Below, in pieces: positions 1 to 64,000 of a DNA stretch of 64,000 bases. Positions within the stretch are counted from its first letter, which is position 1, and each line of letters starts with the position of its first letter. The stretch is taken from the NCBI GenBank assembly GCA_943356525.1, contig CALRFG010000006.1:4024-68023 (forward strand), written 5' to 3'. A program made the position numbers and the translations under genes. The notes beneath the pieces were generated by a model, which made no database searches, was not told where the DNA came from, and saw nothing but the letters and a program-made list of their open reading frames with translations. The DNA is from Candidatus Nomurabacteria bacterium (GTDB lineage Bacteria > Patescibacteriota > Minisyncoccia > Phycocordibacterales > CAIZLB01).

Positions 1-1
1 A

Positions 2-2170
2 GAATCACCATCAAAGATAAAGAAATTGGAAGCATTTCTTGGTAAAGATTATATTATCATGTCATCTATTGGCCACATCAGAGACCTACCTAAATCAAAT
101 AAAAAAGCTATAGATATAGAGGCTGGGTTTATTCCCCATTATGAAGTATCTCGTGGAAAAGAAAAGGTTATCCACGACCTAGAGCAAGCTCTTCACAAAG
201 TAGACGATGTTTACCTTGCATCTGATCCTGACCGTGAAGGAGAGGCTATTGCTTGGCATTTAAAAGAAGCTCTGCAGCTTAAAAAACCAAAACGTATAAC
301 TTACAATGAGATCACAAAGGAAGCTGTTCTAGAGGCTTTGAAACACCCTAGGGAGATAGATATGAACATGTTTAGAGCTCAAGAAGCTCGTCGTGTATTG
401 GACAGACTGGTAGGTTATGATTTGTCAGGTCTTATCTGGAAAAAAGTTCGATATGGTTTATCTGCTGGACGTGTACAATCACCTGCACTACGTATTGTTA
501 TGGAAAGAGAAAGAGAGATACGTGCTTTCATACCAGAAGCTTATTATGTACTCTATGCAAACCTTTCACAATCAGGAAATAAAACCGATGTACTCAAGTT
601 TACATGTTTAGAGGAAATAAAAGATAAAAAAAGAGCTGAAGAGATTGTTAACAAATCTCAATTAAATAAAAATAATTGGACAGTAATAGATATAACGGAA
701 ACAGAAGTAAAACGTACTTCTCGCGCCCCGTTTATAACATCGACTATACAACAAGTAGCATCTACTCGTTTAGGATTTTCTCCATCCCGTACAATGCGTG
801 CTGCCCAAAAACTATACGAACAAGGTCACATAACTTATATGAGAACAGATAGTACAAGTTTAAGTGTCTCGGCATTGGACTCTATTGAACAATTTATTAT
901 AAAAAATTATGATAAAAAATACTTAGACAGAAAAAACTTTGCATCAAAATCTAAAAATGCACAAGAAGCCCATGAGGCTATACGTCCATCGGATATAAAA
1001 AAAATAAATGCTGGTATATCTGATGATGAGAAAAAACTTTATCGAATGATACATAACAGAACTCTTTCTTCTCAGATGTCTGATGCCTTGACTTTGAGAA
1101 CTAAAATAACATCATCAATCAAAGAATATAAAGCAGAAAAATTTCCTGAATTTTCTCTGAATGGTTCTCGTATACTTTTTGATGGCTGGCTTGTGGCTGA
1201 TCCAGAGTCTGCTGGTGAAGATGTTGCAGTTCCAGCATTATCTAAAGGTATGGGAATGGATTTTATATCTATAGAAAATCATGAAAAGTTTACAGAGCCA
1301 CCTAGTCGCTATACTGAAGCGGGACTTATCAAAGAACTTGATAAAAGAGGTATAGGTCGTCCTTCAACTTTCGCATCTATTATGCGTACCCTTGAGGATA
1401 GACAATATGTTGAAAAACTTGGACGTGCATTGAAACCAACTGACACAGGTGATGTTGTTTCTACTTTTCTTGAGGAAAATTTTGCAGACTATATAAGTGA
1501 CTCGTTTACTTCAGATATGGAAGATAAACTTGACCTTATTGCAAACGGTGAAGCAAAATATTTACAAACTCTAAAAGATTTTTACGGTCCATTTACAAAA
1601 GAAGTACAATTAAAAAGTACATCTGCAAAGATAACGGATCTAGGATCATCTGATTTCAAGTGCCCAAAATGTGGTGAAGCGATGATAGTAAAATTGTCAC
1701 GAAATGGAAAGTTTTTGTCATGTTCTAAGTTTCCAGAATGTGATGGCGCATTAACTATTGAAGGTGTTGAAATAAAGGACGATGAACCGATCGGAACTGA
1801 TCCGGAATCCGGACTTCCTATATATGTAAAAACTGGTCGCTTTGGTCCTTATGTGATGCTTGGTGAAAAGACTAAAGAAAATAAAAAACCTCGTATGGCG
1901 AGTATTCCGAAAGAGGTTGACCTAGCCCATGTCTCTATGGAGCAAGCTTTGTTATATCTTTCATTGCCGAGAGTGTTAGGTGTAAATCCAAGCAATGGAA
2001 AAGAAGTTATCGCCAACAAGGGTCGTTTTGGACCTTATGTGGGTTGTGAGAGAGATTTCAGATCATTGAAGACTCAGGATGTACATAAGGTGACACTAGA
2101 GGAGGCTTTGGAATTGTTAAATACACCGAAGAAACCTAGAGGTTTTCAGAAGAAAGATAAAGCTTCATAA
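2..2170 (+). CDS. topA: DNA topoisomerase I (TopA), 5' end truncated by window edge
   Basis: In-frame upstream codons read ESPSKIKK, matching the TopA N-terminus (ESPAKAKTI). Toprim motif SSIGHIRDLPKS, TDSTSLS active-site region and C-terminal Cys4 zinc ribbons (CPKCGEAM..CSKFPEC). The ORF track starts at a TTG at 26, but the frame is open to the window edge. Confidence 0.9.
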   Translation, partial: ESPSKIKKLEAFLGKDYIIMSSIGHIRDLPKSNKKAIDIEAGFIPHYEVSRGKEKVIHDLEQALHKVDDVYLASDPDREGEAIAWHLKEALQLKKPKRITYNEITKEAVLEALKHPREIDMNMFRAQEARRVLDRLVGYDLSGLIWKKVRYGLSAGRVQSPALRIVMEREREIRAFIPEAYYVLYANLSQSGNKTDVLKFTCLEEIKDKKRAEEIVNKSQLNKNNWTVIDITETEVKRTSRAPFITSTIQQVASTRLGFSPSRTMRAAQKLYEQGHITYMRTDSTSLSVSALDSIEQFIIKNYDKKYLDRKNFASKSKNAQEAHEAIRPSDIKKINAGISDDEKKLYRMIHNRTLSSQMSDALTLRTKITSSIKEYKAEKFPEFSLNGSRILFDGWLVADPESAGEDVAVPALSKGMGMDFISIENHEKFTEPPSRYTEAGLIKELDKRGIGRPSTFASIMRTLEDRQYVEKLGRALKPTDTGDVVSTFLEENFADYISDSFTSDMEDKLDLIANGEAKYLQTLKDFYGPFTKEVQLKSTSAKITDLGSSDFKCPKCGEAMIVKLSRNGKFLSCSKFPECDGALTIEGVEIKDDEPIGTDPESGLPIYVKTGRFGPYVMLGEKTKENKKPRMASIPKEVDLAHVSMEQALLYLSLPRVLGVNPSNGKEVIANKGRFGPYVGCERDFRSLKTQDVHKVTLEEALELLNTPKKPRGFQKKDKAS

Positions 2171-2171
2171 A

Positions 2172-2210
2172 AAATAAGAGTATCCAATGAAAGGATACTC
2201 TTATTTTATT
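2172..2210. terminator. Bidirectional rho-independent terminator between convergent topA and parB
   Basis: Hairpin AAGAGTATCC-aatgaaa-GGATACTCTT with an A-run upstream and a T-run downstream. Confidence 0.6.
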
Positions 2211-2224
2211 ATTCAACTTTAGGA

Positions 2225-3235
2225 CTAAACCGAGAAATTCATCACACTATATATATCCGGATCCTCCTCCTTGTATTCCTCTTTAGTAGACATCGTTGCA
2301 TTTTCTATAATAATCTCATCACCATTATCATTTACTAAAACTGAAGTTGTATCCTGGTCATCATCTAACTTTTCACTTTGTTCATTTTGAAGCTTGTCCA
2401 ATAATTTTCTCAAATCAACAAGATCATAATAGTCGATAGTAATCTTACCTCCTTGTTCCCTGCTCTCGATATGAACTTTTGTGCCCAAAACTTCGTTAAA
2501 CTTATTTTCAAATTCTATTATTTCTGGATTCAATTCTTTCTCTGGTTTTCTAGCTCTATCTTTTGCTATACGTCGAGCTATCATTTCTGATTCGCGGACA
2601 TTTAGTTTTCTTGTCAATATGTCTTGAAAAAGTGTCTCTTGTTCCTCAGGACGGTCCACAAGCATCAGAAGTGGTCTTGTATGTCCCTCTGTTATTCTCT
2701 TCTCACTTAGAGCTTGTAGCATATGATCAGGTAGATTTAGAAGCCTCATACTATTTGTAACGTATTCACGAGATTTACCCATCTTAACAGCAACCTCAGC
2801 ATGTTTAAAACCAAACTCTTTAACAAGCTGTTGAAAAGCTTTGGCACGATCTATAACATTCAAATCCTCTCTTTGAATATTTTCTATGATAGCTAGCTCC
2901 AGTTTTGTTCTAGCGTCTTCTTCTTTGGCACGTATGATAGACGGAATCTGCGATAAACCTGCAAGTTTTGCCGCACGTGTACGACGCTCACCTGATATAA
3001 GCTCATAATGCACTGCTAAACCACCATCATCTTTGGTAGTTTCGATACGAGTTACAGTTATGGGCTGCAAAAGACCATACATGCGAATGGACTCAGATAA
3101 ATCTTGCAATGCATTTTGATCAAAATCTCTACGTGGTTGATAAGGATTTGGTTTTATTTTCTCTATCTCTATCCAAAAAATAGAGTCGCTATAATACTGT
3201 GACATATATTCAAATCTTAACATATTCTTCGGCAA
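2225..3235 (-). CDS. parB: ParB/Spo0J-family partition or nuclease-like protein (orphan, no adjacent parA)
   Basis: ParB N-terminal box motifs GLLQPITV and ELISGERRTRAAKLAGL, followed by an HTH region. Long acidic C-terminal tail. Confidence 0.8.
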   Translation of the reverse strand: MPKNMLRFEYMSQYYSDSIFWIEIEKIKPNPYQPRRDFDQNALQDLSESIRMYGLLQPITVTRIETTKDDGGLAVHYELISGERRTRAAKLAGLSQIPSIIRAKEEDARTKLELAIIENIQREDLNVIDRAKAFQQLVKEFGFKHAEVAVKMGKSREYVTNSMRLLNLPDHMLQALSEKRITEGHTRPLLMLVDRPEEQETLFQDILTRKLNVRESEMIARRIAKDRARKPEKELNPEIIEFENKFNEVLGTKVHIESREQGGKITIDYYDLVDLRKLLDKLQNEQSEKLDDDQDTTSVLVNDNGDEIIIENATMSTKEEYKEEDPDIYSVMNFSV

Positions 3236-3288
3236 AACTTTATCTTTTCTTTATGAGAACTTTATGTCCATATTGTTAATATATCTCT

Positions 3289-4122
3289 ATGCAAATAAAA
3301 AACTATGAAGAAAAATTATTCGAAGCAATTTATTCATCTGTACTAGAAAATATGTTAAGCATATGCAAACAGAGTGACATAGATTGTATCATCAATAAAT
3401 TGGGTAAAAATAATAAATTTCTAAAATCAATATGCTTATTGCCTTATTGGTTCTATGACTGTTTTGAAAATGAAAACGTTGTAGATTTACAAAATGAGTT
3501 ATTTATTCTAGGGAAAGCTAATCTGCAAGCTTGGATATCTTATACTCTGTACGACTATATCAGAGATGGAAAAATTGAGAAAATACATATCAACCTTAGT
3601 GTATCTGTTGCAAATATCATGATGCAAAAATCAATCAAAGATTTCTACGGTTTAGTGAACAGTGATAAAAATAAGATTAATATTATAAATAATTTGCTAA
3701 ACACAATAGACGCACATTATCTTGATAATAAAACTGTAGAGGATATACATTATCATTTCAAATACATGTGTGACAATTCTTATAAAAAATCCATAGGCAC
3801 GGCAATAGTTTCTATGATTATAAACTGGCTTTTAGGATATGAAATAAATAGTAATAATTACATAGAAACATTTGAGTTTTTTAAAAATTATCTAAATGCT
3901 CGACAATTATCCGATGACGAAAAAGATATGGTCGATGATATGTTAAATAACACATACACAGCGGCTACTTTTCTTATGCGAGCACAGTATGGTAGCGACT
4001 ATATACGTACAATGATGAGGTCTCGAATAGATATGAGTATGAGGCTAGCTCATGACAGTCTTCGAAATATGTCATTTTTTGATTATGAAAAATTTATTGA
4101 GTTGTATGTGGGAGAGTGTTAA
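3289..4122 (+). CDS. Hypothetical protein
   Basis: Long ORF with no motif I recognise, several Cys residues. Divergent from parB. Confidence 0.4.
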   Translation: MQIKNYEEKLFEAIYSSVLENMLSICKQSDIDCIINKLGKNNKFLKSICLLPYWFYDCFENENVVDLQNELFILGKANLQAWISYTLYDYIRDGKIEKIHINLSVSVANIMMQKSIKDFYGLVNSDKNKINIINNLLNTIDAHYLDNKTVEDIHYHFKYMCDNSYKKSIGTAIVSMIINWLLGYEINSNNYIETFEFFKNYLNARQLSDDEKDMVDDMLNNTYTAATFLMRAQYGSDYIRTMMRSRIDMSMRLAHDSLRNMSFFDYEKFIELYVGEC

Positions 4123-5306
4123 TGATGATGTGAGTGAGACATATGTTTTAAGGCATACTCTTCTTTTTCTAAAGTATCTTTATCTACATGATCATTTTTA
4201 AGATGTTTTGTAAGTATGTAAACTGAAACCATGGTGGTTATAGGTACAGCCAATATCAAACCTATACTTCCTATCATTGTTCTAACTATCTCAGTAGAAA
4301 ATATTTCTCTGTTCATTGTTACAAAAACGCTTTCATTTGATGACTGGGTAAATAATAAAAGTAAAGGTAAAGATGTTCCAACATATGCGATTGCAAGAGT
4401 GTTGACCAATGCACCTATATGTTCACGTCCCATTCTTATAGCTCTTTGATAAATAAGTTTCTTTGGCATATGCGGTGCTGCACGAAGTAACTCTTCTACT
4501 GATATAGCCTGTCCTATGGCAACATCATATAAAACTCCAAGAAGACCAATCATTATTCCGCCAAGTAATAAACCTAAAACATCTATATTGCCACCAGCGT
4601 TTAAGTTTAAATACACAACATCTTCAGAGCCAAAGCCACTTAGTCTAGTAAAATATACAGACCAGTAAGCAAATAGACCTGTGAATGATACTGTTGCTAT
4701 CATACCTAAAACAGCTGATGATGTTGTTTTGTTTACACCATGAGTTATATATGATCCAACGATAATAATCAGCGAAGAAACAGCTATGGTCACAAGCAGG
4801 GGTGAATAGCCTTGGAGTATACCTGGTAAAAGTACATAAAGTATCAACAGAAAACTTCCAACCAAACTCACAACACCTCGAACACCCTGCATACCACCAA
4901 ACACAAAAACAGCGATGAGAAATAATGCAACTAAAAATAACAACTGCGGTGTTCTATATGGTTCATCTACATTATAATAATCAATACCGTCAACAGAGTT
5001 TGATGTTTGCCTCAAGTAAAATTTTTCTCCAACCTTTAGATTCAGATGATCATTATCAATGATCATCTCTCTATCTTTTTCAAGCCCTTCTAAAATCTTT
5101 ATCTTTATAGTCTGGCTACTGTGTTTAGCGTCAGTACCTGGAACATCTATCATTTCTTGTTTCAATATTTCAAGCACTTTAGCTTTCATAACGATTTGCT
5201 TATCAGGAATAATTTCTGAACCTTCTTGTGCCTTAACGAGTAAAAAAGGTGAGAAAAGTAATATGGTTATTATAAGGTATTTTTTCATATGATTAATTTT
5301 TTTCAA
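4119..5306 (-). CDS. Multi-pass membrane protein, YibE/F-like (putative), His-rich C-terminus
   Basis: Signal peptide, extracytoplasmic domain of about 100 aa, then 7 or more hydrophobic helices. C-terminal HMSHSHHH. Co-oriented and abutting the Fur-family gene. Confidence 0.4.
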   Translation of the reverse strand: MKKINHMKKYLIITILLFSPFLLVKAQEGSEIIPDKQIVMKAKVLEILKQEMIDVPGTDAKHSSQTIKIKILEGLEKDREMIIDNDHLNLKVGEKFYLRQTSNSVDGIDYYNVDEPYRTPQLLFLVALFLIAVFVFGGMQGVRGVVSLVGSFLLILYVLLPGILQGYSPLLVTIAVSSLIIIVGSYITHGVNKTTSSAVLGMIATVSFTGLFAYWSVYFTRLSGFGSEDVVYLNLNAGGNIDVLGLLLGGIMIGLLGVLYDVAIGQAISVEELLRAAPHMPKKLIYQRAIRMGREHIGALVNTLAIAYVGTSLPLLLLFTQSSNESVFVTMNREIFSTEIVRTMIGSIGLILAVPITTMVSVYILTKHLKNDHVDKDTLEKEEYALKHMSHSHHH

Positions 5307-5729
5307 TTATTTTATTACGCATTTTTTACAAAGACCAAAAAGTTCTAGAGAATGTTTTGTTATTATATTAAATTTATTTGAATTTTTTAAAACTTTATCT
5401 GTAAGGTTATCAATGTCACATACTTCAAAACCTTCAACCATTCCACAATCAGTACAGATTATGTGGTGATGATGATGTCCTGATAATTCATAGTATGCAG
5501 AATCTTTTTGAAGATCTACATGCTTTAGTATACCAACATTTTCAAATGAAGTTAAAGTTCTATATATAGTTACTATGTTAACTTTTTCTTTTTTAAGTTT
5601 TTTGAAAATGAATTCAGCATTTATAGGCTCACAGTCATGAGAAAAAACCTTTAAGATGGCTAGTCTGGTTGGGGTTATTTTAAAACCATTTATTTTGAGT
5701 ATATTTTCCAAATCATGATTATGCACCAT
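5307..5729 (-). CDS. Fur-family metalloregulator (candidate Zur)
   Basis: 140 aa with an N-terminal winged HTH. Metal-site motifs HHHHHIICTDCG and CxxC (CKKC) near the C-terminus, typical of Fur/Zur/PerR. Confidence 0.85.
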   Translation of the reverse strand: MVHNHDLENILKINGFKITPTRLAILKVFSHDCEPINAEFIFKKLKKEKVNIVTIYRTLTSFENVGILKHVDLQKDSAYYELSGHHHHHIICTDCGMVEGFEVCDIDNLTDKVLKNSNKFNIITKHSLELFGLCKKCVIK

Positions 5730-5750
5730 ATATATGTATAATATGTCAAA

Positions 5751-5765
5751 TGCAAATGATTTGCA
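5751..5765. promoter_or_regulatory. Perfect 7-1-7 inverted repeat TGCAAAT-G-ATTTGCA, candidate Fur/Zur operator; weaker second site TGCAA-N5-TTGCA at about 5792-5806
   Basis: Seen directly in the divergent promoter region between the Fur-family gene and the ATPase/ZIP operon. Confidence 0.5.
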
Positions 5766-5976
5766 ATCAAAAATAGTTATGCTATACTAAATGCAACTCA
5801 TTTGCACACACTCCTGTGTCGCTTTTGGGTCTGAACCTAAACCAAATACTGATATGAAATACAAAATCGCCCGTCTACCAGCTATCCCTCGTCGCCGTAA
5901 CTGCTGTGACGGCAGTGGATGCTCGTCCTGCACCGACAGCTAATAATTAGCAATCCCTTGGGGTCGGCACCACAGT

Positions 5977-6837
5977 GTGCCTTCCCCATTTTTTATACAC
6001 ACAATAAACAAACATATGATAATTGGATTTTTAGGAAAAGGTGGATCTGGAAAATCTACCCTATCAACAAAAGTTATAAACTTTTTAAGTCAAAACAAAA
6101 ACAACATTATTCTTGCAATAGATGCAGACTATAACATGGACTTGCTTCACAACCTTGAAGCTGGTGATGATTTGCAGTTCCTTGGTGACGATGCAAAATT
6201 TTTAATGAAAATAGTTTTAGATGTTGATGAAAAAGCAATGTATGCAGATATTGTGTTAGACAAAAATAACGCCAATAAATTTTCAATATCACAACCCGAC
6301 GAATTTACGGAAAAACACAGTAAAAAAATAAAAGAAAATCTACGCTTGATGGCGGTAGGACCACATTCTGATAATGTACTCAATGGTAAAATGTGTTCGC
6401 ATGGATTAGGTGCTTTATTAAAAGCATACTTACCGCTTTTAAGGATTGATAAAAATGAATACGTAATTGTTGATGAAAAAGCTGGAGTAGACAGTGTCGG
6501 CACAGGTATACCTTCTGGGTTTAACATGTCTATCATAGTAGTTGAAGCAACTGTTTATGGGGTGAAGGCAGCAAAACAGATATCAAATCTATTGGAAAAT
6601 CATTATCATCTTCCATATGCCTATATAATAAATAAAGTAAAAGTAGATAGTGATTTAGATATAATAAAAAAAGAGTTGGATGAAAAACACATAATAGACT
6701 ATATACCTTTTGGTGAAAATATAGATGATATATACGCCGAAAAGATAATCATACATGTTCAAAAATATATAAAAGAAAATGGAGACAACAGGTATACACA
6801 AAGTATACTTAAGTTTAAAAATAATATGCTAACATAA
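5977..6837 (+). CDS. MinD/ParA/CooC-family P-loop ATPase (possible metallochaperone); the more likely start is ATG at 6016 (MIIGFLGKGGSGKST)
   Basis: Deviant Walker A GKGGSGKST immediately after the internal Met. Walker B-like VIVDEKAG. Precedes the ZIP transporter in the same orientation. Confidence 0.65.
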   Translation: MPSPFFIHTINKHMIIGFLGKGGSGKSTLSTKVINFLSQNKNNIILAIDADYNMDLLHNLEAGDDLQFLGDDAKFLMKIVLDVDEKAMYADIVLDKNNANKFSISQPDEFTEKHSKKIKENLRLMAVGPHSDNVLNGKMCSHGLGALLKAYLPLLRIDKNEYVIVDEKAGVDSVGTGIPSGFNMSIIVVEATVYGVKAAKQISNLLENHYHLPYAYIINKVKVDSDLDIIKKELDEKHIIDYIPFGENIDDIYAEKIIIHVQKYIKENGDNRYTQSILKFKNNMLT

Positions 6838-6841
6838 AACC

Positions 6842-7534
6842 ATGTCATTAACATACATAGCAATATTAGCTTTTTTATCAACACTATTCGGTGGATATAT
6901 AGCTTTCAAATATAAACGATTTATACATATTTTTTCAGGATTTACAGCTGGAACATTATTGGCACTTATTTTCTTGGAAATAATTCCTGAAGTTGTAGAG
7001 TTGAACGATTCCCCTCTTATTTTATTATCTGTAATAGCTGGTTTTATATTTTTTCATATTATTGAAAAAATATTTTCATTGCATAGTCATCATGAAGATA
7101 ATCATGAAAATCACAATCATATATCATCTAAAAAAATAGGTGCCTGGGCTTTGATACTTCATTCACTTTTTGACGGTATTGCTATAGGTCTAGCATACAA
7201 TGTATCCCCTGCTTTTGGACTTATTGTTGCTATAGGTGTTATAGCTCATGATTTTTCAGATGGTTTTAATACTGTTACATTAAGTCATTCTAAAAAATTA
7301 TTGTTTATTGACGCAGTGGCTCCTATGCTAGGAATAATTATCGGATCATTTTTTGAATTTCCAAATAATATAATGGCCGTACTATTTGGTTTGTTTGCCG
7401 GAGTACTTTTATATGTCTCCACATCAGACATATTGCCTGAGGCCCATTGTGATAATAAAAAACACATGACTCAAAACTTGTTGGCCATGATTATTGGGGT
7501 TATGTATATCGTTACAGTTATATCTTTGGGGTAA
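6842..7534 (+). CDS. ZIP-family divalent metal (zinc) transporter, ZupT-like
   Basis: His-rich loop HHEDNHENHNH. ZIP signature helices HSLFDGIAIG and AHDFSDGF. Confidence 0.8.
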   Translation: MSLTYIAILAFLSTLFGGYIAFKYKRFIHIFSGFTAGTLLALIFLEIIPEVVELNDSPLILLSVIAGFIFFHIIEKIFSLHSHHEDNHENHNHISSKKIGAWALILHSLFDGIAIGLAYNVSPAFGLIVAIGVIAHDFSDGFNTVTLSHSKKLLFIDAVAPMLGIIIGSFFEFPNNIMAVLFGLFAGVLLYVSTSDILPEAHCDNKKHMTQNLLAMIIGVMYIVTVISLG

Positions 7535-7723
7535 TTTTAAACAAAAAAAATTAGGGCGGGAGAACTTTCACCAACAACAAGCGATGTACGCTGTCTGTGA
7601 TTATTCACCCCGCCCTTTATTGAGTTTTTTGCTATCCGTTACTCCCCCCCGGGTAACAACGGACCACTTATGTTCTCAACAATTAAAATACTATACCTTC
7701 TATAAATTAAAGTCAAGTTTACT

Positions 7724-8194
7724 GTGGATAGCCTTTCTAATATAATATACTACATGATCAAGAAAATTAGTAATTTTATCCTGGTGAATGCGATTTACCT
7801 TATATTACTACAGCTTATACTAGCACTATTGGGTAGTCTATATTTTTCAAATGTAAAAGGTTTTGAACCATGTATACTATGCTGGTGGCAAAGAATATTT
7901 ATGTATTCACAGATTCCAGTGATAGCTGTAGCTCTATTTAAAAAAGAAATTGATATTTACAAATACACTCTAACATTATCAATACTTGGAATAATTATAT
8001 CTATTTATCATAATCTTTTATACGTGGGTATTATAAAAAATGAAGATTTTTGTACGCGTGGTATATCATGTACTAGTAAATACATAGAATATTTTGGTTT
8101 CGTGACCATTCCTCTCCTAGCATTAATAGCATTTAGTGTTATCATAACTTTATCACTTATTAGTAGATATTATATAAAAAACAGAATAAAATAA
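7724..8194 (+). CDS. bdbC: Disulfide bond formation protein, DsbB-family BdbC-like
   Basis: LGSLYFSNVKGFEPCILCWWQRIFMY and YFGFVTIPLLALIAF closely parallel B. subtilis BdbC (LGSLYFSE..PCELCWYQRILMY; WFGFITIPFLALIAF). 4 TM helices. Confidence 0.85.
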   Translation: MDSLSNIIYYMIKKISNFILVNAIYLILLQLILALLGSLYFSNVKGFEPCILCWWQRIFMYSQIPVIAVALFKKEIDIYKYTLTLSILGIIISIYHNLLYVGIIKNEDFCTRGISCTSKYIEYFGFVTIPLLALIAFSVIITLSLISRYYIKNRIK

Positions 8195-8202
8195 AAAATA
8201 AT

Positions 8203-8910
8203 ATGAAAACAGAAACAAAAGTAACTATAGGAATATTCGCAGCAACAGCAATTATTATCTTTGGGGGTATAACCCTGTACAAAGGAAGTGTTGTACCTGA
8301 AGGACCAAAAGATTATTCTAAGTATGTAAACACTGGGTTAGAGTTAGATAAAATAAAAGTATCTCGAGACTATAACCCTAAGATAACAGGTGTATCTTTA
8401 TCAACAAGCACGGCATCAACTACATTGATACGGGTAACTGAGTTTTTAGATTATGAATGCCCGGCCTGTGCTACAAATGGAGAACCTCTTGTTAAAGCCT
8501 TGCTCTTAAAATACGGTTCAAATATAGTAGTAACTAGAAAAATATTCCCAGTACATGGTCAAGCTTCCGTTGATGTAGCTCGTGTTGTTTTGGCTTCGCA
8601 AATACTTGGTAGCGAGGTTTATCAATCTATACATACAAAAGTTTTTGAAACTCAACAAAAATGGGCTGTACTTGGAAAAAAAGATAGAGAGGAGTATGTA
8701 AAAAAACTTATAGTTGACATGGGTGTTGATTATGATAAAGTTTTTGCCGAATCTCGTGATCAAAAATATGTAGATCAAGTAACACAAGATAAGCAAGATG
8801 CTATGGATCTTGGTATAAAAGCTACACCTTCGTTTATCATAGGAAATAACACTCGAATAACAGGAGGTTTACCTTTTGATGAGATAACAAAATATATTGA
8901 CACCAATTAG
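8203..8910 (+). CDS. Thioredoxin-fold thiol-disulfide oxidoreductase, DsbA/BdbD-like
   Basis: N-terminal TM anchor. CxxC active site (EFLDYECPACA). Located downstream of BdbC. Confidence 0.7.
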   Translation: MKTETKVTIGIFAATAIIIFGGITLYKGSVVPEGPKDYSKYVNTGLELDKIKVSRDYNPKITGVSLSTSTASTTLIRVTEFLDYECPACATNGEPLVKALLLKYGSNIVVTRKIFPVHGQASVDVARVVLASQILGSEVYQSIHTKVFETQQKWAVLGKKDREEYVKKLIVDMGVDYDKVFAESRDQKYVDQVTQDKQDAMDLGIKATPSFIIGNNTRITGGLPFDEITKYIDTN

Positions 8911-8950
8911 TTTGTAATGTTATATTGTAAAGGTCAAGCATTATGAAATT

Positions 8951-9166
8951 ATGGAAGAAATACATTACATACCGCCAACAGATAAAGATAAAATTATAAC
9001 AGATATCGAAACAGAATTGTTTTGTTTAAAAGACACACCCAGAAGTATAACACCTTGTAAGCAAACCGGTGAGACTTTTCAACAAAATTTTACCCCTAAA
9101 GGAAAAACAGCCTTCGACTATTATGGAGGAAATGGATATTTGGGACGAGGATTTAAAGATGACTAA
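8951..9166 (+). CDS. Small hypothetical protein
   Basis: ORF only. Followed by the terminator at 9183-9215. Confidence 0.2.
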   Translation: MEEIHYIPPTDKDKIITDIETELFCLKDTPRSITPCKQTGETFQQNFTPKGKTAFDYYGGNGYLGRGFKDD

Positions 9167-9182
9167 ACTAATATACTTTAAA

Positions 9183-9215
9183 AAAAGACCCCTAACCCGG
9201 GTCTAATTTTTTTAT
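9183..9215. terminator. Rho-independent terminator (AGACCC-loop-GGGTCT plus T-run)
   Basis: Hairpin with an A-run upstream and a T8 run downstream. Sits between convergent genes. Confidence 0.6.
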
Positions 9216-9234
9216 TTACTATAAAGACAGTTTT

Positions 9235-9456
9235 TTAATTTCCTTTTATAGCATTAAAAATAGTAACAATATCTCGCCATACAAGTATTAGCATCTCTTT
9301 TGTATATGTGATAAATTCTTGCGCCCAAGATTTTGACAAAATTACACCAATATCTAAATTCAAAAACCTAAGCAGTATCAGTGCTATAAAGACAATCACT
9401 ATCAATTCTAAAAAACCACCTTGTTCTCTTTTTGTGATTTGATTATTTTTCTTCAT
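9235..9456 (-). CDS. Small hypothetical membrane protein
   Basis: One hydrophobic helix. Overlaps the asnB stop by 14 nt. Confidence 0.25.
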   Translation of the reverse strand: MKKNNQITKREQGGFLELIVIVFIALILLRFLNLDIGVILSKSWAQEFITYTKEMLILVWRDIVTIFNAIKGN

Positions 9457-11338
9457 TTATAAATCTATTATACCATAGGGCAAGCATTAATAAAGTAAAG
9501 ATTCTGCGACCTATAAATTTATCATTTAAATTTCTTTTTGTGAATAAATCTTTTATAAATCCCATATTACATATTTCTTGTATCAGTTTATTTTCCAAAA
9601 TAATACTTTGTACTTTTTGACTATCATTCTTTAACCAAGTGTGCCAGGGTGTTGGAAAACCAAGTTTTGGTCTTTTATTTGTTTTATCAGGCATGTCTGA
9701 AGAAAATGCATCACGAAGTATGAATTTTGTTATTCCATTTTTATATTTCCAAGCATCAATCAAACCTGTGGCCACATCAGATACGGCAGTATCCAGAAAT
9801 GGCACACGAAGTTCAAGAGAGTTTGCCATAGTCATCTTATCAGCTTTTTGTAAAATATCCCCTCTCATCCAGTTATGTATATCTGCAAATTGCATATACT
9901 CTGATTCTGAAAGTTTTGTTAAATCTTGATCTTGTAAGTCTAGTCTTGACGTCAAGTCTTGACGAGAATAGTTTTTGAAAAGTTTCTCTTTTTCTGACTC
10001 TTTGAAAATGTTTGCGTTCCCTAAATAACGGCCACGGACTGGAGTAAGTGCACGATTTAAAAATGATACACCTGGAAACTGGGCAAAAACTGGAAACATT
10101 TTGACCGTAAAATTTACAATATCTTGTATAGGTGATAAAAATATTTTTTTAAACCAAACCGGCTGTTGAGATATAAGCTGTATGTATCTATTATGTGGTT
10201 CTTGATATATCCCATATCCTCCAAATAATTCATCAGCACCCTCACCAGACATAACAACTTTAACATCTTTTACAACTTCACGAGACAGTAAGAAAAGCGA
10301 TATTGCAGATGGATCAGCTATAGGCTCATCAAAATACCAAACACATTTTTCAAGAGACTCAAAATAGTCCTCAAAAGTAACGATGATTTCCTTATGGTCT
10401 GATTTTATAAACCCAGCAAATTCTTTTACGTCAGATATCTCAGAATCCAAGTCTTTAAAACCTATGGTATATGTTTTAAGATTTTTACCTTGAGACTGAA
10501 GCTCACGTTGTGCCAGCATAGCAATAATAGATGAATCAACACCGGAAGATAAAAATGAAGCAACAGGAACGTCCGCAATCATATGATGCTTAACAGAGTC
10601 TATCATAACTTTTTTTATCTCATCGCGTGATTTTTCATAATCAGTATCTCGATCGTCGCGAAAATTCCATTGCCAGTATTTTTCTATAGAGTATGCACCA
10701 GTTTCTAGGTCAACTGTTAGCGAGTGACCTGGTGCTAATTTGAAAATATTTTTGAAAAATGTTTCTGGGTTTGGATTGTATTGAAAAGAAACATAGTCAT
10801 AAATGTAGTTAATATTGACATCGCGTTTGATATTTTTATCTTCAAGAATAGATTTTATTTCTGAAGCGAATGCTGAAATTTTTTCATCTTGTAAAGAATA
10901 ATAAAGTGGTTTTATTCCAAAATGATCACGAGCTATAAAAAGTTTATTTCTTCTTTTGTCATGTATAGAGAATACAAACATACCGCGCAGTTTTTTAGGA
11001 AGTTCTGTTCCCCATTCTTCATAGCCATGTACTAGTGTTTCTGTGTCTGACTGAGTTTTAAAAATATGATTTTTATTTTCCAACTCTTTACGAAGTTCAA
11101 GGTGATTGTAAATCTCGCCATTGAAAACCACAGTTATAGTTTGATCCTCGTTCGAGATTGGTTGCTTACCGTGAGCTATATCGATGATGGAAAGACGTCT
11201 CATACCCATAGAAACACCTTCGGTGAAAAACATACCATCGTCATCTGGTCCACGGTGTATGATGCAGTCGAGGGATCGTTTTAAAAGATCTCGGTCCTGA
11301 ATGCTTTTATAATTGATGAATCCAGATATACCACACAT
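9443..11338 (-). CDS. asnB: Asparagine synthetase (glutamine-hydrolysing), AsnB
   Basis: N-terminal MCGISGF class-II amidotransferase nucleophile. PP-loop SGGVDSS. Confidence 0.9.
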   Translation of the reverse strand: MCGISGFINYKSIQDRDLLKRSLDCIIHRGPDDDGMFFTEGVSMGMRRLSIIDIAHGKQPISNEDQTITVVFNGEIYNHLELRKELENKNHIFKTQSDTETLVHGYEEWGTELPKKLRGMFVFSIHDKRRNKLFIARDHFGIKPLYYSLQDEKISAFASEIKSILEDKNIKRDVNINYIYDYVSFQYNPNPETFFKNIFKLAPGHSLTVDLETGAYSIEKYWQWNFRDDRDTDYEKSRDEIKKVMIDSVKHHMIADVPVASFLSSGVDSSIIAMLAQRELQSQGKNLKTYTIGFKDLDSEISDVKEFAGFIKSDHKEIIVTFEDYFESLEKCVWYFDEPIADPSAISLFLLSREVVKDVKVVMSGEGADELFGGYGIYQEPHNRYIQLISQQPVWFKKIFLSPIQDIVNFTVKMFPVFAQFPGVSFLNRALTPVRGRYLGNANIFKESEKEKLFKNYSRQDLTSRLDLQDQDLTKLSESEYMQFADIHNWMRGDILQKADKMTMANSLELRVPFLDTAVSDVATGLIDAWKYKNGITKFILRDAFSSDMPDKTNKRPKLGFPTPWHTWLKNDSQKVQSIILENKLIQEICNMGFIKDLFTKRNLNDKFIGRRIFTLLMLALWYNRFINEEK

Positions 11339-11354
11339 GGTTATTATGTTATCA

Positions 11355-11390
11355 AAAAAGAGACTGTTTATATAGTCTCTTTTTGTTTTA
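11355..11390 (-). terminator. Rho-independent terminator downstream of dnaK
   Basis: AGAGACT-loop-AGTCTCT hairpin, T-run on the minus-strand reading. Confidence 0.55.
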
Positions 11391-11403
11391 TAGTTTTATA
11401 AAC

Positions 11404-13305
11404 TTATTTTACCTCCGCATCCTTAACATCACCCTCTGGAGCTGGACCATTTTCAGGACCGGCACCTGCTGCACCTTCTGTTGGACCTGCAGCATTATCT
11501 TGATTTGCCTTCGAAATCTCATCATGTACCTTAGCCAATTCCATTGATAAAGCATCTGTATCAGTTTTGATAACATCCATATCATCTTTATCTTTAGATA
11601 GTCTCAAGGCTCCTATTTTAGTCTCTACGCTTGCCACAAGCTCAGCACTCAACTTATCCTTACTTTCTCTCAAACTCTTCTCAGCAGTGTATATAGCTTG
11701 ATCTGCAGTGTTTCTAACCTCAATCAATTCTTTCTTTTTCTTATCCTCACCTTCATGTGCTTCAGCCTCTTTTTTCATACGCTCGATATCATCTTTTGAA
11801 AGACCTGTTGAAGCTTCGATACGAATAGTATTTTCTTTTCCTGAAGCTTTGTCTTTTGCTTTCACGTTTAAGATACCGTTAGCATCAACATCAAATGTAA
11901 CTTCAACTTGAGGAATACCTCTTGGTGCTGGTGGTATACCATCAAGAACAAAACGTCCTAGGGATTTGTTGTCAGTCGCCATAGCTCTTTCACCTTGAAC
12001 GATATGAATCTCTGTTGATGTTTGATTGTCTGCAGCTGTTGAGAATACTTGTGAACGAGATGTTGGTATAGTTGTATTTCTCTCTATAAGGTGAGTAGCA
12101 ACTCCTCCCATGGTTTCTATACCAAGTGAAAGTGGAATAACATCAAGTAGAAGAATATCTTTAACATCTCCTCCTAAAATACCTCCTTGAACAGCAGCAC
12201 CAAGTGCCACAACTTCATCAGGGTTGATTGATTGATTCGGCTCACGACCAAATAATTCTTTTACAACCTCTTTCATTTTAGGCATACGAGTTTGACCTCC
12301 AACTAATATAACTTCTTGTATGTCTGCAATCTTATATGGTGAAGCCTCTATAGCTCTTTTTGTTATCTGTATAGCACGAGTTATAAATTCGTCGGCTAAC
12401 TCTTCAAGTTTTGCACGAGTCATTTTCAAAACAAGATGTTTTGGTCCTGCTGCATCAGATGTAATAAAAGGGATATTAATCTCAGTGTCTATAGCAGATG
12501 AAAGCTCTATCTTTGCTTTTTCCGCAGCTTCATCTAGACGCTGTAATGCAAGGGCATCAGTTCTAACGTCGATACCTGATTCTTTTTTAAATTCATCAGC
12601 GATCCAATGTATAATTTTTTGATCAATGTCTTTACCGCCCAAGTGAGCATCTCCATCTGTTGATTTTACCTCAACAAGATCAGCGGCAACCTCAAGTATA
12701 GAGATATCAAATGTTCCACCTCCAAAGTCAAACACCGCTATCTTCTCATCGGCTTTCTTATTAAATCCATAGGCAAGTGCCGCAGCTGTTGGTTCATTGA
12801 TGATACGTTTAACATCCAAACCTGCAATACGACCTGCATCTTTTGTAGCTTGTCTTTGTGCATCGTTAAAGTATGCAGGAACTGTGATAACAGCTTCTGT
12901 GATCTTTTCACCTACTCTCGCCTCAGCGTCATTTTTAAGCTTTGTTAAAATCATAGCCGACACTTCTTCTGGTGTATAAGTTTTTTCAGCCATAACAATA
13001 CCAACACCATTTGTATCAGTTTTCACTATAGCAAAAGGAACAGTGTCTTTATCTTTTTGAACATTATTTTCATCAAATGAATGACCGATAAATCTTTTAA
13101 TACCAAAAACAGTATTTTTAGGGTTTGTAACACCTTGTCTTTTTGCCAATAATCCTACAAGTCTTTCACCTGTTTTAGATATAGCAACAATAGACGGTGT
13201 TGTACGTGCACCTTCTGCATTTTCCAATATTTTAGGCTCACCTACCTCCATGATAGCGACAGCTGAGTTTGTTGTTCCTAAATCGATTCCTAGTATTTTT
13301 ACCAT
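11404..13305 (-). CDS. dnaK: Chaperone DnaK (Hsp70)
   Basis: IDLGTTNS and DLGGGTFD motifs. Full-length Hsp70 architecture. Confidence 0.97.
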
Positions 13306-13381
13306 ATTTTGTATTTGTTTTTTGTTTATTTATTAATATTATTATTAATTGTACCCTCTATTATACACCATGTGTCAAGTC

Positions 13382-13984
13382 CTATTCGAACTGATAAACT
13401 TTCACCAATGCAACCCTTATAACCTTGTCATGAAGTTTATAGCCTTTTTGCATAATCATTGATACTTTATGATCTTTTAAACCATCATCGGTTTTTTCTT
13501 GACCTAAAGCTTCGTGTATTTTAGGATCAAATTCGTCCCCTATTTTTCCATATGATTCAACTCCAGTCTTTTGTAATGTTACATATATCTTATCTATTAT
13601 AGCCTCTATACCTTTTCTCCAAGCTTCGTCAACGCTAGTCCATGTCGGTTGCATTTTAGCTTGTTCATATCCATCAATGATTGGTAATAAATCATTTACA
13701 AGTATTTGATTGGAAAATTTGATAACATCGGCTTTTGTTTCTTCATCTCTTTTTCTAGCGTTAATAAAATCAGCCTTATCTTTTTGCCAGTTTGTTAAAA
13801 GTTCGAGTTTTTCTTGCTTAACTTGTTTTAGTTCATCTTTAAGCTTTTTAATGGCGTTTTTAGGGTTTTCTGACTCATCTTCGGATATGATATCGTCTTC
13901 GTCATTATCAAGCTCTATATCAAGATCATTTTTTAAATCTGCATCAAGGTCGATTTTTATCTCATCACTATTATCATTATTCAT
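13382..13984 (-). CDS. grpE: Nucleotide exchange factor GrpE
   Basis: Located upstream of dnaK. C-terminal GrpE signature (FDPKIHEALGQ). Acidic, repetitive N-terminus. Confidence 0.8.
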   Translation of the reverse strand: MNNDNSDEIKIDLDADLKNDLDIELDNDEDDIISEDESENPKNAIKKLKDELKQVKQEKLELLTNWQKDKADFINARKRDEETKADVIKFSNQILVNDLLPIIDGYEQAKMQPTWTSVDEAWRKGIEAIIDKIYVTLQKTGVESYGKIGDEFDPKIHEALGQEKTDDGLKDHKVSMIMQKGYKLHDKVIRVALVKVYQFE

Positions 13985-14052
13985 AGAACTATTATACCTT
14001 ACAAAACAAAAAATTCCATTGTGTAGTGGAATTTTTTCTTGTGTAATTGAAG

Positions 14053-16275
14053 CTATTTAATCACTCCTCTAGTTAATGGACCGAAGAACCCGACGGCAGG
14101 GGTGATCTTCATAGCTTTTTGAAACTTTATCAGTGCTGCCTTTGTTGCGGGTCCGAAGAGGCCGGTTTCCTTGCCTTTAGATCCGACGCCTGACAGAGCT
14201 ATGATGAATCCTTTTGAGTTTAGGTATTGCTGTAATCTTTTCACATCATCCCCTTTCGCACCTTGAGTGAGGGATCGTGAGAATGGCATATAAGCCGTCA
14301 CAGAAGTGGAAGATGCTACTGAGCTAGGTAGTAGTGATGCAGGTACAAATCTAATACCTGATGAAGAACCAGGTGTCCAATACGAGACTGAGTTTGCGAT
14401 ATCATTTGGAACTGTTAACATAACAGCTGTTGATGATGCCGATTGACCTCCGATATTAGTAGCAGTTATGTAATACAAATAAGTACTACCTTTTGTAAGA
14501 TTTGATATGCTGTACGTTGTATTGTTTGATGTTGTGGTGGCTATAAGTGCATTTGTATCAGTATTGTAAATATTATATTGAGTAGGTGGTGCGACAGGAT
14601 CAACAACTAAAGGCGCTGACCAAGTCAATGTTGCAGAAGTTCCTGAAACTGAAGCAGATAGGGCTGTCGGGGTATCTGCCGGCGAGGCATACAACGTTGC
14701 TAATATGTTAGATTCGATCATACTTCTAAAAACCTCAGAATGTCCGTAATTGTTAATATGAATCGTGTCAGCAACAAATCCCAAATAACTATCTCCGAAG
14801 GGAGATTTTATGGTTGCATCTGGGTTTGCTACCCTTGAAAACATATCAATACCTCTAGATGTATTACTTTGGGTTGATGTTCCGTATTCTGTTAGAATAG
14901 CATTTGAATACCCTGTTAATAAAAGTAACTTTGGTGCGGTCAAATTTCTTCCTGAAGAGGTTGTTATCCAAACAGGCACATTGGCAGCCCTGGCAGTTTC
15001 AACAATTGTTCTTATATATCCAGTTGATGATGCTATAGGAAAATTAAAATTAGCATCGTTGGAAGTGTAGTTTATTAATATAGCATTAGGATTTTGAGCA
15101 AGTGCAGCCGTTATGTTTCTTGTTGAATCTTCCCCTCCAGAGCCTGTCGGTAGAGATTTATTTGTAGTATATCCAGCTAATGCAAGATTAACAACACTGG
15201 AGCTGGCATTATATAATTTTGCATATTTTTCAAAAAGTCTTACCCAAGAGTTTTCATATATTCCACCTGGTATTGGCATAGAACCATACCCCTCAGCCGT
15301 GGAAGAACCCAACACAACAAACTTTTTTGCAGGACGTACAGATGGAAGAGTTGCTGGTAAAACTGTCACGTCTACATCATCGTAAACAACAGATCCACTG
15401 TTATCAACAGCTGTCATTCTGAAAGTATATTTTCCTGGATAAAGATTACTTACTGTGGTTGATGTAGCTGTAGAGCTCGCAAAAGTTGCATAAGCATCAC
15501 CAAACAAAGACCACGCTTTTGAAGTTATGGTTCCATCAGAATCAGTCACTGTGGAGTTAAGTGTTATAGAGTTTGTTGGATAAGTTATGGTTATATCTGT
15601 ACCAGCATCAACTACTGGGGGTAGGTTTGGTGTATTAGCTATAAGCTCAATAACATTTAGATGGTGATATTGCCCCGCTGATCCTGATGTAAAAGTTGCC
15701 TCTATACTACTTGTTGCACTTGGAGTTATGTTTGATATTTGAGCCGTGTTAGCTGTGTTATTTATAGACTCCAAAGTTGTTGAGGCACTTCCTATGGTCA
15801 TTTTTATCAACCTTGAACCAGAAAATGTTCTAGATGAAAACAATTTAACATTGTATGTATATGCTGGATTAAGACCATTGAAAACAAGCGTACTTTTGAA
15901 GTTACCAATACATCCACCCAAACCATCATATACATAGTCGTTTGTTGCGTTTGCAGGATACCCTGTTGTCGTAACTGTGGGAGCACCGTTACCCATACTC
16001 AATGTTTCGCCTGCACCGCAAGTTGGCGCATCAGAAAAATACATGACAACTGTAGATGTTGCACCCAAAGAGTCAATAAGCGAAGTTATTCCGGTGTATG
16101 GGGTCCCGAGAGAGTTGGGCCAGCTATTCCAATATTCTCCGTTTGTAGGGTTTACTGTGTTTATGTAACCAAAATCTATCTTATATACACCATTGTCCGC
16201 CAAAGCTTCGTTTGATATAAAAGAAATAACAACAAAAAAACATATTGAAAGAAATTTCCTGAAGTATAGACTCAT
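14053..16275 (-). CDS. Secreted multidomain protein: Ig/PKD-like N-region, SGNH/GDSL-type hydrolase, FN3-like, C-terminal peptidoglycan-binding domain
   Basis: Signal peptide. SGNH blocks VVLGSSTAEGYG (block I), TSNDAN (block III), DTIHIN (block V). Ig/FN3-like segments (VTVLPATLP; TALSASVSGTSATLTWSAP). C-terminal PG_binding_1-like GDDVKRLQQYLN..FGPATKAALIKFQ. Terminator hairpin at 13993-14025. Confidence 0.6.
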   Translation of the reverse strand: MSLYFRKFLSICFFVVISFISNEALADNGVYKIDFGYINTVNPTNGEYWNSWPNSLGTPYTGITSLIDSLGATSTVVMYFSDAPTCGAGETLSMGNGAPTVTTTGYPANATNDYVYDGLGGCIGNFKSTLVFNGLNPAYTYNVKLFSSRTFSGSRLIKMTIGSASTTLESINNTANTAQISNITPSATSSIEATFTSGSAGQYHHLNVIELIANTPNLPPVVDAGTDITITYPTNSITLNSTVTDSDGTITSKAWSLFGDAYATFASSTATSTTVSNLYPGKYTFRMTAVDNSGSVVYDDVDVTVLPATLPSVRPAKKFVVLGSSTAEGYGSMPIPGGIYENSWVRLFEKYAKLYNASSSVVNLALAGYTTNKSLPTGSGGEDSTRNITAALAQNPNAILINYTSNDANFNFPIASSTGYIRTIVETARAANVPVWITTSSGRNLTAPKLLLLTGYSNAILTEYGTSTQSNTSRGIDMFSRVANPDATIKSPFGDSYLGFVADTIHINNYGHSEVFRSMIESNILATLYASPADTPTALSASVSGTSATLTWSAPLVVDPVAPPTQYNIYNTDTNALIATTTSNNTTYSISNLTKGSTYLYYITATNIGGQSASSTAVMLTVPNDIANSVSYWTPGSSSGIRFVPASLLPSSVASSTSVTAYMPFSRSLTQGAKGDDVKRLQQYLNSKGFIIALSGVGSKGKETGLFGPATKAALIKFQKAMKITPAVGFFGPLTRGVIK

Positions 16276-16354
16276 TTGCTATATTATACAAAAATAAATC
16301 TTAAAAGTAAATAACGCATTGTATAATGCGCTTTTTAGTTTGGAAAAACGTTGA

Positions 16355-16762
16355 TTAACGTTTTGACCACTGTTTACTCTTTCTCGCTTTCTTCAAACCG
16401 AATTTTCTTCTTTCTTTAGCTCTACCATCTCTTGTTAGAAATCCTTCTTTTTTAAGTGGAGCTCTAAGCTCTGCATCAAACACTTCAAGTGCGCGTGCAA
16501 TACCAAGTCTCACTGACTCCGCTTGACCGTTTATACCACCTCCTGAAACTTTAACTGTAATCTCAAAAGATTTATCAGGTAGAGTTTTTACAAGAGATTC
16601 TATAGATAGATTTTGTAATTCTTTAGTTTTAAAATAGTCAGTATGTTCTTTATCATTAACAACTACAGTTGTTTTTGATGAAGGAGTTATACGAACTCTT
16701 GCAGAAGATGTTTTTCTTCTTCCTACCGCTTCATAGTATTTTGATGTTGATTTTGTTGCCAT
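16355..16762 (-). CDS. rpsI: 30S ribosomal protein S9
   Basis: GGGINGQAESVRLGIARAL and C-terminal KKARKSKQWSKR. Confidence 0.95.
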   Translation of the reverse strand: MATKSTSKYYEAVGRRKTSSARVRITPSSKTTVVVNDKEHTDYFKTKELQNLSIESLVKTLPDKSFEITVKVSGGGINGQAESVRLGIARALEVFDAELRAPLKKEGFLTRDGRAKERRKFGLKKARKSKQWSKR

Positions 16763-16785
16763 GGTATTTATTAAATTAAATAGTA

Positions 16786-17136
16786 TTATTTAGTTATTTC
16801 TATATTTAAAAGCATTCTATCTCTAAGTTTGTTTTTTGGTAACATACGAGATACTGCACGAACTATAACTTCCTCTACTCCTTTTCTTTCTAGTAGATGT
16901 CCTAGGAATTCTTTCTTTTGTCCACCTGGATATCCAGAATAGGTTAGATAATATTTCTCATCTTTTTTCTTATCAGTTATATCAAGCTTAGAAGCATTTA
17001 CAACTAAAACCTCTACTGGAGCTACAGTATTTTTTGCAAAGTCTACTGAGTTTTTACCCATAAGAACCACAGCCACTTCTTGTGCTAGAAATCCTAATCT
17101 TTTATTTGTTGCGTCTATTGTGTATTTTTTTATCAT
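16786..17136 (-). CDS. rplM: 50S ribosomal protein L13
   Basis: N-terminal KKYTIDATNKRLGFLAQEVA. Located upstream of rpsI. Confidence 0.9.
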   Translation of the reverse strand: MIKKYTIDATNKRLGFLAQEVAVVLMGKNSVDFAKNTVAPVEVLVVNASKLDITDKKKDEKYYLTYSGYPGGQKKEFLGHLLERKGVEEVIVRAVSRMLPKNKLRDRMLLNIEITK

Positions 17137-17149
17137 TTTATTATATTTA

Positions 17150-17500
17150 TTATACTAATTCTATAACAGCCATAAATGCTCCGTCAGCTTGTCTTTGACC
17201 TGTTTTAATAATTCTTGTATAACCACCATTTCTATCTATGTACTTTGGAGCTATCTCTGAAAACAATTTTCCAACTATATCGTTGTTTGCCATTCTTTTA
17301 AGAACATCACGTCTTGACGCAACTGTATCAACTCTAGCTTTTGTTATAAAATCTTCAGCATAAGGTCTAAGTTCTTTAGCTTTTGCCAATGTAGTTTGGA
17401 TTTTGCCATGTAGGAAAAATTCACGTACCAAAGATCTAATCAAAGCTTTTCTTTGATTTCTTCCTCTATTGAATCTTCTGTTTGCGTTGTGATGTCTCAT
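17150..17500 (-). CDS. rplQ: 50S ribosomal protein L17
   Basis: MRHHNANRRFNRGRNQRKALIRSL. Located downstream of rpoA. Confidence 0.95.
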   Translation of the reverse strand: MRHHNANRRFNRGRNQRKALIRSLVREFFLHGKIQTTLAKAKELRPYAEDFITKARVDTVASRRDVLKRMANNDIVGKLFSEIAPKYIDRNGGYTRIIKTGQRQADGAFMAVIELV

Positions 17501-17543
17501 AGTCTTGTAAATATATCTTAAATATTGTTAAAAATCAAGCTTT

Positions 17544-18521
17544 TTATTCTTTTATTGTTAAATCAAATTTTGCTAATATTTCTTTAAGCTCGTCTATCCC
17601 TTTTTTACCCATACCATCAACATCTAGTAGGTCTTTTTCTTTTTTTCGGATCAAACCTCCTATAGTTCTGATATTGGCTTCGATAAGTGCATTTATGGTT
17701 CTTTGACTTATTTCAAGTGACTCAATACGAGTTTTTAAAACATCATCTAGAACATCTTTATCTAGCTTATTTTCTTCACTTTCTTTATCATCTTCTTTCT
17801 TACCTTCAACCTCTTCTTTTACAACCTCAATATCTTGAAAATCAATAATAGCTTTTAGTTGATATATCATGATTTCGATTGATTTCTCTAAAGCCTTTTT
17901 TGGAGTTATTGATCCGTCTGTTTCTACATTTATAACAAGTCTGTTGAAATCAGTTCTGTCACCAACACGCATTTGATCAACATCATATGATACATTTACT
18001 ATAGGAGAGAAAGCTGCATCTAATGCAATAGACTCTACTGGTACCCTTTCTTTTTGCAATACTTCACGTGATACGTAACCTATACCGTTTGACAGTGTGA
18101 TCTCCATTTGTAGAACAGCGTCTGATTCTGTTATAGTTGCAATATATTGATCAGGAGTAAGAACTTCAACTTGACCAGCAACATCTATATCAGCTGCAGT
18201 AACAGCACCAACACCTTTTTTCTTTAGAGTTAGAACAACTTCATCTCCCGCACTTATAGAAAATTTGATTTTCTTAAGATTTAAAATCATAGAGATAACA
18301 TCTTCTTTTATACCTTTTATAGTAGAAAATTCATGTGGTATACCGTTAATCTTTATAGAAGTTATAGCTGCACCTGGTAGAGATGACAGTATAATACGAC
18401 GAAGAGAGTTTCCTAGTGTATGGCCGTAACCTGGATACAAACCTCCTATCTCATAACTTCCTTTATTACCATCTTCTTTTATTATTTTTGGCTTTGACGG
18501 TGATACTATTGATGTGTTCAT
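17544..18521 (-). CDS. rpoA: DNA-directed RNA polymerase alpha subunit
   Basis: Alpha NTD and CTD. Conserved position between rpsD and rplQ. Confidence 0.95.
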   Translation of the reverse strand: MNTSIVSPSKPKIIKEDGNKGSYEIGGLYPGYGHTLGNSLRRIILSSLPGAAITSIKINGIPHEFSTIKGIKEDVISMILNLKKIKFSISAGDEVVLTLKKKGVGAVTAADIDVAGQVEVLTPDQYIATITESDAVLQMEITLSNGIGYVSREVLQKERVPVESIALDAAFSPIVNVSYDVDQMRVGDRTDFNRLVINVETDGSITPKKALEKSIEIMIYQLKAIIDFQDIEVVKEEVEGKKEDDKESEENKLDKDVLDDVLKTRIESLEISQRTINALIEANIRTIGGLIRKKEKDLLDVDGMGKKGIDELKEILAKFDLTIKE

Positions 18522-18567
18522 AATTTTGTTTTTATTTTTATTTAAATTAAGTAACTATTAATTTATC

Positions 18568-19176
18568 TTATCTCTTTGAGAACTCTATCACTTGACCTAG
18601 ATCAAATAATACATCTTGTCCTGTCAGTGTCGGCATTTTCAAAACTTTTCCTGTCATTTTATCTGTATCAAATGATAACCAATCTTGTACTGTATTAGTT
18701 TTATTTCTTTCCGCAACTTCTGCAAAAGTTTTAGTTTTCTTACTTCCTTCACGCACCGCTATAATATCACCTTCCTTAACAACAGCTGAAGGAATAGTAG
18801 TTTTTACACCGTTCAATGTTATATGACCATGTGAAACAATTTGTCTTGCAAAACGTCTAGTGTTTGACAAACCCATACGATAAACAACGTTGTCCAATCT
18901 TGTTTCTAGTTTCTTATATAAATCATCTGGGGCGTGAATAGTTTTAGAGTCAATAACTTGTTTTATGTATTTTCCAAATTGTCCAGCTGTAATACCATAT
19001 GTAAATCTAGCTTTTTGCTTTTCAATCAACTGAAGACCATAAGAAGAAACGTTTTTCTTTCCTTTTTTACCCTTTGGAGCGTTTTCTAGTTTAAGTCTAA
19101 ATTTTTGAGTTTGAGTTTTCTCAAAAATTGGGGCACCTAATCTTTTAGCTATTTTATATTTTGGACCGATTTTCAT
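18568..19176 (-). CDS. rpsD: 30S ribosomal protein S4
   Basis: S4 N-terminus and S4 RNA-binding domain. Conserved position. Confidence 0.95.
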   Translation of the reverse strand: MKIGPKYKIAKRLGAPIFEKTQTQKFRLKLENAPKGKKGKKNVSSYGLQLIEKQKARFTYGITAGQFGKYIKQVIDSKTIHAPDDLYKKLETRLDNVVYRMGLSNTRRFARQIVSHGHITLNGVKTTIPSAVVKEGDIIAVREGSKKTKTFAEVAERNKTNTVQDWLSFDTDKMTGKVLKMPTLTGQDVLFDLGQVIEFSKR

Positions 19177-19220
19177 ATTTGTTTAATTTATTATTATAAT
19201 TATTTAAATGACTATGTTGA

Positions 19221-19637
19221 CTAGATTCTTCTAGGCTTCTTAGGTTTAGGACCATTGTGAGGCACAGGAGTTCTGTCTTTTATAGTATCTATTGCAATAC
19301 CTTTAGATATAAATGATCTAACTACTGATTCACGGCCTGAACCTGTTCCTTTTATAACAACACCCACTTCTTTAACACCCATCATTATAGCTTTGTCAGC
19401 TAGAACTTCACCAATCTTTGCAGCTGCGAATGGTGTACCTTTTTTAGCACCATTGAAACCAAGTGAACCTGATGAAGAAGATGCTACCGGATTTCCTTTT
19501 TCGTCTGTAAGTACAACTTTAGTATTGTTATATGTAGATTGTATGTTTAAAACAGCATAAGCCATTTTTCTTTTACTTAGCTTGTTTGCAGATGTTTTTG
19601 CATCTTTTGCTGTTTTTTTAACTATTTTTTTTGCCAT
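19221..19637 (-). CDS. rpsK: 30S ribosomal protein S11
   Basis: S11 family sequence. C-terminal PHNGPKPKKPRRI. Confidence 0.95.
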   Translation of the reverse strand: MAKKIVKKTAKDAKTSANKLSKRKMAYAVLNIQSTYNNTKVVLTDEKGNPVASSSSGSLGFNGAKKGTPFAAAKIGEVLADKAIMMGVKEVGVVIKGTGSGRESVVRSFISKGIAIDTIKDRTPVPHNGPKPKKPRRI

Positions 19638-19675
19638 GATATTGAATATTAATATTAATTATTTGTGTCTATTTT

Positions 19676-20053
19676 TTATTTTTTAGTCTCTTTCTTTTTA
19701 CCAGAACCCATAGTCTTTTTAACACCCTTCAGAGTACGTGCATTTGACTTTGTTCTTTGTCCACGAACAGGTAATCTTTTTGTATGTCTAACACCTCTAT
19801 ATGATTTTATATCTTTCAATCTCTTTATATTTGTACCAATCTCTCTTTTTAAATCAGCTTCGAGTTTAAAAACTTCGATTTCTGTACGAATTGTATTTTC
19901 CTCTTCAATTGTTAATTCTTTTGGTTTTCTACCATACTCTATACCAGCTTTATCCAATATAGTATGAGCACGTGACCTTCCTATACCGAAAACAGCAGTT
20001 AAAGCCATTTCTATTCTTTGATTATCGTTAAGATTTATACCTAGTATACGCAT
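19676..20053 (-). CDS. rpsM: 30S ribosomal protein S13
   Basis: MRILGINLNDNQRIEMALTAVFGIGRSRA. Confidence 0.95.
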   Translation of the reverse strand: MRILGINLNDNQRIEMALTAVFGIGRSRAHTILDKAGIEYGRKPKELTIEEENTIRTEIEVFKLEADLKREIGTNIKRLKDIKSYRGVRHTKRLPVRGQRTKSNARTLKGVKKTMGSGKKKETKK

Positions 20054-20133
20054 GAAATTGTTTAGTTTTGTTGAATTTTGTTAATTAATAAATAGTAAGA
20101 AAAGCATAGCACAAATAATATTGGCAATCAAGT

Positions 20134-21186
20134 TTATTTTTCGGCTATTACATGATATTTACCTGATGAATCCTTTTTAAAGGCAGAAGAGTTTTGTAAA
20201 TTAACCAATATAGTGTTCTCTTTTACATATCTCTCTTTCATAACTTTATCAAATATCTCCTCTCTTGTCATGGGACCGTTTTTATTTAACACTTTAACTA
20301 TAACGTCTTTTACTACACCTGAGACATAACCCCATTCTGCCAAGGCGTATAGACCTCGTCCAACGAGAACAAATCTATTATCTTTTATAAGCTCATTGTG
20401 AGTAGTAGCTTCATGTGCTCTTTTACCAAATACACTTTGTATCAATTTAGCTATTTCTTTGAAGTGAACAGGTGACCCATGTTTTCTCATGGCAAGGTAT
20501 GCATAATCTCTTATACCTTTAACTTTCACATTAGTAGACGCTGACTTGCCCCATTCACCTAAGGGGTTTTTATCAATATGTTTTGATATACGTAGCCATC
20601 TTTTTGATATTTCGTCATTTTTCAGCTCTTCTGATATATCTTTAACGTTATCCATGAACGCTTTTATCATTTCATTTTCTGGTATTAATGAATTATCATC
20701 CAAGTTTACATAAAGCTTCTTAAGTGCGTCATGTATCTTTTTTGATAAATCAGAGTCAACGTGCCATCTGTGGTGAAACTCCTCAGTTTCTTTTTCTTTC
20801 TTAAATTCATCACCTATTATCAATAAAAAATGATAATGATTTTGTGTTGATTCGTCACGAGATAAATGGTTTAACAAATCATGCTCGGCCATAATACCTC
20901 CAATCTTTTTAATATATAGAGCCAATTCTTCGAAAACCTTAGCTTCTTCCTTAAAGACTGTAGACTTACGTATTGTAATGATGGAATTAGCTTCTATCTG
21001 TCTAACTCTTTCTCGGGTTATATCATAATTTTCTCCAATAGCCTCAAGTGTCATTTTTTCAATATTTTTATCAAGACCGAAACGATGTGAAATAATTACC
21101 CTTGAACGTTCAGGTATAGCTGATAATAATTTTTTAGTTACATTTTTCACTTTAAATGAAAATGTAGGTGTTGAAGTATTTACCAT
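20134..21186 (-). CDS. Protein with N-terminal sigma-70 region 4 HTH domain and C-terminal HARE-HTH-like (RNAP delta-like) domain
   Basis: N-terminal LSAIPERSRVIISHRFGLDKN..MTLEAIGENYDITRERVRQIEANSI matches RpoD region 4.2 closely. C-terminal FVLVGRGLYALAEWGY resembles the HARE-HTH G..WGL..W signature. Embedded in the ribosomal alpha operon, immediately upstream of rpsM. Confidence 0.5.
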   Translation of the reverse strand: MVNTSTPTFSFKVKNVTKKLLSAIPERSRVIISHRFGLDKNIEKMTLEAIGENYDITRERVRQIEANSIITIRKSTVFKEEAKVFEELALYIKKIGGIMAEHDLLNHLSRDESTQNHYHFLLIIGDEFKKEKETEEFHHRWHVDSDLSKKIHDALKKLYVNLDDNSLIPENEMIKAFMDNVKDISEELKNDEISKRWLRISKHIDKNPLGEWGKSASTNVKVKGIRDYAYLAMRKHGSPVHFKEIAKLIQSVFGKRAHEATTHNELIKDNRFVLVGRGLYALAEWGYVSGVVKDVIVKVLNKNGPMTREEIFDKVMKERYVKENTILVNLQNSSAFKKDSSGKYHVIAEK

Positions 21187-21647
21187 AATGTTTTTACATT
21201 TTTATCATATTTGTTGATATAAGTCAAATCTAGGTCAAGTGTTTTGTCAAGGACGTCGTAAGTTTTGGTTTCAAGGACATATAAGACATTGCCTTGTGGA
21301 TAAAAGACATTTGGATAAGTATCGGGTCGAATGTCCTTTAAAACGAAGTCCAAACTTAGATCTTTTTTAAACCAATATACATTTATAGGAAAATTCATAT
21401 CTTTCATCCATATACCAGCCTTATACTCTTTATCAAAAATAAACAGCATTCCAAACCCTGGGAATAAGAACTTTTTGCCCGACAGACCTTTGATTCTTTC
21501 ATCTTCATTATCTGCTATTTTAACGACCAAATTTTTACTCTTGCCTTCTCCGTTTTTTAATATCAAAAGACCATATTGATGATTAAACGTTAAAGAACAT
21601 ATTATTATAAAACTTAGCAAAAATCTCATATATTCATTATAAAACAA
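21180..21647 (-). CDS. DUF192-family protein
   Basis: N-terminal signal/TM segment. Characteristic ERIKGLSG..GMLFIFDKEYKAGIWMKDMNFPIN motifs (GLM / GMLF / FWMK pattern). Confidence 0.6.
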   Translation of the reverse strand: MFYNEYMRFLLSFIIICSLTFNHQYGLLILKNGEGKSKNLVVKIADNEDERIKGLSGKKFLFPGFGMLFIFDKEYKAGIWMKDMNFPINVYWFKKDLSLDFVLKDIRPDTYPNVFYPQGNVLYVLETKTYDVLDKTLDLDLTYINKYDKNVKTLW

Positions 21648-21658
21648 AAAACAAGGTT

Positions 21659-21781
21659 TTACCCTTGTTTTGCGTTTCGTTTACGATTGGCCTTATTTAT
21701 ACGATATAGATGTTTTCCACGACGCACAATAAACTCCCCTTGGCGAAGGTCTGCTTTTTTAAGTGAAGATAATAATTTCAT
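21659..21781 (-). CDS. rpmJ: 50S ribosomal protein L36, non-zinc (YkgO-like) form; absent from the ORF track (<60 aa)
   Basis: Hand translation gives MKLLSSLKKADLRQGEFIVRRGKHLYRINKANRKRNAKQG. This matches the Cys-less L36 paralog pattern [35 protein letters not shown]. ATG at 21781-21779, TAA at 21661-21659. Confidence 0.75.
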   Translation of the reverse strand: MKLLSSLKKADLRQGEFIVRRGKHLYRINKANRKRNAKQG

Positions 21782-21832
21782 AATGAATAGAATATAACAT
21801 TAATTAGATATTAATTCAAGCTTTAATCAAGT

Positions 21833-22312
21833 CTACCTAGTAACAGATATATCTGGCTGTATTTCACCTGCAGCAGATATTGTAATTCTACCTCCTGTAT
21901 CTACATATAATGAATAGCCGGTAAAGTAATCATCTTCATTTATGTAATAGGCTGAAGTGTTTCCTGGCTCATGAGGAAGTTTTGGTAAATATTCAGGTAT
22001 CAAACAGTCAGCAAGATTTATACCATCTATTGATAATCCTGATGATATGCCGTAGTGAATACCTTGTGGTAGAGTTCTAACCGTACCATCACAAAAAACC
22101 ATACCTTCGTGATCAGCAATATTTTGCCCTATGGCATTCAATATAGTGTTTACATTGGCTACACGTTGAGAATCACGAGCTTGTTTAAACTGACGTGAAG
22201 GGTTTACAGCCACAAGTACAACGGTAGCAAGTATACCGATGATACCTATAACCACCAGTATTTCAATAAGAGTAAAACCTTTTTGTTTTATTTGTTTTTT
22301 ATTTATATTCAT
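21833..22312 (-). CDS. Type IV pilin / pseudopilin (prepilin with class III signal)
   Basis: N-terminal KQKGFTLIEILVVIGIIGILATVVLV: the prepilin peptidase site G|FTLIE with Glu at +5. Confidence 0.8.
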   Translation of the reverse strand: MNINKKQIKQKGFTLIEILVVIGIIGILATVVLVAVNPSRQFKQARDSQRVANVNTILNAIGQNIADHEGMVFCDGTVRTLPQGIHYGISSGLSIDGINLADCLIPEYLPKLPHEPGNTSAYYINEDDYFTGYSLYVDTGGRITISAAGEIQPDISVTR

Positions 22313-22365
22313 ATTTTTTATTTTTTTTAATTAATTGATAATGAATATATAATAAACAAAAGAGG

Positions 22366-22836
22366 TTAAAGTAATCTAAAAGATTTGCTGAAGTTTACGA
22401 AACCATTTTTAAGTTGATATTCAAAGCTATAATCACCAGAGATAAAGAAAATATATTTAAGGCCGGTATTATTATCGAAAGTAATACTTATTTTTTTGAT
22501 ATTGCATTTGTGACTATCTGCAAAATAAAGATTTCGATCAAAATCATAAGCTTGGCCTATAAAACCAAGATTATACCTTGAACCTATGAGAATATTCATA
22601 AATGCATCGGAGCAGAGTATGTGATTGTGTAATGTTGTCCTATTTTCAACAAACTCTTTTTTAATATAAATATATTCGAATACTCTTTCTGAACTTAATG
22701 ATATCCAAGTTAGAAAAGTAAAAGATATACCAAGTACGAAGAATAATGCTATAAAGCCATTTTTATGTTGTTTGTGTATTGTTTTTTTCATGTGATTTGA
22801 AAAGATTTTATTATTTGATAATATTGTTGTTAACAA
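22366..22836 (-). CDS. Hypothetical membrane protein
   Basis: One TM helix near the N-terminus. Sits next to the pilin gene. No canonical prepilin motif. Confidence 0.3.
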   Translation of the reverse strand: MLTTILSNNKIFSNHMKKTIHKQHKNGFIALFFVLGISFTFLTWISLSSERVFEYIYIKKEFVENRTTLHNHILCSDAFMNILIGSRYNLGFIGQAYDFDRNLYFADSHKCNIKKISITFDNNTGLKYIFFISGDYSFEYQLKNGFVNFSKSFRLL

Positions 22837-22988
22837 AGCTCCGAAAGGATCCGAGAAAACTCTCTGTAAAAGGAGGGTTTTCGATTTTTAATGGATATCA
22901 TTTTTTATGTTGATTATTTTCCATACCCGAATATTAACAAAACACCCATCAAGAAAAACAAAAGAAAAGATAAAGGAAAGATAAAGTG

Positions 22989-23017
22989 TTGCTTTCATCC
23001 TTAAAAAATAGTATATT
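22989..23017 (+). promoter_or_regulatory. Sigma-70-like promoter for the tRNA operon (TTGCTT-17 bp-TATATT)
   Basis: -35 element at 22989-22994 and -10 element at 23012-23017, with the -10 ending 10 nt before tRNA-Ala position 1. Confidence 0.5.
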
Positions 23018-23027
23018 ACTATGTATT

Positions 23028-23100
23028 GGGCCCGTAGCTTAGTTGGTAGAGCGCCTCATTTGCACTGAGGAGGTCAGGAGTTCGAATCCCCTCGGGTCCA
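23028..23100 (+). tRNA. tRNA-Ala (anticodon TGC)
   Basis: Cloverleaf folded by hand. Acceptor GGGCCCG/CGGGTCC with the G3:U70 Ala identity pair. Anticodon loop TTTGCAC. No encoded CCA. Confidence 0.88.
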
Positions 23101-23126
23101 CACGCTTATTAGCATTGAATATATAA

Positions 23127-23199
23127 CCGCCTATAGCTCAGTTGGTAGAGCAGTCGCCTCTTAAGCGAACGGTCATAGGTTCAAATCCTATTAGGCGGA
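23127..23199 (+). tRNA. tRNA-Lys (anticodon CTT)
   Basis: Acceptor CCGCCTA/TAGGCGG. D-arm GCTCAGTTGGTAGAGC. Anticodon loop CTCTTAA. T-arm ATAGGTTCAAATCCTAT. Confidence 0.85.
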
Positions 23200-23218
23200 C
23201 AAGGTAGTTATTTAATAT

Positions 23219-23303
23219 GGGCAAGTGGCGGAATTGGTATACGCGCTAGTCTTAGGAACTAGTTCTTCACGGATTGAGGGTTCGAGTCCCTCCTTGCCCA
23301 CCA
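23219..23303 (+). tRNA. tRNA-Leu (anticodon TAG), class II with long variable arm, CCA encoded
   Basis: Acceptor GGGCAAG/CTTGCCC. Anticodon stem CTAGT/ACTAG with loop CTTAGGA. T-arm GAGGGTTCGAGTCCCTC. 3' ACCA. Confidence 0.88.
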
Positions 23304-23453
23304 TAAAATAAAACTTCACGAAAGTGGAGTTTTATTTTTGTGGGTAAAAGGATGTGCAGAGTTGCACATCCGTGAGGGACTCGAAAAGCTTTGCTATATT
23401 TTTGAGGATCCTTAGTCCGAGAAAATTGCAAAGGTATACTGACCTCGTAGAGG

Positions 23454-23473
23454 TCGAGTCCCTCCTTGCCCAC
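23454..23473 (+). repeat. 20-nt exact copy of the tRNA-Leu 3' end (TCGAGTCCCTCCTTGCCCAC), 172 bp downstream of the original
   Basis: Identical to 23282-23301. Embedded in a hairpin-rich region (GGATGTGCA-gagt-TGCACATCC) with flanking terminators at about 23308-23340 and 23488-23515. Confidence 0.7.
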
Positions 23474-23602
23474 AAAATACAAAAAAGTAGCTTTAAATAG
23501 CTGCTTTTTTGCTTTATAAGGCTTTATTGGGGATAAACTTGCTTTTTTACTTAAAAAGTGATATAATAATTAGGTAAATACCCTTGCCTTGGTAGGTGAG
23601 GG

Positions 23603-24730
23603 ATGAAATTTGAACAAAAAAAACGAACAAAGAAAGATACTAAAATGACAATATGGATAAAACAAAAGTTAATCTATTTAAAAAATATAGATTTTTCAGA
23701 ATCAAAATGGCTTGCAATTTTTTCAATTACCGCATTATTGATAATTTATTGGATAACAAAAGATATTGCTATCACGGCGATGCTCTTACTATCAATCGTG
23801 ATTTATTTGGGATGGATTTTGTCACCTAGGATTATTATGTTTATGGTTTACCAGTTGATAGTTAGTACCTTAGTTTGGTATTTTCTAGACCAATATTGGT
23901 TACCCTTGATTTCAAATGCATGGGATTGGTTGAATAATTCTTTAAAAGCAGTAACCTGTACAGCGCTCGTTGGTTTATCAGTTTATTCAATTTTCTCATG
24001 CTGGGACGATGAAACATTAGGGGCAACTGATCTAGGTCACTGGTCTATATCAGAGTGGTTACCTAAAGAAAAGTGGGCTTCAAATCTTAAAAATGGCCCT
24101 CTAGGAGTATTCACAGGTTTACCAGCGTGGCTGGTTTCAATTAAGAAAATTCCTGGTATAGTAACACCTGTTAAAAAAACATTTGTTATACAAGTTGAAA
24201 TAGACGGCGACCCACTCAACAGAAAGTTTGCAGCTGTTTTCGATACAAGTTTTAACGAGCAAGTTAAAGATACACTGAAAACGCTTTTGGTACCAAGTAA
24301 ACTATCTGACTTGGAAAAAATATTTGAAAAAAGCCTTACAGATTGGTTAAATGCAAATAAGTATACTGATGTAAAAGGTCTAAAAGCTGACATTGTGAAT
24401 ATTCAAAAGAATGTACTTAAATCATTGGATGACGCTGAAGTAATTTATGGTAAAAAAATGTCTGACCCTAGGGTTATCGATATTCAACTACCGGAAGATA
24501 TTATTACTCAACAAATCGTGGAAGCTAAGGAAATCACTGACCTTGAAGGGTTCATAGAGCAATCTAAAAAACTCTGGCTTCAGTTCCCTAAAATGTCAGA
24601 TAAGGATATTGCTGACCTAATCTTAACACTAAGAGGAATCAATAAGAAAACTACGTTTAATACTACCGGGGGTAGCGGTGGAAATAAGAAAAATAGCAAG
24701 GCAGCAGCAACGCCCGTTGTCATTATCTAA
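23603..24730 (+). CDS. Hypothetical polytopic membrane protein with C-terminal soluble domain
   Basis: About 4-5 hydrophobic helices in the first 190 aa. Gly/Lys-rich C-terminal tail. Confidence 0.4.
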   Translation: MKFEQKKRTKKDTKMTIWIKQKLIYLKNIDFSESKWLAIFSITALLIIYWITKDIAITAMLLLSIVIYLGWILSPRIIMFMVYQLIVSTLVWYFLDQYWLPLISNAWDWLNNSLKAVTCTALVGLSVYSIFSCWDDETLGATDLGHWSISEWLPKEKWASNLKNGPLGVFTGLPAWLVSIKKIPGIVTPVKKTFVIQVEIDGDPLNRKFAAVFDTSFNEQVKDTLKTLLVPSKLSDLEKIFEKSLTDWLNANKYTDVKGLKADIVNIQKNVLKSLDDAEVIYGKKMSDPRVIDIQLPEDIITQQIVEAKEITDLEGFIEQSKKLWLQFPKMSDKDIADLILTLRGINKKTTFNTTGGSGGNKKNSKAAATPVVII

Positions 24731-24741
24731 CCTTGTTTCAA

Positions 24742-24783
24742 AACCCTGCAGGACTCTAACCAGTCTTGCAGGGTATTTTTATT
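24742..24783 (+). terminator. Rho-independent terminator
   Basis: CCCTGCAGGACT-loop-AGTCTTGCAGGG followed by a T-run. Confidence 0.6.
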
Positions 24784-24787
24784 ATAG

Positions 24788-24816
24788 TTGACACAAAATT
24801 TATAATATGATATAAT
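24788..24816 (+). promoter_or_regulatory. Consensus sigma-70 promoter TTGACA-17 bp-TATAAT
   Basis: Perfect -35 (24788-24793) and -10 (24811-24816) hexamers with a 17-bp spacer, 33 bp upstream of the 24850 start. Confidence 0.6.
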
Positions 24817-24849
24817 AAACAAGTAAACTGGACATTATACAAAAATGAT

Positions 24850-25377
24850 ATGAAAAAAATTAGAATTAGAAATGCAGTCATAAAGGTCTTTACGGTATTC
24901 GCGGCAATCTTTTTCATGAAAACGTTAGTTTTCAACAAAAAAGAGGTTACGGAGATTTCAAAACCACAACAATCCCCACCCCTCTCTGCTGAAGTCCCTG
25001 AACCACAACCTGTGCAACCGAAACCTTGGGTGTTTGATCGTCAAACGGTCAACCCAAAAAATAACTCGAGAATGGATTGGTCGGTTCCGACAACGAGCCT
25101 AAACCAAGCCACGGAGTGGTTTAACGTAGAAAATGTATCCTATTGGGGCTATCGGGTAAAATCTGATTGCCTTATCGAATACAAGTTCAAGGATATTACC
25201 AGGAAAAACGTAGTGGTAAAAATTGAGTATAAAAACTCTAACCATTACACCGAAGGCACTACTGAGCTTTGGAAACCTGATCGACTACTGGAGGTGGTAG
25301 ACAATACAGCAGAAATGCGTTTTATACCCCTCCCTGGTCAATCGTTGGTCGGACCGACTATTTATAGGTCTGAATAA
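24850..25377 (+). CDS. Hypothetical secreted or membrane-anchored protein
   Basis: N-terminal hydrophobic segment. Pro/Gln-rich linker. Confidence 0.35.
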   Translation: MKKIRIRNAVIKVFTVFAAIFFMKTLVFNKKEVTEISKPQQSPPLSAEVPEPQPVQPKPWVFDRQTVNPKNNSRMDWSVPTTSLNQATEWFNVENVSYWGYRVKSDCLIEYKFKDITRKNVVVKIEYKNSNHYTEGTTELWKPDRLLEVVDNTAEMRFIPLPGQSLVGPTIYRSE

Positions 25378-25401
25378 CATCACTGATCACAATTGATCAA
25401 A

Positions 25402-25440
25402 AAGCGCCCCCTGTTTACAGGTGTGGCGCTATTTTTTTTA
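25402..25440. terminator. Bidirectional rho-independent terminator
   Basis: AGCGCCCCCTGT-ttac-AGGTGTGGCGCT flanked by an A-run and a T-run. Between convergent genes. Confidence 0.6.
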
Positions 25441-25454
25441 TATAATTTATTAAT

Positions 25455-25754
25455 CTAATTATCATCTATATTTAAAACTCTGTTAACATTGTCTTTAGTT
25501 CTATCACTTGTTGGAACACTATTTAATATAAGTTTAAATAAACCAAACACCGATATCATAATAAACATTCCAAACAACCCCCAACCTATATGCAACCTTC
25601 CTTCTTTTATTTTTCCTGGATCTGATTGTGATTTATATATATATTCAAAAACTCCATAGATAAAATATATAAATGCTACAGCAAATAATAAAATAATAAT
25701 TGGATTTATAATAATTTGATTTATATTTGACAGTATAGAGTATACTTTTTGCAT
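25455..25754 (-). CDS. Small two-helix membrane protein, paralog E of the VirB2/TrbC-pilin-like family
   Basis: Hydrophobic helix, charged loop (KSQSDPGKIKEGR), then a second helix with GWGLFGMFIMISVFGL. Shares the xWG..V..V.VWGL motif with the neighbouring paralogs. Confidence 0.4.
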   Translation of the reverse strand: MQKVYSILSNINQIIINPIIILLFAVAFIYFIYGVFEYIYKSQSDPGKIKEGRLHIGWGLFGMFIMISVFGLFKLILNSVPTSDRTKDNVNRVLNIDDN

Positions 25755-25830
25755 ATAACATAATCATACAATAAAAAAAGACTTGAGGCTATAAACCTCA
25801 AATCTTTTTTATTAAACTAACTAAAGAAAT

Positions 25831-26220
25831 CTATCTTGAAGGAGGGGTAGCGTAAGGAGCTTGTTGTACTGGGACAGCAGGTGCTACTGGTATATTTGAG
25901 TTATCAAGGTTAAATGATCCTCTCAAAAGGTTTACAAGTCCCCAAACTGACACCATAACAAATAATGCAACTACACCCCACAATATATATTTTCCAGCCT
26001 CTGCCCTATCTGCCCCGTCTTTTCCTCCTAGGAAAAATCTTTTCACTATACCAAGTAAAAATAATACAAGTGCTGCCAATATAAGAAGTGGTAATGCACG
26101 TCCTGCTATGTATATAACCCAGTTAAGTAAGCCATCAATAGTTCTAGCTATAGGGGCTTCTGTTTGAGCAAGAACAAGAGCTGGTGCAAATGTTGCTAAA
26201 AGTGATAATATTTTTTTCAT
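25831..26220 (-). CDS. Small secreted two-helix protein, paralog D (VirB2/TrbC-pilin-like topology)
   Basis: Signal peptide MKKILSLLATFAPALVLAQ. Helix 1, loop KRFFLGGKDGADRAEAGKY, helix 2 ILWGVVALFVMVSVWGLVNLL. Confidence 0.45.
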   Translation of the reverse strand: MKKILSLLATFAPALVLAQTEAPIARTIDGLLNWVIYIAGRALPLLILAALVLFLLGIVKRFFLGGKDGADRAEAGKYILWGVVALFVMVSVWGLVNLLRGSFNLDNSNIPVAPAVPVQQAPYATPPSR

Positions 26221-26274
26221 GTTTTTTTTGTAAATTTATGATTTTATTTAATTTATAATTATGTTTTTATTATA

Positions 26275-26829
26275 CTACTTTAGTTGTGGAACAATCAAGT
26301 TACCACTGCCAAATAAAGTAAATTGAAGTATTCTAACAAGTCCCCAAACAGACACCATAACAAAGAGTGATACAATACCCCAGAACATAAACTTTCTAGC
26401 TTGCTCGCGAGCTTCTGGTTTTTGTCCATCAACAAAAGATAGTCTTAGTATTCCATACAGGAACATAACCAAAGCTGCTCCGATGATAACGTAAACAAGC
26501 TGATTCATGATTCCAACTAGCCATAAAACAACACCCTCGAGAGAAAGTTTTGGTACACCACTAGCTCCAGGAGTATAGTTTGGTTTTTGATTTAGTTCTG
26601 AATATTCACCTCTGTTTAAACCAGCACCTAAAGCGCTGTTACCGTCACCACCACCCATCATAATGTTTGCATCATATGAATCAGCTCCTCCACCAAACAT
26701 AGAGGAATCAGCTCCTCCACCAAACATAGAGGAATCAGCTCCTCCACCGTTATCAAAAGCATCCTCTATAGACTGTGCCCCGGCTCCAACCCCACTCAAC
26801 ATAATCATTATTATTAAAATTTTTTTCAT
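26275..26829 (-). CDS. Small secreted two-helix protein, paralog C, with Gly-rich GGGADSSMF tandem repeats
   Basis: Signal peptide. Repeats, then the same two-helix core (FMFWGIVSLFVMVSVWGLVRIL). Confidence 0.45.
   Translation of the reverse strand: MKKILIIMIMLSGVGAGAQSIEDAFDNGGGADSSMFGGGADSSMFGGGADSYDANIMMGGGDGNSALGAGLNRGEYSELNQKPNYTPGASGVPKLSLEGVVLWLVGIMNQLVYVIIGAALVMFLYGILRLSFVDGQKPEAREQARKFMFWGIVSLFVMVSVWGLVRILQFTLFGSGNLIVPQLK
26680..26749. repeat. 27-bp tandem repeat (about 2.6 copies) inside paralog C, encoding GGGADSSMF
   Basis: Unit ATCAGCTCCTCCACCAAACATAGAGGA repeated head-to-tail at 26680, 26707 and partially at 26734. Confidence 0.7.
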
Positions 26830-26856
26830 ATTTATATTATTATATTTAATTATTAT

Positions 26857-27234
26857 TTATTTTCCTTTGAATACCTCTTTAACTGTATCACCTATACCCA
26901 GAGCTAAAACCTCTGCTGTCAATATAAGCGCAGCACCTACAAGACCCCAAAGTAATGCATTCTGGGCTTTTTTAAGTTTTGCAGGATCACCTTTTGCAGT
27001 AACAAACATAAAACCTGCATACAATAGATATAACGTTGCGACCATTATCATTATAGTTTGAGCTACATCTAAAATATTCATAAAGATAGTTCTTAAGTCA
27101 GTACCTCCTGCTGTACCATCGCCTATAGGTGGAGTTAAAAAACCGTCTCCTCTAGTTTGTTTTGTCTGAGCAAACATAAAAACCGGTGTAGTTATTGTAA
27201 TAAATGCAATAATTTTTTGAATATTTTTTTTCAT
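26857..27234 (-). CDS. Small secreted two-helix protein, paralog B
   Basis: Signal peptide MKKNIQKIIAFITITTPVFMFAQ. Two hydrophobic helices separated by KGDPAKLKKAQN, with WGLVGAALIL. Confidence 0.45.
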   Translation of the reverse strand: MKKNIQKIIAFITITTPVFMFAQTKQTRGDGFLTPPIGDGTAGGTDLRTIFMNILDVAQTIMIMVATLYLLYAGFMFVTAKGDPAKLKKAQNALLWGLVGAALILTAEVLALGIGDTVKEVFKGK

Positions 27235-27254
27235 ATTTGTATTATACTTTAAGT

Positions 27255-27599
27255 TTATCTTTTAGGTAATGAATCCTGTCTAAATTCTGCATTTACACCA
27301 AGACTATCCAATGCAAATTCAACTATATAATAAGCACCTATTAACAAAATCATTCCAATAACTATATTTAAAAATATACTTTTAGCGCGACTACGTGACT
27401 GAGGAGAACCTTCACCTTTTACTAAAACAAAACCTGCATAAAATATCATAATTGTGGCAATAAAAACACCTAGCAATATAATATTTTGCAATAACTCATT
27501 TATAATGGGACCTAAATCTTTCCAACCGCAACCACCTAAATAAGGATCAGCTTTTTCCCCATTTCCAAAACATACGGATAAACTTTCAAATAATTGCAT
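27255..27599 (-). CDS. Small two-helix membrane protein, paralog A
   Basis: Two hydrophobic helices separated by KGEGSPQSRSRAKS. N-terminus lacks a clear signal peptide, so the start is uncertain. Confidence 0.35.
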   Translation of the reverse strand: MQLFESLSVCFGNGEKADPYLGGCGWKDLGPIINELLQNIILLGVFIATIMIFYAGFVLVKGEGSPQSRSRAKSIFLNIVIGMILLIGAYYIVEFALDSLGVNAEFRQDSLPKR

Positions 27600-27618
27600 A
27601 TGTATTTATATTATCATA

Positions 27619-28959
27619 TTATCTTGTTAAATATAATCTATCTAGTCTATCTGATGCATCTGTTATTGCATCTGATATGTTTTGAGTTCCTGAAACTATA
27701 GAGTTTATCATTTTAGAGAAGATGTCATCAGATGAATTACTGTTTGGATCAAGCCATGTCTGAGCAAATATAGCAGATTGGTTTATAACTGCTATATCAG
27801 GATTTGTTTTTGCAGCTTTTGAGTTTAACAAAACATCGCGACGCGCTGAAGCTAAACGTATAGAGTTTGAAAGTGAATCGTTTAACTCATATGTATTGAA
27901 AAATCTCATAACATCTTGATATGTAGCGTTTGCATTTTTTGATGTAATCAAAAACCCGAGAGAATATATTTTTCCTTTTGTGACTTTTTTCTCCTGATAA
28001 GCTTGAGGTATAGCCGCTATATCAAAGTATAAGTTCGGATTACGAGTTTTCAAATATTCCACTTCAGATCCTGGACCAAAATATATAGCCAAATCTCCAG
28101 CAAGAAATGCTTCACGTGAGGAGCTAAATGATTTATTCCATGTATATGATGATTTCGTAGGGTTGGCAAATTCTGTATAAAATATAAGAGCTTGGCGGGA
28201 CAAAGTAGATGCGGACTGTTCATTTTCTGTTAGTTGTTTTTTGTTTTTTACTAAACCTGAAACGTAAGCTCTTGATCCATCGTCGTAAAAAGATAAATCA
28301 ATACCTATCTGTGAAAGCATGGCAAACAGTATGTCTTTAGCGTGGTCAACGTTATCATATTCTCCTAGTGCTGCATAAGCCCTATCTATAATACCGTTAT
28401 CTTGCCTACGTACAACTTTTTCTGTTAAGTTAGTAAATTCCACCCAATCTTTTGGAGGTATGAGTATACCTTCTGATTTTAACAAATCAACATTGTAATA
28501 CATAACCAACGGATCTATCAACAAAGGAAAGGCTTTTATACCACCCTGAACGGTGAACTTATTTGCAATATCTAAGTAAGTATTTTTATAAACTTCTGCT
28601 GTTACGGTTTCATTTGGTATAGTTAGAAGTTTATTTATCTGACTGTAATACATGTAATCAGGGAAAATGATTGCGTCTGGACCATTACCTTCTGCTATTG
28701 CCTTAAGTATAGCCTGTTCGAAACCTTCTTCTTGAAATTCAATATATGTGAAAGTTGGATCCTGACCTTTAATACGAAAAGGTTCTATACCTGCATCTAT
28801 GTTAGCTTTGGGTAAAACACCCCAAATAGTTGATTTATAACCTGAAGTATTTATACCTGATTTACCTGTTGCAAATAAAGCTATGCCAATTATTCCAATA
28901 ACAAGAAAGGTTACTATAACCACAACTTGAAATATGTTTAGATCTTTGATATTACTCAT
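27619..28959 (-). CDS. Extracellular solute-binding protein (ABC-type, family 1-like), membrane-anchored, orphan
   Basis: N-terminal TM anchor. SBP-like segments (KAIAEGNGPDAIIFPDY..). No permease or ATPase gene nearby. Confidence 0.5.
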   Translation of the reverse strand: MSNIKDLNIFQVVVIVTFLVIGIIGIALFATGKSGINTSGYKSTIWGVLPKANIDAGIEPFRIKGQDPTFTYIEFQEEGFEQAILKAIAEGNGPDAIIFPDYMYYSQINKLLTIPNETVTAEVYKNTYLDIANKFTVQGGIKAFPLLIDPLVMYYNVDLLKSEGILIPPKDWVEFTNLTEKVVRRQDNGIIDRAYAALGEYDNVDHAKDILFAMLSQIGIDLSFYDDGSRAYVSGLVKNKKQLTENEQSASTLSRQALIFYTEFANPTKSSYTWNKSFSSSREAFLAGDLAIYFGPGSEVEYLKTRNPNLYFDIAAIPQAYQEKKVTKGKIYSLGFLITSKNANATYQDVMRFFNTYELNDSLSNSIRLASARRDVLLNSKAAKTNPDIAVINQSAIFAQTWLDPNSNSSDDIFSKMINSIVSGTQNISDAITDASDRLDRLYLTR

Positions 28960-29029
28960 TATTTTTATTTATTTAATTTTTATAAATTATATACGAGTAA
29001 TTATACTATATAATACCTAATTATACTCA

Positions 29030-31513
29030 TTACACACCTATAACTGAAGCCAGACTGTCACCTTCTCTTAACTTCATAACTCTCACACCTTGTGTATCAC
29101 GACCTAAGTTTGGTATCTCTTTCAACTCACAGCGTATTACCTGGCTTTTTTTACTGATAGCAACTATCTCATCTAACTCTGGAGTTACAACTTGTGATGC
29201 AATAAGATCACCTGTTTTATCAGTAACTTTGAAAGTTTTTATACCTGAACCTCCACGACCTTGTATTTTATACTCTGAAAGTGATGTCTTCTTACCATAA
29301 CCGTTTGCAGAAACAGTTAATAACTCTGCGTCATCCTTAGAATCAAATCGAACTGGTATAGCGCCGATTATATATACTCCTTTATCTAGCTTCATGGCAC
29401 GAACACCACCTGCAGACCTTCCCATCTCCCTTATTTCATTTATAGAAAAACGTATAGATTGTGCATCAGTTGCAACTAATATCATACTGTCTTTTTCATT
29501 AACAAAAGAAGCCTCTATCAAACTATCACCTTCGTCCAATGATATAGATATGATGCCACTTCGTCTCACATCACGAAATGATGAAAGGTTTACACGTTTT
29601 CCTGTTCCAAGTTTTGTTATAAGCATCAAAGAAATATCATCAACTTTCTTAATCTCTTTTGGCATAGGTAATATAGATGTAACTTTTTCATCTTGAGCAA
29701 GTGAAAGGAAGTTCATGATAGATTTTCCTCTAGTTGCACGTTTTCCCTCTGGTATATCGTACATTTTTATCTGATAAGCCTTACCTTTGTCAGTAAAGAA
29801 AAGAAGCTCGTTATGCATTGTCGCTGAAATGAGATGTGTTATAAAATCTTCTTCTTTCACATCCACATCCACAACACCTACACCGCCTCTTTTTTGTTTT
29901 TTATACTCGTCGGGGTTTGTGCGTTTTACATACCCACCTGCAGTTAGTACAAGTACAGACTCTTGATCTGGTATAACATCTTCTACTCCAACATTTGCTA
30001 CACCCCCTTTTACAATACGAGTACGTCTTTCATCACCAAATTTTTCTTTTATAGCATCAGATTCGTCTTTTATAATAGTCAATATTCTTGAAGGATTTTT
30101 CAATATATCCTTAAGGTCTTTAATGATTAATTGCAATGCTTTCAACTCGTCTTCAATCTTCTTTCTTTCTAGAGATGCAAGTCTTGCCAATTTCATCTCC
30201 AATATCGCAGTTGTTTGTCGATCTGAAAACTTGAACTCTTTCATCAATGCTATATGGGCTGAAGGAGTATCTTTACTTTTCTTGATGATAGCTATAATTT
30301 CATCGATATGATCAAGTGCCTTTTTCAAACCAAGTAAAATATGCTCTCTATCTTCAGCTTTCCTAAGATCAAATTCCGTTCTACGTCTAATAACATTTTT
30401 TCTATGGCCGACAAAATTTTCAAGAGCTGATTTTATAGATAGAGTTTGAGGTACCCCATCTACAAGTGCAACAAGGTTGTAGTGAAATGTTGATTCAAGT
30501 TGTGTATGTTTATATAGATAGTTCAAAATATTCTGCGGATACATACCGTTCTTAAGCTCAATAACGATACGTATATCTGAGGTGGACTCGTCACGGATAT
30601 CTTTTATACCCTCGAGCTTTTTATCACGCACAAGGTCAGCTATAGCCTCTATAAGAGATGATTTGTTTACTCTATATGGTATAGAATTGATCACAATCTT
30701 TGATTGTCCTGCTTTTTCTTCGACTATCTCAGCCTCTCCACGTACAACAACACCTCCACGACCATGAGTACAGGCATGTTCTATATCTTTTTGGTTAAAT
30801 GCTATAGCTCCCGTTGGAAAGTCTGGTCCTTTTATAAATTGCATCAAATCAATAACACTTGCATCTGGATTGTCTACAAGGTGTTTTACAGCATCCATAA
30901 CCTCGTTCAAGTTATGAGGAGGAATGTTTGTAGCCATACCAACAGCAATACCTAAAGTACCGTTTAGTAAGAAGTTTGGAACCTGTGTTGGTAAAACCGA
31001 TGGTTCTTTTCTAGTCCCATCATAGTTTGGACGAAAATCCACAGTATCTTTATCCAAGTCAGCCAACAAGTTAAGTGATATCTTGTTCAACTTACTCTCA
31101 GTATAACGAGACGCGGCTGCAGGATAGCCATCTACGTTACCGAAGTTACCTTGCCCCCAGATCAGAGGATATCTCATGTTAAAATCCTGGACCATGTTCA
31201 CCATAGTTTGATATATAGCAGCATCACCATGAGGGTGATAGTTACCCATAGTTTCTCCGACCACTTTAGCTGACTTTTGAAACTTTGATGTAGGTAAAAG
31301 TCCAAGTCTACTCATAGCAAACAGTATACGTCTTTGTACCGGCTTTAAACCATCTCTTATGTCTGGCAAGGCACGATCTGTAATAACCGACATGGCATAG
31401 TCTATGTATGACTCTTCCATCTCGTCGACTATATTTCTCTGAATAACGTTCTGATGAGGTATAACTTCTACTTCTGTATTTTCATTGTCGTTTGACTTGT
31501 TTGACTTTGGCAT
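29030..31513 (-). CDS. gyrA: DNA gyrase subunit A
   Basis: [13 protein letters not shown], the active-site Tyr region, and C-terminal beta-pinwheel repeats. Confidence 0.9.
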
Positions 31514-31581
31514 ATAAAAAAGATTATATCATATTCGACTTTATCTTTCCATAATAATATGAGATTATAGCCTTACATAAC

Positions 31582-32823
31582 ATGAATAATACAACAACAA
31601 TACTAAGTATAGAAACAAGCTGTGACGAAACTGGTGTATCTATAGTTCAATACAATAAAACTACACAAAAATACACTGTTTTGTCTGATTCTTTAAATAG
31701 CCAAGTGGAAATCCATAAAGAATTTGGTGGTGTATTCCCTATGGTTGCTAAACGTGAGCATGGTAATAACTTGACAGGACTCTTGACGCATTGTTTAGAG
31801 AATGTTGTGTCAATAGATGGGTCAAGTATTGATAAAAAAAACATAGATTTTGAGCTAATAAATCGTGAAAAAGAATTAACTGAAAAAATACAAACTGAGC
31901 TTGAAAATACATCTTCCTTACTTCTAAAAATTCCAGAGATAGATTATATCGCTGTCACACGTGGTCCTGGACTTGAACCCGCTCTTTGGGTTGGTTTAAG
32001 TTTTGCAAAATTTTTATCAAAACTTTGGCAAAAGCCGATGTTACCGATAAACCACATGGAGGGTCATATTTCATCTGTGCTTTTAGATACTGAATCAAGT
32101 CATATAGAATTTCCTTCTCTTGCCCTACTTATATCGGGTGGGCATACCGAGCTTGTAGATATAGAAAATTGGGGGAAATATAAGATCATTGGTAAAACAC
32201 GTGATGATGCAGTTGGCGAGGCATATGATAAAGCAGCTCGTATACTTGGATTGTCTTATCCTGGTGGACCGTTGATAGCAGCAAAAGCTAAAAAACTGAG
32301 AGAGAGTGCTGTAGAATCAGATATACAGTTTAAAAAAAATCAATTTCTTATAAAACTTCCTCGACCAATGCAACATAGTCAAGATCTTGATCTATCTTTT
32401 TCTGGACTAAAAACTGCTGTTCTTTATATGGTTAGAGATTTGAAAAAAAATCAAAGTGTTGAAAATCTCCCAGAAGAGATAATTGATCTTATATGCCATG
32501 AGTTTGAAAATTCTGTTTCAGAAGTTTTAATCAGTAAGTTAAACTTTGCAAATAAGTCTGGAAATAGAAAATACAAAAATCTCATTGTTGCCGGTGGTGT
32601 AATATCCAATGAATTTTTGAAAGAAAATATACAAAACTGGTGTTTAAAAAATAATATAAATTTTTTGAAACCTGAAAAATCTCTAGCAACTGACAATGCT
32701 GTAATGATAGCTTTGGCTGCAATAGTTGGATTGAATAATAAATATGTAAGTATAATAAATCCAAATGATAAAGCGTTTTTAGAAATAAAACCTGATGGAG
32801 ATTGGTCTTTAAATAATATATAA
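31582..32823 (+). CDS. tsaD: tRNA N6-adenosine threonylcarbamoyltransferase TsaD (Kae1/YgjD family), with insertion
   Basis: ILSIETSCDETGVSIV N-terminus. HMEGHI metal-binding motif. 413 aa, longer than typical. Confidence 0.85.
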   Translation: MNNTTTILSIETSCDETGVSIVQYNKTTQKYTVLSDSLNSQVEIHKEFGGVFPMVAKREHGNNLTGLLTHCLENVVSIDGSSIDKKNIDFELINREKELTEKIQTELENTSSLLLKIPEIDYIAVTRGPGLEPALWVGLSFAKFLSKLWQKPMLPINHMEGHISSVLLDTESSHIEFPSLALLISGGHTELVDIENWGKYKIIGKTRDDAVGEAYDKAARILGLSYPGGPLIAAKAKKLRESAVESDIQFKKNQFLIKLPRPMQHSQDLDLSFSGLKTAVLYMVRDLKKNQSVENLPEEIIDLICHEFENSVSEVLISKLNFANKSGNRKYKNLIVAGGVISNEFLKENIQNWCLKNNINFLKPEKSLATDNAVMIALAAIVGLNNKYVSIINPNDKAFLEIKPDGDWSLNNI

Positions 32824-32931
32824 TTTTATTATGTATATTTATAAAGAAATATTACATACTTAAATTCTAAAAACATAATTAAAGTTTATAAAAAGCTTGC
32901 ACATCTTGTCTTAAACATTTAAAATAGATAC

Positions 32932-33462
32932 ATGAATAATACACGCAAATCATTTTTACAAAGATTAACTGGTAGCTTTCGCGAAGAAGACGAAGAAGCT
33001 ATAGAAAAGATGAGTCAAGTTAATCGTAGATCTTTTGGTAAACTGAGCTCAAAAAATATAGATATGGATGATGATGAGGAGGATGTTGATATAAATATAG
33101 AATTGGAAGATGGTGATGCACTTGTTACAGTTGAAGGTCAACTAGGAATTGATTTATTTGAAACACCGGTTGAAGTTATAGTTAAAACTATGATACCAGG
33201 AGTAAGAAAAGATGATATAGATATTTCTTTGTCTCGTGATATGTTGACTATAAGAGGTGAAAGAAAAGATGAGAAAACTATATCTGATGATGATTATCAT
33301 TATAGAGAATTATATTGGGGAGCATTTTCAAGAACTGTGCAGTTACCGCATGAAGTAGACATAGATAAGGCAGAGGCTACAGAGTCACAAGGTATGCTTA
33401 CAATAAGACTTCCGAGAATAGATAGAGAGCGAAAAGCGAGTTTGAAGGTTAAGGGTATGTAA
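32932..33462 (+). CDS. Hsp20/alpha-crystallin family small heat-shock protein
   Basis: ACD domain with MLTIRLPR (G.L.I..P-like) motif. Followed by a strong terminator. Confidence 0.85.
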   Translation: MNNTRKSFLQRLTGSFREEDEEAIEKMSQVNRRSFGKLSSKNIDMDDDEEDVDINIELEDGDALVTVEGQLGIDLFETPVEVIVKTMIPGVRKDDIDISLSRDMLTIRGERKDEKTISDDDYHYRELYWGAFSRTVQLPHEVDIDKAEATESQGMLTIRLPRIDRERKASLKVKGM

Positions 33463-33477
33463 AACTCTCAAAGAAAT

Positions 33478-33510
33478 AAAAAAACACCTTATGAAGGTGT
33501 TTTTTTATTT
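33478..33510 (+). terminator. Rho-independent terminator after hsp20
   Basis: ACACCTT-atg-AAGGTGT followed by T7. Confidence 0.7.
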
Positions 33511-33656
33511 AGTAAATTTTAGACCAGGATCTCGCCCTAAAAAATAACGTTTTTTACCCCTGGCTTTTCGTAAAAATCTGAAAGATTTTTACTTTACAAA
33601 GCATAACAAAAAATACAACAAACTTTCCTTGGTTGTTGTATTTTTTGTTGCGCTTT

Positions 33657-33681
33657 GTGCCAAGGGCCGGGGTCTCGGTCC
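33657..33681 (-). repeat. Partial copy (about 15 nt exact, about 24 nt similar) of the tRNA-Phe 3' end, about 150 bp downstream of tRNA-Phe
   Basis: GTGCCAAGGGCCGGG is identical to 33834-33848. The extension GTCTCGGTCC versus CTCGAACC mimics the T-arm. Confidence 0.6.
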
Positions 33682-33831
33682 TTACAGGACCAGTACACCT
33701 TTACGGTTTCCTCAAACTCTTGGATTTTTCGTAAACATCGTAAAGCTTTTCTCGCCCTAGAAATCCTTAGGATTTCTTCCCTGCATCAAAAAGAAAAAAC
33801 TGTGAAAATAATAATCACAGTTTTTTCTTTT

Positions 33832-33907
33832 TGGTGCCAAGGGCCGGGCTCGAACCGGCGACCCCATCCTCTTCAGGGATATGCTCTACCAACTGAGCTA
33901 CCTTGGC
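33832..33907 (-). tRNA. tRNA-Phe (anticodon GAA), CCA encoded
   Basis: Reverse complement folds as GCCAAGG/CCTTGGC acceptor. Anticodon loop CTGAAGA. T-arm GCCGGTTCGAGCCCGGC. 3' ACCA. Terminator hairpin CTGTGA..TCACAG at 33795-33825. Confidence 0.9.
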
Positions 33908-33916
33908 TTATTTCAA

Positions 33917-34159
33917 TTATTTTATAAAAGATCTTATGTCTGAAATCTGACCATACACCTTCATAAGTTCTTCTAAATAAGGCTTTGCATAGTAAAACGT
34001 TCCAAAAGTAAGACCTAATATAACAAGCCATTTCAATGATGAAAAAAGTATAGATAAGCGAGCTCTTCTTTGTATACTTTCCAGTATAAGTTGATTCTGC
34101 TTTAAAGTCTCTTCTATATTACTTAGACGAGCTAATATCGCATCATATTCTTCATTCAT
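33917..34159 (-). CDS. Small hypothetical membrane protein
   Basis: One C-terminal TM helix. Coiled-coil N-terminus. Confidence 0.3.
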   Translation of the reverse strand: MNEEYDAILARLSNIEETLKQNQLILESIQRRARLSILFSSLKWLVILGLTFGTFYYAKPYLEELMKVYGQISDIRSFIK

Positions 34160-34194
34160 ATATAGATAGTAACAAAAATATGGTTTAAAATCAA

Positions 34195-34455
34195 TTATTC
34201 GTATAATTGACTATGTGTACCTATATCAATCAATATATACAGATTATCTATTTTCTTATAAACCAATCTATAATCACCAGTAATATTTATACTTCTATGA
34301 TCAGAATATTCACCTTTTAATGAGTGATTGTTTAATATAATAGCAAATTCATTTTCTTGAAAAAGAATAAATCTAGTCTTAAATGACTTAATAGGTTTAC
34401 TATCAAGTTTCTTTAAATTTTTCTTAAATTTAGTGAAAAAAGAAAAAGTTTTCAT
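34195..34455 (-). CDS. Type II toxin, RelE/ParE family
   Basis: 86 aa. C-terminal GDYRLVYKKIDNLYILIDIGTHSQLY matches the RelE/ParE fold signature. Immediately downstream of the antitoxin. Confidence 0.7.
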   Translation of the reverse strand: MKTFSFFTKFKKNLKKLDSKPIKSFKTRFILFQENEFAIILNNHSLKGEYSDHRSINITGDYRLVYKKIDNLYILIDIGTHSQLYE

Positions 34456-34467
34456 TAATTAAATTAT

Positions 34468-34734
34468 TTATATAGATAACGCTTTAAATAATTCACTGGC
34501 AGACTTATGTTTTTTCATAGTACCTTTTTTGTATTCCATATCAGCTTCTTTTATAGAATCAACTAACCTTGTTGAAGGTTTATAAGCTAATGATACATTT
34601 ATTTCTTTATCTCTTATAAATTGACGAAGTAATATATTTGTAATCGTTCCAAGAGGAATACCCATAGCATCAGCTATTTTTTTAGCCTCATCTTTCATTT
34701 CTTTATCTATTTTTATATTGAGTATTGTTTTCAT
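34468..34734 (-). CDS. Type II antitoxin, RelB/DinJ family (RHH)
   Basis: 88 aa. N-terminal MKTILNIKIDKEMKDEAKKIADAMGIPLGTITNILLRQF is DinJ-like. Confidence 0.65.
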   Translation of the reverse strand: MKTILNIKIDKEMKDEAKKIADAMGIPLGTITNILLRQFIRDKEINVSLAYKPSTRLVDSIKEADMEYKKGTMKKHKSASELFKALSI

Positions 34735-34737
34735 ATA

Positions 34738-34759
34738 TACCTAGTATATACCTAGTATA
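34738..34759. promoter_or_regulatory. Two tandem 11-bp direct repeats TACCTAGTATA immediately upstream of the antitoxin start: candidate TA operator
   Basis: Seen directly. Located 4 bp upstream of the RelB/DinJ ATG. Confidence 0.4.
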
Positions 34760-34777
34760 TACACGGGTCAATACACC

Positions 34778-37099
34778 TTATTTTGTTCCAACCATCCTCA
34801 TCACATTGTCAATAAAGTCAGATTTTATCTTTTCATTTAACTCACGAAACGCGATAAGACCCTCTCTCTTATATTCAACAATAGGATCATGTTGACCTAT
34901 GGCTCTAAAGTTTACTGAAGTTTGAAGATGTGTCATGTTATCAAGGTGATTCATCCAATAATAATCATTAACTTGTAACCACAACTGTCTAGCTATCTTG
35001 TAGAGGTCATCTGTTTTCTTATTATCTTGAATATCATTTCCAGTCAACATTGTGTCAATCAAATCTTTCAATTCTTCCCCTTCGGCTAACAATATACTTT
35101 TTCTTTTACTGTAGATACTTTGTCTCTGCTGATTTAAAACATCATCAAATTCCAAAACTCTTTTTCTTGAATCAAAGTGAAAACCTTCAATCTTTTTCTG
35201 TGCAGACTCAAGTGAACGTGATACAAGTTTATGTTGTATGGCCTCATCTTCAGGTAAATTCATACGAGCCATCAAACCTTTTATTGTATTGTTTGCAAAC
35301 ACACGCATAAGTTCATCTTCAAGTGATACATAAAACTGTGTCTCACCTGCGTCTCCTTGACGTCCTGAGCGACCACGAAGCTGATTGTCAACACGACGAG
35401 AGTCATGTCTCTCTGTGCCGATAACATAGAGTCCACCTAGATCTTTTACTTCCTGCGCCTCTTCACTTGTTGCAGGTGTACCACCGAGTTTTATATCAAC
35501 CCCACGTCCAGCCATATTTGTGGCTATGGTTACCGCACCTTTTTTTCCAGCTTGAGCTATAGTTTCACCCTCACGCTCAGCCAATTCAGGTTTAGCATTT
35601 AAAAGATTATGCTTAACACCAGCAACTTTTAAATATTGTGATAGGAGTTCGTTTTTTTCTATAGAAATAGTACCAACAAGAACCGGTTGACCGTTCTGAT
35701 TTAATTCTTTTATCTTTTTCGCGATAGCTTTAAATTTTCCAAGCTCAGTCATAAAAATAAGATCATTTGCATCTTTTCTGGCTATAGGTTTATGAGTAGG
35801 AACAGAAACGACATCAAGTCCGTAAACTTTTAAAAACTCTTCACGTGACGTAAAACCTGTACCTGTCATACCTGAAAGTCTTTCATAAAGTCTAAATAGG
35901 TTTTGATAAGTTATAGAAGCCGCTGTTTTACTTTCTCTCTGTATTTTTACTCCCTCTTTTGCCTCTATAGCTTGATGTATACCGTCAGACCATCGGCGTC
36001 CTGGTTGCACTCTACCAGTTGAAGTATCGACAATAAGTACTTCATTATTTTTAATAAGATAATCTACTTCTTTATGATATATAGCCTGAGCTTTTATCGC
36101 TGTCTCAAGATGATGTATAAGTTTAATATTTTCATTGTTATACAGATTTTGTATACCTAGTTTTTTTTCAGCTAAGTTTATCCCTTCTTCTGTTATAAGT
36201 ATTGATTTAAATTTTTCATCATATATATAATGCTCATCTCTTTTAAAGCCTCGAACTATCGATGCAAAAGTTTTGTAAACATTATCAGACTCTTCGGCTG
36301 GTTGCGAAACTATAAGTGGACTACGTGACTCATCTATAAGTATAGAGTCAGCCTCATCAATGATGGCGAAGTAGTGATCTCTTTGTCTCAACTCCTCTTT
36401 AGAGTTAGCTATATTGTCAAATAAATAATCAAAACCAAACACAGAGTTTGTTCCATAAGTTATATCAGCTTCATAGGCCTCCTTTCTAGTCACAGGTTTT
36501 AAAAACTCATATTCAATTTTAAATGAACCTGTTTCATTTTCTTTTTTATCGTCATCTGCAGTTGTATGAGTTGGATCATATATAAAAGATTTATCTTGCA
36601 TGATAACTGAGGTAGATATACCCAGCAAATAATATATCTGACCCATCCACACTGCATCACGACCAGACAAATAATCATTCACAGTAACAACATGTACTCC
36701 GCGTCCAACGAGAGCGTTTAGATACGATGGTAAAGTCGCCATTTGTGTCTTACCTTCACCAGTTTTCATCTCAGCAACATTGTTGTCGTGCAAAATCATT
36801 CCACCAATAAGTTGTACATCATAATGACGTTGGCTTAGAGTTCTTTTAGCAGCTTCACGAACAAGTGCAAAAGCTTCTGGTAAATTTTCATCAAGTTTTG
36901 ATTTATTAGCACCTGTAAGATTTGCTTTTAAAGCTAATGATTTTTGTTTTAATTCAATATCAGTAAGCTTAGAAATTTCCTCTTCTAAACCATTGATAAT
37001 ATTAACTTTTTTCTGATATTTTTTGATAGGAGAACCTAACATGCTTAAAAATGACATGACTATATTTATAGCACAAATACTTATAAATATTAAGTCCAA
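34778..37099 (-). CDS. secA: Preprotein translocase ATPase SecA
   Basis: DEAD-like motor motifs, preprotein cross-linking and helical scaffold regions. Unmistakable SecA N-terminus. Confidence 0.95.
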   Translation of the reverse strand: MDLIFISICAINIVMSFLSMLGSPIKKYQKKVNIINGLEEEISKLTDIELKQKSLALKANLTGANKSKLDENLPEAFALVREAAKRTLSQRHYDVQLIGGMILHDNNVAEMKTGEGKTQMATLPSYLNALVGRGVHVVTVNDYLSGRDAVWMGQIYYLLGISTSVIMQDKSFIYDPTHTTADDDKKENETGSFKIEYEFLKPVTRKEAYEADITYGTNSVFGFDYLFDNIANSKEELRQRDHYFAIIDEADSILIDESRSPLIVSQPAEESDNVYKTFASIVRGFKRDEHYIYDEKFKSILITEEGINLAEKKLGIQNLYNNENIKLIHHLETAIKAQAIYHKEVDYLIKNNEVLIVDTSTGRVQPGRRWSDGIHQAIEAKEGVKIQRESKTAASITYQNLFRLYERLSGMTGTGFTSREEFLKVYGLDVVSVPTHKPIARKDANDLIFMTELGKFKAIAKKIKELNQNGQPVLVGTISIEKNELLSQYLKVAGVKHNLLNAKPELAEREGETIAQAGKKGAVTIATNMAGRGVDIKLGGTPATSEEAQEVKDLGGLYVIGTERHDSRRVDNQLRGRSGRQGDAGETQFYVSLEDELMRVFANNTIKGLMARMNLPEDEAIQHKLVSRSLESAQKKIEGFHFDSRKRVLEFDDVLNQQRQSIYSKRKSILLAEGEELKDLIDTMLTGNDIQDNKKTDDLYKIARQLWLQVNDYYWMNHLDNMTHLQTSVNFRAIGQHDPIVEYKREGLIAFRELNEKIKSDFIDNVMRMVGTK

Positions 37100-37166
37100 T
37101 CAAGATAAAACAAAAGTACGTAGAAGGTTTGCTTTTACGTACTTTTATTTAGTGGGATAGAATGAT

Positions 37167-37301
37167 CTATCTTTTTTTTGTAACTTTTTTTACAGCTTTT
37201 TTAGGAGCTGCTTTTTTTACAACTTTCTTAACTGCTTTTTTTACAACTTTTTTAGGAGCTGCTTTTTTTACAGTTTTCTTTGCTGCTTTTTTTACTGCCA
37301 T
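37167..37301 (-). CDS. 44-aa Lys/Ala-rich basic protein (KKAA/KKAAP repeats), histone H1-like nucleoid-protein candidate; absent from the ORF track
   Basis: Hand translation: MAVKKAAKKTVKKAAPKKVVKKAVKKVVKKAAPKKAVKKVTKKR. Own terminator at 37118-37160 (AAAGTACGTA..TACGTACTTT). AT-rich promoter region upstream. Confidence 0.5.
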   Translation of the reverse strand: MAVKKAAKKTVKKAAPKKVVKKAVKKVVKKAAPKKAVKKVTKKR

Positions 37302-37637
37302 ATGTTTATTTTATTTTTAAAATTATTTGAAAATGATTATCGCGTGATGAAGTTCATGTTCGACAAACATATTCTTATCACGTACTTATATTATACACTA
37401 AATATTTTTTACAATGCAAATATTTTTTACTAAAAATAATTGTGGATAATTATTTTTTTTATTTTTAAGAAAAATTTTATAAAAAAATATTTTTTTGATG
37501 TTTATTTGAGAAAAATTTTATCTAGGTAGTTGTATGTTAGAAAAATTTTGTATAAATTTTTCTTGCCGAACCTGAGTAAAATAAAGAGCTTTGATATATC
37601 ATCATTATCCAAATAATCACTCCTGCTAAAGTGAAAT

Positions 37638-37678
37638 AAAAAAAACAGTAAGCTTTCCTTGCTTACTGTTTTTTTTGA
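37638..37678. terminator. Bidirectional rho-independent terminator downstream of the Wzy-like gene
   Basis: ACAGTAAGC-tttcctt-GCTTACTGT flanked by A8 and T8 runs. Confidence 0.65.
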
Positions 37679-37718
37679 GCTTTCCTTTTCTTAGACAGCG
37701 GCTTTTTTTACTAAGGTT

Positions 37719-39884
37719 TTATTTGCTTGCGTTTAATATCTCAACTTTCTTTTCTGGCATTAATTCTACGATTTTATTTGCTATTATTTTTTTTGCTTTT
37801 TTAACTGTAAATTGATTCCAAAATTCTGCTTTAAGTATAAGATCATAATTATAATTTTTATAACCGTCTACCAGAGCTTGAGCTATGTCTGTAACACTTT
37901 TATTGTCATAGTTATTTTTTTTAGCAATCTCAGATAACACACCTATGTAGTAACCATACGAAGTAATGTTTTGTGGTGCATCTTCATATGCTTTTTTTAA
38001 TAAAGCCATTGTTCCATCTAGATCCCCTTTGTTCATAAGTATAATTGCTTTATTATATGCAAAACTTTGTTTTTCTGGTGAAAGTTTATACGCCCTATCA
38101 GCATAAACAAGTGCTTGATCTATGATACCAAGACTTCTATAAGTATTTGATACGAAATAATTATATCTTGCATCTTGATTTTTTTCTTTATCATATTCAT
38201 CAGTCAAATTTTTATATAGCACAGAAATATTTTGCTTTGTTGTACTGGAAACATTTTCTTGTGTCAAAATCTTTGGTAATAAAGTTGAAAGCTGTTCGAA
38301 AGCTTCAAACTTTCCTGAACCACCAAGTTCTAACACATCTTTAAAATCTTTATCTATGGTATTTGTAACACCTTTTGTTTGTAAACCCTTAAGTATACCT
38401 ATTAACTTTGTATTTTGAGTATAAGGTTTCAGTATAGTTTGATAACCAATATATGAAATAGCTATCAGAGAAATTATTCCTATTAAGATAATTTTATTTT
38501 TATCATCTTCAGTTAGGTTTTTATGTTCTATTTTTTCATTTCTGTCATGTGTATATCTATCATTTATATATGCCAGTATTAGGAAAAATAATACATAACT
38601 TGAAAGGTTGTCGAACACAAATATGTTATGGATAAAATACGCTGCCAATAGTCCAAGCCATACAGATCTCTCTATGATAGTAAGACCTGCACGCTTCGAA
38701 AATATAAAATACAAAGCTGTGACAAATAGAGACAAATACCCAAGTAGTCCTAGTACACCCGCTGCGGTCAACCAGTCCATAAACACATTATGCGATCTAT
38801 CAAACCACTGTTCTTGAGCATACATACCTGGATTGTAGTATTTTGCAAAAACATAACCAAAGTTATCTTGTCCCCAACCTAGAAGTGGTTTTTCTTTCAC
38901 ACCTTCATATGCCATGTGCCATATTAGAGTACGAGCTTCTCCTTGATTTTTCAAAACTGACTTATAATCTGTAGTTATAAGTGCTGCAAAACGATTTAGC
39001 TGATTTGAGTTTTTTACAAAATCAGATTGTTTGAAAATACCTAAAAACATAACTGAAACGACAACAGTAGTTAAGAATCCTATAGCTCCAAAACGGATGA
39101 TTTTATTTTTCTCCTTCCATGCAAGATAAACTGACGCAAGTATAAGACCTACAACCAATCCAACAAATGCTCCTCTAGTTCCTGTCTTCAATAGTATAAA
39201 TAGATTGAATGCAGCAACTCCTATATATAGAGCGATTGAAACCCAGTTATTTGTGTTTAGTTTTTTGGCCGACTTATGTTCACCAGACTCAAGAAGCTCT
39301 GCCTCCCTATTTCCTCTAAAAATCATAGCAGCTCCTAAAAGACCAAAAAATACATGTATAAGGGCATATACGCCCAAGTAAGATGAGTTACCTAGGTGGC
39401 CTGATATACGATCAGCTGCTCCAGTCGAATTACCTAAAGCCTGTATACCAATAAAAATAGATATGACTATTGATATGTTCAACAAATATATCCACTCGCG
39501 ACGTCTTATAGCAGAAGCGGAGATAATAAATAAACCCGCCATGTAAAGCATGGTTACCAAACCTTCCATACGTTCAAAATTTGACCATAGACTACGTGTA
39601 GGGTTTACACTGTTTAACATTGCTAAAAACAAAATAAACATAAAACCGCCCATAGCATATAGCATGACTGATTTTTTAGGACGAGAATCTTTATCAATAA
39701 GTGCAAGAGCAATATATGATACAGATGATAATGCAATCATAAGCCTCATAAAAATTGCTTTTCCGGTTATATATGGAAAGAATAATTCTCCAGAAAAAAT
39801 AAAAGGTGTTAATAATGTAGAGCCAATCAATATTATAGTGATAACTCTTAGTATTTTTTTAATGTCTTGTATTTGTGTATTCAT
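37719..39884 (-). CDS. O-antigen ligase/polymerase-like (Wzy_C) membrane protein with C-terminal TPR repeats
   Basis: About 10 TM helices including LKTGTRGAFVGLVVGLI (Wzy_C-like). C-terminal TPR-like repeats of about 250 aa. Confidence 0.55.
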   Translation of the reverse strand: MNTQIQDIKKILRVITIILIGSTLLTPFIFSGELFFPYITGKAIFMRLMIALSSVSYIALALIDKDSRPKKSVMLYAMGGFMFILFLAMLNSVNPTRSLWSNFERMEGLVTMLYMAGLFIISASAIRRREWIYLLNISIVISIFIGIQALGNSTGAADRISGHLGNSSYLGVYALIHVFFGLLGAAMIFRGNREAELLESGEHKSAKKLNTNNWVSIALYIGVAAFNLFILLKTGTRGAFVGLVVGLILASVYLAWKEKNKIIRFGAIGFLTTVVVSVMFLGIFKQSDFVKNSNQLNRFAALITTDYKSVLKNQGEARTLIWHMAYEGVKEKPLLGWGQDNFGYVFAKYYNPGMYAQEQWFDRSHNVFMDWLTAAGVLGLLGYLSLFVTALYFIFSKRAGLTIIERSVWLGLLAAYFIHNIFVFDNLSSYVLFFLILAYINDRYTHDRNEKIEHKNLTEDDKNKIILIGIISLIAISYIGYQTILKPYTQNTKLIGILKGLQTKGVTNTIDKDFKDVLELGGSGKFEAFEQLSTLLPKILTQENVSSTTKQNISVLYKNLTDEYDKEKNQDARYNYFVSNTYRSLGIIDQALVYADRAYKLSPEKQSFAYNKAIILMNKGDLDGTMALLKKAYEDAPQNITSYGYYIGVLSEIAKKNNYDNKSVTDIAQALVDGYKNYNYDLILKAEFWNQFTVKKAKKIIANKIVELMPEKKVEILNASK

Positions 39885-39921
39885 GCGGAGTATTATAACA
39901 TGTATTTTAAAGAGATAATAT

Positions 39922-41226
39922 ATGAATAAACTTAAACAAAGGATAAAAGAAAAATGGGGTGAGGCTGGGTTTCAGAGGTATTTTCGGAATACGGGGTGGA
40001 TGTTTGGAGCTAGAGTGTTGACACTTTTAATTAATCTTTTTGTAAGTATATTCATAGCCAAACAGCTTGGACCAGAACAGTATGGTACTTTTTCTTTTAT
40101 AATAAGTTTTGTGAGTATTGCAGGTTTTACCCTATTTGCAATTGATTCACTTGTAATGAAGAGGCTAAATGAAGATAAAGATAGTACTGATAAGATATTA
40201 GGTTCAGCTCTTGCTATAAAGTTTGTAAATAGTTTATTTACCATAACCACAGCAACACTCGCAGGTTTAATTTTTGCAAATACATCAACTACAGTATTGA
40301 TGATATTTGTATATTCAACCTTTACAATATTTCAATCTTTTGGGGTTATAGATTTTTACTTTAAAATAAATGTACAAAATAAACCAATATCAATATTGAG
40401 TATTGTAGTAGTATCACTTTCATCTGTAATCAAGATCGGGATATTATACTATAATCTACCTTTGGTATACCTATTGTTATCTTATGTATTAGATCATATT
40501 ATAGGTGCAATTGGATATATATATTTATACAAAAAATACGTTGGTAGTATTTTCAATTTTAGTGTAGAAAAAAATATTGTAAAAGGTTTAATAATAAAAT
40601 CCTGGCCTTTAACCATATCAGCATTGGCAACCACTATATATATAAGAATTGACCAGATTTTTATAAAAGTTTTACTTGGATCAGAATCACTGGGTTTATA
40701 TGCAATAGCAGTAAGATTCTCGGAAGTATGGTTTATTATATCCGAAGTAATGTGTCTTTCTTTATTGCCTGCAATACTAAATGCAGAAAAAACTAATAAT
40801 GAATTATTTTTAAGCAGAAGTAAGAGGTTGTATAGCCTGTTGTTTTATTCAGCAATAGGTGTATGTATAATAATGTATGTAATTTCACCTATACTTATAA
40901 ATACACTGTACGGTGAAGCCTATAGTCAAAGTGTAAATATCCTGAGACTATATATATGGTCTATAGTAGGATTTTTTATAGCAACAGCTTTAAATCAGTT
41001 TTTGTTTGCCAAAGGTAAACTTAAAACCATTCTTTTTATGAATATCATAGGAATGTCTTTAAGTGTTGCGCTTAACTATATTTTGATACCCATTTTAGGA
41101 ATACAGGGTGCTATTTTGGCAAATATAGTTGCATATACATTGCCATTTATAATAATATTATCTTTAAAAAACATGAGAGAGCAAAGAATTACATTTATCA
41201 AAGCTGTAGTAAACCCTTTTACTTAA
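39922..41226 (+). CDS. Polysaccharide flippase, Wzx/MOP superfamily
   Basis: 434 aa, about 12 TM. Typical oligosaccharide flippase architecture. Confidence 0.6.
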   Translation: MNKLKQRIKEKWGEAGFQRYFRNTGWMFGARVLTLLINLFVSIFIAKQLGPEQYGTFSFIISFVSIAGFTLFAIDSLVMKRLNEDKDSTDKILGSALAIKFVNSLFTITTATLAGLIFANTSTTVLMIFVYSTFTIFQSFGVIDFYFKINVQNKPISILSIVVVSLSSVIKIGILYYNLPLVYLLLSYVLDHIIGAIGYIYLYKKYVGSIFNFSVEKNIVKGLIIKSWPLTISALATTIYIRIDQIFIKVLLGSESLGLYAIAVRFSEVWFIISEVMCLSLLPAILNAEKTNNELFLSRSKRLYSLLFYSAIGVCIIMYVISPILINTLYGEAYSQSVNILRLYIWSIVGFFIATALNQFLFAKGKLKTILFMNIIGMSLSVALNYILIPILGIQGAILANIVAYTLPFIIILSLKNMREQRITFIKAVVNPFT

Positions 41227-41229
41227 AAT

Positions 41230-42297
41230 ATGGACAAAAATAAAAACAAAAAAGTTGTTTCCATAATATGGGGTTATCATACCCACATGTACAACCTTGC
41301 GCCTGAAGAAAATTATCATTTACATTTTTTAAAAGTAGCCAAAGAATCAGGTTTCAAGCCTTACGCTATAGTCAAAGGATCTAAAGAAAATATGGAAAAT
41401 GATCCTAACTTTGACAAAGATATAGAGGTTATTGATTATAAAAATATCTTTCAGTTTTTATTCTTAATCATAAAATTTTCATTTCAAAATACTCTGTTTT
41501 ATGTAAATAGTTACGAGTGGCAGTCTTTCATGGTTCCCTTTATAGCCAAAAAAACCATATTCATGGCACATACACAACCAAAAAGACAAACCGAGAAAAA
41601 ACAAATGATTCAAAACTTTGTTTATAGATTTTTTACAGCAATAAGATTAAACAATGACACAGAAAAAGATTTTTTGTTAGAACAAGGAACTGATGAAAAA
41701 AAACTGCATGTTGTACCCCTTGTGGTTTCGCAAAGTGTTTTTAAACTTACAAATACTGATATAGGCACAAGAAAGGATTTGGTGTATTTTGGTAACGTTA
41801 CAGAGAAAAAAAATTTACCTACAATATTAAAAGCTTTTGAATTAGTAAAAGAAAAATACCCTGAGATTAAGTTGAATATTATTGGTAAGATACATGATGA
41901 ATCAATCAATGAAGCTATAGATAAATCAGTATTCAAAAAAGATATAGTAAGGTATGGTTTTTTACCTAACAGTACCCTGATTGATGAGATGAATAGAAAT
42001 TTAATATATTTAAATTCATCATTAGATGAAGGTCAATGTGTGGCAGTGTATGACGCAGCTTTGTGTGGATGTGTTCTTTGTTTGCCTAACATAATGTCTT
42101 TTATTGGAGTTTTTAAAGATGTAGCCTTATTTCATGATATATATGACCATGAAAAACTAGCTGAGAACATATTATTTTACGTTAATAACCCTGATATAAT
42201 AAAAAATTATAATAATAAATGTATTAATATGATAAAAAAAGATTATTCCATAGATAGAGTAGAAAATAAATTAACAACACTATTGTCAAAATTTTAA
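41230..42297 (+). CDS. Glycosyltransferase, GT-B fold (group 1 / GT4-like)
   Basis: C-terminal group-1 GT region (..FGNVTEKKNLPTILKAFE..IIGK.. EGQCVAVYDAALCGCV). Confidence 0.55.
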   Translation: MDKNKNKKVVSIIWGYHTHMYNLAPEENYHLHFLKVAKESGFKPYAIVKGSKENMENDPNFDKDIEVIDYKNIFQFLFLIIKFSFQNTLFYVNSYEWQSFMVPFIAKKTIFMAHTQPKRQTEKKQMIQNFVYRFFTAIRLNNDTEKDFLLEQGTDEKKLHVVPLVVSQSVFKLTNTDIGTRKDLVYFGNVTEKKNLPTILKAFELVKEKYPEIKLNIIGKIHDESINEAIDKSVFKKDIVRYGFLPNSTLIDEMNRNLIYLNSSLDEGQCVAVYDAALCGCVLCLPNIMSFIGVFKDVALFHDIYDHEKLAENILFYVNNPDIIKNYNNKCINMIKKDYSIDRVENKLTTLLSKF

Positions 42298-42306
42298 AAT
42301 TAAAAT

Positions 42307-43233
42307 ATGAATAAATTAATATTTAATATCAAAAAAATACTTAAACCTGTATTAAGAAAAATTTCAAATAAAAAAATAAGAGGTGTTTTTATAAATATAA
42401 ATGATCAATTTAATAAACACACATATAATAGTAAAGTTATATTGAAATACTTTGATCAATTTAATTTGAAAGAAATTGATCCTGAAAAATTAGAAGTAAT
42501 AAACTTTTTAAGAAATAATAAGATAAATCTCTTTCCTTATGATTTCATAAAAAAATACAATAGTTCCGATATAAAAATATTCGACGGAGAAAATGGATTA
42601 AAATACGGCCTGTCTAATAATAAAAAAATCTTCTTTAAGAGAAGTTGTTCAGAAAATGAGGCTCAACAGATATTATCTGCTTTAAATTTAGAACAAGACA
42701 ATGAGTCACCTCACAGATATTTAAATGACGATTTTACTGTAGATGAAAATGATATTGTATTAGATATTGGTGCAGCTGAAGGTTATTTTTCATTATTAAT
42801 TGTTGAAAAAGTTAATAAAATTTATATTTTTGAATCAAATCCTGAATTAATAGAAGCATTAAATACCACATTTGAACCATGGAAATATAAGGTTTTTATA
42901 GTAAATAAATACGTATCAAATAAATCAGACGAAATATTCACAACAATTGATGATTTTTTTAAAGATAAAGAACCACCAACATTTCTAAAGGTTGATATTG
43001 AAGGTGCAGAGTATGATTTTATACAAGGTGCCAAAAAACTTTTATCAACAAAAAATCAAATGAAAATTATATTAGCAGCTTATCATAAACATAATGATGA
43101 AATTATACTAAACGAAGAATTAAAAAAATATGGTTTTAAAACTAATTTTTCAAAAGGCTATATGTTATCTATTTGGGATGGTGTTATAAAAGAACCTTAT
43201 TTAAGGAGAGCGTTAATACGAGCACAAAAATGA
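42307..43233 (+). CDS. FkbM-family SAM-dependent methyltransferase
   Basis: DIGAAEGYFS motif and KVDIEGAEYD (FkbM signature). Confidence 0.65.
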   Translation: MNKLIFNIKKILKPVLRKISNKKIRGVFININDQFNKHTYNSKVILKYFDQFNLKEIDPEKLEVINFLRNNKINLFPYDFIKKYNSSDIKIFDGENGLKYGLSNNKKIFFKRSCSENEAQQILSALNLEQDNESPHRYLNDDFTVDENDIVLDIGAAEGYFSLLIVEKVNKIYIFESNPELIEALNTTFEPWKYKVFIVNKYVSNKSDEIFTTIDDFFKDKEPPTFLKVDIEGAEYDFIQGAKKLLSTKNQMKIILAAYHKHNDEIILNEELKKYGFKTNFSKGYMLSIWDGVIKEPYLRRALIRAQK

Positions 43234-44018
43234 TTAAAAACTATATAAATGTAATAATACCAATTATCAAAATATGCAAAAACTGGCATGTAATAATTTT
43301 TAGTAAATTATTTAATTTAAAAATAAAAAACATAGAACTTAAAGATGGGGTTAAATTTAGTGTAGATGGTATAATACCTAAAGCAGATCTATCTATGCTT
43401 GTAGAAACTTGGTTTAATCACGATTACACACCTTTAGGGTTTGAGATTGGTGAAAAAGATTTAGTAATAGATATAGGTGCAAATAATGGTTTTTTTTCTA
43501 TTTTTGCAGCAAAAAAAGCCACAAGTGGACATGTTATATCTTTTGAACCTGTACCTGAATTAGTAAATAAAATCAAAACAAACATAGACTTAAATAAAAT
43601 ATCAAATATTAAACTGGAGCAATTGGCTGTTTCTAACAAAAAAGGACATATTGAGTTTTATATTTCAAAAACCCACAACGGTTGTCACAGTCTGTTTAAA
43701 AGAAGTGCTTCAGATGATAAAATCATAATCAATACAATAAAACTTGAAGATTATTGTTTTGAAAACAAGATACAAAAAATTAATCTTTTAAAAATGGACT
43801 GTGAAGGTGCTGAATATGATATTTTTAATTCCCTATCAGCAAAATTTTTAAAAAATAATATTGAAAAAATTTCAATGGAATATCATGATATTATAGGGGA
43901 GCACAAGCATGGAGAAATTATAAACCAACTAAAAAATAACGGTTTTTCAACAAAAGTTTTAGGTGATTCAAACAGTGGTTATATATATGCATTAAACGAT
44001 AATTTAATTAATAAATAA
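43230..44018 (+). CDS. FkbM-family methyltransferase (ORF-track start 43173 is probably too early; likely ATG at 43230, MIKNY)
   Basis: DIGANNGFFSIFAAKK and KMDCEGAEYDIF. Confidence 0.65.
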   Translation: MIKNYINVIIPIIKICKNWHVIIFSKLFNLKIKNIELKDGVKFSVDGIIPKADLSMLVETWFNHDYTPLGFEIGEKDLVIDIGANNGFFSIFAAKKATSGHVISFEPVPELVNKIKTNIDLNKISNIKLEQLAVSNKKGHIEFYISKTHNGCHSLFKRSASDDKIIINTIKLEDYCFENKIQKINLLKMDCEGAEYDIFNSLSAKFLKNNIEKISMEYHDIIGEHKHGEIINQLKNNGFSTKVLGDSNSGYIYALNDNLINK

Positions 44019-44019
44019 A

Positions 44020-44865
44020 ATGATATCTAAAATCTGGAATAAATCAAAAAAAATAATACCTAACAATATCCACATTTTGGTTAAAAATATATATATTAAA
44101 ATATTCTTATTAATATTTCCAAAAGGTTATTTTAAAAAATTTAATTTTTTAACTATTAAATTTTTAATAAAAGTAAATCCCAAAAACGGACCGGTAGACA
44201 ATGTTATATTATTTGATGGTGTTTTAGATGGAGAGCATTTAGAGAATATTAAAAATATTTTAAGACCGGGTGATACTTTTATTGACGTGGGTGCCAACAT
44301 TGGCCAGTATAGTTTATTTGCATCGTACTGTGTTGGTGTAAAAGGCAAAGTTATAGCATTTGAACCTGTAAAAAATATTTTTAATCAATTTAATGAGAGT
44401 ATTAAAAAAAATTATATAGATAACATAACTTTATACAACAAAGGATGTGGGGATGAAAATAAAAATATATTAATTAATAAAAAAGATGGTGACCTGGGCG
44501 GGTCTAGTATTATAGAACTTGGTTTTGGATCTAAAAAAACAACAGAATTGGTTGAAATAGTTATTTTGGATGATATTTTAATTAATGAAAATAAAGTAGA
44601 TTATATTAAAATAGATGTTGAGGGTTTTGAATATGAGGTTTTACTAGGTTTGAAAAAAACTATTGAAAAATGCAAACCTAGATTATTAATAGAGTATTCA
44701 CCTCATATATATAAGCAAAATAAACCAGAATATCGTGAATTAATTCTAAAATATCTTTTAGACTACAAATACGATATTATAGATCTATCAGATACAAAAA
44801 AAGTTGAATCAGAAAATCATTATAAAGATAAAGATATAGTAATGACTTATTTACTTTGTAAATAG
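44020..44865 (+). CDS. FkbM-family methyltransferase
   Basis: DVGANIGQYSLFAS and KIDVEGFEYEVL. Confidence 0.65.
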   Translation: MISKIWNKSKKIIPNNIHILVKNIYIKIFLLIFPKGYFKKFNFLTIKFLIKVNPKNGPVDNVILFDGVLDGEHLENIKNILRPGDTFIDVGANIGQYSLFASYCVGVKGKVIAFEPVKNIFNQFNESIKKNYIDNITLYNKGCGDENKNILINKKDGDLGGSSIIELGFGSKKTTELVEIVILDDILINENKVDYIKIDVEGFEYEVLLGLKKTIEKCKPRLLIEYSPHIYKQNKPEYRELILKYLLDYKYDIIDLSDTKKVESENHYKDKDIVMTYLLCK

Positions 44866-44904
44866 TATAAAGCAAAACCAAATTTATTAAATAAATACAA
44901 ACTC

Positions 44905-45642
44905 ATGAATAATACACAAAATAACACAAATTTAGCATCTAAAGAATATTGGGATGCGGGTTACGGAAATTTTAAATTCTTTGCTATGCCTAAATCATAC
45001 CCTATATGTAAAGCAATATATGAGTATTTTCCGAAAACTGACAATAAAACTATATTTGAAATTGGTATATTTCCTGGCAGATTCATATATCATTTTGGTA
45101 AATTAGGTTATGAAATAAACGGTATAGATCAAACACCTTATTTAAATGAAATGATAAATTGGTTTAAAACAGAAAATTTTAAAACAGGATATTTTGACGG
45201 AGGAGATTTACTACAAATGAACACAGATAAAAAGTACGATGTAGTTTTTTCTTCTGGTTTCATTGAACATTTTGAAAATTTTCAAGATATAATAAAAATA
45301 CACGCAGATTTGACAAAGCAAGGTGGAATGATTTACATAACTGCTCCAAACTTCGCAGGATCAATACAAAAAATTTTACATAAAACCTTTGATAGAGAGA
45401 GTTTTGATAAACACAATCTCTTGGCCATGGATGTTAAAAAGTGGGAAGATGTTATAGTAAAAGAAGGTTTTGAAATAGTGAAATCTGGATATTTCGGTGG
45501 TTTTGATTTTTGGATAAGTAGTAAAAATAATAACATTTTCAAAAAAATACTAGGAAAAATATTAACAAAAATAACACTAAGATTTATACCGTCTTCGAGA
45601 ATTTATTCACCTGAAATAATATTAATAGCTAAAAAGAAATAA
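44905..45642 (+). CDS. Class I SAM-dependent methyltransferase
   Basis: Motif I-like FEIGIFPGRF. Rossmann-fold MTase length. Confidence 0.5.
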   Translation: MNNTQNNTNLASKEYWDAGYGNFKFFAMPKSYPICKAIYEYFPKTDNKTIFEIGIFPGRFIYHFGKLGYEINGIDQTPYLNEMINWFKTENFKTGYFDGGDLLQMNTDKKYDVVFSSGFIEHFENFQDIIKIHADLTKQGGMIYITAPNFAGSIQKILHKTFDRESFDKHNLLAMDVKKWEDVIVKEGFEIVKSGYFGGFDFWISSKNNNIFKKILGKILTKITLRFIPSSRIYSPEIILIAKKK

Positions 45643-45646
45643 ATAT

Positions 45647-46441
45647 ATGGGAGTAGAATACAATGCATTAAAAGCTTTATCGTTAATTGAATCAAAAAAT
45701 AAATCACTAAAAGACCTAGCAACAATAGGTAGACAAAGCTTGCAAATAAAAGCTAATAAAATATCTTTTTTTAATTTATCGAAAAAAGACAAAGAGGGAT
45801 TAAATAAAGAAAAATTTGCCGATAGGTTGTTTAAGATGATCGGTTTTAATACAGTTCACTCATATGATTTTTCAAATTATGAAGACGCTGATTTTGTACA
45901 TGACATGAATACACCTATAGAAGATATACATAAAGAAAAATACGATATCGTTTTTGATGGTGGTAGTTTAGAACATATATTCAACTTCCCTATAGCTATA
46001 AAAAATTGTATGGAGATGGTTAAAACCGAAGGATATTTTATGTCAGTAACAACTTGCAATAACTTCAGTGGTCATGGTTTTTATCAATTCTCCCCTGAAT
46101 TATTTTTTAGAGTTTTTACAGAAGAAAATGGATTTGAGATGGAAGGTGTTTACATAAGTGAAAAAAATAAATGGTATAAAGTCAATGATCCAGAATCTAT
46201 AAAAAGCAGGGTAACTTTCAAAAACAACTATGAGACATATATTATAGTTATAGCTAAAAAAATAAAAATGGCTAATATATTTGAAAAAACACCACAACAA
46301 AGTGACTATGTAGAATGTTGGAAAAAAGAAGAAGAACGTAAAGAAAAAAATGTTAAAAAACTGATTAGAAAAACAAAACAAATGTATAATAAATTATTTA
46401 TAAAATACGATAAAAAGTTTTTTACAAAAATTAAAAAATAA
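45647..46441 (+). CDS. Putative class I methyltransferase-like protein
   Basis: YDIVFDGGSLEHIFNFPIAIKNCMEMVKTEGYF resembles MTase motif II/III. Weak. Confidence 0.35.
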   Translation: MGVEYNALKALSLIESKNKSLKDLATIGRQSLQIKANKISFFNLSKKDKEGLNKEKFADRLFKMIGFNTVHSYDFSNYEDADFVHDMNTPIEDIHKEKYDIVFDGGSLEHIFNFPIAIKNCMEMVKTEGYFMSVTTCNNFSGHGFYQFSPELFFRVFTEENGFEMEGVYISEKNKWYKVNDPESIKSRVTFKNNYETYIIVIAKKIKMANIFEKTPQQSDYVECWKKEEERKEKNVKKLIRKTKQMYNKLFIKYDKKFFTKIKK

Positions 46442-46445
46442 AAAT

Positions 46446-48059
46446 ATGAAAATAGCCATTCTATATGTATGTACTGGTAAGTATGAAATCTTTTGGAAAG
46501 ATTTCTACCTAAGTGCAGAAAAATATTTTGCAACAGATGCAGAAAAGCACTATTTTGTTTTTACGGATAAAAATGAAGTTTTTGACCAAAAAAATAACCC
46601 GAGAATACACAAAATAGACCAACAGGTTTTAGGTTGGCCATATGACACCCTTAAAAGATATGAGATGTTTTCTAATCAAGGATCAGAACTTGAAAAATAT
46701 GACTATATAGTATTTTTTAATGCCAATTTGTTATTCTTAGAAAATGTTACAGCTGAAGAATTTTTACCAACAAAAGACAGTGAGGATATACTAGCTTGCT
46801 TACATCCTGTTTTTTATCAAAAAGATAAAAGAACTTATACTTATGAAAAAAATCCCCTATCCAAAGCTTATATAGATATAAATCAAAATAAAGATTTTTT
46901 CTATTATCAGGGAGCTATAAACGGTGGTAAAACAAAACCTTTTCTAGAGGTTATGAAAAAACTTCAGAAGAATATAGATGAGGATTTGGAGAAAAATATT
47001 ATATCAGTATGGTGGGACGAATCACATTGGAATAAATATTTGGATGAAAATAGACAAAATCTAAAAGTTATATCCCCTTCTTATCTATATCCAGAAAATT
47101 TTAACTTAACATTACAACCAAAATTATTTATAAGAAACAAAGATCAATTTGGTCATCTTGAAAGCATAAGAAATATAAAAATAAAATTATCCAAAACTTT
47201 ATTAAAAAATATTTACAATAGGGTTAAAAATAAAGTTACATATTCTTTGTTTAAAATATACGATAATATATTTTATAATAAAAATAATATATTTAAGTTG
47301 AAAGAGATAGTGTCAAATGATAATAGGAATATATCTGTGATAATAACATATTATAATAGACATGAGACTATACACAAAGCACTGTATCATATATTAAATG
47401 ATAATAGAGTTGATGAAATACTAATAGTGGACGACTGTTCTAAGGCTGAATCTGTAAAATACCTAGAGGAATTTATAAATAAATTAAATAATAAAAAAAT
47501 AAAACTTATAAAAAATGAGGTTAATATGGGTATGTATAAAAATAAAATATATGCTATATCTCAAGCTAAAAATGATTGGATTATATTATTGGATTCAGAT
47601 AATACTATAACCAAAAAATATCTTGACTCTATATATAATGAAAAAGATTGGGATATAAATACAATGTATTGCCCATCATTTGCATGGCCTTTAATAAATA
47701 ATGAAAGTCTTTCCAATAAAACATATACAATGAAAGACATAAAAGATGTACTTATACATGATTCTAAAGATATGAAGCACTTCTTAAATCTTGGGAATTT
47801 CTTTGTTAATAAAAATAAATTTGAAGAATCAATAAAAGATTATAAAGAATGCATACCATATGCGGCTGATTCAATATTTATAAATTATACTTGGCTATGT
47901 AATAATGGAAAATTATGTATACCCAAAAATTGTAGATATATACATAGGGTTAATTCAGATAGTACATGGAAAATAGAAAATGTTAACTCGGCTGTTAAAT
48001 TTGAAAATATAAAAAATGCAATATTAACATTAGAGACAAATCCTAAAAAGATAATCTAA
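46446..48059 (+). CDS. Bifunctional glycosyltransferase: N-terminal GT6 (blood-group A/B-type alpha-1,3-Gal/GalNAc transferase-like) fused to C-terminal GT2
   Basis: GT6 hallmarks: IAILYVCTGKYEIFWKDFY, bacterial NxN motif in place of DxD (FFNANLLF), LHPVFY, YYQGAINGG, VWWDESHWNKYL. C-terminal half has a GT2 fold (ISVIITYYNR..IVDDCS..LLDSDN). Confidence 0.8.
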   Translation: MKIAILYVCTGKYEIFWKDFYLSAEKYFATDAEKHYFVFTDKNEVFDQKNNPRIHKIDQQVLGWPYDTLKRYEMFSNQGSELEKYDYIVFFNANLLFLENVTAEEFLPTKDSEDILACLHPVFYQKDKRTYTYEKNPLSKAYIDINQNKDFFYYQGAINGGKTKPFLEVMKKLQKNIDEDLEKNIISVWWDESHWNKYLDENRQNLKVISPSYLYPENFNLTLQPKLFIRNKDQFGHLESIRNIKIKLSKTLLKNIYNRVKNKVTYSLFKIYDNIFYNKNNIFKLKEIVSNDNRNISVIITYYNRHETIHKALYHILNDNRVDEILIVDDCSKAESVKYLEEFINKLNNKKIKLIKNEVNMGMYKNKIYAISQAKNDWIILLDSDNTITKKYLDSIYNEKDWDINTMYCPSFAWPLINNESLSNKTYTMKDIKDVLIHDSKDMKHFLNLGNFFVNKNKFEESIKDYKECIPYAADSIFINYTWLCNNGKLCIPKNCRYIHRVNSDSTWKIENVNSAVKFENIKNAILTLETNPKKII

Positions 48060-48738
48060 GTACAGCCAATACTCTCACCCACACACCGATCAATCTCATC
48101 TTAATATTACTTTTACGAGTAACTTGATTTTGATGTATACGATAATCAATCAAAAATTCTGACAAATTGTGTCCCTTGCCTATTTTTAGAATTCTAGTCC
48201 ATAATTCATAATCTTCATTGTGTTTAAAATTTTTATAAGGACCAGAAATATTTAGAGTTTTTTTTCTTAAAATAACAGATGGGTGTATAAATGGATTATG
48301 TAATATGGCATATTTTTTTATATCTTTATGATTTATTGGCGGATATTTTAATTCACCAATAATATTATTATTTTCATCTATTGTTCTAGCCCATGAGCCA
48401 CAAATTGAAACATCAACATTTTCATCCATATATTTAACTAATGTTTCAAATCTATTAAAAGCACAAATATCATCTGCATCTATACGTATAACATACTCGC
48501 CTTGAGATTCTTTTATGCCGAGATTTAAAGCCTTAACTATTCCACCATGATTTTGATTTAATATTTTTATACGATTATCATTAAAACTTTTCAAAATATC
48601 ATATGTATTATCTGTAGAACCGTCATCTATTACAATAAATTCAAAATCAAAAAAAGTCTGAGATAGGACACTTTCTATTGTTTTTCTTATATATTTATCA
48701 CCGTTATAAACTGGCATTATCACTGAGATCTTTGTCAT
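48043..48738 (-). CDS. Glycosyltransferase family 2
   Basis: ISVIMPVYNGDKYIRKTIESVLSQTF..FIVIDDGSTDNT and DADD motif. Confidence 0.8.
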   Translation of the reverse strand: MTKISVIMPVYNGDKYIRKTIESVLSQTFFDFEFIVIDDGSTDNTYDILKSFNDNRIKILNQNHGGIVKALNLGIKESQGEYVIRIDADDICAFNRFETLVKYMDENVDVSICGSWARTIDENNNIIGELKYPPINHKDIKKYAILHNPFIHPSVILRKKTLNISGPYKNFKHNEDYELWTRILKIGKGHNLSEFLIDYRIHQNQVTRKSNIKMRLIGVWVRVLAVLRLSF

Positions 48739-48772
48739 ATTTAGATTGTATCAGATATGATATAATAGATAA

Positions 48773-49684
48773 ATGAGATTAGTTATATGGGGATTAAAAA
48801 ATGTATATCATACACATAGACATATACACAAAGCTTTTTATGAAAATACAAAGAGGCTTGGTTATGATGTTATATGGGTTGAAGATGATAAAAAGAATCA
48901 AAAGTATATAAAAACCGGAGATATTATTATAGCCTCAGAAGTGCATGGGAAAATGATACCGAAGAAAAATGTATTTGAGGATTATAATTTACCAGTGCGT
49001 AATGATATAAAATATTGTCTACATAATTATAGTGATACATTTAAAATCAAACTGGATAAAAATAATTATATAAATCTGGCTGTATATCAAAATGAGGCCG
49101 ACAAATCAGATATAAAAATAGATGAGTTGAGATATTTTAACTCAATCACAAAGACATTGTATCAACCTTGGGGTACAGATCTATTATTTAAAGATTTTAA
49201 GAAACCCATTTTCAATAAAAATAGATTTGTGTTTTGGATAGGTAGTATATGGAATAATGAACAAAATCAAGGCAATATTAAACAAATAGATGAGTTGAAA
49301 AAAGTCTTAAGTGAGAATAATCTAAAATTTAAACAGCTTAGATTTATACCTGATTTTTTAAATGTTTTTTTTATTCGCCGATCCAGAATTGCTCCTGCGA
49401 TAGCTGGGCAATATCAAGTAAATATAAATTACTTACCATGCAGAATGTTTAAAAATATATCTTACGGTCAACTCGGTATTACCAATGTACAAAAATTTTC
49501 AGATATATTGGGGGATAAATTTATTATAAATAATAATCAAAATACTGAAAGTGTAATAAATAAAGTATTAAATCTATCTAGAGAAGAATATAAAAAAGAA
49601 GTTTTGCTACAACAAGAAAAAATTAAAAATTATACATATAAAGAATCTATAGAAAATATAATACAATGCCTAAACCAACACTAA
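48773..49684 (+). CDS. Hypothetical protein in the glycan locus (possible glycosyltransferase)
   Basis: No recognisable motif. Context only. Confidence 0.3.
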   Translation: MRLVIWGLKNVYHTHRHIHKAFYENTKRLGYDVIWVEDDKKNQKYIKTGDIIIASEVHGKMIPKKNVFEDYNLPVRNDIKYCLHNYSDTFKIKLDKNNYINLAVYQNEADKSDIKIDELRYFNSITKTLYQPWGTDLLFKDFKKPIFNKNRFVFWIGSIWNNEQNQGNIKQIDELKKVLSENNLKFKQLRFIPDFLNVFFIRRSRIAPAIAGQYQVNINYLPCRMFKNISYGQLGITNVQKFSDILGDKFIINNNQNTESVINKVLNLSREEYKKEVLLQQEKIKNYTYKESIENIIQCLNQH

Positions 49685-50478
49685 TCTCAATCACCGGCGG
49701 TCTTGGTAATCAACTATTCCAATACGCCCATGGTCGTAAACTCGAAATCATAGATAAAAAATCGATAGTATTTAACACATCATTTTTCACAAATCCGCAT
49801 GCAAAACAGAACTCACAAAAAGATACTCCTCGCCCATTTCTCTTGGACCGATTTAACATAAATCCTCAAGCCAAATTTTCACCAAACCCCGAAAACGGCA
49901 TCATCAAAATTTTCAAAAAAATACTTTACAAAATCACAGGTAACTATCCCCTGTATCAATCTGAAAGATATTTCGCATCAATCAAAGATACAATCTTAAA
50001 AGAATTTACCCTAAAAAACCCTCTTTCAGACCAGGCTCAGAATGCATATAACAGTATCAGACTACAAACAAATTCTGTGTCTCTTCATATTCGTCGTGGT
50101 GACTATGCAAAAAATCCTCATGCACTTAAACATCATGGATTGATAGAGTTGGATTATTATAAAAAAGCAACCGAATTCATAAAAACAAAAATAAACAATC
50201 CTCTTTTTTTTATTTTCTCAGATGATATAGAATGGGTAAGAAAAAATCTTAAAATTGAAAATTGTGTTTTTATATCAAATCCTAAAATAGCCGAAACTGA
50301 AGAAATGTATCTTATGAGTCAATGTTCACATAACATAATAGCCAACTCAACTTTTTCATGGTGGGGAGCATACCTGAATCAAAACCAAGGTAAGATAGTT
50401 GTCGCCCCTAAACAATGGACAGTAAAAAAAACTGCAGACGAGTTAGAGATAATACCTAAAAACTGGATTCAGATCTAA
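49666..50478 (+). CDS. Alpha-1,2-fucosyltransferase, GT11 family
   Basis: GT11 motifs HIRRGDY, FIFSDD and NSTFSWWGAYL. Confidence 0.85.
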   Translation: MPKPTLISITGGLGNQLFQYAHGRKLEIIDKKSIVFNTSFFTNPHAKQNSQKDTPRPFLLDRFNINPQAKFSPNPENGIIKIFKKILYKITGNYPLYQSERYFASIKDTILKEFTLKNPLSDQAQNAYNSIRLQTNSVSLHIRRGDYAKNPHALKHHGLIELDYYKKATEFIKTKINNPLFFIFSDDIEWVRKNLKIENCVFISNPKIAETEEMYLMSQCSHNIIANSTFSWWGAYLNQNQGKIVVAPKQWTVKKTADELEIIPKNWIQI

Positions 50479-50642
50479 ACTACCTCCAATACCTCAACCC
50501 TTTTTGTCAGTAATGAAAAATCATGTTTAGAAACTGTACTTTTCTTTATCTCAAAAGTAAAATCAGATATCTCTTTTTTAAGTTCTATTTTGGTGACCAA
50601 AATATCATCTTTTAATTCAGTACGTAAACTGTTTGCACTTTC

Positions 50643-50930
50643 TTAAATCTCACCCCTTAATTCAATCTTAGTATTTTCCAAAGACTCCATCATCGAATCA
50701 GCTAAATCAACCATCTTGGCTATCATACGATTTTCTAAAGAAACCATATCAGTTCTAATGCTTGATACATCTTGTTTTAGTACTGCCACATCTTGTTTTA
50801 AATTTGATATATCAACCTTCATCACTGATATATCACCTTTCATACCAGAAAGATCTTCTCTTACGTAAGAGATCTGTGTGTCTATGTGAGTTTTTATCCC
50901 TTCAAAGGCTTGTTTCATTTCTTGATTCAT
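50643..50930 (-). CDS. Coiled-coil hypothetical protein; reading frame stays open for 55 more codons beyond its TAA (to 50475)
   Basis: Heptad-like repeats. See findings for the in-frame stop. Confidence 0.35.
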   Translation of the reverse strand: MNQEMKQAFEGIKTHIDTQISYVREDLSGMKGDISVMKVDISNLKQDVAVLKQDVSSIRTDMVSLENRMIAKMVDLADSMMESLENTKIELRGEI

Positions 50931-51180
50931 ATTGATAATTATATAGACAAAGAACCTTTGGTCAAATTTCTTTAGAACAACAAAGTATCATTTTCATAAG
51001 TCAATAAAAAAGTATAATTTAACTTATTTTTTATAGATTTTGTGTAAAAATATTTATTTAAAAATGCTTTTTTTATGCAAAAAAAAACTTTATCTCGACA
51101 TGTTTTTTTAAAACACCCGACATTATCACCCAAAAATCCATAGACTACCCACCTCAATTCTGATATTCTAAAACCTATAT

Positions 51181-52296
51181 ATGACCATAGAAAATATACC
51201 CCAAACACCAGCACAAATATCCTCTAAAACAGCCCTTCAAAGCCCTAAAATAGGCTCTATAAACACACTTCGCTTCATAGCTGCTATGATGGTCATTTTT
51301 TATCATTATAGCTTTACTTTCTATCATGGAGACTTATCTTATGTGGATATACCTGTACTTCGATACTTATCCCAATACGGTTATCTTGGGGTTGATATAT
51401 TCTTTATAATATCTGGTTTCGTTATAGCTCTTTCAGCCGAAGGTCGAAATGCTTATGCTTTTTTTAAATCCCGTATCGGTCGTCTCTACCCTGTTTTTTG
51501 GATATCTGCAATAATCACAACTTTATTTCTCATATTCGGCGGAAATCTTATATCTTCAGAAATGTCGTTGACTAGATTTTTAACTAACCTGACTATGATA
51601 CCGACCATAATTTGGAGCAAAGAAACTATAGATTTTCTAGATGGAGCCTATTGGACACTTGCTATAGAGATGAAGTTTTATTTTGTAATTTTACTATTAT
51701 TAGTTTTGAAACAATTTAAAAGAATAGAGACTTTTACTATACCTTTGTCCTTACTGATATTATTGTCTGCTGTGTTTTTAAATATTAAATTCGACTCGGA
51801 TTTAATATGGATACCAAATTTCATAGCTGGAGTAATTTTCTATAAAATATATAAAAATGGTTTAAATACTTGGCGTATATTTGCCTTAATAAATACTTTT
51901 ATAGCCTCTTTAATATTTGCATCAAATAGACTACCTTATCTATCTGAAGGTTATAATGCAGTATTCAAATCAAGTATTGTTACTTTATATATACTATTTT
52001 CGTATATCTTTTTTCTTTTAATATCTTTAAATAAAATAAAAATACCTAACAATAAATATATAAATATTCTCGGTCTTTTGACTTATCCTTTATATCTTTT
52101 GCATCAACAAATAGCTCGTATAATATTTAAGTATTCTGAGATACATAATATACCTTTATTCTTCTCATTTACCTTTATATTAATATTTATATTTTTTATA
52201 TCTTTCTTAGTTCACAAGATATTCGAGCGTCGTGGTAAAATAATTCTTGATAAAACTCTTGATAAGATTACACCTAAAGTCCTAAAACATTTTTAA
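51181..52296 (+). CDS. Acyltransferase family 3 (OafA-like O-acyltransferase) membrane protein
   Basis: N-terminal LRFIAAMMVIFYHYSF motif. About 10 TM helices. Confidence 0.7.
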   Translation: MTIENIPQTPAQISSKTALQSPKIGSINTLRFIAAMMVIFYHYSFTFYHGDLSYVDIPVLRYLSQYGYLGVDIFFIISGFVIALSAEGRNAYAFFKSRIGRLYPVFWISAIITTLFLIFGGNLISSEMSLTRFLTNLTMIPTIIWSKETIDFLDGAYWTLAIEMKFYFVILLLLVLKQFKRIETFTIPLSLLILLSAVFLNIKFDSDLIWIPNFIAGVIFYKIYKNGLNTWRIFALINTFIASLIFASNRLPYLSEGYNAVFKSSIVTLYILFSYIFFLLISLNKIKIPNNKYINILGLLTYPLYLLHQQIARIIFKYSEIHNIPLFFSFTFILIFIFFISFLVHKIFERRGKIILDKTLDKITPKVLKHF

Positions 52297-54031
52297 GCGT
52301 ATCTTCATCTATCTCTTTTCTAGCTTCTTGTTTTTTATTTTCTGTTAGAGGTGCTGGGTCCACAGGAATCCCATCTTCTTTTACTTCTTTTTTTATCTCT
52401 TCAAAAGCAACTTGAAAAGGATTGTGAACTTGAAAAGGTTTTTTTATAATATCCTGTCTTGGAATATTTTGTCTATCTTGTACCACTTGCCTATCTTGTC
52501 TTATTTCTCTTCGAGGTGCTTCTGGTCTTGGCTCAGATCTTTGATCATTTGATCTTGCTAGACTTGTATATTCTCTAGTGTCTCTAAAAGGTTCTTTATT
52601 TACATTTTTTTGAATATCACTTTTTGACATATCTCTGTATATTTCTCTTTTTATTTCTGATCTTTGTTCTTGTTTAGGGATATTTCTCACAGGCGGATTT
52701 TGTATAGTTTCTGATTTTGCACTTTTCTCGCCCCCTAGAGTCCACTTCAATATATGCGCTTCGACTTCTTTTCTAGGATGTGAATAAAGTGCCCGAGAGG
52801 ATTCTATAATCTCAGCAACAAAACTTTTTTCAGGTTCTGGCCATGGACCCATACCTGTAGCAGAAAAAGCAGGTGAAGTTACACCGTCTATCATAAGTTT
52901 TAAATACATTTGAAAACGACCGATGTTGGTAAAATCTTCTGGCAAAAAAGTTGGTTTAAACTCTTTTTCAAAGGCATCGGCATCGTCAGCACCTATACGA
53001 TAAGCAATCATTGTTCCCACGTTTCCGAAAATAGCATCGTGTACTATCTCTGTCATTTGTTTAACATATTGATGGGCAACTATAAGCCCAAGTTTATACT
53101 TACGAGCTTGAGATAATATCTGTGCAAATGAATCATTTATAAAGTTTTGAAACTCATCTACATATAAGTAAAAGTTTGGTACATCGCGCATCTCCTTATC
53201 TGACATGTCGGCACGACTCATGGCCGCAAGATATATCTTTGTTACAAAAAGTGAACCAAGTAGATTTACAGCATCTTCACCTATACGTCCAATAGAAAGA
53301 TTGAAAATAATTATTTTCTTTTCATCCATAGCTTTTCTAAAATCAAAAGATGATTTTGTTTGACCAATAATATTACGTATCAATGCATTTGAAATAAACT
53401 GACCTACTTTATTTTGTATAGCAGGTACAGCTTCAGCCACCATCTTATCTGTCATAGAAGCAAATTCTTTTTCCCAATAAGCTTTTACCGTTGGTTCTTT
53501 AAGCCTAGCTATAACGTCGCGGCGAAAAACTTTATCCGATAACATACGGTTAACATCTAAAAGTGTTGCTTCAGGAATTTCTAAGAGTGCTAAAAGCGTA
53601 TAGTTCAGGATATATTCCATACGAGCTGACCATTGATCTTTCCATATTTTTTTAAATGTAGACATCAAACCGGAAACTATAAACTGAGATCTTATACTTG
53701 ATGATGACTCATCTCCAGGTGCTGTGTCTTCAAGCACGTTGAGTGCAATTGGGTTTTCCATATCAAAAGGTGCAAAATATATCACGTCTTTGATACGATG
53801 TTCCGGAACAAACTCTAGTAATAGTTCAGCTGTTTTACCATGCGGATCCAAAAAAGCCATACCTTCACCGTTTTGTATATCTTGTATAGCCATATTTTCA
53901 AGAAGGGTTGACTTACCCATACCAGTCTTTCCTATGGCATACATATGTCGAAGCCTATCTTCTCTTTTGATACCAAATTTCTGCTGCTTACCTCTTGCAT
54001 CGGTTATACCAAAATATGTTATGTCGTTCAT
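52274..54031 (-). CDS. Soluble TraD/VirD4/TrwB-like (FtsK/HerA superfamily) P-loop ATPase, no TM anchor, disordered C-terminal tail
   Basis: Walker A YAIGKTGMGKSTL. Walker B YLYVDEFQNF. Region ..LVAHQYVKQ.. typical of coupling-protein-like ATPases. C-terminal Arg/Gln-rich low-complexity region. Confidence 0.55.
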   Translation of the reverse strand: MNDITYFGITDARGKQQKFGIKREDRLRHMYAIGKTGMGKSTLLENMAIQDIQNGEGMAFLDPHGKTAELLLEFVPEHRIKDVIYFAPFDMENPIALNVLEDTAPGDESSSSIRSQFIVSGLMSTFKKIWKDQWSARMEYILNYTLLALLEIPEATLLDVNRMLSDKVFRRDVIARLKEPTVKAYWEKEFASMTDKMVAEAVPAIQNKVGQFISNALIRNIIGQTKSSFDFRKAMDEKKIIIFNLSIGRIGEDAVNLLGSLFVTKIYLAAMSRADMSDKEMRDVPNFYLYVDEFQNFINDSFAQILSQARKYKLGLIVAHQYVKQMTEIVHDAIFGNVGTMIAYRIGADDADAFEKEFKPTFLPEDFTNIGRFQMYLKLMIDGVTSPAFSATGMGPWPEPEKSFVAEIIESSRALYSHPRKEVEAHILKWTLGGEKSAKSETIQNPPVRNIPKQEQRSEIKREIYRDMSKSDIQKNVNKEPFRDTREYTSLARSNDQRSEPRPEAPRREIRQDRQVVQDRQNIPRQDIIKKPFQVHNPFQVAFEEIKKEVKEDGIPVDPAPLTENKKQEARKEIDEDTLKNVLGL

Positions 54032-54077
54032 GTTGAGATTATATCAAATTTGAACTTGCTTGTATAACCTACTAAAT

Positions 54078-55496
54078 TTACTGAGTATATACTACCGACT
54101 TCTTCATAAAATTAATCAACTTAATCACGTCCCCATTTTTATCATTACTTTTTAATATAACTATAACAACTTTCCGAACCCCTCCTTTAGCTGTTGGTAT
54201 TTCAAATATAGAAGCCGTTGTTTGTAATGCTTGATCTATATAACCATTTTTACCTCCTATATAACCATTAAGTGGAAGCTGTGCATTTCTGTTAAGCCAA
54301 GTATGCCCTTTTATAGAAAATTGTTTTACTCTGGTTGTATCAAAAATAGTTGGATCATTTTTCCAAATATAACGAATAAGTTTTAATAAATCTTTTGGAG
54401 TAGAAGTGTTTTTTGGATCAAGACCTGATGGATCATTATAATATGTATCAACCATACCTATATATGCTGCTTTTATATTCATCTCGTCTAAAAATTGTTG
54501 ATGGCCATAATGATCTGCAAAAACTTCTGCAGCGTCATTAGAGGATTCCATCAAAAGCGGAAACACTAGATCTGACAATCGTATCTTTTCTCCCAGTCTC
54601 AAACCTCCTTGACCACCATAAGTATTTGTCGCATCACTAGACACTATTGCAACATCTTGTAGATTCATTTTCTCTGTTGCTATAATGGCAGTCATTAGTT
54701 TACTAACAGAAGCTATTGGATATATGTCATCTGATTTTTTCTCTAGTATTATCTCCCCACTATCCAGGTCAGCTAGAATAAAAGCTCTTGAACTCAAAGC
54801 GGGAATACTCGCTTTAGTTATCAAATCATATTTGTCTATAAGTAAATCATCAGCAGTATCTCCTCCTCCAATAGATATATCTCCCGTACCGCCTCTTTCA
54901 CCTATCACCAAAGTATTATAACTGTATTTATTTATATTTTCAGTCAAAAAAGCATTTCCTAGACTTTCATCATATCCTATACGTGACACACCTGGAATAT
55001 TTACATTGAAATATTTTGTAATATCTTCATCGACTATTTCTTTTTTAACTATTTCTTCTTCAGGTTGTGTTGTTGTAGACAAAACATTTGTCGAATTATC
55101 TGTATTAATTAAATTATCTATATTAGTTGTAAAAATATCTCTACCTAGATCAGCTCTAACATAAAGTTTTTTTAACTCTTGATCAACTTTTTCCTGATCT
55201 GTTAAATCTTCAATTTGCCCTTGAGTTCTGTCGACCATGTTATCAGTTGTTTTATCAAAGACAAGAAGAATACCTTGTGTTAAAAAAGAAACAACGGATA
55301 TACCTGAAATTAAAATAGCGGTTACTATCAAGCTATATTTAAATAAAGAAGTTTTTTGTTTAACTGGTTCATCTGCTGTATAGTAACCCAAATTTACATC
55401 CTGATTTGATTTTACATAAGAATTAGACTTATCTAAATTTGATTTTAGATTTTCAAGATATTTATGATAATCAGCTTTGTATGGGTTATTTTCCAT
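54078..55496 (-). CDS. D-alanyl-D-alanine carboxypeptidase (S11, PBP5/6-like) with long N-terminal membrane-anchored extension
   Basis: SxxK (ASVSKLMTA), SxN (ESSNDAAE) and KTG-like motifs in the C-terminal 270 aa. Confidence 0.7.
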   Translation of the reverse strand: MENNPYKADYHKYLENLKSNLDKSNSYVKSNQDVNLGYYTADEPVKQKTSLFKYSLIVTAILISGISVVSFLTQGILLVFDKTTDNMVDRTQGQIEDLTDQEKVDQELKKLYVRADLGRDIFTTNIDNLINTDNSTNVLSTTTQPEEEIVKKEIVDEDITKYFNVNIPGVSRIGYDESLGNAFLTENINKYSYNTLVIGERGGTGDISIGGGDTADDLLIDKYDLITKASIPALSSRAFILADLDSGEIILEKKSDDIYPIASVSKLMTAIIATEKMNLQDVAIVSSDATNTYGGQGGLRLGEKIRLSDLVFPLLMESSNDAAEVFADHYGHQQFLDEMNIKAAYIGMVDTYYNDPSGLDPKNTSTPKDLLKLIRYIWKNDPTIFDTTRVKQFSIKGHTWLNRNAQLPLNGYIGGKNGYIDQALQTTASIFEIPTAKGGVRKVVIVILKSNDKNGDVIKLINFMKKSVVYTQ

Positions 55497-55520
55497 TTTA
55501 TATGTATGATAAATAAAATA

Positions 55521-56576
55521 CTATAATATATCTTTTACTGTAACGACTAGCATCAACACTAATAATAATATAAATCCAATACTATTTAAAGTATTAACAA
55601 ACTTGATTGGTAATTTTCTCCTTATAACACCTTCAATAGTCGCTATAATTATACGTCCCCCATCAAGTGCGGGAAATGGTAATATATTCATAGCTGCCAA
55701 TGATATAGATATAAGTATTGTTATAAAAAGTAATGATACAAAACCTTGTTGCGATGAAGTACCTACAACCTTTGCTATACCTACAGGGCCTGAAACCTCA
55801 TCCCATGAACCGTTGCCTGTAAATAATTTTCCAAAGAAAGTTAGAACGCCTGAAAAGATCTGAGTTGTTAAGTTATAAGTTGCCTGAGCACCATAGTAAA
55901 AACTTGGAAATACACCCATAGTAACAATGGCTGTTTCAGCCAATCCTACACCGATTGTGTTATTATCTAGCTTTTCAACTTCTATAGATGATGTAGCATT
56001 ATTTTTAGAAATGATTATAGAAAATGGTGAAGGTGCTTTTTTAATACTTTCTTGTACTTGTTTAATATCGATTGTACTTGAACCGTTCACAGATAGAACA
56101 TAATCTCCCGCAACAATACCAGCTTTATCAGCAGGGCTACCTTTCAATATCTGATGTATAAGAACCTGCCTTTCTCCTTTTATATATTTATCTTGTACAT
56201 CATCAAGTGCTATTTTAGATGTTCCTATAAATAAAGAAAGTGACATTAAAAGCCAAGCAAATAATATGTTGAAAACAACTCCAGCTGAAAGAATTATTAT
56301 CTGCTTCCACGAAGATATATTTTGAAAACTTCTATCATCTTTTATATTATTAGTATCTTCAGGGTTTTCGCCATGTATCTTTACATAACCACCTAGAGGT
56401 AATGCATTTAATGAGTATGTTGTCTCACCTTTTTTAAAAGAAAAAAGTTTTGGAGGAAAGCCGAGTGCAAACTCGTCAACCCTAACTTTAAAAAACTTCG
56501 CAGCCAGAAAATGCCCAAGTTCATGAACAAAAACAAGTATAGATAATACCAATAAAAATAATATTGCAGTTAACAT
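55521..56576 (-). CDS. rseP: Site-2 protease RseP (M50 family) with PDZ domain
   Basis: HELGHFLAAK HExxH in TM1. PDZ region. C-terminal LDGG motif. Confidence 0.85.
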   Translation of the reverse strand: MLTAILFLLVLSILVFVHELGHFLAAKFFKVRVDEFALGFPPKLFSFKKGETTYSLNALPLGGYVKIHGENPEDTNNIKDDRSFQNISSWKQIIILSAGVVFNILFAWLLMSLSLFIGTSKIALDDVQDKYIKGERQVLIHQILKGSPADKAGIVAGDYVLSVNGSSTIDIKQVQESIKKAPSPFSIIISKNNATSSIEVEKLDNNTIGVGLAETAIVTMGVFPSFYYGAQATYNLTTQIFSGVLTFFGKLFTGNGSWDEVSGPVGIAKVVGTSSQQGFVSLLFITILISISLAAMNILPFPALDGGRIIIATIEGVIRRKLPIKFVNTLNSIGFILLLVLMLVVTVKDIL

Positions 56577-57127
56577 TAATTTGTAATTTCTTTTTCTTTT
56601 TTAGCGAATAATATATCGAGCTGTCCCATAGTAGTTTCTATATGTTTATCAAACTCTTTTTTTGCGCGCGTTACATCATCCTCAGACATCAGACCATCTT
56701 TCTTTTGAGTATTCATATCATCATTTACAGAGTTTCTTTCTTGTCTAAGTGACACCCTGGAATCTTCAAGTTTTTCTTTAGCTTGTTTTATAAGTTGCAA
56801 TCTTCTTTCTCCTGTTAGGTCTGGGAAAATAATACGCAAACCTTTTTCATCAACTGAAGTGGATACACCGAGATCAGCTGCTATCACAGCTTTCTCTATA
56901 GCTTTTATAAGTGATCCATCCCATGGTGAAACTCTTATACATTTTGCGTCTTCTATACCTATAGAAGCCACATTTGAAAGTGGTACCATCTCACCGTAAG
57001 ATTCTACCCGGACTTGATCAAGAAAAGCTGTTGAAGCTCTACCTGTTCTGATATTTTGATATTCATTTTGTAACCAAATCTCAATTGACTTGGATTTATT
57101 TAGGAAATTTGAAAAATTATATGACAT
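56576..57127 (-). CDS. frr: Ribosome recycling factor
   Basis: 183 aa. RRF family sequence (..RVESYGEMVPLSNVASI..). Confidence 0.9.
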   Translation of the reverse strand: MSYNFSNFLNKSKSIEIWLQNEYQNIRTGRASTAFLDQVRVESYGEMVPLSNVASIGIEDAKCIRVSPWDGSLIKAIEKAVIAADLGVSTSVDEKGLRIIFPDLTGERRLQLIKQAKEKLEDSRVSLRQERNSVNDDMNTQKKDGLMSEDDVTRAKKEFDKHIETTMGQLDILFAKKEKEITN

Positions 57128-57157
57128 ATATAGAGTATTATAGCATGGGTTTATAGT

Positions 57158-57262
57158 TTTTTCGAGGACTTATGATCGAAATATTAATACTTAAAGTTTT
57201 TTAGCGAATGAGATCATCCGCAGAAAAATTGTTATAATTTTTCGAGGACTTATGATCGAAAT
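57158..57262. repeat. Two copies of a 25-nt direct repeat TTTTTCGAGGACTTATGATCGAAAT (57158-57182, 57238-57262) with 80-bp periodicity, plus flanking inverted repeats AAAGTTTTTTAG / CTAAAAAACTTT
   Basis: Seen directly in the frr upstream intergenic region. Confidence 0.7.
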
Positions 57263-57265
57263 GAG

Positions 57266-58234
57266 CTAAAAAACTTTAGCTGCAACCTCCTCAATATCTA
57301 GCCCTAAAGATCCAACTGTTTCAAACACGAAATCTGGATAATAAAGTAAATAGGTCAATAAAGATGAGCTATGTTGTACAAATATACCTCGTTTTGGATG
57401 TACTGATAGTTTATAAACAACTGACTGCTTTTGAAATGATATTTTAGAAATATTTGTTACAACGTTTTTAACACCCTCCTTTTCTATCATAGAAAGATTT
57501 GCGACTTCAAACATCTCGATTTCATTTACTTTTTTATTTGTCAAAGGTAAGAAAGTATAAAAGTCTTCATTTTTAAAATCAGGAATAACTGCAATATAAA
57601 CTTGTTTTCCTTCAATATACTCTCTAAAAGTTATGTCGTCATACCTATGTCTCAACATATCCAGATTATTGATAAATTCTATTGAATTATATGAAAGATT
57701 TATATTTTTATGATTTTTGTGTTTACTATGTTTAGTTTCTAAGGTGTGTATAGGTAAAAATAATTGTCGTATATATTTTGAAACTATCTCACCTGTAGTT
57801 ATTGCGTTGTCATTATGTTCTTTAATGTTGACATGTATTTGATGAGGAAATCTTATTTTAAAATTTTCCGTATTATTTATTTTTATGAGCTCAGCTAACT
57901 TTTGTGCATTGTGGAAAATCTCATCTTCAGCTTTGTATAAAAAAGTTACCTGTTTAGCAAATAGCTTTGTATTTTGTTTTATATTATCAATAGTGATGTC
58001 GATGTTGTGAACAAATACAAAAACATGGTCATAGCTTTTTAGTTTAACCTCTGGTGTCATTTTTCTTCCATGGATAAGCCATTCACCATCTTGTGTTACA
58101 GATGATATGTCGATATCTATATCTTTATAAATCTTTATAATAGTTTGTTCTAAAGATAAAATATCATCTTGCACACTTATTCTTAGACTTTCTTCAGGTA
58201 TGTATGCTGATTTAATAAATAAAAACTTTTGCAT
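57266..58234 (-). CDS. Hypothetical protein
   Basis: 322 aa. His/Lys-rich segment in the middle. No recognisable motif. Confidence 0.3.
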   Translation of the reverse strand: MQKFLFIKSAYIPEESLRISVQDDILSLEQTIIKIYKDIDIDISSVTQDGEWLIHGRKMTPEVKLKSYDHVFVFVHNIDITIDNIKQNTKLFAKQVTFLYKAEDEIFHNAQKLAELIKINNTENFKIRFPHQIHVNIKEHNDNAITTGEIVSKYIRQLFLPIHTLETKHSKHKNHKNINLSYNSIEFINNLDMLRHRYDDITFREYIEGKQVYIAVIPDFKNEDFYTFLPLTNKKVNEIEMFEVANLSMIEKEGVKNVVTNISKISFQKQSVVYKLSVHPKRGIFVQHSSSLLTYLLYYPDFVFETVGSLGLDIEEVAAKVF

Positions 58235-58277
58235 TAATCTATTATATCGCGGTTAACGTTTTATTACTATATATGTA

Positions 58278-59465
58278 TCACTTGAAAGCACCCTTCCTCA
58301 ACTTCTCTCTAAAAAATTTTATAGCAAATCTATGTGCTTCTGCGTTAATTTTAATTATTTCTTCTTCTTTTATATTTTTTTCTTTTAAAATCTCTCCGTT
58401 TAATACTTCTCTCGCTCTATGTTTATCATCTTTAACCACTGAGACAGAATTTTTAAAAAATCTTTGGGCTATACCGAGTTGAACCTTATTTCCGTCAGTT
58501 ACTATGATATTCGGTTTCTCCCATTCTGTATGTTTGAAGCGACGAGTCAAAACCTCAAACAAAGCCTTACCGTCGTCAGCATTTTCTTGTCCTCTTATGA
58601 TAAATTTCTTATATTCATGTTTTAAAAACTGGCCATTTAACATAACAACCATAACTCCTATCATATTTTGCCCGCTCATATGAGCTATATCATATGCCTC
58701 TATACGAATATCATTTTCAGACTGTTCCCTGTTCATCAGAGATATATCATTGATATGGTTCAATGCATATATTTTATTACGAACCTGCGCTGCTTTTTCA
58801 AACTCTTTTTCTTTAGCCAAAGCATTCATCTCTTTCTGTAAAATTTTTAAAACTTTCTCTGTACTACCTGATAAAAAAAGTTTTATTTTCTCTATCTGTT
58901 TTTTATAATCTTTTTGTGATATGGCGTCAACACAGGTTCCTGGACAAAGTCCTATACTGTAATTAAAACATGGTTTATTCTTCCCAACTGTACATTTTTC
59001 ATCTCTATAAGGAAAAAGTTTTCTTACTATTTTCAAAGCAGCACGGAGTTGTATTGTAGACAAGAAAGGCCCATAATAATTTTCCGTGTTAAGATTTTCT
59101 ACATTACGTCCACGAACTATTCGAACTATTGGAAATTCATCTGAAGTAATCTCTATGTAAGAATAACTTTTATCATCTTTTTCTCTAGTGTTATAGTAAG
59201 GCTGATTTTTCTTTATAAGTTCTGTTTCCAAAAGTAAAGCTTCGAGTACTGAGTTAGTTTTTTGAAATTTAATAGAATCAGTCTTTGCAACCATATCTAC
59301 CAAAAACATTCCTCTAGTTTTAATTAGATCATTAGAAAAATAACTTTTCACTCTTTCCTTGAGCGAGGTAGCTTTTCCAATATACAAAATATCCTTTCCT
59401 TTTTGAAAAAAATATACGCCAGGACTATCTTCTATTTTTAATTTTTTAAATTGATCTATTGTCAT
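58278..59465 (-). CDS. uvrC: UvrC-family excinuclease, short form (GIY-YIG, Cys cluster, UVR domain; lacks C-terminal HhH)
   Basis: GIY-YIG (PGVYFFQKGKDILYIGKATSLKERVKSYF). Cys-rich CTVGKNKPCFNYSIGLCPGTC. UVR-like KEFEKAAQVRNKIYAL. Only 395 aa. Confidence 0.6.
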   Translation of the reverse strand: MTIDQFKKLKIEDSPGVYFFQKGKDILYIGKATSLKERVKSYFSNDLIKTRGMFLVDMVAKTDSIKFQKTNSVLEALLLETELIKKNQPYYNTREKDDKSYSYIEITSDEFPIVRIVRGRNVENLNTENYYGPFLSTIQLRAALKIVRKLFPYRDEKCTVGKNKPCFNYSIGLCPGTCVDAISQKDYKKQIEKIKLFLSGSTEKVLKILQKEMNALAKEKEFEKAAQVRNKIYALNHINDISLMNREQSENDIRIEAYDIAHMSGQNMIGVMVVMLNGQFLKHEYKKFIIRGQENADDGKALFEVLTRRFKHTEWEKPNIIVTDGNKVQLGIAQRFFKNSVSVVKDDKHRAREVLNGEILKEKNIKEEEIIKINAEAHRFAIKFFREKLRKGAFK

Positions 59466-59487
59466 GTATTAAATTAATATATTTTAT

Positions 59488-61272
59488 TTATTCTATTTCT
59501 ATATCTGAATTAATAATTTCAGGAGTAATAAAGGGAGTTAAATCTTTTTTATTTTTATTTTCAAAATCACATTGATAACTTGTACAGCTTTGTAAAAACT
59601 CTCGTAAATATGCAGCAGCACCTTTTGTATTTGTATGTGGACCTTTCTCTAACATGTATACTATAGCGTATTTTGGTTCTGTGTATGGCCAAAAACCTAT
59701 AAACCAAGAATTTATAAATTGATTTCTATTTCCAGTCTGAGCTGTTCCTGTTTTACCAGCAAGTTTTAATCCAGTAAAATCTAGAGACTTGGCAGTACCA
59801 GCTGTTACTGTCAATCTCATACCCTCAGATATTTCATTAAAATTATCTTTATTAATATTTTTTAATTTATTTTCTATTTTTATATATTTTGTAGCTTCAG
59901 CTGTATTTATTTTAAATTCGGGTATATTTTTTGCATCTTTTGCTAAGATAGTTGTCATACCCAAAGCTTGTATAGGTGAAATAGAAAAACCATATTGACC
60001 TATGGACGAGTTATACGTGTCTCCAAGTCGCCATATGTCTCCATCAAAGGCTTTTAATTTCCATTCTGGGTTTGGTATAACAGACTGCTTACTTTTAAAA
60101 AAAGTTTTTTCATGTCTATTATCCAATCCAAAATATTTTGAATATTCATCAAGTTTAGAAATACCTAAACCTTTTTTTCCTGGAACTCCACCACCTATAG
60201 TGTAGAAATAAACATCAGATGATACTGCGATGGCTTCTCTTACATCTGTGTAGCCATGAGCTTTCCAATCTTTAAAAACAGTATCGTTTCCAGGACTATA
60301 TGGATTTGGAACAACAAGCTTACCTGTAGACAATATTTTTTCTCTTGCCGAGACAACACCTTCATTTAAACCTGCCAAAGCAAATACTGGTTTAACTATA
60401 GAGCCCGGAGCATATAAACCGTCAACATATCGATTTAAAAATATACTTCTTGGATCGTTTATGTATTTTGATATTTTTTCAACATCGGTACCATCAAACA
60501 TTATATTTGAATCAAAGTCTGGATATGTAACAGATGCCAGTATGGATCCATCCCTCACATCAGCAATTAAAGCAACTCCACCATTATAGTCACTTTCCTG
60601 TCCTGCATTTTTAAAAGTTTCAAACAAAGCTTTTTGTATTTCAAAATCTATTGTTAGATAAATATCTTTACCATTTTTTGGTAGATCAATAGTATTTTGA
60701 GAAATAAGTTTACCTGACGAATCTATTTCAGAATAAAAATATCCAGCCTTACCATTTAGTGTATCATTAAAGTATTTTTCTATACCTCCGACTGTTTCTA
60801 CTTCTTTATTTATGTAGAAACCATTTTTATCTCTTTTTGGAAATTTAATATAGCCCAATAAATTACCTATACCATAACTATCTTTATATCTTCTTATTTG
60901 AGTATTGTCAGTTGAGGATGATGATACCTCTGTAGTTGTTGATGTATTTTCATTCCAAGCTAGCGGGATTTTATTTCTATCGTAAATAATACCTCTTGCT
61001 GAGAAAATAGGTGTTGTCTCAAAACGATTATTTTCAGCTTTATTATTATAAAAATCCCCTTTAACTATTTGTAATTTATAAGAATTATAAAAAAAGAGAG
61101 AAAATATAGCTAAAACAAAAAATATAATAATATAAAAAATATAGTTTGAAATAGGTTTTATAATACGACCTTCGAGCTGACTGTGGTCAAAGGATGGTAG
61201 ATTTAATTGATCTATCAATATATCTTCTGGTGAAATATCTCTATTCTTTTCTTTTCTTCTATGATGCCTCAT
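59488..61272 (-). CDS. Penicillin-binding protein 2 (class B transpeptidase, MrdA/FtsI-like)
   Basis: N-terminal TM anchor. SxxK (GSIVKP), SxD/N (SSD) and KTGTAQ motifs. Confidence 0.85.
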   Translation of the reverse strand: MRHHRRKEKNRDISPEDILIDQLNLPSFDHSQLEGRIIKPISNYIFYIIIFFVLAIFSLFFYNSYKLQIVKGDFYNNKAENNRFETTPIFSARGIIYDRNKIPLAWNENTSTTTEVSSSSTDNTQIRRYKDSYGIGNLLGYIKFPKRDKNGFYINKEVETVGGIEKYFNDTLNGKAGYFYSEIDSSGKLISQNTIDLPKNGKDIYLTIDFEIQKALFETFKNAGQESDYNGGVALIADVRDGSILASVTYPDFDSNIMFDGTDVEKISKYINDPRSIFLNRYVDGLYAPGSIVKPVFALAGLNEGVVSAREKILSTGKLVVPNPYSPGNDTVFKDWKAHGYTDVREAIAVSSDVYFYTIGGGVPGKKGLGISKLDEYSKYFGLDNRHEKTFFKSKQSVIPNPEWKLKAFDGDIWRLGDTYNSSIGQYGFSISPIQALGMTTILAKDAKNIPEFKINTAEATKYIKIENKLKNINKDNFNEISEGMRLTVTAGTAKSLDFTGLKLAGKTGTAQTGNRNQFINSWFIGFWPYTEPKYAIVYMLEKGPHTNTKGAAAYLREFLQSCTSYQCDFENKNKKDLTPFITPEIINSDIEIE

Positions 61273-61287
61273 TTTATATTTATTTTT

Positions 61288-62187
61288 TTATTTAAAAATA
61301 ACTTTATAAATATTTTGAGGTGAAACTATAAGTTGTGCATAGATTATTGTAAAAGTTGACTTATTATCTTCATCAATATTTACAATCTTAGCTATCGGCT
61401 TCAAACCATCTAAAGTTCTCATATAGATAAAAGTATCTTTTTTAACCTCAGTTTTTGGTGGAACTTTCGCTATCAACTGTCCATAACCTAAACCTTCAAA
61501 TATATAAGATTGATAATTTGTATTATTTTCTGTTACAGTTTCTTCTACCTGACCAGGTATATCATTTAAAATAGCTGAGGTTGTAGATATATCAATACTT
61601 TTATTCAAATTATCAGTGGCCAGAGAATCAGTAGCAAAATCAATGATATTTTCCTGTTCAATTAGAAAATTATTCTTAAAACCTGAATCAGAAAATAGTT
61701 TAATATTTATAGTTGATGATGAATTATCTGTAGTAAGCCCGATTAGATTATCAGTAAAAAAATCATAAACATAAGTCGTATCATTTACGTAAACATCTTT
61801 TTGTTTAGCAATAAATTGATCTGTTTTTAAAAGATTAGGTGCAACATTGTAAAAATTATTTTCAGTCATTTTTCTTGAAAGATTATCAGAAAGAGGTTCT
61901 GGATTTTCAACTTTTCGTGACACGAAACCATGTATAAAATACCTAGTTTGAGGAACAGTATAGATAAAAATAATTAACAATAAAATTGAAATAAATGTTT
62001 TATACACGAAGGATTTATAATCAAGTAAACCAAATCCTTGATTACTCATTTTATATGAATTTCTTCTTCTATCATTTCCTAAACTCGTAATACTTCTACC
62101 ACCTAGCTTATTTTTTAAACTAGTAAAAGCATCATTTGATAAGTATCTGTTTTTTAATCTATCTCCTGATTGATAATTCATCTTCAT
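61288..62187 (-). CDS. Putative rod-shape protein MreC-like
   Basis: Single TM near the N-terminus. Position between mreB and PBP2. Weak sequence evidence. Confidence 0.4.
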   Translation of the reverse strand: MKMNYQSGDRLKNRYLSNDAFTSLKNKLGGRSITSLGNDRRRNSYKMSNQGFGLLDYKSFVYKTFISILLLIIFIYTVPQTRYFIHGFVSRKVENPEPLSDNLSRKMTENNFYNVAPNLLKTDQFIAKQKDVYVNDTTYVYDFFTDNLIGLTTDNSSSTINIKLFSDSGFKNNFLIEQENIIDFATDSLATDNLNKSIDISTTSAILNDIPGQVEETVTENNTNYQSYIFEGLGYGQLIAKVPPKTEVKKDTFIYMRTLDGLKPIAKIVNIDEDNKSTFTIIYAQLIVSPQNIYKVIFK

Positions 62188-63313
62188 TTTCTATTATTAT
62201 ATCTTTATAAAATTCAATGTTAGATGCGATAATACCAGTACCTCTAACAACGGCAGTCAAAGGATCATCAGCCACTGTAACTTTTATACCCAAATATTCC
62301 GACAAAGCTTCGTCAAGCCCTTTTATCAATGCCCCACCACCTGTTAAGTATATACCATTTTCCATAATATCCGACAGAACTTCAGGAGGTGTTGATTCTA
62401 AAACTTCTTTTACAGATTCGAAAAGTGAGTCGGCTGATATATGTATAGCATCATGTATGTCTTCTTCGGTAACAGTGATTTCTTTTGGTAAACCCGTAAC
62501 AAGATCTCTTCCTCTAATAGTTGATTCAAGTGGTGGGTTTGATGGTATGATATTTGATAATTCTATTTTCAATTGTTCAGCACTTTTTTCACCTACTAAA
62601 ACTTTAAATTCATTTCTAATATATGAAATGATGTCTGTATTAAATCTATCGCCCGCAACTTTAAGATTTTTACCACGGACAATACCACTTAAAGATATGA
62701 TGGCAATATCAGTTGTACCTCCTCCTATATCTATAATCATATTTCCTTGAGCTTCTTTTATAGGTAAACCTATACCAATAGCAGCAGCTATAGGTTCTTC
62801 TATAATAAACACATGTCTTGCACCAGCGTTATAAGCAGCATCACGAACGGCACGTCGCTCTACGTTTGTAACACTATAAGGAACACCGATTACAACCGAT
62901 TGGAGTATAGAAATCTTTAAAACCTCAATAGTTTTTTTAATAAAATAAGCAAGCATCTCTTCAGTAACCTCAAAGTCAGAGATAACACCATCAACAAGTG
63001 GACGTATAGCTGCTATGTGACTGGGGGTTTTACCGAGCATGATCTTGGCCTGATTTCCCACAGCAACGACCTGATTTGTTTTTTGATTTATAGCAACAAC
63101 AGATGGTTCATTTATTATAACCCCTTTACCCTCAACATATACCAGAGTATTTGCAGTACCCAAGTCTATACCAACACCTTGCCCTTTACCTTTCATGGCC
63201 GCAACCCTGTTATTTGTGATTGATTTTAGAAAATTAAATGCCATATTTCTGGTAACTATAGCACAGATCTCATAAATTAAAAAACGACATCTTCCAAGGA
63301 AAGGAAGAGTCAT
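62159..63313 (-). CDS. mreB: Rod shape-determining protein MreB (actin homolog), N-terminal extension
   Basis: GIDLGTANTLVY, DIGGGTTD and other MreB/actin-fold motifs. Confidence 0.9.
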   Translation of the reverse strand: MTLPFLGRCRFLIYEICAIVTRNMAFNFLKSITNNRVAAMKGKGQGVGIDLGTANTLVYVEGKGVIINEPSVVAINQKTNQVVAVGNQAKIMLGKTPSHIAAIRPLVDGVISDFEVTEEMLAYFIKKTIEVLKISILQSVVIGVPYSVTNVERRAVRDAAYNAGARHVFIIEEPIAAAIGIGLPIKEAQGNMIIDIGGGTTDIAIISLSGIVRGKNLKVAGDRFNTDIISYIRNEFKVLVGEKSAEQLKIELSNIIPSNPPLESTIRGRDLVTGLPKEITVTEEDIHDAIHISADSLFESVKEVLESTPPEVLSDIMENGIYLTGGGALIKGLDEALSEYLGIKVTVADDPLTAVVRGTGIIASNIEFYKDIIIENEDELSIRR

Positions 63314-63344
63314 TTTTTAATTTATTCGATAAGGAAGTAGTGAT

Positions 63345-63605
63345 TTATACTGTCTCTGTAGGCTCGTTTATCTTTAAGTTTAATCTTGAGTTATTCTTCA
63401 TTCCGAAAACTCTAAGCAATGTTCTTATAGCCTTAGCTGTAGAACCTTCACGACCTATAATTTTACCCATATCGTTTTTATTAACCTCTAAAGTTAATAA
63501 AACACCCATTTCATCAACTGTTCTGATAACTTTAATATTCTCTTGATCTTCAACAAGAGGTTTTATTATATTTAGGAGAAATTGTGTGTCGTCTATTTGT
63601 TGCAT
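63345..63605 (-). CDS. KH-domain RNA-binding protein (UPF0109/YlqC-like)
   Basis: GKIIGREGSTAKAIRTLL GxxG KH loop. Downstream of rpsP as in many bacteria. Confidence 0.8.
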   Translation of the reverse strand: MQQIDDTQFLLNIIKPLVEDQENIKVIRTVDEMGVLLTLEVNKNDMGKIIGREGSTAKAIRTLLRVFGMKNNSRLNLKINEPTETV

Positions 63606-63694
63606 ATGTTTATTGATTTACTGTTTAATTATTAATAACTTTATTATAAACAAAAATTGACCTCATGTATAGATAGTCAATTTTTGCAGAGATG

Positions 63695-64000
63695 TTATTT
63701 TTTGGCTTCGGCTTTTTTCTGAGGAGTTTTTTTAGGTAAAACGTTTTTCTTTTTACCTTCTGTTATACCAGCGGCAACAAGCATATTGTGCACTGTTGGA
63801 GATACTTGGGCACCATTTTTTATAAATGCTTTTATTTTATCAGCTTTGAATGATTCTTTTTCTATAGTTTTTTTACGAAAATCAACAGATCCAAGTACTT
63901 CAATAGCCTTACCACTTCTTGCAGCATATTTTGAATTGATTAATACAATTCTGAATGATGGGTCGTTTTTTCTTCCAACTCTTTGTAGTCTTATGTTTAA
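63695..64000 (-). CDS. rpsP: 30S ribosomal protein S16, 5' end cut by window edge (start codon about 1 codon beyond 64000)
   Basis: Hand translation of the minus strand: LNIRLQRVGRKNDPSFRIVLINSKYAARSGKAIEVLGSVDF...KKAEAKK, then TAA at 63697-63695. Classic S16 N-terminus. Not in the ORF track because no Met lies inside the window. Confidence 0.9.
   Translation of the reverse strand, partial: LNIRLQRVGRKNDPSFRIVLINSKYAARSGKAIEVLGSVDFRKKTIEKESFKADKIKAFIKNGAQVSPTVHNMLVAAGITEGKKKNVLPKKTPQKKAEAKK

Follow-up and report, generated by a model that had tools for sequence, protein, structure and literature searches.

Two-subunit sigma factors exist, among them SigO-RsoA of B. subtilis and gp55/gp33 of phage T4, and T4 gp33 does not bind DNA. 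In bacteria, HARE-HTH domains are reportedly fused to the HTH of sigma region 3/4 and to the HhH domains of the alpha-CTD, as Aravind and Iyer are said to have described in 2012; their study predates most Patescibacteria genomes. Winged-helix DNA readers are found with motors of the FtsK/HerA/VirD4 superfamily and include FtsK gamma, Streptomyces TraB, and relaxosome accessory proteins. Patescibacteria account for much of the diversity of bacteria, and we know of hardly any work on their transcription control.

We analyzed a window of 64,000 nucleotides (the whole stretch of DNA under study) that contains the gene of a 350-aa protein, here called SIG. The initial annotation had read this protein as an uncharacterized RNA polymerase (RNAP) accessory factor, based on its domain fusion and its position beside rpoA. 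The domain fusion was confirmed; the argument from the rpoA context was not supported. The neighbors found across the family are a DUF8128 protein and a VirD4/TraD-like ATPase.

Gene Organization Around SIG

The SIG gene was called from its open reading frame and from Pfam and NCBIfam matches, and is surrounded by the following features:

21659..21781, minus strand, rpmJ, encoding a Cys-free (type B) L36 of 40 aa, assigned by family scores and composition
21648..21671, minus strand, terminator-like hairpin with a 9-bp stem followed by the T-run TTGTTTTATA, covering the L36 stop codon
21180..21647, minus strand, DUF192 gene (Pfam DUF192, PF02643, E 7.6e-15, 55.3 bits, cutoff 27)
20134..21186, minus strand, SIG, complete gene of 350 aa
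20054..20133, minus strand, 80-nt spacer between SIG and rpsM, read from the sequence
16355..20053, minus strand, rpsM-rpsK-rpsD-rpoA-rplQ-rplM-rpsI, directly after SIG, assigned by ORFs and profile matches

The DUF192 and SIG genes lie between rpmJ and rpsM, as had been described, and the stop of the former overlaps the start of the latter by 7 nt. Gene callers place the DUF192 start at 21629, resulting in a protein of 149 aa with a hydrophobic N-terminus. In three relatives (L084, L168, and L169) the DUF192 protein carries a fused PGA_cap domain (428–491 aa), and these counterparts are 41–43% identical to that of the window; next to SIG, the DUF192 gene is a passenger. The L36 protein, which the initial annotation had proposed as a non-zinc form, contains no cysteine and one histidine, reaches 25.9 bits with Pfam Ribosomal_L36 (cutoff 26.1) and 38 bits with the NCBIfam type B model (E 1e-9, cutoff 70), and is 87.5% identical to the copies of L084 and L168; it is very probably genuine. 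Because a pilin-like gene and not infA lies upstream of it, the L36 block was already detached from the spc operon.

In the spacer between SIG and rpsM no terminator was found, no significant RNA structure was predicted (fold z-score +0.94), and Rfam gave no match at E ≤ 1, returning only tRNAs; a weak promoter-like sequence, TTGATT (20131-20126) N17 TATGCT (20108-20103), is present. That no terminator lies between SIG and rpsM-rpoA in this clade speaks for the accessory subunit proposed earlier, in which region 4 would sit on the beta-flap tip, HARE would bind polymerase or DNA as in delta, and expression would be coupled to that of rpoA. However, SIG adjoins rpsM/rpoA only in L001–L003, L084, L168, and L169, i.e., in relatives that are at least 79% identical, and tblastn/blastp searches with the proteins of the window detected no ribosomal or rpoA gene near SIG in any of 80 loci from GTDB species or in any of 82 loci of greater distance, of which 80 come from metagenomes and the other two are L086 and L087. 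Being restricted to these relatives, the rpoA linkage is weak evidence. The adjacency is a recent local relocation of SIG along with its own promoter and not a family trait; as a shallow rearrangement, the placement next to rpoA offers no basis for inferring function. The argument for an RNAP factor from co-transcription with rpoA does not hold.

Domains and Predicted Structure of SIG

Pfam searches placed Sigma70_r4 on aa 20–69 (E 3.5e-11, 42.9 bits, cutoff 24.1) and HARE-HTH (PF05066), in two stretches, on aa 228–285 (E 3.3e-9, 37.4 bits, cutoff 25.9), in agreement with the sigma-70 region 4 and the C-terminal HARE-HTH that had been recognized in the initial annotation. With NCBIfam, aa 5–76 matched the C-terminal ends of RpoD, RpoS, and MzaA, and aa 227–295 matched RNAP delta (TIGR04567) with 30.6 bits, under the equivalog cutoff of 42. 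The profile matches at this locus are far above chance level. Together with the structural model they divide the protein into these parts:

20965..21150, minus strand, sigma-A-type region 4, aa 13–74, with the recognition helix ITRERVRQIE
20539..20898, minus strand, two acidic/neutral winged-helix-like units, aa 97–216, from the secondary structure of the model
20332..20514, minus strand, HARE-HTH winged helix 1, aa 225–285 (28.4 bits with Pfam HARE-HTH on the segment alone, cutoff 25.9)
20149..20313, minus strand, weaker second HARE-HTH-like winged helix, aa 292–346, from the topology of the model

The AF2 model, based on an alignment of 109 sequences (mean column identity 36%), reached a pLDDT of 96.8 and a pTM of 0.88; in it, sigma region 4 comes first and four winged helices follow. 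This model superseded an earlier one from 14 close sequences, which was poor over the HARE region. When the family profile was compared with the PDB, only region 4 of primary sigma factors and of RpoS was retrieved (E about 1e-20), and Foldseek superimposed the sigma domain (pI 10.2) on SigA region 4 with an rmsd of 1.3–1.6 Å over 55–70 residues. Eight residues of this domain (R35, T46, L47, R58, E59, R60, R62, and Q63) were invariant in 109/109 diverse members; we take them to be the equivalents of the −35 contacts R562, T572, L573, R584, E585, R586, R588, and Q589 of sigma70.

On the middle units (aa 97–216) Pfam detected nothing significant. Their pI values are 5.5 and 5.7, they are the least conserved part of SIG, and their structural matches are tandem winged-helix arrays (UFL1/DDRGK1, RPC62, Dcc1, SelB). 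HARE winged helix 1 (pI 9.9) is the most conserved domain, with a mean top-residue frequency of 0.67 and eight residues (H241, H263, N264, L266, G276, G278, Y280, and L282) invariant in the 109 sequences. The second copy (pI 9.5) remained under the Pfam cutoff (E 0.0037, 18.1 bits) and has a winged-helix fold in the model. SIG consists of five domains, a region 4 of the primary-sigma type, a middle pair of acidic winged helices, and a basic pair of the HARE type, which together form one rigid body; the sigma and HARE domains are basic (pI 9.5–10.2), the middle is acidic.

The reading that we prefer, if with reserve, is that SIG may be a free-standing sequence-specific DNA-binding factor that reads TTGAC and acts at promoters. 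The invariance of the contact residues could also serve another ligand. The accessory subunit would agree with a region 4 of the primary-sigma type, with RNAP delta as the nearest NCBIfam model to HARE domain 1, and with conservation of SIG at the level of ribosomal proteins; moreover, Aravind and Iyer reportedly predicted in 2012 that sigma/HARE-HTH fusions are delta-like modulators of polymerase binding to promoters. However, the delta score stays under the family cutoff, SIG has no delta-like acidic tail, its C-terminal domain having a pI of 9.5, and it is preceded by its own promoter. Binding to the flap alone would also require no invariant DNA-contact residues. With the rpoA linkage limited to one shallow clade, we consider an accessory subunit of this kind unlikely. 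From domain homology alone an RNAP accessory role would be possible, with support no better than that for a free DNA-binding factor or an ATPase partner.

Distribution and Conservation of the SIG Family

With clustering at 50% identity, at least 683 clusters (E < 1e-30, length 340–380 aa) have the N-terminus in common with SIG, and more than 100 clusters are 63–100% identical to it over 97–100% of the length. The family is carried by at least 540 GTDB species and is named "sigma factor-like helix-turn-helix DNA-binding protein" at NCBI; identical copies of the window's protein (P0001) occur on several independent public contigs. SIG is thus intact and one of a large family found in the ultra-small Patescibacteria, mainly Paceibacteria/Parcubacteria. 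Literature searches on the NCBI family name, on HARE-HTH with RpoE or CPR, and on DUF8128 returned nothing relevant.

All 109 diverse homologues begin at the same point, at region 4, and neither upstream of SIG nor in any relative was a sigma region 2 or 3 found, as Pfam, NCBIfam, and PDB profile searches gave region 4 only. A region 4 standing alone could be what is left of a canonical sigma factor after a frameshift had split it, or the open reading frame could have arisen by chance. However, the upstream neighbor is the overlapping DUF192 gene, the clusters share length and start, the model is confident over the full length, and the identical protein recurs on independent contigs. The lengths and starts of the homologues and the full-length model refute both possibilities, whose probability is negligible.

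A search of the window and about 170 loci for region 2 or rpoD (tblastn/blastp, with an approximate sequence of E. coli RpoD regions 2–4 as query) detected none. SIG might be a detachable housekeeping region 4 that sits on the beta flap and provides −35 recognition in trans, with a Paceibacterial RpoD that is devoid of its own region 4 or under-uses it. The group-1-type region 4 with all −35 contacts invariant, the canonical −35 elements (TTGAC, with a spacing of 17 nt) in promoters of these genomes, and the precedent of two-subunit sigma factors would fit. However, SIG is devoid of a 3.2-like linker, and MAGs of Patescibacteria carry genes annotated as full RpoD, which makes this explanation highly improbable. 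It is also very unlikely that SIG is a trans-acting region 4 on the beta-flap that supplies or replaces −35 recognition for the housekeeping holoenzyme of Paceibacteria and is possibly tethered via its winged helices to the DUF8128 protein and the VirD4-like ATPase; in that case, the reading of −35 elements would reside in a subunit of its own, under its own regulation.

SIG is 83% identical between the genome of the window and L084, while RpoA and the ribosomal proteins are 71–82% identical. Across 80 species the median identity was 57% for SIG and 59% for YchF, and MnmA, LeuS, and MltG were below SIG, a comparison that is biased in favor of SIG because the 80 GTDB loci were picked by similarity to it. 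The SIG family evolves slowly. In phage and plasmid collections no full-length homologue was found, only matches of the length of region 4 to sigma factors, and PADLOC returned a region 4 match to MzaA and nothing else; these results speak against an origin of SIG from a mobile element.

TTGAC Repeats Upstream of SIG

The promoter of SIG lies within the 3′ end of the DUF192 gene:

21198..21250, minus strand, SIG promoter, near-consensus, with the motif also upstream of the relatives' genes
21250-21245, 21238-21233, and 21227-21222, minus strand, phased TTGAC repeats TTGACA, TTGACC, and TTGACT, the last one being the −35 element
21207-21206, minus strand, TG of the SIG promoter
21204-21198, minus strand, −10 element TAAAAA(T)

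The relatives' SIG genes are likewise preceded by the motif TTGAC...TGATA, and L001, L084, L168, and L169 all retain 3–4 phased repeats of TTGAC despite a different reading frame across them. Within the window, 6 phased TTGAC pairs were observed compared to 0.47 expected. Of the family genes, 130/151 had a TTGAC no more than 100 nt upstream, compared to 133/1223 other genes of the same loci; repeats spaced 9–13 nt preceded 12/151 family genes and 1/1223 others, with the p-values for phased repeats inflated because the loci are phylogenetically related. A near-consensus promoter with a perfect −35 element is equally expected for any highly expressed gene. We infer that SIG may bind TTGAC, regulate its own gene, and affect transcription.

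Genes Next to SIG in Other Genomes

In the usual order of the family, SIG comes first, the gene of a DUF8128 membrane protein second, and that of a VirD4/TraD-like ATPase without membrane anchor third. A DUF8128 homologue follows SIG in 57/77 GTDB loci and, among the 82 distant loci, in 32 of the 48 with enough downstream sequence. The ATPase comes after DUF8128 in 23/39 distant loci, a number that rises once small ORFs in between are permitted. The gaps between the three genes have a median of 16–18 nt. Close Paceibacteria do not have the ATPase gene next to SIG. The ATPase matches TraD, VirD4, and CedD models from residue 13–27 onward, with a weak match of the nucleotide-binding domain (TrwB_AAD_bind E 3e-6, TraD E 1e-11 to 1e-14, far under cutoffs). 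A search for hydrophobic segments in the ATPase found none, not even the N-terminal transmembrane domain of type IV coupling proteins, and the DUF8128 protein has one such segment at its N-terminus. No Pfam match was obtained for the DUF8128-type proteins.

In the window neither gene adjoins SIG, and an HMM built from 66 DUF8128-type proteins detected no homologue in the 64 kb. A related ATPase is encoded at a distance:

52274..54031, minus strand, VirD4/TraD-like ATPase without membrane segment, 50–53% identical to the ATPase after SIG-DUF8128 in distant members

The 472-aa gene upstream of this ATPase was considered as DUF8128 and rejected, as it encodes a D-Ala-D-Ala carboxypeptidase.

The operon with DUF8128 and the VirD4-like ATPase is the strongest contextual signal, and a role directed at promoters alone does not account for it. 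SIG could instead be the DNA-recognition partner in a membrane DNA-translocation module of three parts, with DUF8128 as the anchor of a VirD4/TraD/CedD-like motor that has none of its own. Besides the gene order and the short gaps, the distribution of hydrophobic segments between the two partners would suit such a module, and so would the 5,713 VirD4-like homologues of Patescibacteria, most of which lie at a distance from virB4 and may have been exapted (PMC12102498). However, SIG evolves more slowly than DUF8128 (57% compared to 38% median identity) and persists where the three genes are separated. An exact −35-reading surface would remain unexplained in a pump adaptor, and a helix-turn-helix protein encoded by the first gene could merely regulate the operon. 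A translocation partner is therefore a doubtful, though serious, candidate.

Discussion

As a promoter-directed DNA-binding factor, SIG would be a well-expressed stand-alone protein whose sigma-derived helix-turn-helix reads −35-like TTGAC(A/T) hexamers, while the invariant HARE helix would read adjacent DNA. It would sit at promoters, including its own, and could occlude or modulate −35 recognition. The family spans hundreds of species, evolves with the slowness of ribosomal proteins, and keeps an exact copy of the −35-reading surface of sigma with the rest of sigma absent. If SIG binds −35-like DNA, it would be a candidate for a global promoter-level regulator specific to Patescibacteria. 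The conserved operon, in turn, offers the widespread VirD4-like ATPases of Patescibacteria a candidate DNA-binding partner.

SIG shares with region 4 of primary sigma factors (SigA/RpoD) and RpoS the fold, the sequence family, and the recognition helix (I/V)TRER(V/I)RQIE. Unlike primary sigma factors, it is without regions 1.2, 2, and 3 and the 3.2 linker, and its region 4 is N-terminal instead of C-terminal and followed by four winged helices. By its defining features, region 4 present and region 2 absent, SIG is not a sigma factor. As in SigO-RsoA and T4 gp55/gp33, a sigma4-like module is carried apart from sigma2; in contrast to T4 gp33, SIG keeps the DNA-contact residues.

Like the Firmicutes RNAP delta subunit (RpoE), SIG has a HARE-HTH winged helix with the motif ...D.RF....G.Y.L..W. 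It differs from delta by two C-terminal HARE copies in place of a single N-terminal one, by a C-terminal domain that is folded at high pLDDT, with a pI of 9.5, where delta has an acidic disordered tail, and by its origin from a different phylum. As in motors of the FtsK/HerA/VirD4 superfamily with their DNA readers, the winged helices of SIG are encoded, in distant members, beside a VirD4/TraD-like ATPase; here, however, the reader is a separate five-domain protein with sigma4, the ATPase has no membrane domain, and no relaxase is linked. The fusions described by Aravind and Iyer in 2012 likewise join a sigma-type HTH and HARE-HTH in one polypeptide; in SIG, where the searches revealed neither a region 3 nor an alpha-CTD, the arrangement is instead sigma4, two winged helices, and two HARE domains.

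Gene order and rpoA linkage of the sigma-like gene

The window has a G+C content of about 32% and the type of gene content of a small Patescibacteria chromosome. The 350-aa ORF, here called SIG, lies in the following order:

Genes around SIG (window positions)
21833-22312, minus: type IV pilin-like N_methyl protein
21659-21781, minus: L36 (rpmJ), directly downstream of the pilin-like gene
21180-21647, minus: DUF192
20134-21186, minus: SIG
19676-20053, minus: rpsM
19221-19637, minus: rpsK
18568-19176, minus: rpsD
17544-18521, minus: rpoA
17150-17500, minus: rplQ
16786-17136, minus: rplM
16355-16762, minus: rpsI

All features are present as the initial annotation described them, with the DUF192 gene and a sigma region 4/HARE-HTH gene between rpmJ and rpsM. 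L36 contains no cysteines and resembles the type B form (NCBIfam, E 1e-9). A terminator-like hairpin and T-run (21648-21671) overlap its stop codon and a promoter-like TTGAAT-N17-TATATT with upstream TG (21819-21791) lies ahead of it, so that L36 resembles an almost self-contained single-gene unit. In the three closest relatives (L084 4504-5979, L168 3708-4994, L169 2540-4006), DUF192 is fused to PGA_cap (CapA-like) as the C-terminal part of a protein of 428-491 aa; in the window it comprises only 149-155 aa with a hydrophobic N-terminus, 41-43% identical to these fusions.

The initial annotation had suggested an RNA polymerase accessory factor from the domain fusion and co-transcription with rpoA, but the rpoA linkage proved shallow. 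The order [PGA_cap-DUF192]-SIG-rpsM-rpsK-rpsD-rpoA is common to the same three relatives (79-85% identity), while a 69%-identity relative has ychF...leuS-SIG instead. No rpsM, rpsK, rpsD, rpoA, L36 or DUF192 was found near SIG in 80 GTDB species loci (6-kb flanks) or in 82 more distant loci (80 metagenome loci, L086 and L087). The usual order in Paceibacteria is ychF, DUF5671, leuS (or typA), SIG, a membrane protein of ~415 aa, mltG and mnmA; SIG came to the alpha operon by recent relocation. Several relatives carry frr, rseP, typA, SIG and DUF8128 (a membrane protein) in order, and window 52274-57127 may therefore be the ancestral site left by SIG in this lineage:

Genes at 52274-57127
56576-57127, minus: frr
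55521-56576, minus: rseP-like protease
54078-55496, minus: D-Ala-D-Ala carboxypeptidase
52274-54031, minus: VirD4/TraD-like ATPase

Between the window and L084, protein identity was 87.5% for L36, 83% for SIG, 82% for L17, 80% for S13, 79% for S11, 78% for S4, 71% for RpoA and 43% for DUF192. Across the 80 species loci, median identity was 70% for TypA, 59% for YchF, 57% for SIG (flattered, as the loci were picked by similarity to SIG), 49% for MnmA, 47% for the C-terminal part of LeuS, 39% for MltG and 38% for DUF8128.

A complete and widespread family

A word-indexed search with SIG returned at least 8000 clusters, the best 120 of which are 63-100% identical to SIG across essentially the full length and, except for three fragments, 342-357 aa long. 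The exhaustive profile search gave at least 683 clusters at 50% identity (E<1e-30); the matches listed measure 320-390 aa, with fragments and a single protein of 659 aa as the exceptions. The family occurs in at least 540 GTDB species representatives; the named carriers are Paceibacterota/Parcubacteria lineages, among them Taylor-, Nomura-, Kaiser-, Campbell- and Vogelbacteria. SIG also occurs on contigs of MAGs labelled Thermodesulfobacteriota, Spirochaetaceae and Azotimanducaceae (L007, L058, L072); since these are short (3-11 kb) and show typical Paceibacteria synteny around SIG, they are probably mis-binned.

The gene is complete. A frameshifted canonical sigma factor is excluded, because no homologue contains sigma regions 2 or 3 and the upstream gene is DUF192.

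Domain architecture

Both domains named in the initial annotation scored above the Pfam curated cutoffs, Sigma70_r4 at aa 20-69 (E 3.5e-11) and HARE-HTH at aa 228-285 (E 3.3e-9). In NCBIfam, aa 5-76 align with the very C-terminal end of RpoD, RpoS and MzaA, and aa 227-295 with RNA polymerase delta, below the family cutoff (30.6 versus 42 bits). Domain homology is the one basis for regarding SIG as a polymerase subunit, as first proposed, and we consider this unlikely.

In the AlphaFold2 model (109-sequence alignment, pLDDT 96.8, pTM 0.88), a helical connector (76-94) joins sigma region 4 (aa 13-74) to four winged-helix units (~98-142, 168-214, 225-282, 292-346). The Pfam HARE-HTH corresponds to the third unit, and a weak second copy of it to the fourth. 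Sigma region 4 and both HARE units have a basic pI of 9.5-10.2; the two units between them are acidic or neutral. With Foldseek, the first domain superposes on SigA region 4 at 1.3-1.6 Å, and the rest matches only loosely to the tandem winged-helix arrays of UFL1/DDRGK1, RPC62, Dcc1 and SelB. PDB matches of the family profile were limited to region 4 of primary sigma factors and RpoS (E ~1e-20). That SIG might serve the housekeeping sigma factor as a trans-acting region 4 we consider very unlikely.

Residues R35, T46, L47, R58, E59, R60, R62 and Q63 are invariant (109 sequences, 36% mean column identity). We take them to be the -35 hexamer contacts, going by sigma70 numbering and the Taq sigma4/-35 DNA structure. 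The first HARE unit is the most conserved domain and carries an equally invariant helix, T-x-H-N-E-L-I-K-D.

An autonomous promoter rich in TTGAC

Of 151 SIG family genes, 130 have TTGAC in the 100 nt preceding them, compared to 133 of 1223 other genes of the same loci, and the family motif reads TTGAC(T/A), a 17-nt spacer and TGnTAnAAA. In the window, the promoter is contained in the final 81 nt of the DUF192 ORF, beyond the end of the Pfam match, with three TTGAC repeats spaced 11-12 nt:

SIG promoter
21250-21245, minus: TTGACA repeat
21238-21233, minus: TTGACC repeat
21227-21222, minus: TTGACT (-35)
21204-21198, minus: -10

All four clade members keep the repeats despite differing reading frames over them, which points to a constraint on DNA rather than protein. 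SIG's own promoter moved along with it. Phased repeats precede 12/151 family genes and 1/1223 others, with p-values inflated by the relatedness of the loci. The window holds six phased TTGAC pairs (0.47 expected by shuffling), two of them in the SIG promoter. The other four, 5-8 nt apart (9946-9963, 31771-31787, 31809-31825, 35043-35058), fall within asnB, tsaD (twice, on opposite strands) and secA, and could be internal promoters or putative SIG binding sites. No terminator or structured RNA was found between SIG and rpsM; read-through into rpsM-rpoA is possible, but is not the main regulatory logic of SIG.

Conserved neighbours

The ~415-aa Paceibacteria membrane protein shares 31-34% identity (E 1e-63 to 1e-71) with its homologue encoded directly after SIG in distant members, which bears the precomputed Pfam label DUF8128. 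Distant subgroups show the order SIG, DUF8128, VirD4/TraD/CedD-like ATPase: DUF8128 directly follows SIG in 32 of 48 testable distant loci and the ATPase comes second in 23 of 39 (more if small ORFs are allowed), with median gaps of 16-18 nt. The ATPase lacks a hydrophobic segment and has a C-terminal CxxC-x17-CxxC motif. Its homologue in the window lies at 52274-54031 (minus, 50-53% identity); no DUF8128 homologue was found within the window. A recent survey put the VirD4-like homologues of Patescibacteria at 5,713, no more than 148 of them near virB4; its authors suggested possible exaptation of the VirD4-like proteins and mention no sigma-like neighbour (PMC12102498). A role of SIG as translocase partner of DUF8128 and the ATPase has the best contextual support of the readings, but leaves the -35-reading surface unexplained and appears rather doubtful to us.

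Other features of the window

A cluster at 25455-27599 (minus) encodes four or five small membrane proteins, all T4SS_pilin (VirB2-like) paralogues, separate from the N_methyl protein upstream of L36. Between two minus-strand gene blocks lie tRNA genes Ala-TGC, Lys-CTT and Leu-TAG (23028-23303, plus). Directly downstream of rpsI, a 740-aa secreted protein (14053-16275, minus) combines PKD, GDSL lipase/acylhydrolase, fibronectin type III and peptidoglycan-binding domains. A same-strand gene island at 40001-48000 has a G+C of 0.23-0.28 versus ~0.32 elsewhere and adjoins an O-antigen-ligase-like protein (37719-39884); it is probably a surface-glycan cluster.

Proposed function and relation to known systems

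SIG is most safely described as a rigid, basic-ended, multi-domain predicted DNA-binding protein in which the module derived from sigma would still read a TTGAC-type hexamer. We tentatively favour, at somewhat less than even chances, that it would act as a free-standing promoter-level factor, autoregulation included, because the DNA-contact residues are invariant, its own consensus promoter carries extra phased TTGAC sites, and SIG persists after separation from every neighbour.

The family is already catalogued, some homologues under the NCBI name 'sigma factor-like helix-turn-helix DNA-binding protein', and we found no discussion of it in the literature. Aravind and Iyer reportedly noted fusions of sigma-type HTH with HARE-HTH in 2012. 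The present analysis adds the architecture with four winged helices, the finding that the -35 contacts are invariant, the operon that SIG forms with DUF8128 and a VirD4-like ATPase, and its autonomous promoter rich in TTGAC; it also demonstrates that SIG was relocated to the alpha operon recently.

Follow-up and report, generated by a model that had tools for sequence, protein, structure and literature searches.

Much of bacterial diversity belongs to the Patescibacteria, which grow on the cells of other organisms, and the ways in which they contact and exploit their hosts are little understood. The closest described counterparts of the locus presented here are their tandem arrays of genes for VirB2-like pilins. 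The survey by Quinonero-Coronel et al. (2025; PMC12102498) counts 441 such arrays of 2–11 genes in Patescibacteria, where they are common and often lie apart from virB4. According to the same survey, the members of an array are divergent in sequence (mean identity ~25%) and structurally alike, and they have been proposed to act as antigenic or host-range variants, by analogy with Bartonella and Anaplasma (PMC12102498). In Southlakia epibionticum, epibiotic growth requires the pilin series located within the T4SS cluster (PMC10633639, PMC12857230), and in the one species amenable to genetics, both the T4SS and its pilin series are essential (PMC10633639).

Other systems also bear comparison. 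The VirB2/TrbC pilins of MPF_T systems (PF04956), for example the Agrobacterium T-pilin, are built of a signal peptide, a helix, a short basic loop and a second helix, and on plasmids their genes sit between virB1 and virB3. A lipid-binding lumen has been described for T- and F-type pili. PrgZ and TraC, the pheromone-binding solute-binding proteins (SBPs) of enterococcal conjugative plasmids, accompany a monoderm T4SS and serve sensing rather than nutrition; PrgZ is an OppA-type peptide binder, which passes its ligand to the Opp permease. Lastly, the archaeal Ced and Ted DNA-import systems employ VirB2-like pili, with the pilins CedA1 and TedC, in cells without an outer membrane (PMC9905601).

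Here, we analyze a locus in a 64,000-nucleotide stretch of DNA, referred to as the window in the following, for which a preliminary description had been made from the sequence alone. In this locus, an array of VirB2-like paralogs is headed by an SBP gene. If this SBP were irrelevant, the locus would be one more case of the published kind of array. The locus shows that in a large uncultured branch of the Parcubacteria/Paceibacteria type, the pilin-like genes form an operon of their own in the core genome, tied to a predicted glycan-type binding protein and with fixed subunit types. Such an operon offers defined targets for study, namely a soluble SBP ectodomain, five defined subunits and a variable, putatively surface-exposed region in one of them.

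Organization of the locus

The locus belongs to the core chromosome and lies between gyrA and ribosomal genes, without phage or mobile-element genes around it. The window extends 25 kb beyond the array in one direction and 35 kb in the other. Along the direction of transcription, the gene order is gyrA, SBP, P1, P2, P3, P4 and P5, where P1–P5 denote the five consecutive, co-oriented minus-strand genes of the array, which encode proteins of 99–184 aa. The SBP gene is separated from gyrA by 70 nt and from P1, downstream of it, by 19 nt. The features are:

23603–24730 and 24850–25377, plus strand: two membrane proteins, convergent with the array
25398–25430, minus strand: probable operon terminator 3' of P5 (AGCGCC...GGCGCT, then TTTTT), read from the sequence
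25455–25754, minus strand: P5, 99 aa, last-position paralog, two helices only
25774–25810, minus strand: terminator-like hairpin with T-run in the P4–P5 gap, 17-pair stem (scan and direct reading)
25831–26220, minus strand: P4, 129 aa, penultimate-type paralog, signal peptide and two helices
26275–26829, minus strand: P3, 184 aa, middle paralog, signal peptide and variable N-terminal extension
26678–26748, inside P3: 27-nt tandem repeat encoding GGGADSSMF, 2.6 copies, 100% identical, TRF score 142
26857–27234, minus strand: P2, 125 aa, second-position paralog, signal peptide
27255–27599, minus strand: P1, 114 aa, first-position VirB2-like pilin paralog
27619–28959, minus strand: SBP, 446 aa, first operon gene, Pfam SBP_bac_8/SBP_bac_1
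28958–28986, minus strand: weak promoter-like site in the gyrA–SBP gap, candidate only, 9/12 consensus match

The preliminary description had placed the array downstream of the two membrane proteins and under a perfect promoter. This arrangement has to be abandoned, as all of these elements are on the plus strand and point towards the array. The promoter (24788–24816, plus strand; 12/12 consensus match) precedes only the 175-aa gene.

Topology and motifs of the five paralogs

In hydropathy analyses, all five proteins consist of two hydrophobic helices with a charged loop of 8–14 residues between them. The AF2 model of P4 (pLDDT 71) agrees with this topology, with helices at residues 28–64 and 69–102 and a 4-residue loop. 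A signal-peptide-like N-terminal segment, previously ascribed to most of the array, is found in three of the five proteins (P2, P3 and P4) and is absent from P1 and P5. Likewise, the helix-2 motif LFVMVSVWGLV, once thought to be shared, is present in P3 and P4 and degenerate in P5 (FIMISVFGLF); P1 and P2 lack it and instead carry YAGF...G.P...AK.

Identities to P1 range from 17 to 25%, and each paralog has its own characteristics. P1 has no signal peptide in its lineage and features a conserved Cys pair in its N-terminal part, besides its form of the motif, YAGF..G.P...AK. In P4, the 11 residues of the helix-2 motif are invariant in the ortholog alignment, and the C-terminal tail is Pro-rich. 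P5 is the most conserved paralog by position. P3 combines a signal peptide and a variable, low-complexity N-terminal extension with a conserved two-helix core. Its tandem repeat, noted in the preliminary description, is real, and its copy number varies among near-identical strains, in which P3 measures 175, 184 or 209 aa, and one related locus (L011) has a P3 repeat of a different kind. The variability looks confined to the P3 extension.

Family membership

P1, P2, P3 and P4 score 32.7, 36.5, 34.1 and 33.4 bits, respectively, against PF18895 (T4SS_pilin), all above its gathering cut-off of 26.6 bits (whole-protein score). P5 falls under this cut-off with 18.6 bits, and we assign it to the array family because of the profile–profile link between its type and the P4 type (99.5%, E 8e-23). 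The P1-type profile is linked to those of P4 (97.2%, E 4e-11) and P5 (97.4%, E 1e-11) as well, and the paralogy of the five proteins, as first proposed, is far beyond chance.

The connection to VirB2/TrbC runs via P1. This is the only array protein to match TrbC (PF04956), albeit below the cut-off of 27.9 (21.9 bits, E 2e-4), and in hhalign its type profile matches six plasmid VirB2/TrbC proteins with 86.9% (E 4e-6) over 63 columns comprising both helices; the corresponding values are 6% for the P4 type and 1% for the P5 type. In addition, three P2 orthologs elsewhere have precomputed PF04956 matches. All five proteins further match NCBIfam NF045849 (Mbov_0395, a pilin-like conjugal transfer family of a Mycoplasma ICE) at 16.6–31.2 bits, under the cut-off of 40, which suggests that they are remotely related to the pilin-like proteins of monoderm conjugation. 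No solved pilin was retrieved when PDB sequences were searched with profiles, and a Foldseek search of the PDB with the P4 model yielded no match at E ≤0.001, a bare helical hairpin of this pLDDT being poorly suited to the test. Thus, the sequence comparisons support the proposed VirB2/TrbC-like nature of the array proteins and their assignment to the T4SS pilin family PF18895. They are not type IV pilins, a candidate that had been set aside before and that we reject as well, as the N_methyl motif is absent from all five; a true type IV pilin is encoded at 21833–22312 in the window (N_methyl, 34 bits).

The solute-binding protein

The SBP scores above the cut-offs of SBP_bac_8 (71.5 bits) and SBP_bac_1 (49.1 bits) and is anchored in the membrane by a single N-terminal transmembrane helix (residues 9–30). 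Its AF2 model (pLDDT 89) has the two-lobed binding-protein fold, and its best Foldseek matches in the PDB are the oligosaccharide binders 4r9g, 1eu8 and MalE (E ~1e-20, TM 0.6–0.7); on these grounds, it is predicted to be a MalE-type binding protein of the oligosaccharide class. Its homologs share ~40 invariant positions, many of them Trp, Tyr, Asp and Asn. We found no cognate permease or ATPase in four Pfam-annotated contexts of 8–10 kb to either side, and neither of them among the window ORFs scanned. A search for the EAA motif in 1.2 Mb of loci, crude and of low sensitivity, yielded no permease either.

Conservation across related genomes

An SBP homolog is directly followed by a pilin array in all 72 related species genomes (72/72), with 3–8 array genes (mode 5) and a median SBP–array gap of 3.5 nt. 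Conversely, among 30 evaluable metagenome loci retrieved via the pilin motif, 28 have the SBP gene directly upstream, and two arrays lack it. Our own pilin model gave 756 matches among 9,524 ORFs, and in SBP-holding loci, only 5 of them fall outside the downstream array. The preliminary description had regarded the SBP as an orphan next to the array; it does lack an adjacent permease, yet its gene consistently opens the operon and is not an incidental downstream neighbor. In most relatives, a small methyltransferase gene also heads the array. Among Paceibacteria-type lineages, the SBP–array arrangement appears to be widespread, and the methyltransferase is often co-translated.

The order of the paralogs is conserved by type. 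Of 61 other loci, 41 have the best match of P1 in first position, 45 that of P2 in second, 39 that of P4 in penultimate and 53 that of P5 in last position. This positional orthology extends to all five paralogs, in genomes whose SBPs are only 31–37% identical. The paralogs are therefore old and differentiated, and their fixed order argues that they are structural specialists and not antigenic spares.

T4SS components and comparison with described systems

Among the window ORFs of at least 110 aa that were scanned (all but four of a glycosyltransferase island, 42307–46441), none has a Pfam match to VirB4, VirB6 or VirB3; ORFs below 110 aa, which include VirB3-sized ones, were surveyed only within 22–32 kb. 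There is also no recurrent large Walker-A ATPase within 8 kb of ~160 arrays, and the link to a T4SS is therefore drawn from homology and the literature only. As noted before, a VirD4-like ATPase without transmembrane helices is encoded elsewhere in the window (52274–54031).

The array was initially considered a candidate for an uncharacterized kind of structure. However, arrays of divergent VirB2-like pilins in Patescibacteria have been published (PMC12102498, PMC10633639, PMC12857230). Like these arrays, the present one consists of tandem, divergent two-helix proteins of the same Pfam family, and it shares with them a chromosomal location, a reduced, epibiont-type genome and a distant VirD4-like gene. 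It differs from them in that an SBP gene invariably stands at its head and the paralog types come in a fixed order, and from the Southlakia series in that it lies outside any T4SS cluster. The passages searched in the three papers hold no mention of an SBP, and the T4SS literature, as far as it was covered by our search, contains neither a role for an SBP nor an SBP-headed pilin operon for any T4SS. Hence, while the array is of a published kind, its conserved SBP partner is apparently undescribed in this body of literature.

The MPF_T pilins have the same succession of signal peptide, helix, short basic loop and helix, but the array proteins score under the PF04956 cut-off, form a set of five paralogs rather than the product of one gene, come from a monoderm-type host and have no VirB1, VirB3 or VirB4 neighbors. 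Their positive loop is consistent with a lipid-binding lumen such as that of T- and F-type pili. By description, the Ced/Ted systems resemble the array in their two-helix VirB2-like pilins, which work in single-membrane cells with a VirB4-like ATPase, and in having more than one small paralog (CedA1, CedA2); by contrast, the Ced system has no SBP, and the gene for its ATPase is part of the Ced cluster. The SBP of the present locus, in turn, is of the MalE-type sugar class and without a known permease, unlike PrgZ/TraC as described. As a working analogy only, type IV pili and type II secretion systems have minor-pilin operons, in which a major subunit and four minor ones keep a fixed order. These likewise maintain several differentiated, non-redundant paralogs of one small subunit family, although fold and signal are unrelated and N_methyl is absent from the array proteins.

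Possible functions

We consider it reasonably probable that this chromosomal operon has been passed down vertically in a Patescibacterium of the Parcubacteria/Paceibacteria type and that its anchored SBP and five PF18895 paralogs contribute to a pilus or conduit assembled by a T4SS. The array proteins would enter the membrane via Sec/YidC, their two termini facing outwards and the basic loop facing the cell interior. A VirB4-driven T4SS encoded elsewhere would then extract them and build a pilus or conduit for use on the host cell. The paralogs could have non-redundant roles, for instance as one major and several minor subunits, and P3 may display its variable repeat region at the surface. The SBP would bind a glycan and act as an adhesin, receptor or assembly partner rather than feed an ABC importer. 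More tentatively, the SBP and the order-conserved VirB2-like set might constitute a single machine, either a pilus or conduit that needs the SBP, as reader of a host surface glycan, for its assembly or targeting, or a new pilin-derived membrane channel coupled to the SBP; we regard this as possible, though doubtful.

The near-obligate linkage of SBP and array in both directions, the composition and order of the paralog types, fixed as for stoichiometric subunits, the invariant intramembrane 11-residue motif, the lack of nearby ABC permease, ABC ATPase and VirB4 genes and the missing direct VirB2 signal in the P4 and P5 types would also fit a complex that works independently of a T4SS. In this case, the SBP and the five two-helix proteins would form a hetero-oligomeric ten-helix channel or sensor to which the SBP passes a host-derived oligosaccharide, and the likeness to VirB2 would reflect ancestry rather than pilus function. 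We think this unlikely, since the P1 and P2 types are recognizably VirB2/TrbC-like, array size ranges from 3 to 8 and two arrays have no SBP. Moreover, to our knowledge, there is no precedent for a transporter made of two-helix subunits and an SBP. Related arrays in Saccharibacteria also lie inside T4SS clusters and are essential there (PMC10633639).

Still less probable, in our view, is an array of interchangeable pilin variants for antigenic or host-range variation, the idea put forward in PMC12102498. It would accord with the low identity of the paralogs to P1 and with the strain differences in the P3 repeat region. However, positional orthologs such as P2 and P5 are kept at SBP identities of 31–37%, and conservation within each type is high, up to an invariant motif, which points to old, non-redundant types instead of recent exchangeable copies. 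Lastly, the profiles are short and hydrophobic and weakly match several unrelated membrane families (E 0.01–0.5), but it is very improbable that the array consists of unrelated holins, bacteriocin or immunity proteins or small exporters that match PF18895 through hydrophobic composition, given four scores above a curated cut-off, the near-confinement of model matches to the downstream array in SBP-holding loci, a core-chromosome setting free of phage and mobile-element genes, and the absence of significant matches to holins or small multidrug exporters in Pfam and NCBIfam, a check proposed at the outset, or to defense systems in PADLOC.

Transcription signals

Promoter-like sites, of which the candidate in the gyrA–SBP gap is one, are not enriched in the region (39 observed, 34.1 expected from shuffles). 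The hairpin between P4 and P5 may allow read-through attenuation or mark a boundary between transcription units; it is lineage-specific, with comparable hairpins ahead of the last gene in 13% of 92 arrays. The probable terminator behind P5 sits in the gap common to P5 and the convergent 175-aa gene and was missed by the consensus scan because of its long loop. In 66% of the 92 arrays, the last gene is followed by a hairpin with a folding energy of at most −8 kcal/mol ahead of a T-run.

Organization of the operon

The window comes from the chromosome of a Patescibacterium, is low in GC (about 25-39%) and carries topA, parB, dnaK, grpE, a ribosomal-protein and rpoA block, gyrA, tsaD, secA, mreB and PBP genes. 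On its minus strand, gyrA is followed by the gene of a solute-binding protein (SBP) and by five genes for small paralogous two-helix proteins, numbered P1 to P5 in the order of transcription:

Genes of the minus strand, in transcription order
29030-31513, minus strand: gyrA, 70 nt upstream of the SBP gene
27619-28959, minus strand: SBP, 446 aa
27255-27599, minus strand: P1, 114 aa
26857-27234, minus strand: P2, 125 aa
26275-26829, minus strand: P3, 184 aa
25831-26220, minus strand: P4, 129 aa
25455-25754, minus strand: P5, 99 aa

From the SBP gene through P5, the intergenic gaps measure 19, 20, 27, 54 and 76 nt. The last of these, between P4 and P5, holds a terminator-like hairpin, and a hairpin with a T-run also stands after P5. 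Beyond the array, two genes run towards it:

Genes convergent with the array
23603-24730, plus strand: membrane protein, 375 aa, no Pfam match
24850-25377, plus strand: membrane protein, 175 aa, no Pfam match, with a perfect extended consensus promoter

While the preliminary description named the protein family correctly, its reading of the neighborhood has to be revised in part. It placed the two membrane proteins upstream of the array, where in fact both are encoded on the opposite strand, and it placed the SBP downstream, where in fact its gene precedes P1. Likewise, the perfect promoter assigned to the array (TTGACA-17-TATAAT, 24788-24816) belongs to the plus strand, where it precedes the 175-aa gene, and is therefore not the promoter of the array.

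The five proteins belong to a VirB2-like pilin family

P1-P4 reach the Pfam family PF18895 (T4SS_pilin) with 32.7-36.5 bits at a cut-off of 26.6, in agreement with the family originally proposed; P5 stays below this cut-off (18.6 bits). We compared ortholog profiles of the first, penultimate and last array members, referred to as P1-type, P4-type and P5-type. The P5-type profile matches the P4-type profile with a probability of 99.5% (E 8e-23), and the P1-type profile is matched by the P4-type at 97.2% and by the P5-type at 97.4%, so that, at the level of sequence profiles, all paralog types are connected. As an external reference, we used six VirB2/TrbC genes annotated on MPF_T plasmids. All but one of them lie between the gene of a VirB1-type lytic transglycosylase and virB3; in the exception, the annotation of the upstream gene says no more than type IV secretion protein. 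The P1-type profile aligns with these six over both helices (86.9% probability, E 4e-6); the P4-type and P5-type profiles do not match them. Further matches are those of P1 to TrbC and of all five proteins to NF045849, a pilin-like family of Mycoplasma ICEs, each under threshold, and those of PF04956 to some P2 orthologs, in a search that returned close relatives only.

Each of the five proteins has two hydrophobic helices joined by a loop of 8-14 residues rich in Lys, Arg, Asp, Glu, Gly and Pro, as the two-helix topology described before would have it. A signal-peptide-like N-terminus, previously ascribed to most of them, is found in P2, P3 and P4 and is missing in P1 and P5. The supposedly shared motif LFVMVSVWGLV is less general: P3 and P4 carry it, P5 has a degenerate form, and P1 and P2 lack it. 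The GGGADSSMF repeat of P3 was borne out: a unit of 27 nt is repeated perfectly in tandem, in 2.6 copies. Its copy number varies among near-identical strains, so that P3 measures 175, 184 or 209 aa; at the equivalent place, another repeat is found in a more distant relative. A Cys pair N-terminal to helix 1 is conserved in P1-type proteins. The window also encodes a DsbB-like protein (7724-8194, plus strand) and a DsbA/thioredoxin-like protein (8203-8910, plus strand), and extracytoplasmic disulfide formation should therefore be available.

AF2 modeled P4 as a simple helical hairpin, a shape that does not discriminate between families, and Foldseek returned no PDB structure for it at E <=0.001. 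A PDB sequence search with the P4-type and P1-type profiles gave chance membrane matches only. We considered and rejected holins and chance ORFs as explanations for P1-P5. The type IV pilin reading, already dismissed in the preliminary description, is rejected as well, as none of the five qualifies. PADLOC found no defence-family match among eight proteins tested.

The solute-binding protein

The SBP passes the Pfam models SBP_bac_8 and SBP_bac_1 and has a single N-terminal membrane helix. Its confident two-lobed model (pLDDT 89) resembles oligosaccharide-binding proteins, among them binders of mannotriose, trehalose/maltose and maltodextrin (E ~1e-20, TM 0.6-0.7, 13-18% identity). About 40 positions, many of them aromatic or acidic, are invariant among 20 homologs with identities down to 34%, which suggests a conserved ligand site. 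The annotated neighborhoods of the SBP contain no permease or ABC ATPase; a regex search for ABC partners was also negative, at a low sensitivity that let it miss a known ABC-F protein.

Conservation of the locus

In distant SBP homologs on long contigs (35-47% identity), gyrA, the SBP gene and the small genes are laid out as in the window, and Pfam marks three to five of the five small genes after the SBP as PF18895. Scanning a single genome for each species yielded at least 584 SBP relatives. Among the best 80 of these records, those with a named group belong to Parcubacteria, Paceibacterota, Taylor-, Nomura- or Yonathbacteria, except for many labeled 'Saccharibacteria' and one Burkholderiaceae, labels that look like misassignments.

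A pilin model built from the window paralogs matched 756 of 9,524 ORFs. In all 72 SBP loci that extend 1 kb or more past the SBP gene, a pilin-like ORF directly follows this gene (median gap 3.5 nt), with arrays of 3-8 genes and a mode of 5; in SBP-containing loci, only 5 matches lie outside the array downstream of the SBP. Conversely, where metagenome loci were retrieved through the motif LFVMVSVW, the SBP gene is directly upstream in 28 of the 30 evaluable cases. An upstream SBP gene is lacking in two of the metagenome arrays (L126:6997-8333 and L128:6843-8626), which consist of 3-4 pilin genes of the P4/P5 type, and the link to the SBP is therefore not absolute.

The order of the paralogs is conserved, too. 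The best match is the first array member for P1 (41 of 61 loci), the second for P2 (45 of 61), the penultimate for P4 (39 of 61) and the last for P5 (53 of 61). Since the paralogs match their own position in other arrays, the duplications are old and the types have been kept separate, which speaks against the paralogs being a stock of exchangeable variants.

In 92 related arrays, the genes are tightly packed (gaps of 5-17 nt) except before the penultimate gene, where the gap amounts to ~96 nt (IQR 80-121); its counterpart in the window measures 54 nt (26221-26274). This conserved gap points to a promoter or regulatory element inside the array, dividing it into two blocks. The P4-P5 hairpin was rejected as a conserved internal terminator, as one is present before the last gene in 13% of these arrays (n=92).

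In 80 of 102 loci, the gene directly upstream of the SBP gene encodes a class I SAM methyltransferase of about 165 aa and often overlaps the SBP gene by 4 nt (e.g. L008:7507-8001, in a related locus). The methyltransferase gene is absent from the window lineage, where gyrA stands 70 nt upstream of the SBP gene instead (28960-29029). Judging from this gene order, the ancestral operon looks like methyltransferase-SBP-pilins.

Relation to published pilin arrays

Quinonero-Coronel et al. (2025; PMC12102498) applied PF18895 and PF04956 to 3,035 Patescibacteria genomes and reported VirB2-like pilins in 1,948 VirB4-containing assemblies, close to virB4 in 1,135 of these, as well as 441 arrays, each comprising 2-11 pilin genes, at a mean identity of ~25%. 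Within the Southlakia T4SS cluster, a pilin series was shown to be essential (Wang et al., 2023; PMC10633639), and a 2025 review (PMC12857230) counts six VirB2-like pilins in this cluster, conserved in structure and divergent in sequence. The array is therefore a feature of an already published kind, and its novelty was initially overstated. What appears to be new is the conserved partnership with the SBP (and the methyltransferase) and the fixed paralog order, of which we found no mention in the papers searched, and which merit a short follow-up.

Possible mechanism and secretion partners

Our analyses establish family membership, hairpin topology, operon structure, a conserved SBP partner and differentiated paralog types. 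As a mechanism, we propose that P1-P5 would insert into the membrane with the basic loop on the inside, and that a T4SS of the cell would extract and polymerize them into a pilus or conduit. Labor may be divided among the paralogs, the repeat region of P3 may be displayed on the surface, and the SBP might act in glycan recognition or in assembly.

The main rival is an SBP-coupled membrane complex that functions without a T4SS. VirB4, VirB6 and VirB3 were not found among the window ORFs scanned, which comprised those of 110 aa or more other than four within the glycosyltransferase island (42307-46441), and no large Walker-A ATPase recurs within 8 kb of ~160 arrays. In Paceibacteria, according to the survey (PMC12102498), virB4 is usually close to dnaA and dnaN, and these two genes are not in the window. 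The soluble VirD4/TraD-like ATPase noted earlier was recovered as a VirD4/TraG-like gene (52274-54031, minus strand) without membrane helices, with TrwB_AAD_bind at 26.8 bits, TraG-D_C at 24.1 bits, a Walker A motif and a long, charged, low-complexity C-terminal tail. It adjoins acyltransferase and D-Ala-D-Ala carboxypeptidase genes, not T4SS genes. This fits the same survey, which found VirD4-like genes to be very common in Patescibacteria and mostly distant from virB4 (PMC12102498).

Other genes of the window

The 375-aa and 175-aa convergent proteins were rejected as conserved partners of the system, since jackhmmer and hhalign found homologs in near-identical strains only. At their position, other lineages have a different convergent family (~400 aa, ~40 loci) with no Pfam match and no link to the convergent proteins of the window. 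About 3 kb from the array lies a further gene pair, which is found again in the related locus L007:

Type IV pilin gene pair
21833-22312, minus strand: true type IV pilin (GFTLIE, N_methyl 34 bits)
22366-22836, minus strand: 156-aa protein with a pseudopilin-like N-terminus (KNGFIALFF), adjoining the type IV pilin gene

In the secA-HSP20 interval, a RelB/YafQ toxin-antitoxin pair is absent in one strain (L003) and present in another (L001, 1514-2053). An island of very low GC content (24-28%, about 40000-50500) encodes a polysaccharide flippase and GT1, GT2, GT6 and GT11 (fucosyltransferase-type) glycosyltransferases and is adjoined by an O-antigen-ligase-like gene (37719-39884); the island has the appearance of a surface-glycan cluster, possibly of foreign origin. 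Finally, a predicted surface protein of 740 aa (14053-16275, minus strand), a candidate host-acting enzyme, combines PKD, GDSL lipase, fibronectin type III and peptidoglycan-binding domains.

What the first reader, a model, noticed from the sequence alone, without database searches (positions are those of the whole stretch)
46446..50478. GT6 (blood-group A/B-type) plus GT11 alpha-1,2-fucosyltransferase in one glycan locus: predicted ABO/H-antigen-like surface glycan
The 537-aa protein's N-terminal half has the GT6 hallmarks, including the bacterial NxN variant (FFNANLLF), HPVFY, and the WDESHWNKYL block conserved in mammalian A/B transferases. It is fused to a GT2 domain. Two genes downstream lies a textbook GT11 enzyme (HIRRGDY, FIFSDD, NSTFSWWGAYL). 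GT6 enzymes act on Fuc-alpha1,2-Gal acceptors made by GT11 enzymes, as in the E. coli O86 wbnI/wbnK pair. The pairing therefore predicts a blood-group-like epitope. That would be notable in what looks like a reduced-genome bacterium, and a GT6-GT2 fusion is unusual.
Basis: partly seen in the sequence, partly recalled or inferred. Interest (0 to 1): 0.6.

Follow-up and report, generated by a model that had tools for sequence, protein, structure and literature searches.

The report
Blood-group-type glycan genes in Parcubacteria
A tiny uncultured (CPR/Parcubacteria) bacterium carries an enzyme closely related to the human ABO blood-group transferases, fused to a second sugar transferase and next to an H-antigen-type fucosyltransferase, so it probably builds a blood-group-B-like sugar motif on its surface; this gene pairing is known from other bacteria, but the fused architecture and the host lineage have not been described.

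Summary
The gene at 46446-48059 encodes a 537-aa protein with two domains. Its N-terminal domain is a GT6 enzyme of the metal-independent bacterial (NxN) type. It scores above the Pfam and NCBIfam cutoffs, matches B. ovatus BoGT6a at E=5e-64 (45% identity), and its model superimposes on BoGT6a with TM 0.90-0.94. Its C-terminal half is a GT2 domain with an intact DxD motif. A complete GT11 gene lies at 49666-50478.

- Every BoGT6a catalytic residue and every residue that accommodates 2'-fucose is conserved.
- GT11 lies within two genes of the fusion in 5 of 5 divergent loci, and within 8 kb of GT6 in 65 of 80 species-level loci.
- 22 protein clusters are natural GT6-GT11 fusions.

The donor-specificity tetrapeptide is QGAI, like human B-transferase MGAF and unlike BoGT6a AGGL. 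I therefore predict a Gal (B-type) epitope rather than a GalNAc (A-type) one; this is inference only.

The GT6-GT2 fusion is not a one-off. In CPR bacteria, GT6 is usually the first module of a two-domain enzyme.

The unannotated 303-aa gene between the small GT2 and GT11 is a sequence-orphan glycosyltransferase with a GT-B fold.

Caveats: five adjacent methyltransferases may mask the epitope. No GDP-fucose genes and no initiating transferase lie in the window. There is no biochemistry.

The parts
46446..48059 (+). Gene for the 537-aa bifunctional GT6-GT2 glycosyltransferase
   Evidence: ORF. Pfam and NCBIfam hits. AF2 model has pLDDT 87.7 and pTM 0.86: two GT-A domains joined by a long helix. 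18 homologous fusion clusters at 44-93% identity.
46446..47171 (+). GT6 domain (aa 1-242), metal-independent NxN type. Key residues: N92-A-N94; acceptor residues H120, V122, T132, Y153, W189; catalytic E192; I229; K232; R242.
   Evidence: BoGT6a 4AYJ at E=4.9e-64 with 45% identity. Foldseek TM 0.90-0.94 and rmsd 1.7-1.9 A. Residue mapping, against the roles given in PMC3516806 and PMC3961637.
46908..46919 (+). Donor-specificity tetrapeptide Q155-G-A-I158. It is equivalent to BoGT6a A155GGL158, human GTA L266GGF and human GTB M266GAF.
   Evidence: Alignments. The role of this tetrapeptide is described in PMC3516806 section 7.
47172..47315 (+). Inter-domain linker (aa 243-290), including the long helix at aa 250-276
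   Evidence: Secondary structure of the AF2 model.
47316..48056 (+). GT2 (GT-A, inverting) domain. D329-D330 and the D383-S-D385 (DxD) motif are invariant in 15 fusion homologues.
   Evidence: Pfam PF00535 at 87 bits. Invariant columns. Only generic GT2 hits in the PDB.
48043..48738 (-). Stand-alone GT2 glycosyltransferase (231 aa). It is convergent with the fusion gene and overlaps its 3' end by 17 bp.
   Evidence: Pfam PF00535 at 132.7 bits. Conserved on the opposite strand in L004, L005 and L007. A relative accompanies GT6 in 64 of 80 loci.
48773..49684 (+). 303-aa glycosyltransferase with a GT-B fold, from a family with no Pfam, NCBIfam or PDB sequence match
   Evidence: No family hit. AF2 pLDDT 93.9 and pTM 0.90. 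Foldseek hits are all GT-B enzymes: Gtf3 3QKW (E=3e-8), GtfC, SenB, PimA, OtsA and T4 AGT. 694 clusters at 50% identity. Found fused to GT2, GT9, WavE and methyltransferases.
49666..50478 (+). GT11 alpha-1,2-fucosyltransferase-family gene (270 aa). It overlaps the previous gene by 19 bp. Motifs: GGLGNQLFQY (aa 11-20), HIRRGDY (aa 141-147), FIFSDD, NSTFSWWGAYL.
   Evidence: Pfam PF01531 at 123.2 bits. Motif coordinates. Conserved next to GT6.
39922..42297 (+). Wzx-type flippase (39922-41226) and a GT4 glycosyltransferase (41230-42297), at the start of the same tightly packed gene array
   Evidence: Pfam PF01943/PF13440 and PF00534. Gaps between genes are 39 bp or less.
42307..46441 (+). Five tandem methyltransferase genes: three FkbM-family (42307-43233, 43173-44018, 44020-44865), one class-I SAM methyltransferase (44905-45642), and one methyltransferase-like 264-aa gene (45647-46441)
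   Evidence: Pfam PF05050, PF05575, PF13489 and PF08241, plus weak PF13847/PF08242. TIGR01444. The last two genes sit directly upstream of the fusion in L004 and L007 as well.
37719..39884 (-). 721-aa membrane protein with a Wzy_C (O-antigen ligase/polymerase) domain and a TPR-like C-terminus, divergent from the array
   Evidence: Pfam PF04932 at 74 bits. Conserved between SecA and the glycan array in L005 and L006. Whether it is a polymerase, a ligase or an O-oligosaccharyltransferase is not resolved.
51181..52296 (+). Acyltransferase_3 membrane protein, a candidate glycan O-acyltransferase
   Evidence: Pfam PF01757 at 98 bits.

Best explanation
The segment is the epitope-building core of a Wzx-dependent surface-glycan locus (about 37.7-52.3 kb) in a Parcubacteria (CPR) genome.

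Proposed order of events on an undecaprenyl-phosphate-linked oligosaccharide:
1. GT2-type and/or GT-B/GT4 enzymes lay down the backbone, including a beta-linked galactose. Candidates are the stand-alone GT2, the GT2 domain of the fusion and the 303-aa GT-B enzyme.
2. The GT11 enzyme adds L-fucose alpha-1,2 to that galactose, giving an H-type disaccharide.
3. The metal-independent GT6 domain then adds an alpha-1,3-linked hexose to the same galactose. This gives a branched histo-blood-group-type trisaccharide, X-alpha1,3-(Fuc-alpha1,2)-Gal-beta. The donor tetrapeptide QGAI (GTB-like Gly-Ala, not BoGT6a/GTA-like Gly-Gly) and the bulkier Val at the 235-equivalent position suggest X is Gal (B-type), not GalNAc.
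4. Fusing GT6 to GT2 would couple two steps of the same assembly line. The methyltransferases and the acyltransferase then decorate the glycan.
5. Wzx flips the glycan, and the Wzy_C protein polymerises it or ligates it to its carrier.

Shown here: family membership, intact active sites, conserved linkage, and fusion proteins. Inferred: sugar identities, linkages, order of steps, and surface display.
For: - GT6 identity and an intact active site. Pfam and NCBIfam scores are above cutoff. BoGT6a matches at E=4.9e-64, and the model superimposes with TM 0.90-0.94. N92/N94 (NxN), D191, catalytic E192, K232 and R242 are conserved. The last two replace the metal ion in BoGT6a (PMC3961637; residues).
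- Acceptor residues tied to 2'-fucosyl acceptors in PMC3516806 are kept. A1 is His120 (Gln in the fucose-independent alpha3GT). A7 is Ile229 (Trp356 in alpha3GT blocks fucose). A2 is Val122, not Trp. Thr132, Tyr153 and Trp189 are also kept.
- GT6-GT11 linkage. GT11 lies within two genes of the GT6-GT2 fusion in the window and in four loci at 46-60% identity. It lies within 8 kb of GT6 in 65 of 80 species-representative loci by non-iterative phmmer. 22 clusters are single-polypeptide GT6-GT11 fusions.
- GDP-fucose genes in relatives. gmd (TIGR01472, 556 bits, above cutoff) and an fcl homologue (493 bits in L012, just under the 500-bit cutoff; 320 bits in L023) sit beside GT11. L022 and L032 show the same pair by phmmer only.
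- Donor prediction. The tetrapeptide falls into recurring classes. Gly at position 157 (AGGx, MGGx, CGGx) occurs in 58 of 79 loci and Ala (mostly QGAx) in 17 of 79. The window is in the Ala class, as is human GTB.
- Assembly-line context. A flippase, GT4, two GT2 modules, a GT-B enzyme, a Wzy_C protein, methyltransferases and an acyltransferase lie in one array with gaps of 39 bp or less.
Against: - There is no biochemical or glycan-structure data for any CPR GT6 or GT11.
- The window contains no gmd/fcl, no galE and no initiating phosphoglycosyltransferase. The rest of the genome could not be examined.
- His190, which H-bonds the donor sugar in BoGT6a, is Trp in this protein and in its closest relatives only. 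The donor could therefore differ from Gal or GalNAc.
- The QGA = Gal rule is transferred from the mammalian GTA/GTB pair and from BoGT6a/alpha3GT mutagenesis. I could not test it against the one characterised bacterial Gal-transferase, WbnI.
- Position 266 is Gln, not Met.
- The 65/80 co-occurrence figure has no matched control set of glycan loci that lack GT6.
- The five methyltransferases could modify the fucose or galactose hydroxyls.
Confidence: 0.6

Rival explanations
1. GT6 and GT11 work on different residues of the glycan, or GT6 uses an unfucosylated or non-galactose acceptor. In that case no branched blood-group-type trisaccharide is formed, and the two families merely share a locus.
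For: Specificity is inferred from sequence alone. The A2 position is Val rather than Gly or Ser. The donor-contacting His190 is replaced by Trp in this subclade. The fusion partner here is GT2, not GT11, so the step directly coupled to GT6 may be a different one.
Against: All characterised bacterial GT6 enzymes named in the papers I read require Fuc-alpha1,2-Gal: BoGT6a, WbnI, H. mustelae BgtA and the P. acanthamoebae GT6 (PMC3516806, PMC4202792). The fucose-accommodating residues His120 and Ile229 are conserved. Alpha3GT-type Trp residues are absent from this protein, and Trp never occurs at A7 in the loci examined (one Chitinophagales locus, L055, has Trp at A2). GT6-GT11 fusions and very tight linkage (median gap 4 bp) argue for consecutive steps.
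Confidence: 0.2
2. The trisaccharide core is built, but it is O-methylated and/or O-acylated by the five methyltransferases and the acyltransferase. The displayed structure would then not be serologically A, B or H-like, so 'blood-group antigen' would be a misnomer for a methylated environmental glycan.
For: Five methyltransferase genes lie directly upstream in the same array and an Acyl_transf_3 gene lies downstream. 18 clusters are GT6-FkbM methyltransferase fusions, which implies methylation right next to the GT6 step in relatives. One FkbM paralogue matches V. cholerae RfbT; from my own knowledge, RfbT is a terminal-sugar methylase.
Against: Which sugar is methylated is unknown. Methylation could cap a different residue or act as a chain terminator. 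L006 combines a methyltransferase with an ABC transporter, an arrangement which, from my own knowledge, is typical of terminal capping.
Confidence: 0.35
3. The fucosylation branch does not operate in this organism because it has no GDP-fucose supply, and GT11 is either a relic or uses another donor. The locus would then make a non-fucosylated glycan.
For: No gmd, fcl or initiating transferase occurs in 64 kb. CPR genomes are metabolically reduced (my own knowledge).
Against: All the genes are intact. GT11 keeps every hallmark motif and is conserved in this position at 46-93% identity of the neighbouring fusion. Some CPR relatives encode gmd and fcl inside the equivalent locus. Only a small fraction of the genome was visible.
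Confidence: 0.1

Closest known systems
Bacteroides ovatus BoGT6a (PDB 4AYJ/4AYL/4CJ8), a metal-independent GT6 that makes blood-group A antigen
   Same: - 45% identity over the whole catalytic domain, with the same fold (TM 0.90-0.94).
- NxN in place of DxD.
- The same catalytic Glu192 and the same C-terminal Lys/Arg that replace the metal.
- The same fucose-accommodating His (A1) and Ile (A7).
   Different: - BoGT6a was characterised and crystallised as a GT6 catalytic domain (residues 1-246). Here GT6 is fused through a roughly 45-residue helical linker to a GT2 domain.
- The donor tetrapeptide is QGAI, not AGGL.
- Position 124 is Val, not Gly, and position 190 is Trp, not His.
- The host is a CPR bacterium, not a gut Bacteroides.
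E. coli O86 O-antigen enzymes: WbnI (GT6, alpha1,3-GalT), WbnK/WbwK (GT11, alpha1,2-FucT), WbnJ (GT2) and WbnH (GT4), which make a blood-group-B-like O-unit
   Same: The same set of GT families (GT4, GT2, GT11, GT6) together with a Wzx flippase and a Wzy-type protein in one locus. The predicted Gal (B-type) donor matches WbnI's activity. The GT6 and GT11 roles are from PMC4202792. The GT4 and GT2 assignments are from my own knowledge of Yi et al. 2005.
   Different: - Orthology was not tested, because I could not retrieve WbnI.
- Here GT6 is fused to GT2.
- An extra sequence-orphan GT-B enzyme and five methyltransferases are present.
- There are no GDP-fucose genes or initiating transferase in view.
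- From my own knowledge, the organism has no outer membrane or LPS, so the carrier of the glycan is unknown.
Human ABO transferases GTA and GTB (GT6) acting after FUT1/FUT2 (GT11)
   Same: The same two families in the same predicted order. The WDESHxNKYL block and the catalytic Glu are shared. The tetrapeptide has the Gly-Ala pattern of GTB, MGAF.
   Different: About 28% identity. The human enzymes are metal-dependent (DxD) type-II Golgi membrane proteins. This enzyme is NxN (metal-independent by homology), cytoplasmic, and fused to GT2. Position 266 is Gln rather than Met.
Natural GT6-GT11 fusion proteins of Patescibacteria and Planctomycetota (for example P0026, P0042, P0067; loci L035, L077, L081), which appear to be undescribed
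   Same: Homologous GT6 N-terminal module (40-51% identity), similar total length (about 520-550 aa), and the same kind of glycan locus.
   Different: In those proteins the partner domain is the fucosyltransferase itself. In the window the partner is a GT2 domain, and GT11 is a separate gene three positions downstream.

Membership tests
CAZy GT6 / Pfam PF03414 / NCBIfam NF041524 | Profile-HMM score above the curated cutoff | tested here: met
   PF03414 at 105.7 bits against a cutoff of 25. NF041524 at 275.9 bits against a cutoff of 250.
CAZy GT6 / Pfam PF03414 / NCBIfam NF041524 | GT-A fold that superimposes on solved GT6 structures | tested here: met
   The AF2 model against BoGT6a gives TM 0.90-0.94 and rmsd 1.7-1.9 A. 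Against human GTA/GTB and bovine alpha3GT it gives TM 0.65-0.71.
CAZy GT6 / Pfam PF03414 / NCBIfam NF041524 | Catalytic Glu (BoGT6a Glu192, GTA Glu303) inside the W-x-D-E-S block | tested here: met
   W189-W190-D191-E192-S193. D191, E192 and S193 are invariant in 15 fusion homologues.
CAZy GT6 / Pfam PF03414 / NCBIfam NF041524 | Retaining alpha-1,3 transfer of Gal or GalNAc from a UDP-sugar | not testable with these tools
   This needs an enzyme assay.
Metal-independent bacterial GT6 clade (BoGT6a type) | NxN replaces DxD, and a C-terminal Lys and Arg bind the diphosphate | tested here: met
   N92-A-N94, K232 and R242 align with BoGT6a N95/N97, K231 and R243 (roles from PMC3961637). Metal independence itself was not assayed.
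Fucosyl-galactoside-specific GT6 (GTA, GTB, BoGT6a) as opposed to alpha3GT-type | His at A1, no Trp at A2, and a small or aliphatic residue (not Trp) at A7 | tested here: met
   H120, V122 and I229. The criteria are from PMC3516806. Val at A2 differs from the Gly or Ser of the characterised enzymes, but it also occurs in Chitinophagales GT6.
B-type (UDP-Gal) rather than A-type (UDP-GalNAc) donor class | Ala at the GTB-268 / BoGT6a-157 equivalent, and a bulky residue at the 266/155 equivalent | tested here: inconclusive
   The QGAI tetrapeptide has the Gly-Ala of GTB (MGAF), but Gln rather than Met. I could not validate the rule on a bacterial Gal-transferase. The His190-to-Trp change is unexplained.
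CAZy GT11 / Pfam PF01531 (alpha-1,2-fucosyltransferases) | Profile-HMM score above the cutoff, plus the HxRRGDY GDP-fucose motif and the C-terminal motifs | tested here: met
   123.2 bits against a cutoff of 23.9. HIRRGDY at aa 141-147, plus FIFSDD and NSTFSWWGAYL. No NCBIfam model matched and no PDB relative was found by sequence. The motif definitions are from my own knowledge.
CAZy GT11 / Pfam PF01531 (alpha-1,2-fucosyltransferases) | Fuc-alpha1,2-Gal product | not testable with these tools
   This needs an enzyme assay.
CAZy GT2 (both the fusion's C-terminal domain and the 231-aa protein) | Pfam PF00535 above cutoff, with a DxD motif | tested here: met
   87.1 and 132.7 bits. DSD at aa 383-385 is invariant in the fusion family. 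Sugar specificity is undetermined.
E. coli O86-type blood-group-B O-unit gene set | GT4 + GT2 + GT11 + GT6 + Wzx + Wzy in one locus | tested here: met
   All six families lie between 37719 and 50478. This is agreement at family level only; orthology was not shown.
E. coli O86-type blood-group-B O-unit gene set | GDP-fucose synthesis genes and an initiating phosphoglycosyltransferase available | tested here: not met
   None in the 64-kb window. They are present inside the equivalent loci of some CPR relatives (L012, L022, L023, L032; L007 has a PGT). The rest of this genome could not be searched.

The most novel reading that the evidence does not exclude
Free-living or episymbiotic CPR bacteria of lakes and groundwater display genuine histo-blood-group-type trisaccharides. 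They make these with a previously undescribed set of modular bifunctional GT6 enzymes (GT6-GT2, GT6-GT11, GT6-methyltransferase). The A-type versus B-type donor motif (AGGx versus QGAx) has switched repeatedly within bacterial lineages. That would be a bacterial counterpart of the ABO polymorphism, presumably driven by phage or host-cell recognition rather than by mimicry of mammals. The GT6-GT11 fusions would be single-polypeptide synthases converting a galactoside into an A or B antigen.
Probability: 0.35. Interest if true: 0.65.

Novelty: new variant of a known kind. Interest (0 to 1): 0.5.

Why it matters
GT6 and GT11 enzymes make the ABO and H antigens. Bacterial versions are thought to be a source of natural anti-A and anti-B antibodies, and to have been exchanged with vertebrates by horizontal transfer (PMC3516806).

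If CPR bacteria build such motifs, three things follow:
- The environmental reservoir and the evolutionary history of GT6 would be much broader than the roughly 30 Gram-negative species discussed in the structural literature.
- Natural two-domain enzymes would be available for enzymatic synthesis of blood-group glycans.
- There would be a concrete, testable handle (lectin or antibody staining) on the almost unknown cell-surface chemistry of CPR bacteria, which matters for how they attach to hosts.

The sequence-orphan GT-B family is a candidate new glycosyltransferase family.

Tried and rejected
- Retrieving E. coli O86 WbnI to test the Gal/GalNAc tetrapeptide rule. Both papers that would show it (PMC2757216, PMC2988317) are not held. 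Sensitive blastn of three GT6 genes against all complete E. coli genomes found nothing.
- Promoter and terminator scans of 37-52.5 kb were no better than shuffled sequence: 106 promoter-like sites against 111 expected.
- NCBIfam could not say whether the Wzy_C protein is a polymerase, a ligase or an O-oligosaccharyltransferase. It gave no specific equivalog for either GT2 module, the GT4 or the methyltransferases.
- A strict HxRRGD[YF] regular expression undercounted GT11 neighbours (47 of 80). I use the non-iterative phmmer count (65 of 80) instead. I checked the jackhmmer result (66 of 80) for drift, because fusion proteins were in the target set.
- Pfam at E<=1 over 32 members, and a profile search of the PDB, gave no sequence-level link for the 303-aa family.
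- Considered and rejected: pseudogene or chance ORFs (intact, conserved, active-site residues invariant); phage origin (housekeeping genes flank the locus and synteny with other CPR genomes is conserved); and mimicry of a mammalian host as the rationale (the related MAGs carry lake, bog and groundwater sample names).

Full report
**Observation.**
- The 537-aa product of 46446-48059(+) matches Pfam Glyco_transf_6 at 105.7 bits (residues 8-221) and NCBIfam NF041524 at 275.9 bits, above its cutoff of 250 (residues 1-232).
- It also matches Pfam Glycos_transf_2 at 87.1 bits (residues 297-414).
- Against PDB sequences the best hit is Bacteroides ovatus BoGT6a, at E=4.9e-64 over residues 1-242 with 45% identity. 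The human ABO transferases follow at about 1e-24.
- The 270-aa product of 49666-50478(+) matches Pfam Glyco_transf_11 at 123.2 bits.
- Two genes lie between them: a 231-aa GT2 on the minus strand (48043-48738) and a 303-aa gene with no family hit (48773-49684).

**Organism and setting.** The window is contig CALRHT010000004.1 of MAG GCA_943359505.1. Its GyrA belongs to a 90%-identity cluster that includes a 'Candidatus Parcubacteria bacterium' protein. The nearest homologues of the fusion are labelled Paceibacterota, Nomurabacteria or Minisyncoccia.

The finding sits inside a larger glycan locus:
- a Wzy_C-domain membrane protein (37719-39884, minus strand);
- a Wzx-type flippase, a GT4, three FkbM methyltransferases, a class-I methyltransferase, a methyltransferase-like gene and the GT6-GT2 fusion, all on the plus strand with gaps of 39 bp or less;
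- the convergent small GT2;
- the 303-aa gene overlapping GT11 by 19 bp;
- an Acyl_transf_3 gene at 51181-52296.

GC content is 0.265 across 39922-50478 against 0.331 for the rest of the window, as is usual for variable glycan loci.

**The GT6 domain in detail.** The BoGT6a structure papers assign roles to individual residues (PMC3516806, PMC3961637). Asn95 and Asn97 form the NxN motif that replaces DxD. Glu192 is catalytic. Lys231 and Arg243 bind the diphosphate in place of the metal. His122 (A1), Gly124 (A2) and Ile228 (A7) determine whether a 2'-fucosylated acceptor fits. In the fucose-independent alpha3GT these three positions are Gln, Trp and Trp.

The window protein has N92/N94, E192, K232, R242, H120, V122 and I229, plus T132, Y153 and W189. 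It therefore has a complete active site of the fucosyl-galactoside-accepting type. An AlphaFold model of the full protein (pLDDT 87.7, pTM 0.86) superimposes on BoGT6a with target-normalised TM 0.90-0.94 and rmsd 1.7-1.9 A. It shows a long helix (aa 250-276) leading into a second GT-A domain. In the GT2 half, D329-D330 and D383-S-D385 are invariant across 15 fusion homologues, so both modules look active.

**Donor prediction.** Mutagenesis cited in PMC3516806 identifies BoGT6a A155-G-G-L158 as critical for choosing UDP-GalNAc over UDP-Gal. The equivalents are LGGF in human GTA, MGAF in human GTB and HAAI in alpha3GT. The window has QGAI.

Across 95 homologues and 79 species-level GT6 genes, position 157 is Gly in most (58 of 79, as AGGx, MGGx or CGGx) and Ala in 17 of 79 (mostly QGAx). 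Both states occur within CPR, Neisseria and Burkholderiales. Val at the 235-equivalent position is also bulkier than the Gly of the GalNAc enzymes.

I therefore predict Gal, a B-type epitope. This is an inference. I could not check the rule against WbnI. His190, a donor-sugar contact in BoGT6a, is Trp here and only in the closest relatives, and I cannot explain that.

**Is GT6 functionally coupled to GT11?** Three independent lines say yes.
1. Synteny. The fusion has GT11 within two genes in the window and in four further loci whose fusions are 46-60% identical, even though the other neighbours and even the export system differ (L006 has an ABC transporter).
2. A wider survey. 241 GT6 relatives were found in 185,579 species-representative genomes. 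Of the 80 best loci, 65 have a GT11 homologue within the flanks of 8 kb or less by non-iterative phmmer, and several of the 15 without one are truncated contigs. The median gap in the motif-confirmed subset is 4 bp. I have no matched control set, so this is a strong association rather than a calibrated enrichment.
3. Fusion proteins. 22 protein clusters carry GT6 and GT11 on one polypeptide. Such fusions also occur in Planctomycetota loci.

In addition, two CPR GT6 loci carry gmd (TIGR01472, 556 bits) and an fcl homologue (493 bits in L012, just under the 500-bit cutoff; 320 bits in L023) next to GT11. Two more loci show the same pair by phmmer only. This agrees with the literature: the characterised bacterial GT6 enzymes act on Fuc-alpha1,2-Gal.

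**The fusion is recurrent, not unique.** At least 18 clusters share the GT6-GT2 architecture. Others join GT6 to GT11 (22 clusters), to FkbM methyltransferases (18), or to an unannotated domain of about 290 aa with GT-A-like ADNSS and FIDHD motifs (22). Stand-alone GT6 proteins were a minority among the hits. I found no paper in the held library that describes GT6 in Patescibacteria or any GT6 fusion.

**The 303-aa gene.** It has no Pfam, NCBIfam or PDB sequence match, even when 32 members are scanned at E<=1. It nevertheless has 439 close homologues and 694 clusters at 50% identity. Its model (pLDDT 93.9) matches only GT-B glycosyltransferases: Gtf3, GtfC, SenB, PimA, OtsA and T4 AGT, with E down to 3e-8. 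Elsewhere it is fused to GT2, GT9, WavE and methyltransferase domains. Among the GT6 loci it occurs only in those labelled CPR or 'uncultured bacterium' (8 of 26, against 0 of 54). It is most likely an additional glycosyltransferase in the pathway.

**Mechanism and limits.** The best-supported model is an undecaprenyl-linked assembly line:
1. a backbone containing beta-Gal is built;
2. GT11 adds Fuc alpha-1,2;
3. GT6 adds an alpha-1,3 hexose (predicted to be Gal);
4. methyltransferases and the acyltransferase decorate the glycan;
5. Wzx flips it;
6. the Wzy_C protein polymerises it or ligates it to a carrier.

Still unknown or missing: the sugar identities; which enzyme makes the beta-Gal; what is methylated; the carrier molecule, since (from my own knowledge) these bacteria have no LPS; and, within the 64 kb, any GDP-fucose genes or initiating transferase. 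Heavy methylation could make the product serologically unlike A, B or H. The related MAGs come from lakes, bogs and groundwater, so mimicry of a mammalian host is an unlikely selective reason.

**Verdict.** The GT6/GT11 pairing is a known kind of system (E. coli O86, B. ovatus, H. mustelae). The CPR host, the modular GT6 fusions, the predicted B-type donor motif and the orphan GT-B enzyme make this a new variant rather than a new kind. Interest is moderate at 0.5: a glycobiologist would want the enzymes tested, but nothing here overturns current understanding.

Noticed in passing
proteins P0019-P0085; loci L035, L062, L077, L081: In CPR bacteria, and in some Planctomycetota, GT6 is mostly the N-terminal module of two-domain enzymes of 520-560 aa. 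The partner domains are GT11 (22 clusters), FkbM methyltransferase (18), GT2 (18), or an unannotated domain of about 290 aa with GT-A-like ADNSS and FIDHD motifs (22).
   Followed up: partly
window 48773-49684 (+); proteins P0117-P0404: A sequence-orphan family with a GT-B fold: 694 clusters at 50% identity and no Pfam, NCBIfam or PDB sequence match. It also occurs fused to GT2, GT9, WavE and methyltransferases. It is a candidate new glycosyltransferase family.
   Followed up: yes
loci L008-L087, GT6 position 155-158: The donor-specificity tetrapeptide varies within lineages. Examples are AGGI versus QGAI in Neisseria (L048 versus L061), in Burkholderiales (L041 versus L031) and in CPR. This resembles an A/B-type polymorphism among bacteria.
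   Followed up: partly
L012 11300-13593, L022 10518-12526, L023 5089-7109, L032 12235-14230: gmd and fcl (GDP-L-fucose synthesis) lie directly beside GT11 in four CPR GT6 loci, but are absent from this window.
   Followed up: yes
window 47013-47015 (aa 190 of the GT6-GT2 fusion): His190, which contacts the donor sugar in BoGT6a and is His in nearly all homologues, is Trp here. The same change occurs only in the closest relatives (P0001-P0003, L009; L027 has FWDE). I cannot explain it.
   Followed up: partly
window 42307-46441 (+): Five methyltransferase genes in tandem, three of them FkbM paralogues. One of these also matches V. cholerae RfbT. This implies a heavily O-methylated glycan.
   Followed up: partly
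window 39922-50478: A low-GC island: 0.265 against 0.331 for the rest of the window. This is typical of exchangeable glycan loci. The locus content differs between relatives while the flanking genes are conserved (SecA and Wzy_C upstream; TrwB-like, Peptidase_S11, M50 and RRF downstream).
   Followed up: partly
window 50643-50930 (-): A 95-aa ORF with repeated 'D(I/V)SxLKQDV' heptad-like units. It is called as a gene in L001 and L002, has no Pfam hit, and sits in the 702-bp gap between GT11 and the acyltransferase.
   Followed up: no
window 52274-54031 (-): A TrwB/TraG-like coupling ATPase with a long, low-complexity, charged C-terminal tail. It is conserved immediately downstream of the glycan locus in L004 and L006.
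   Followed up: no
window 14053-16275 (-): A 740-aa protein that combines PKD, GDSL esterase, fibronectin-III and peptidoglycan-binding domains. It may be a wall-anchored esterase.
   Followed up: no
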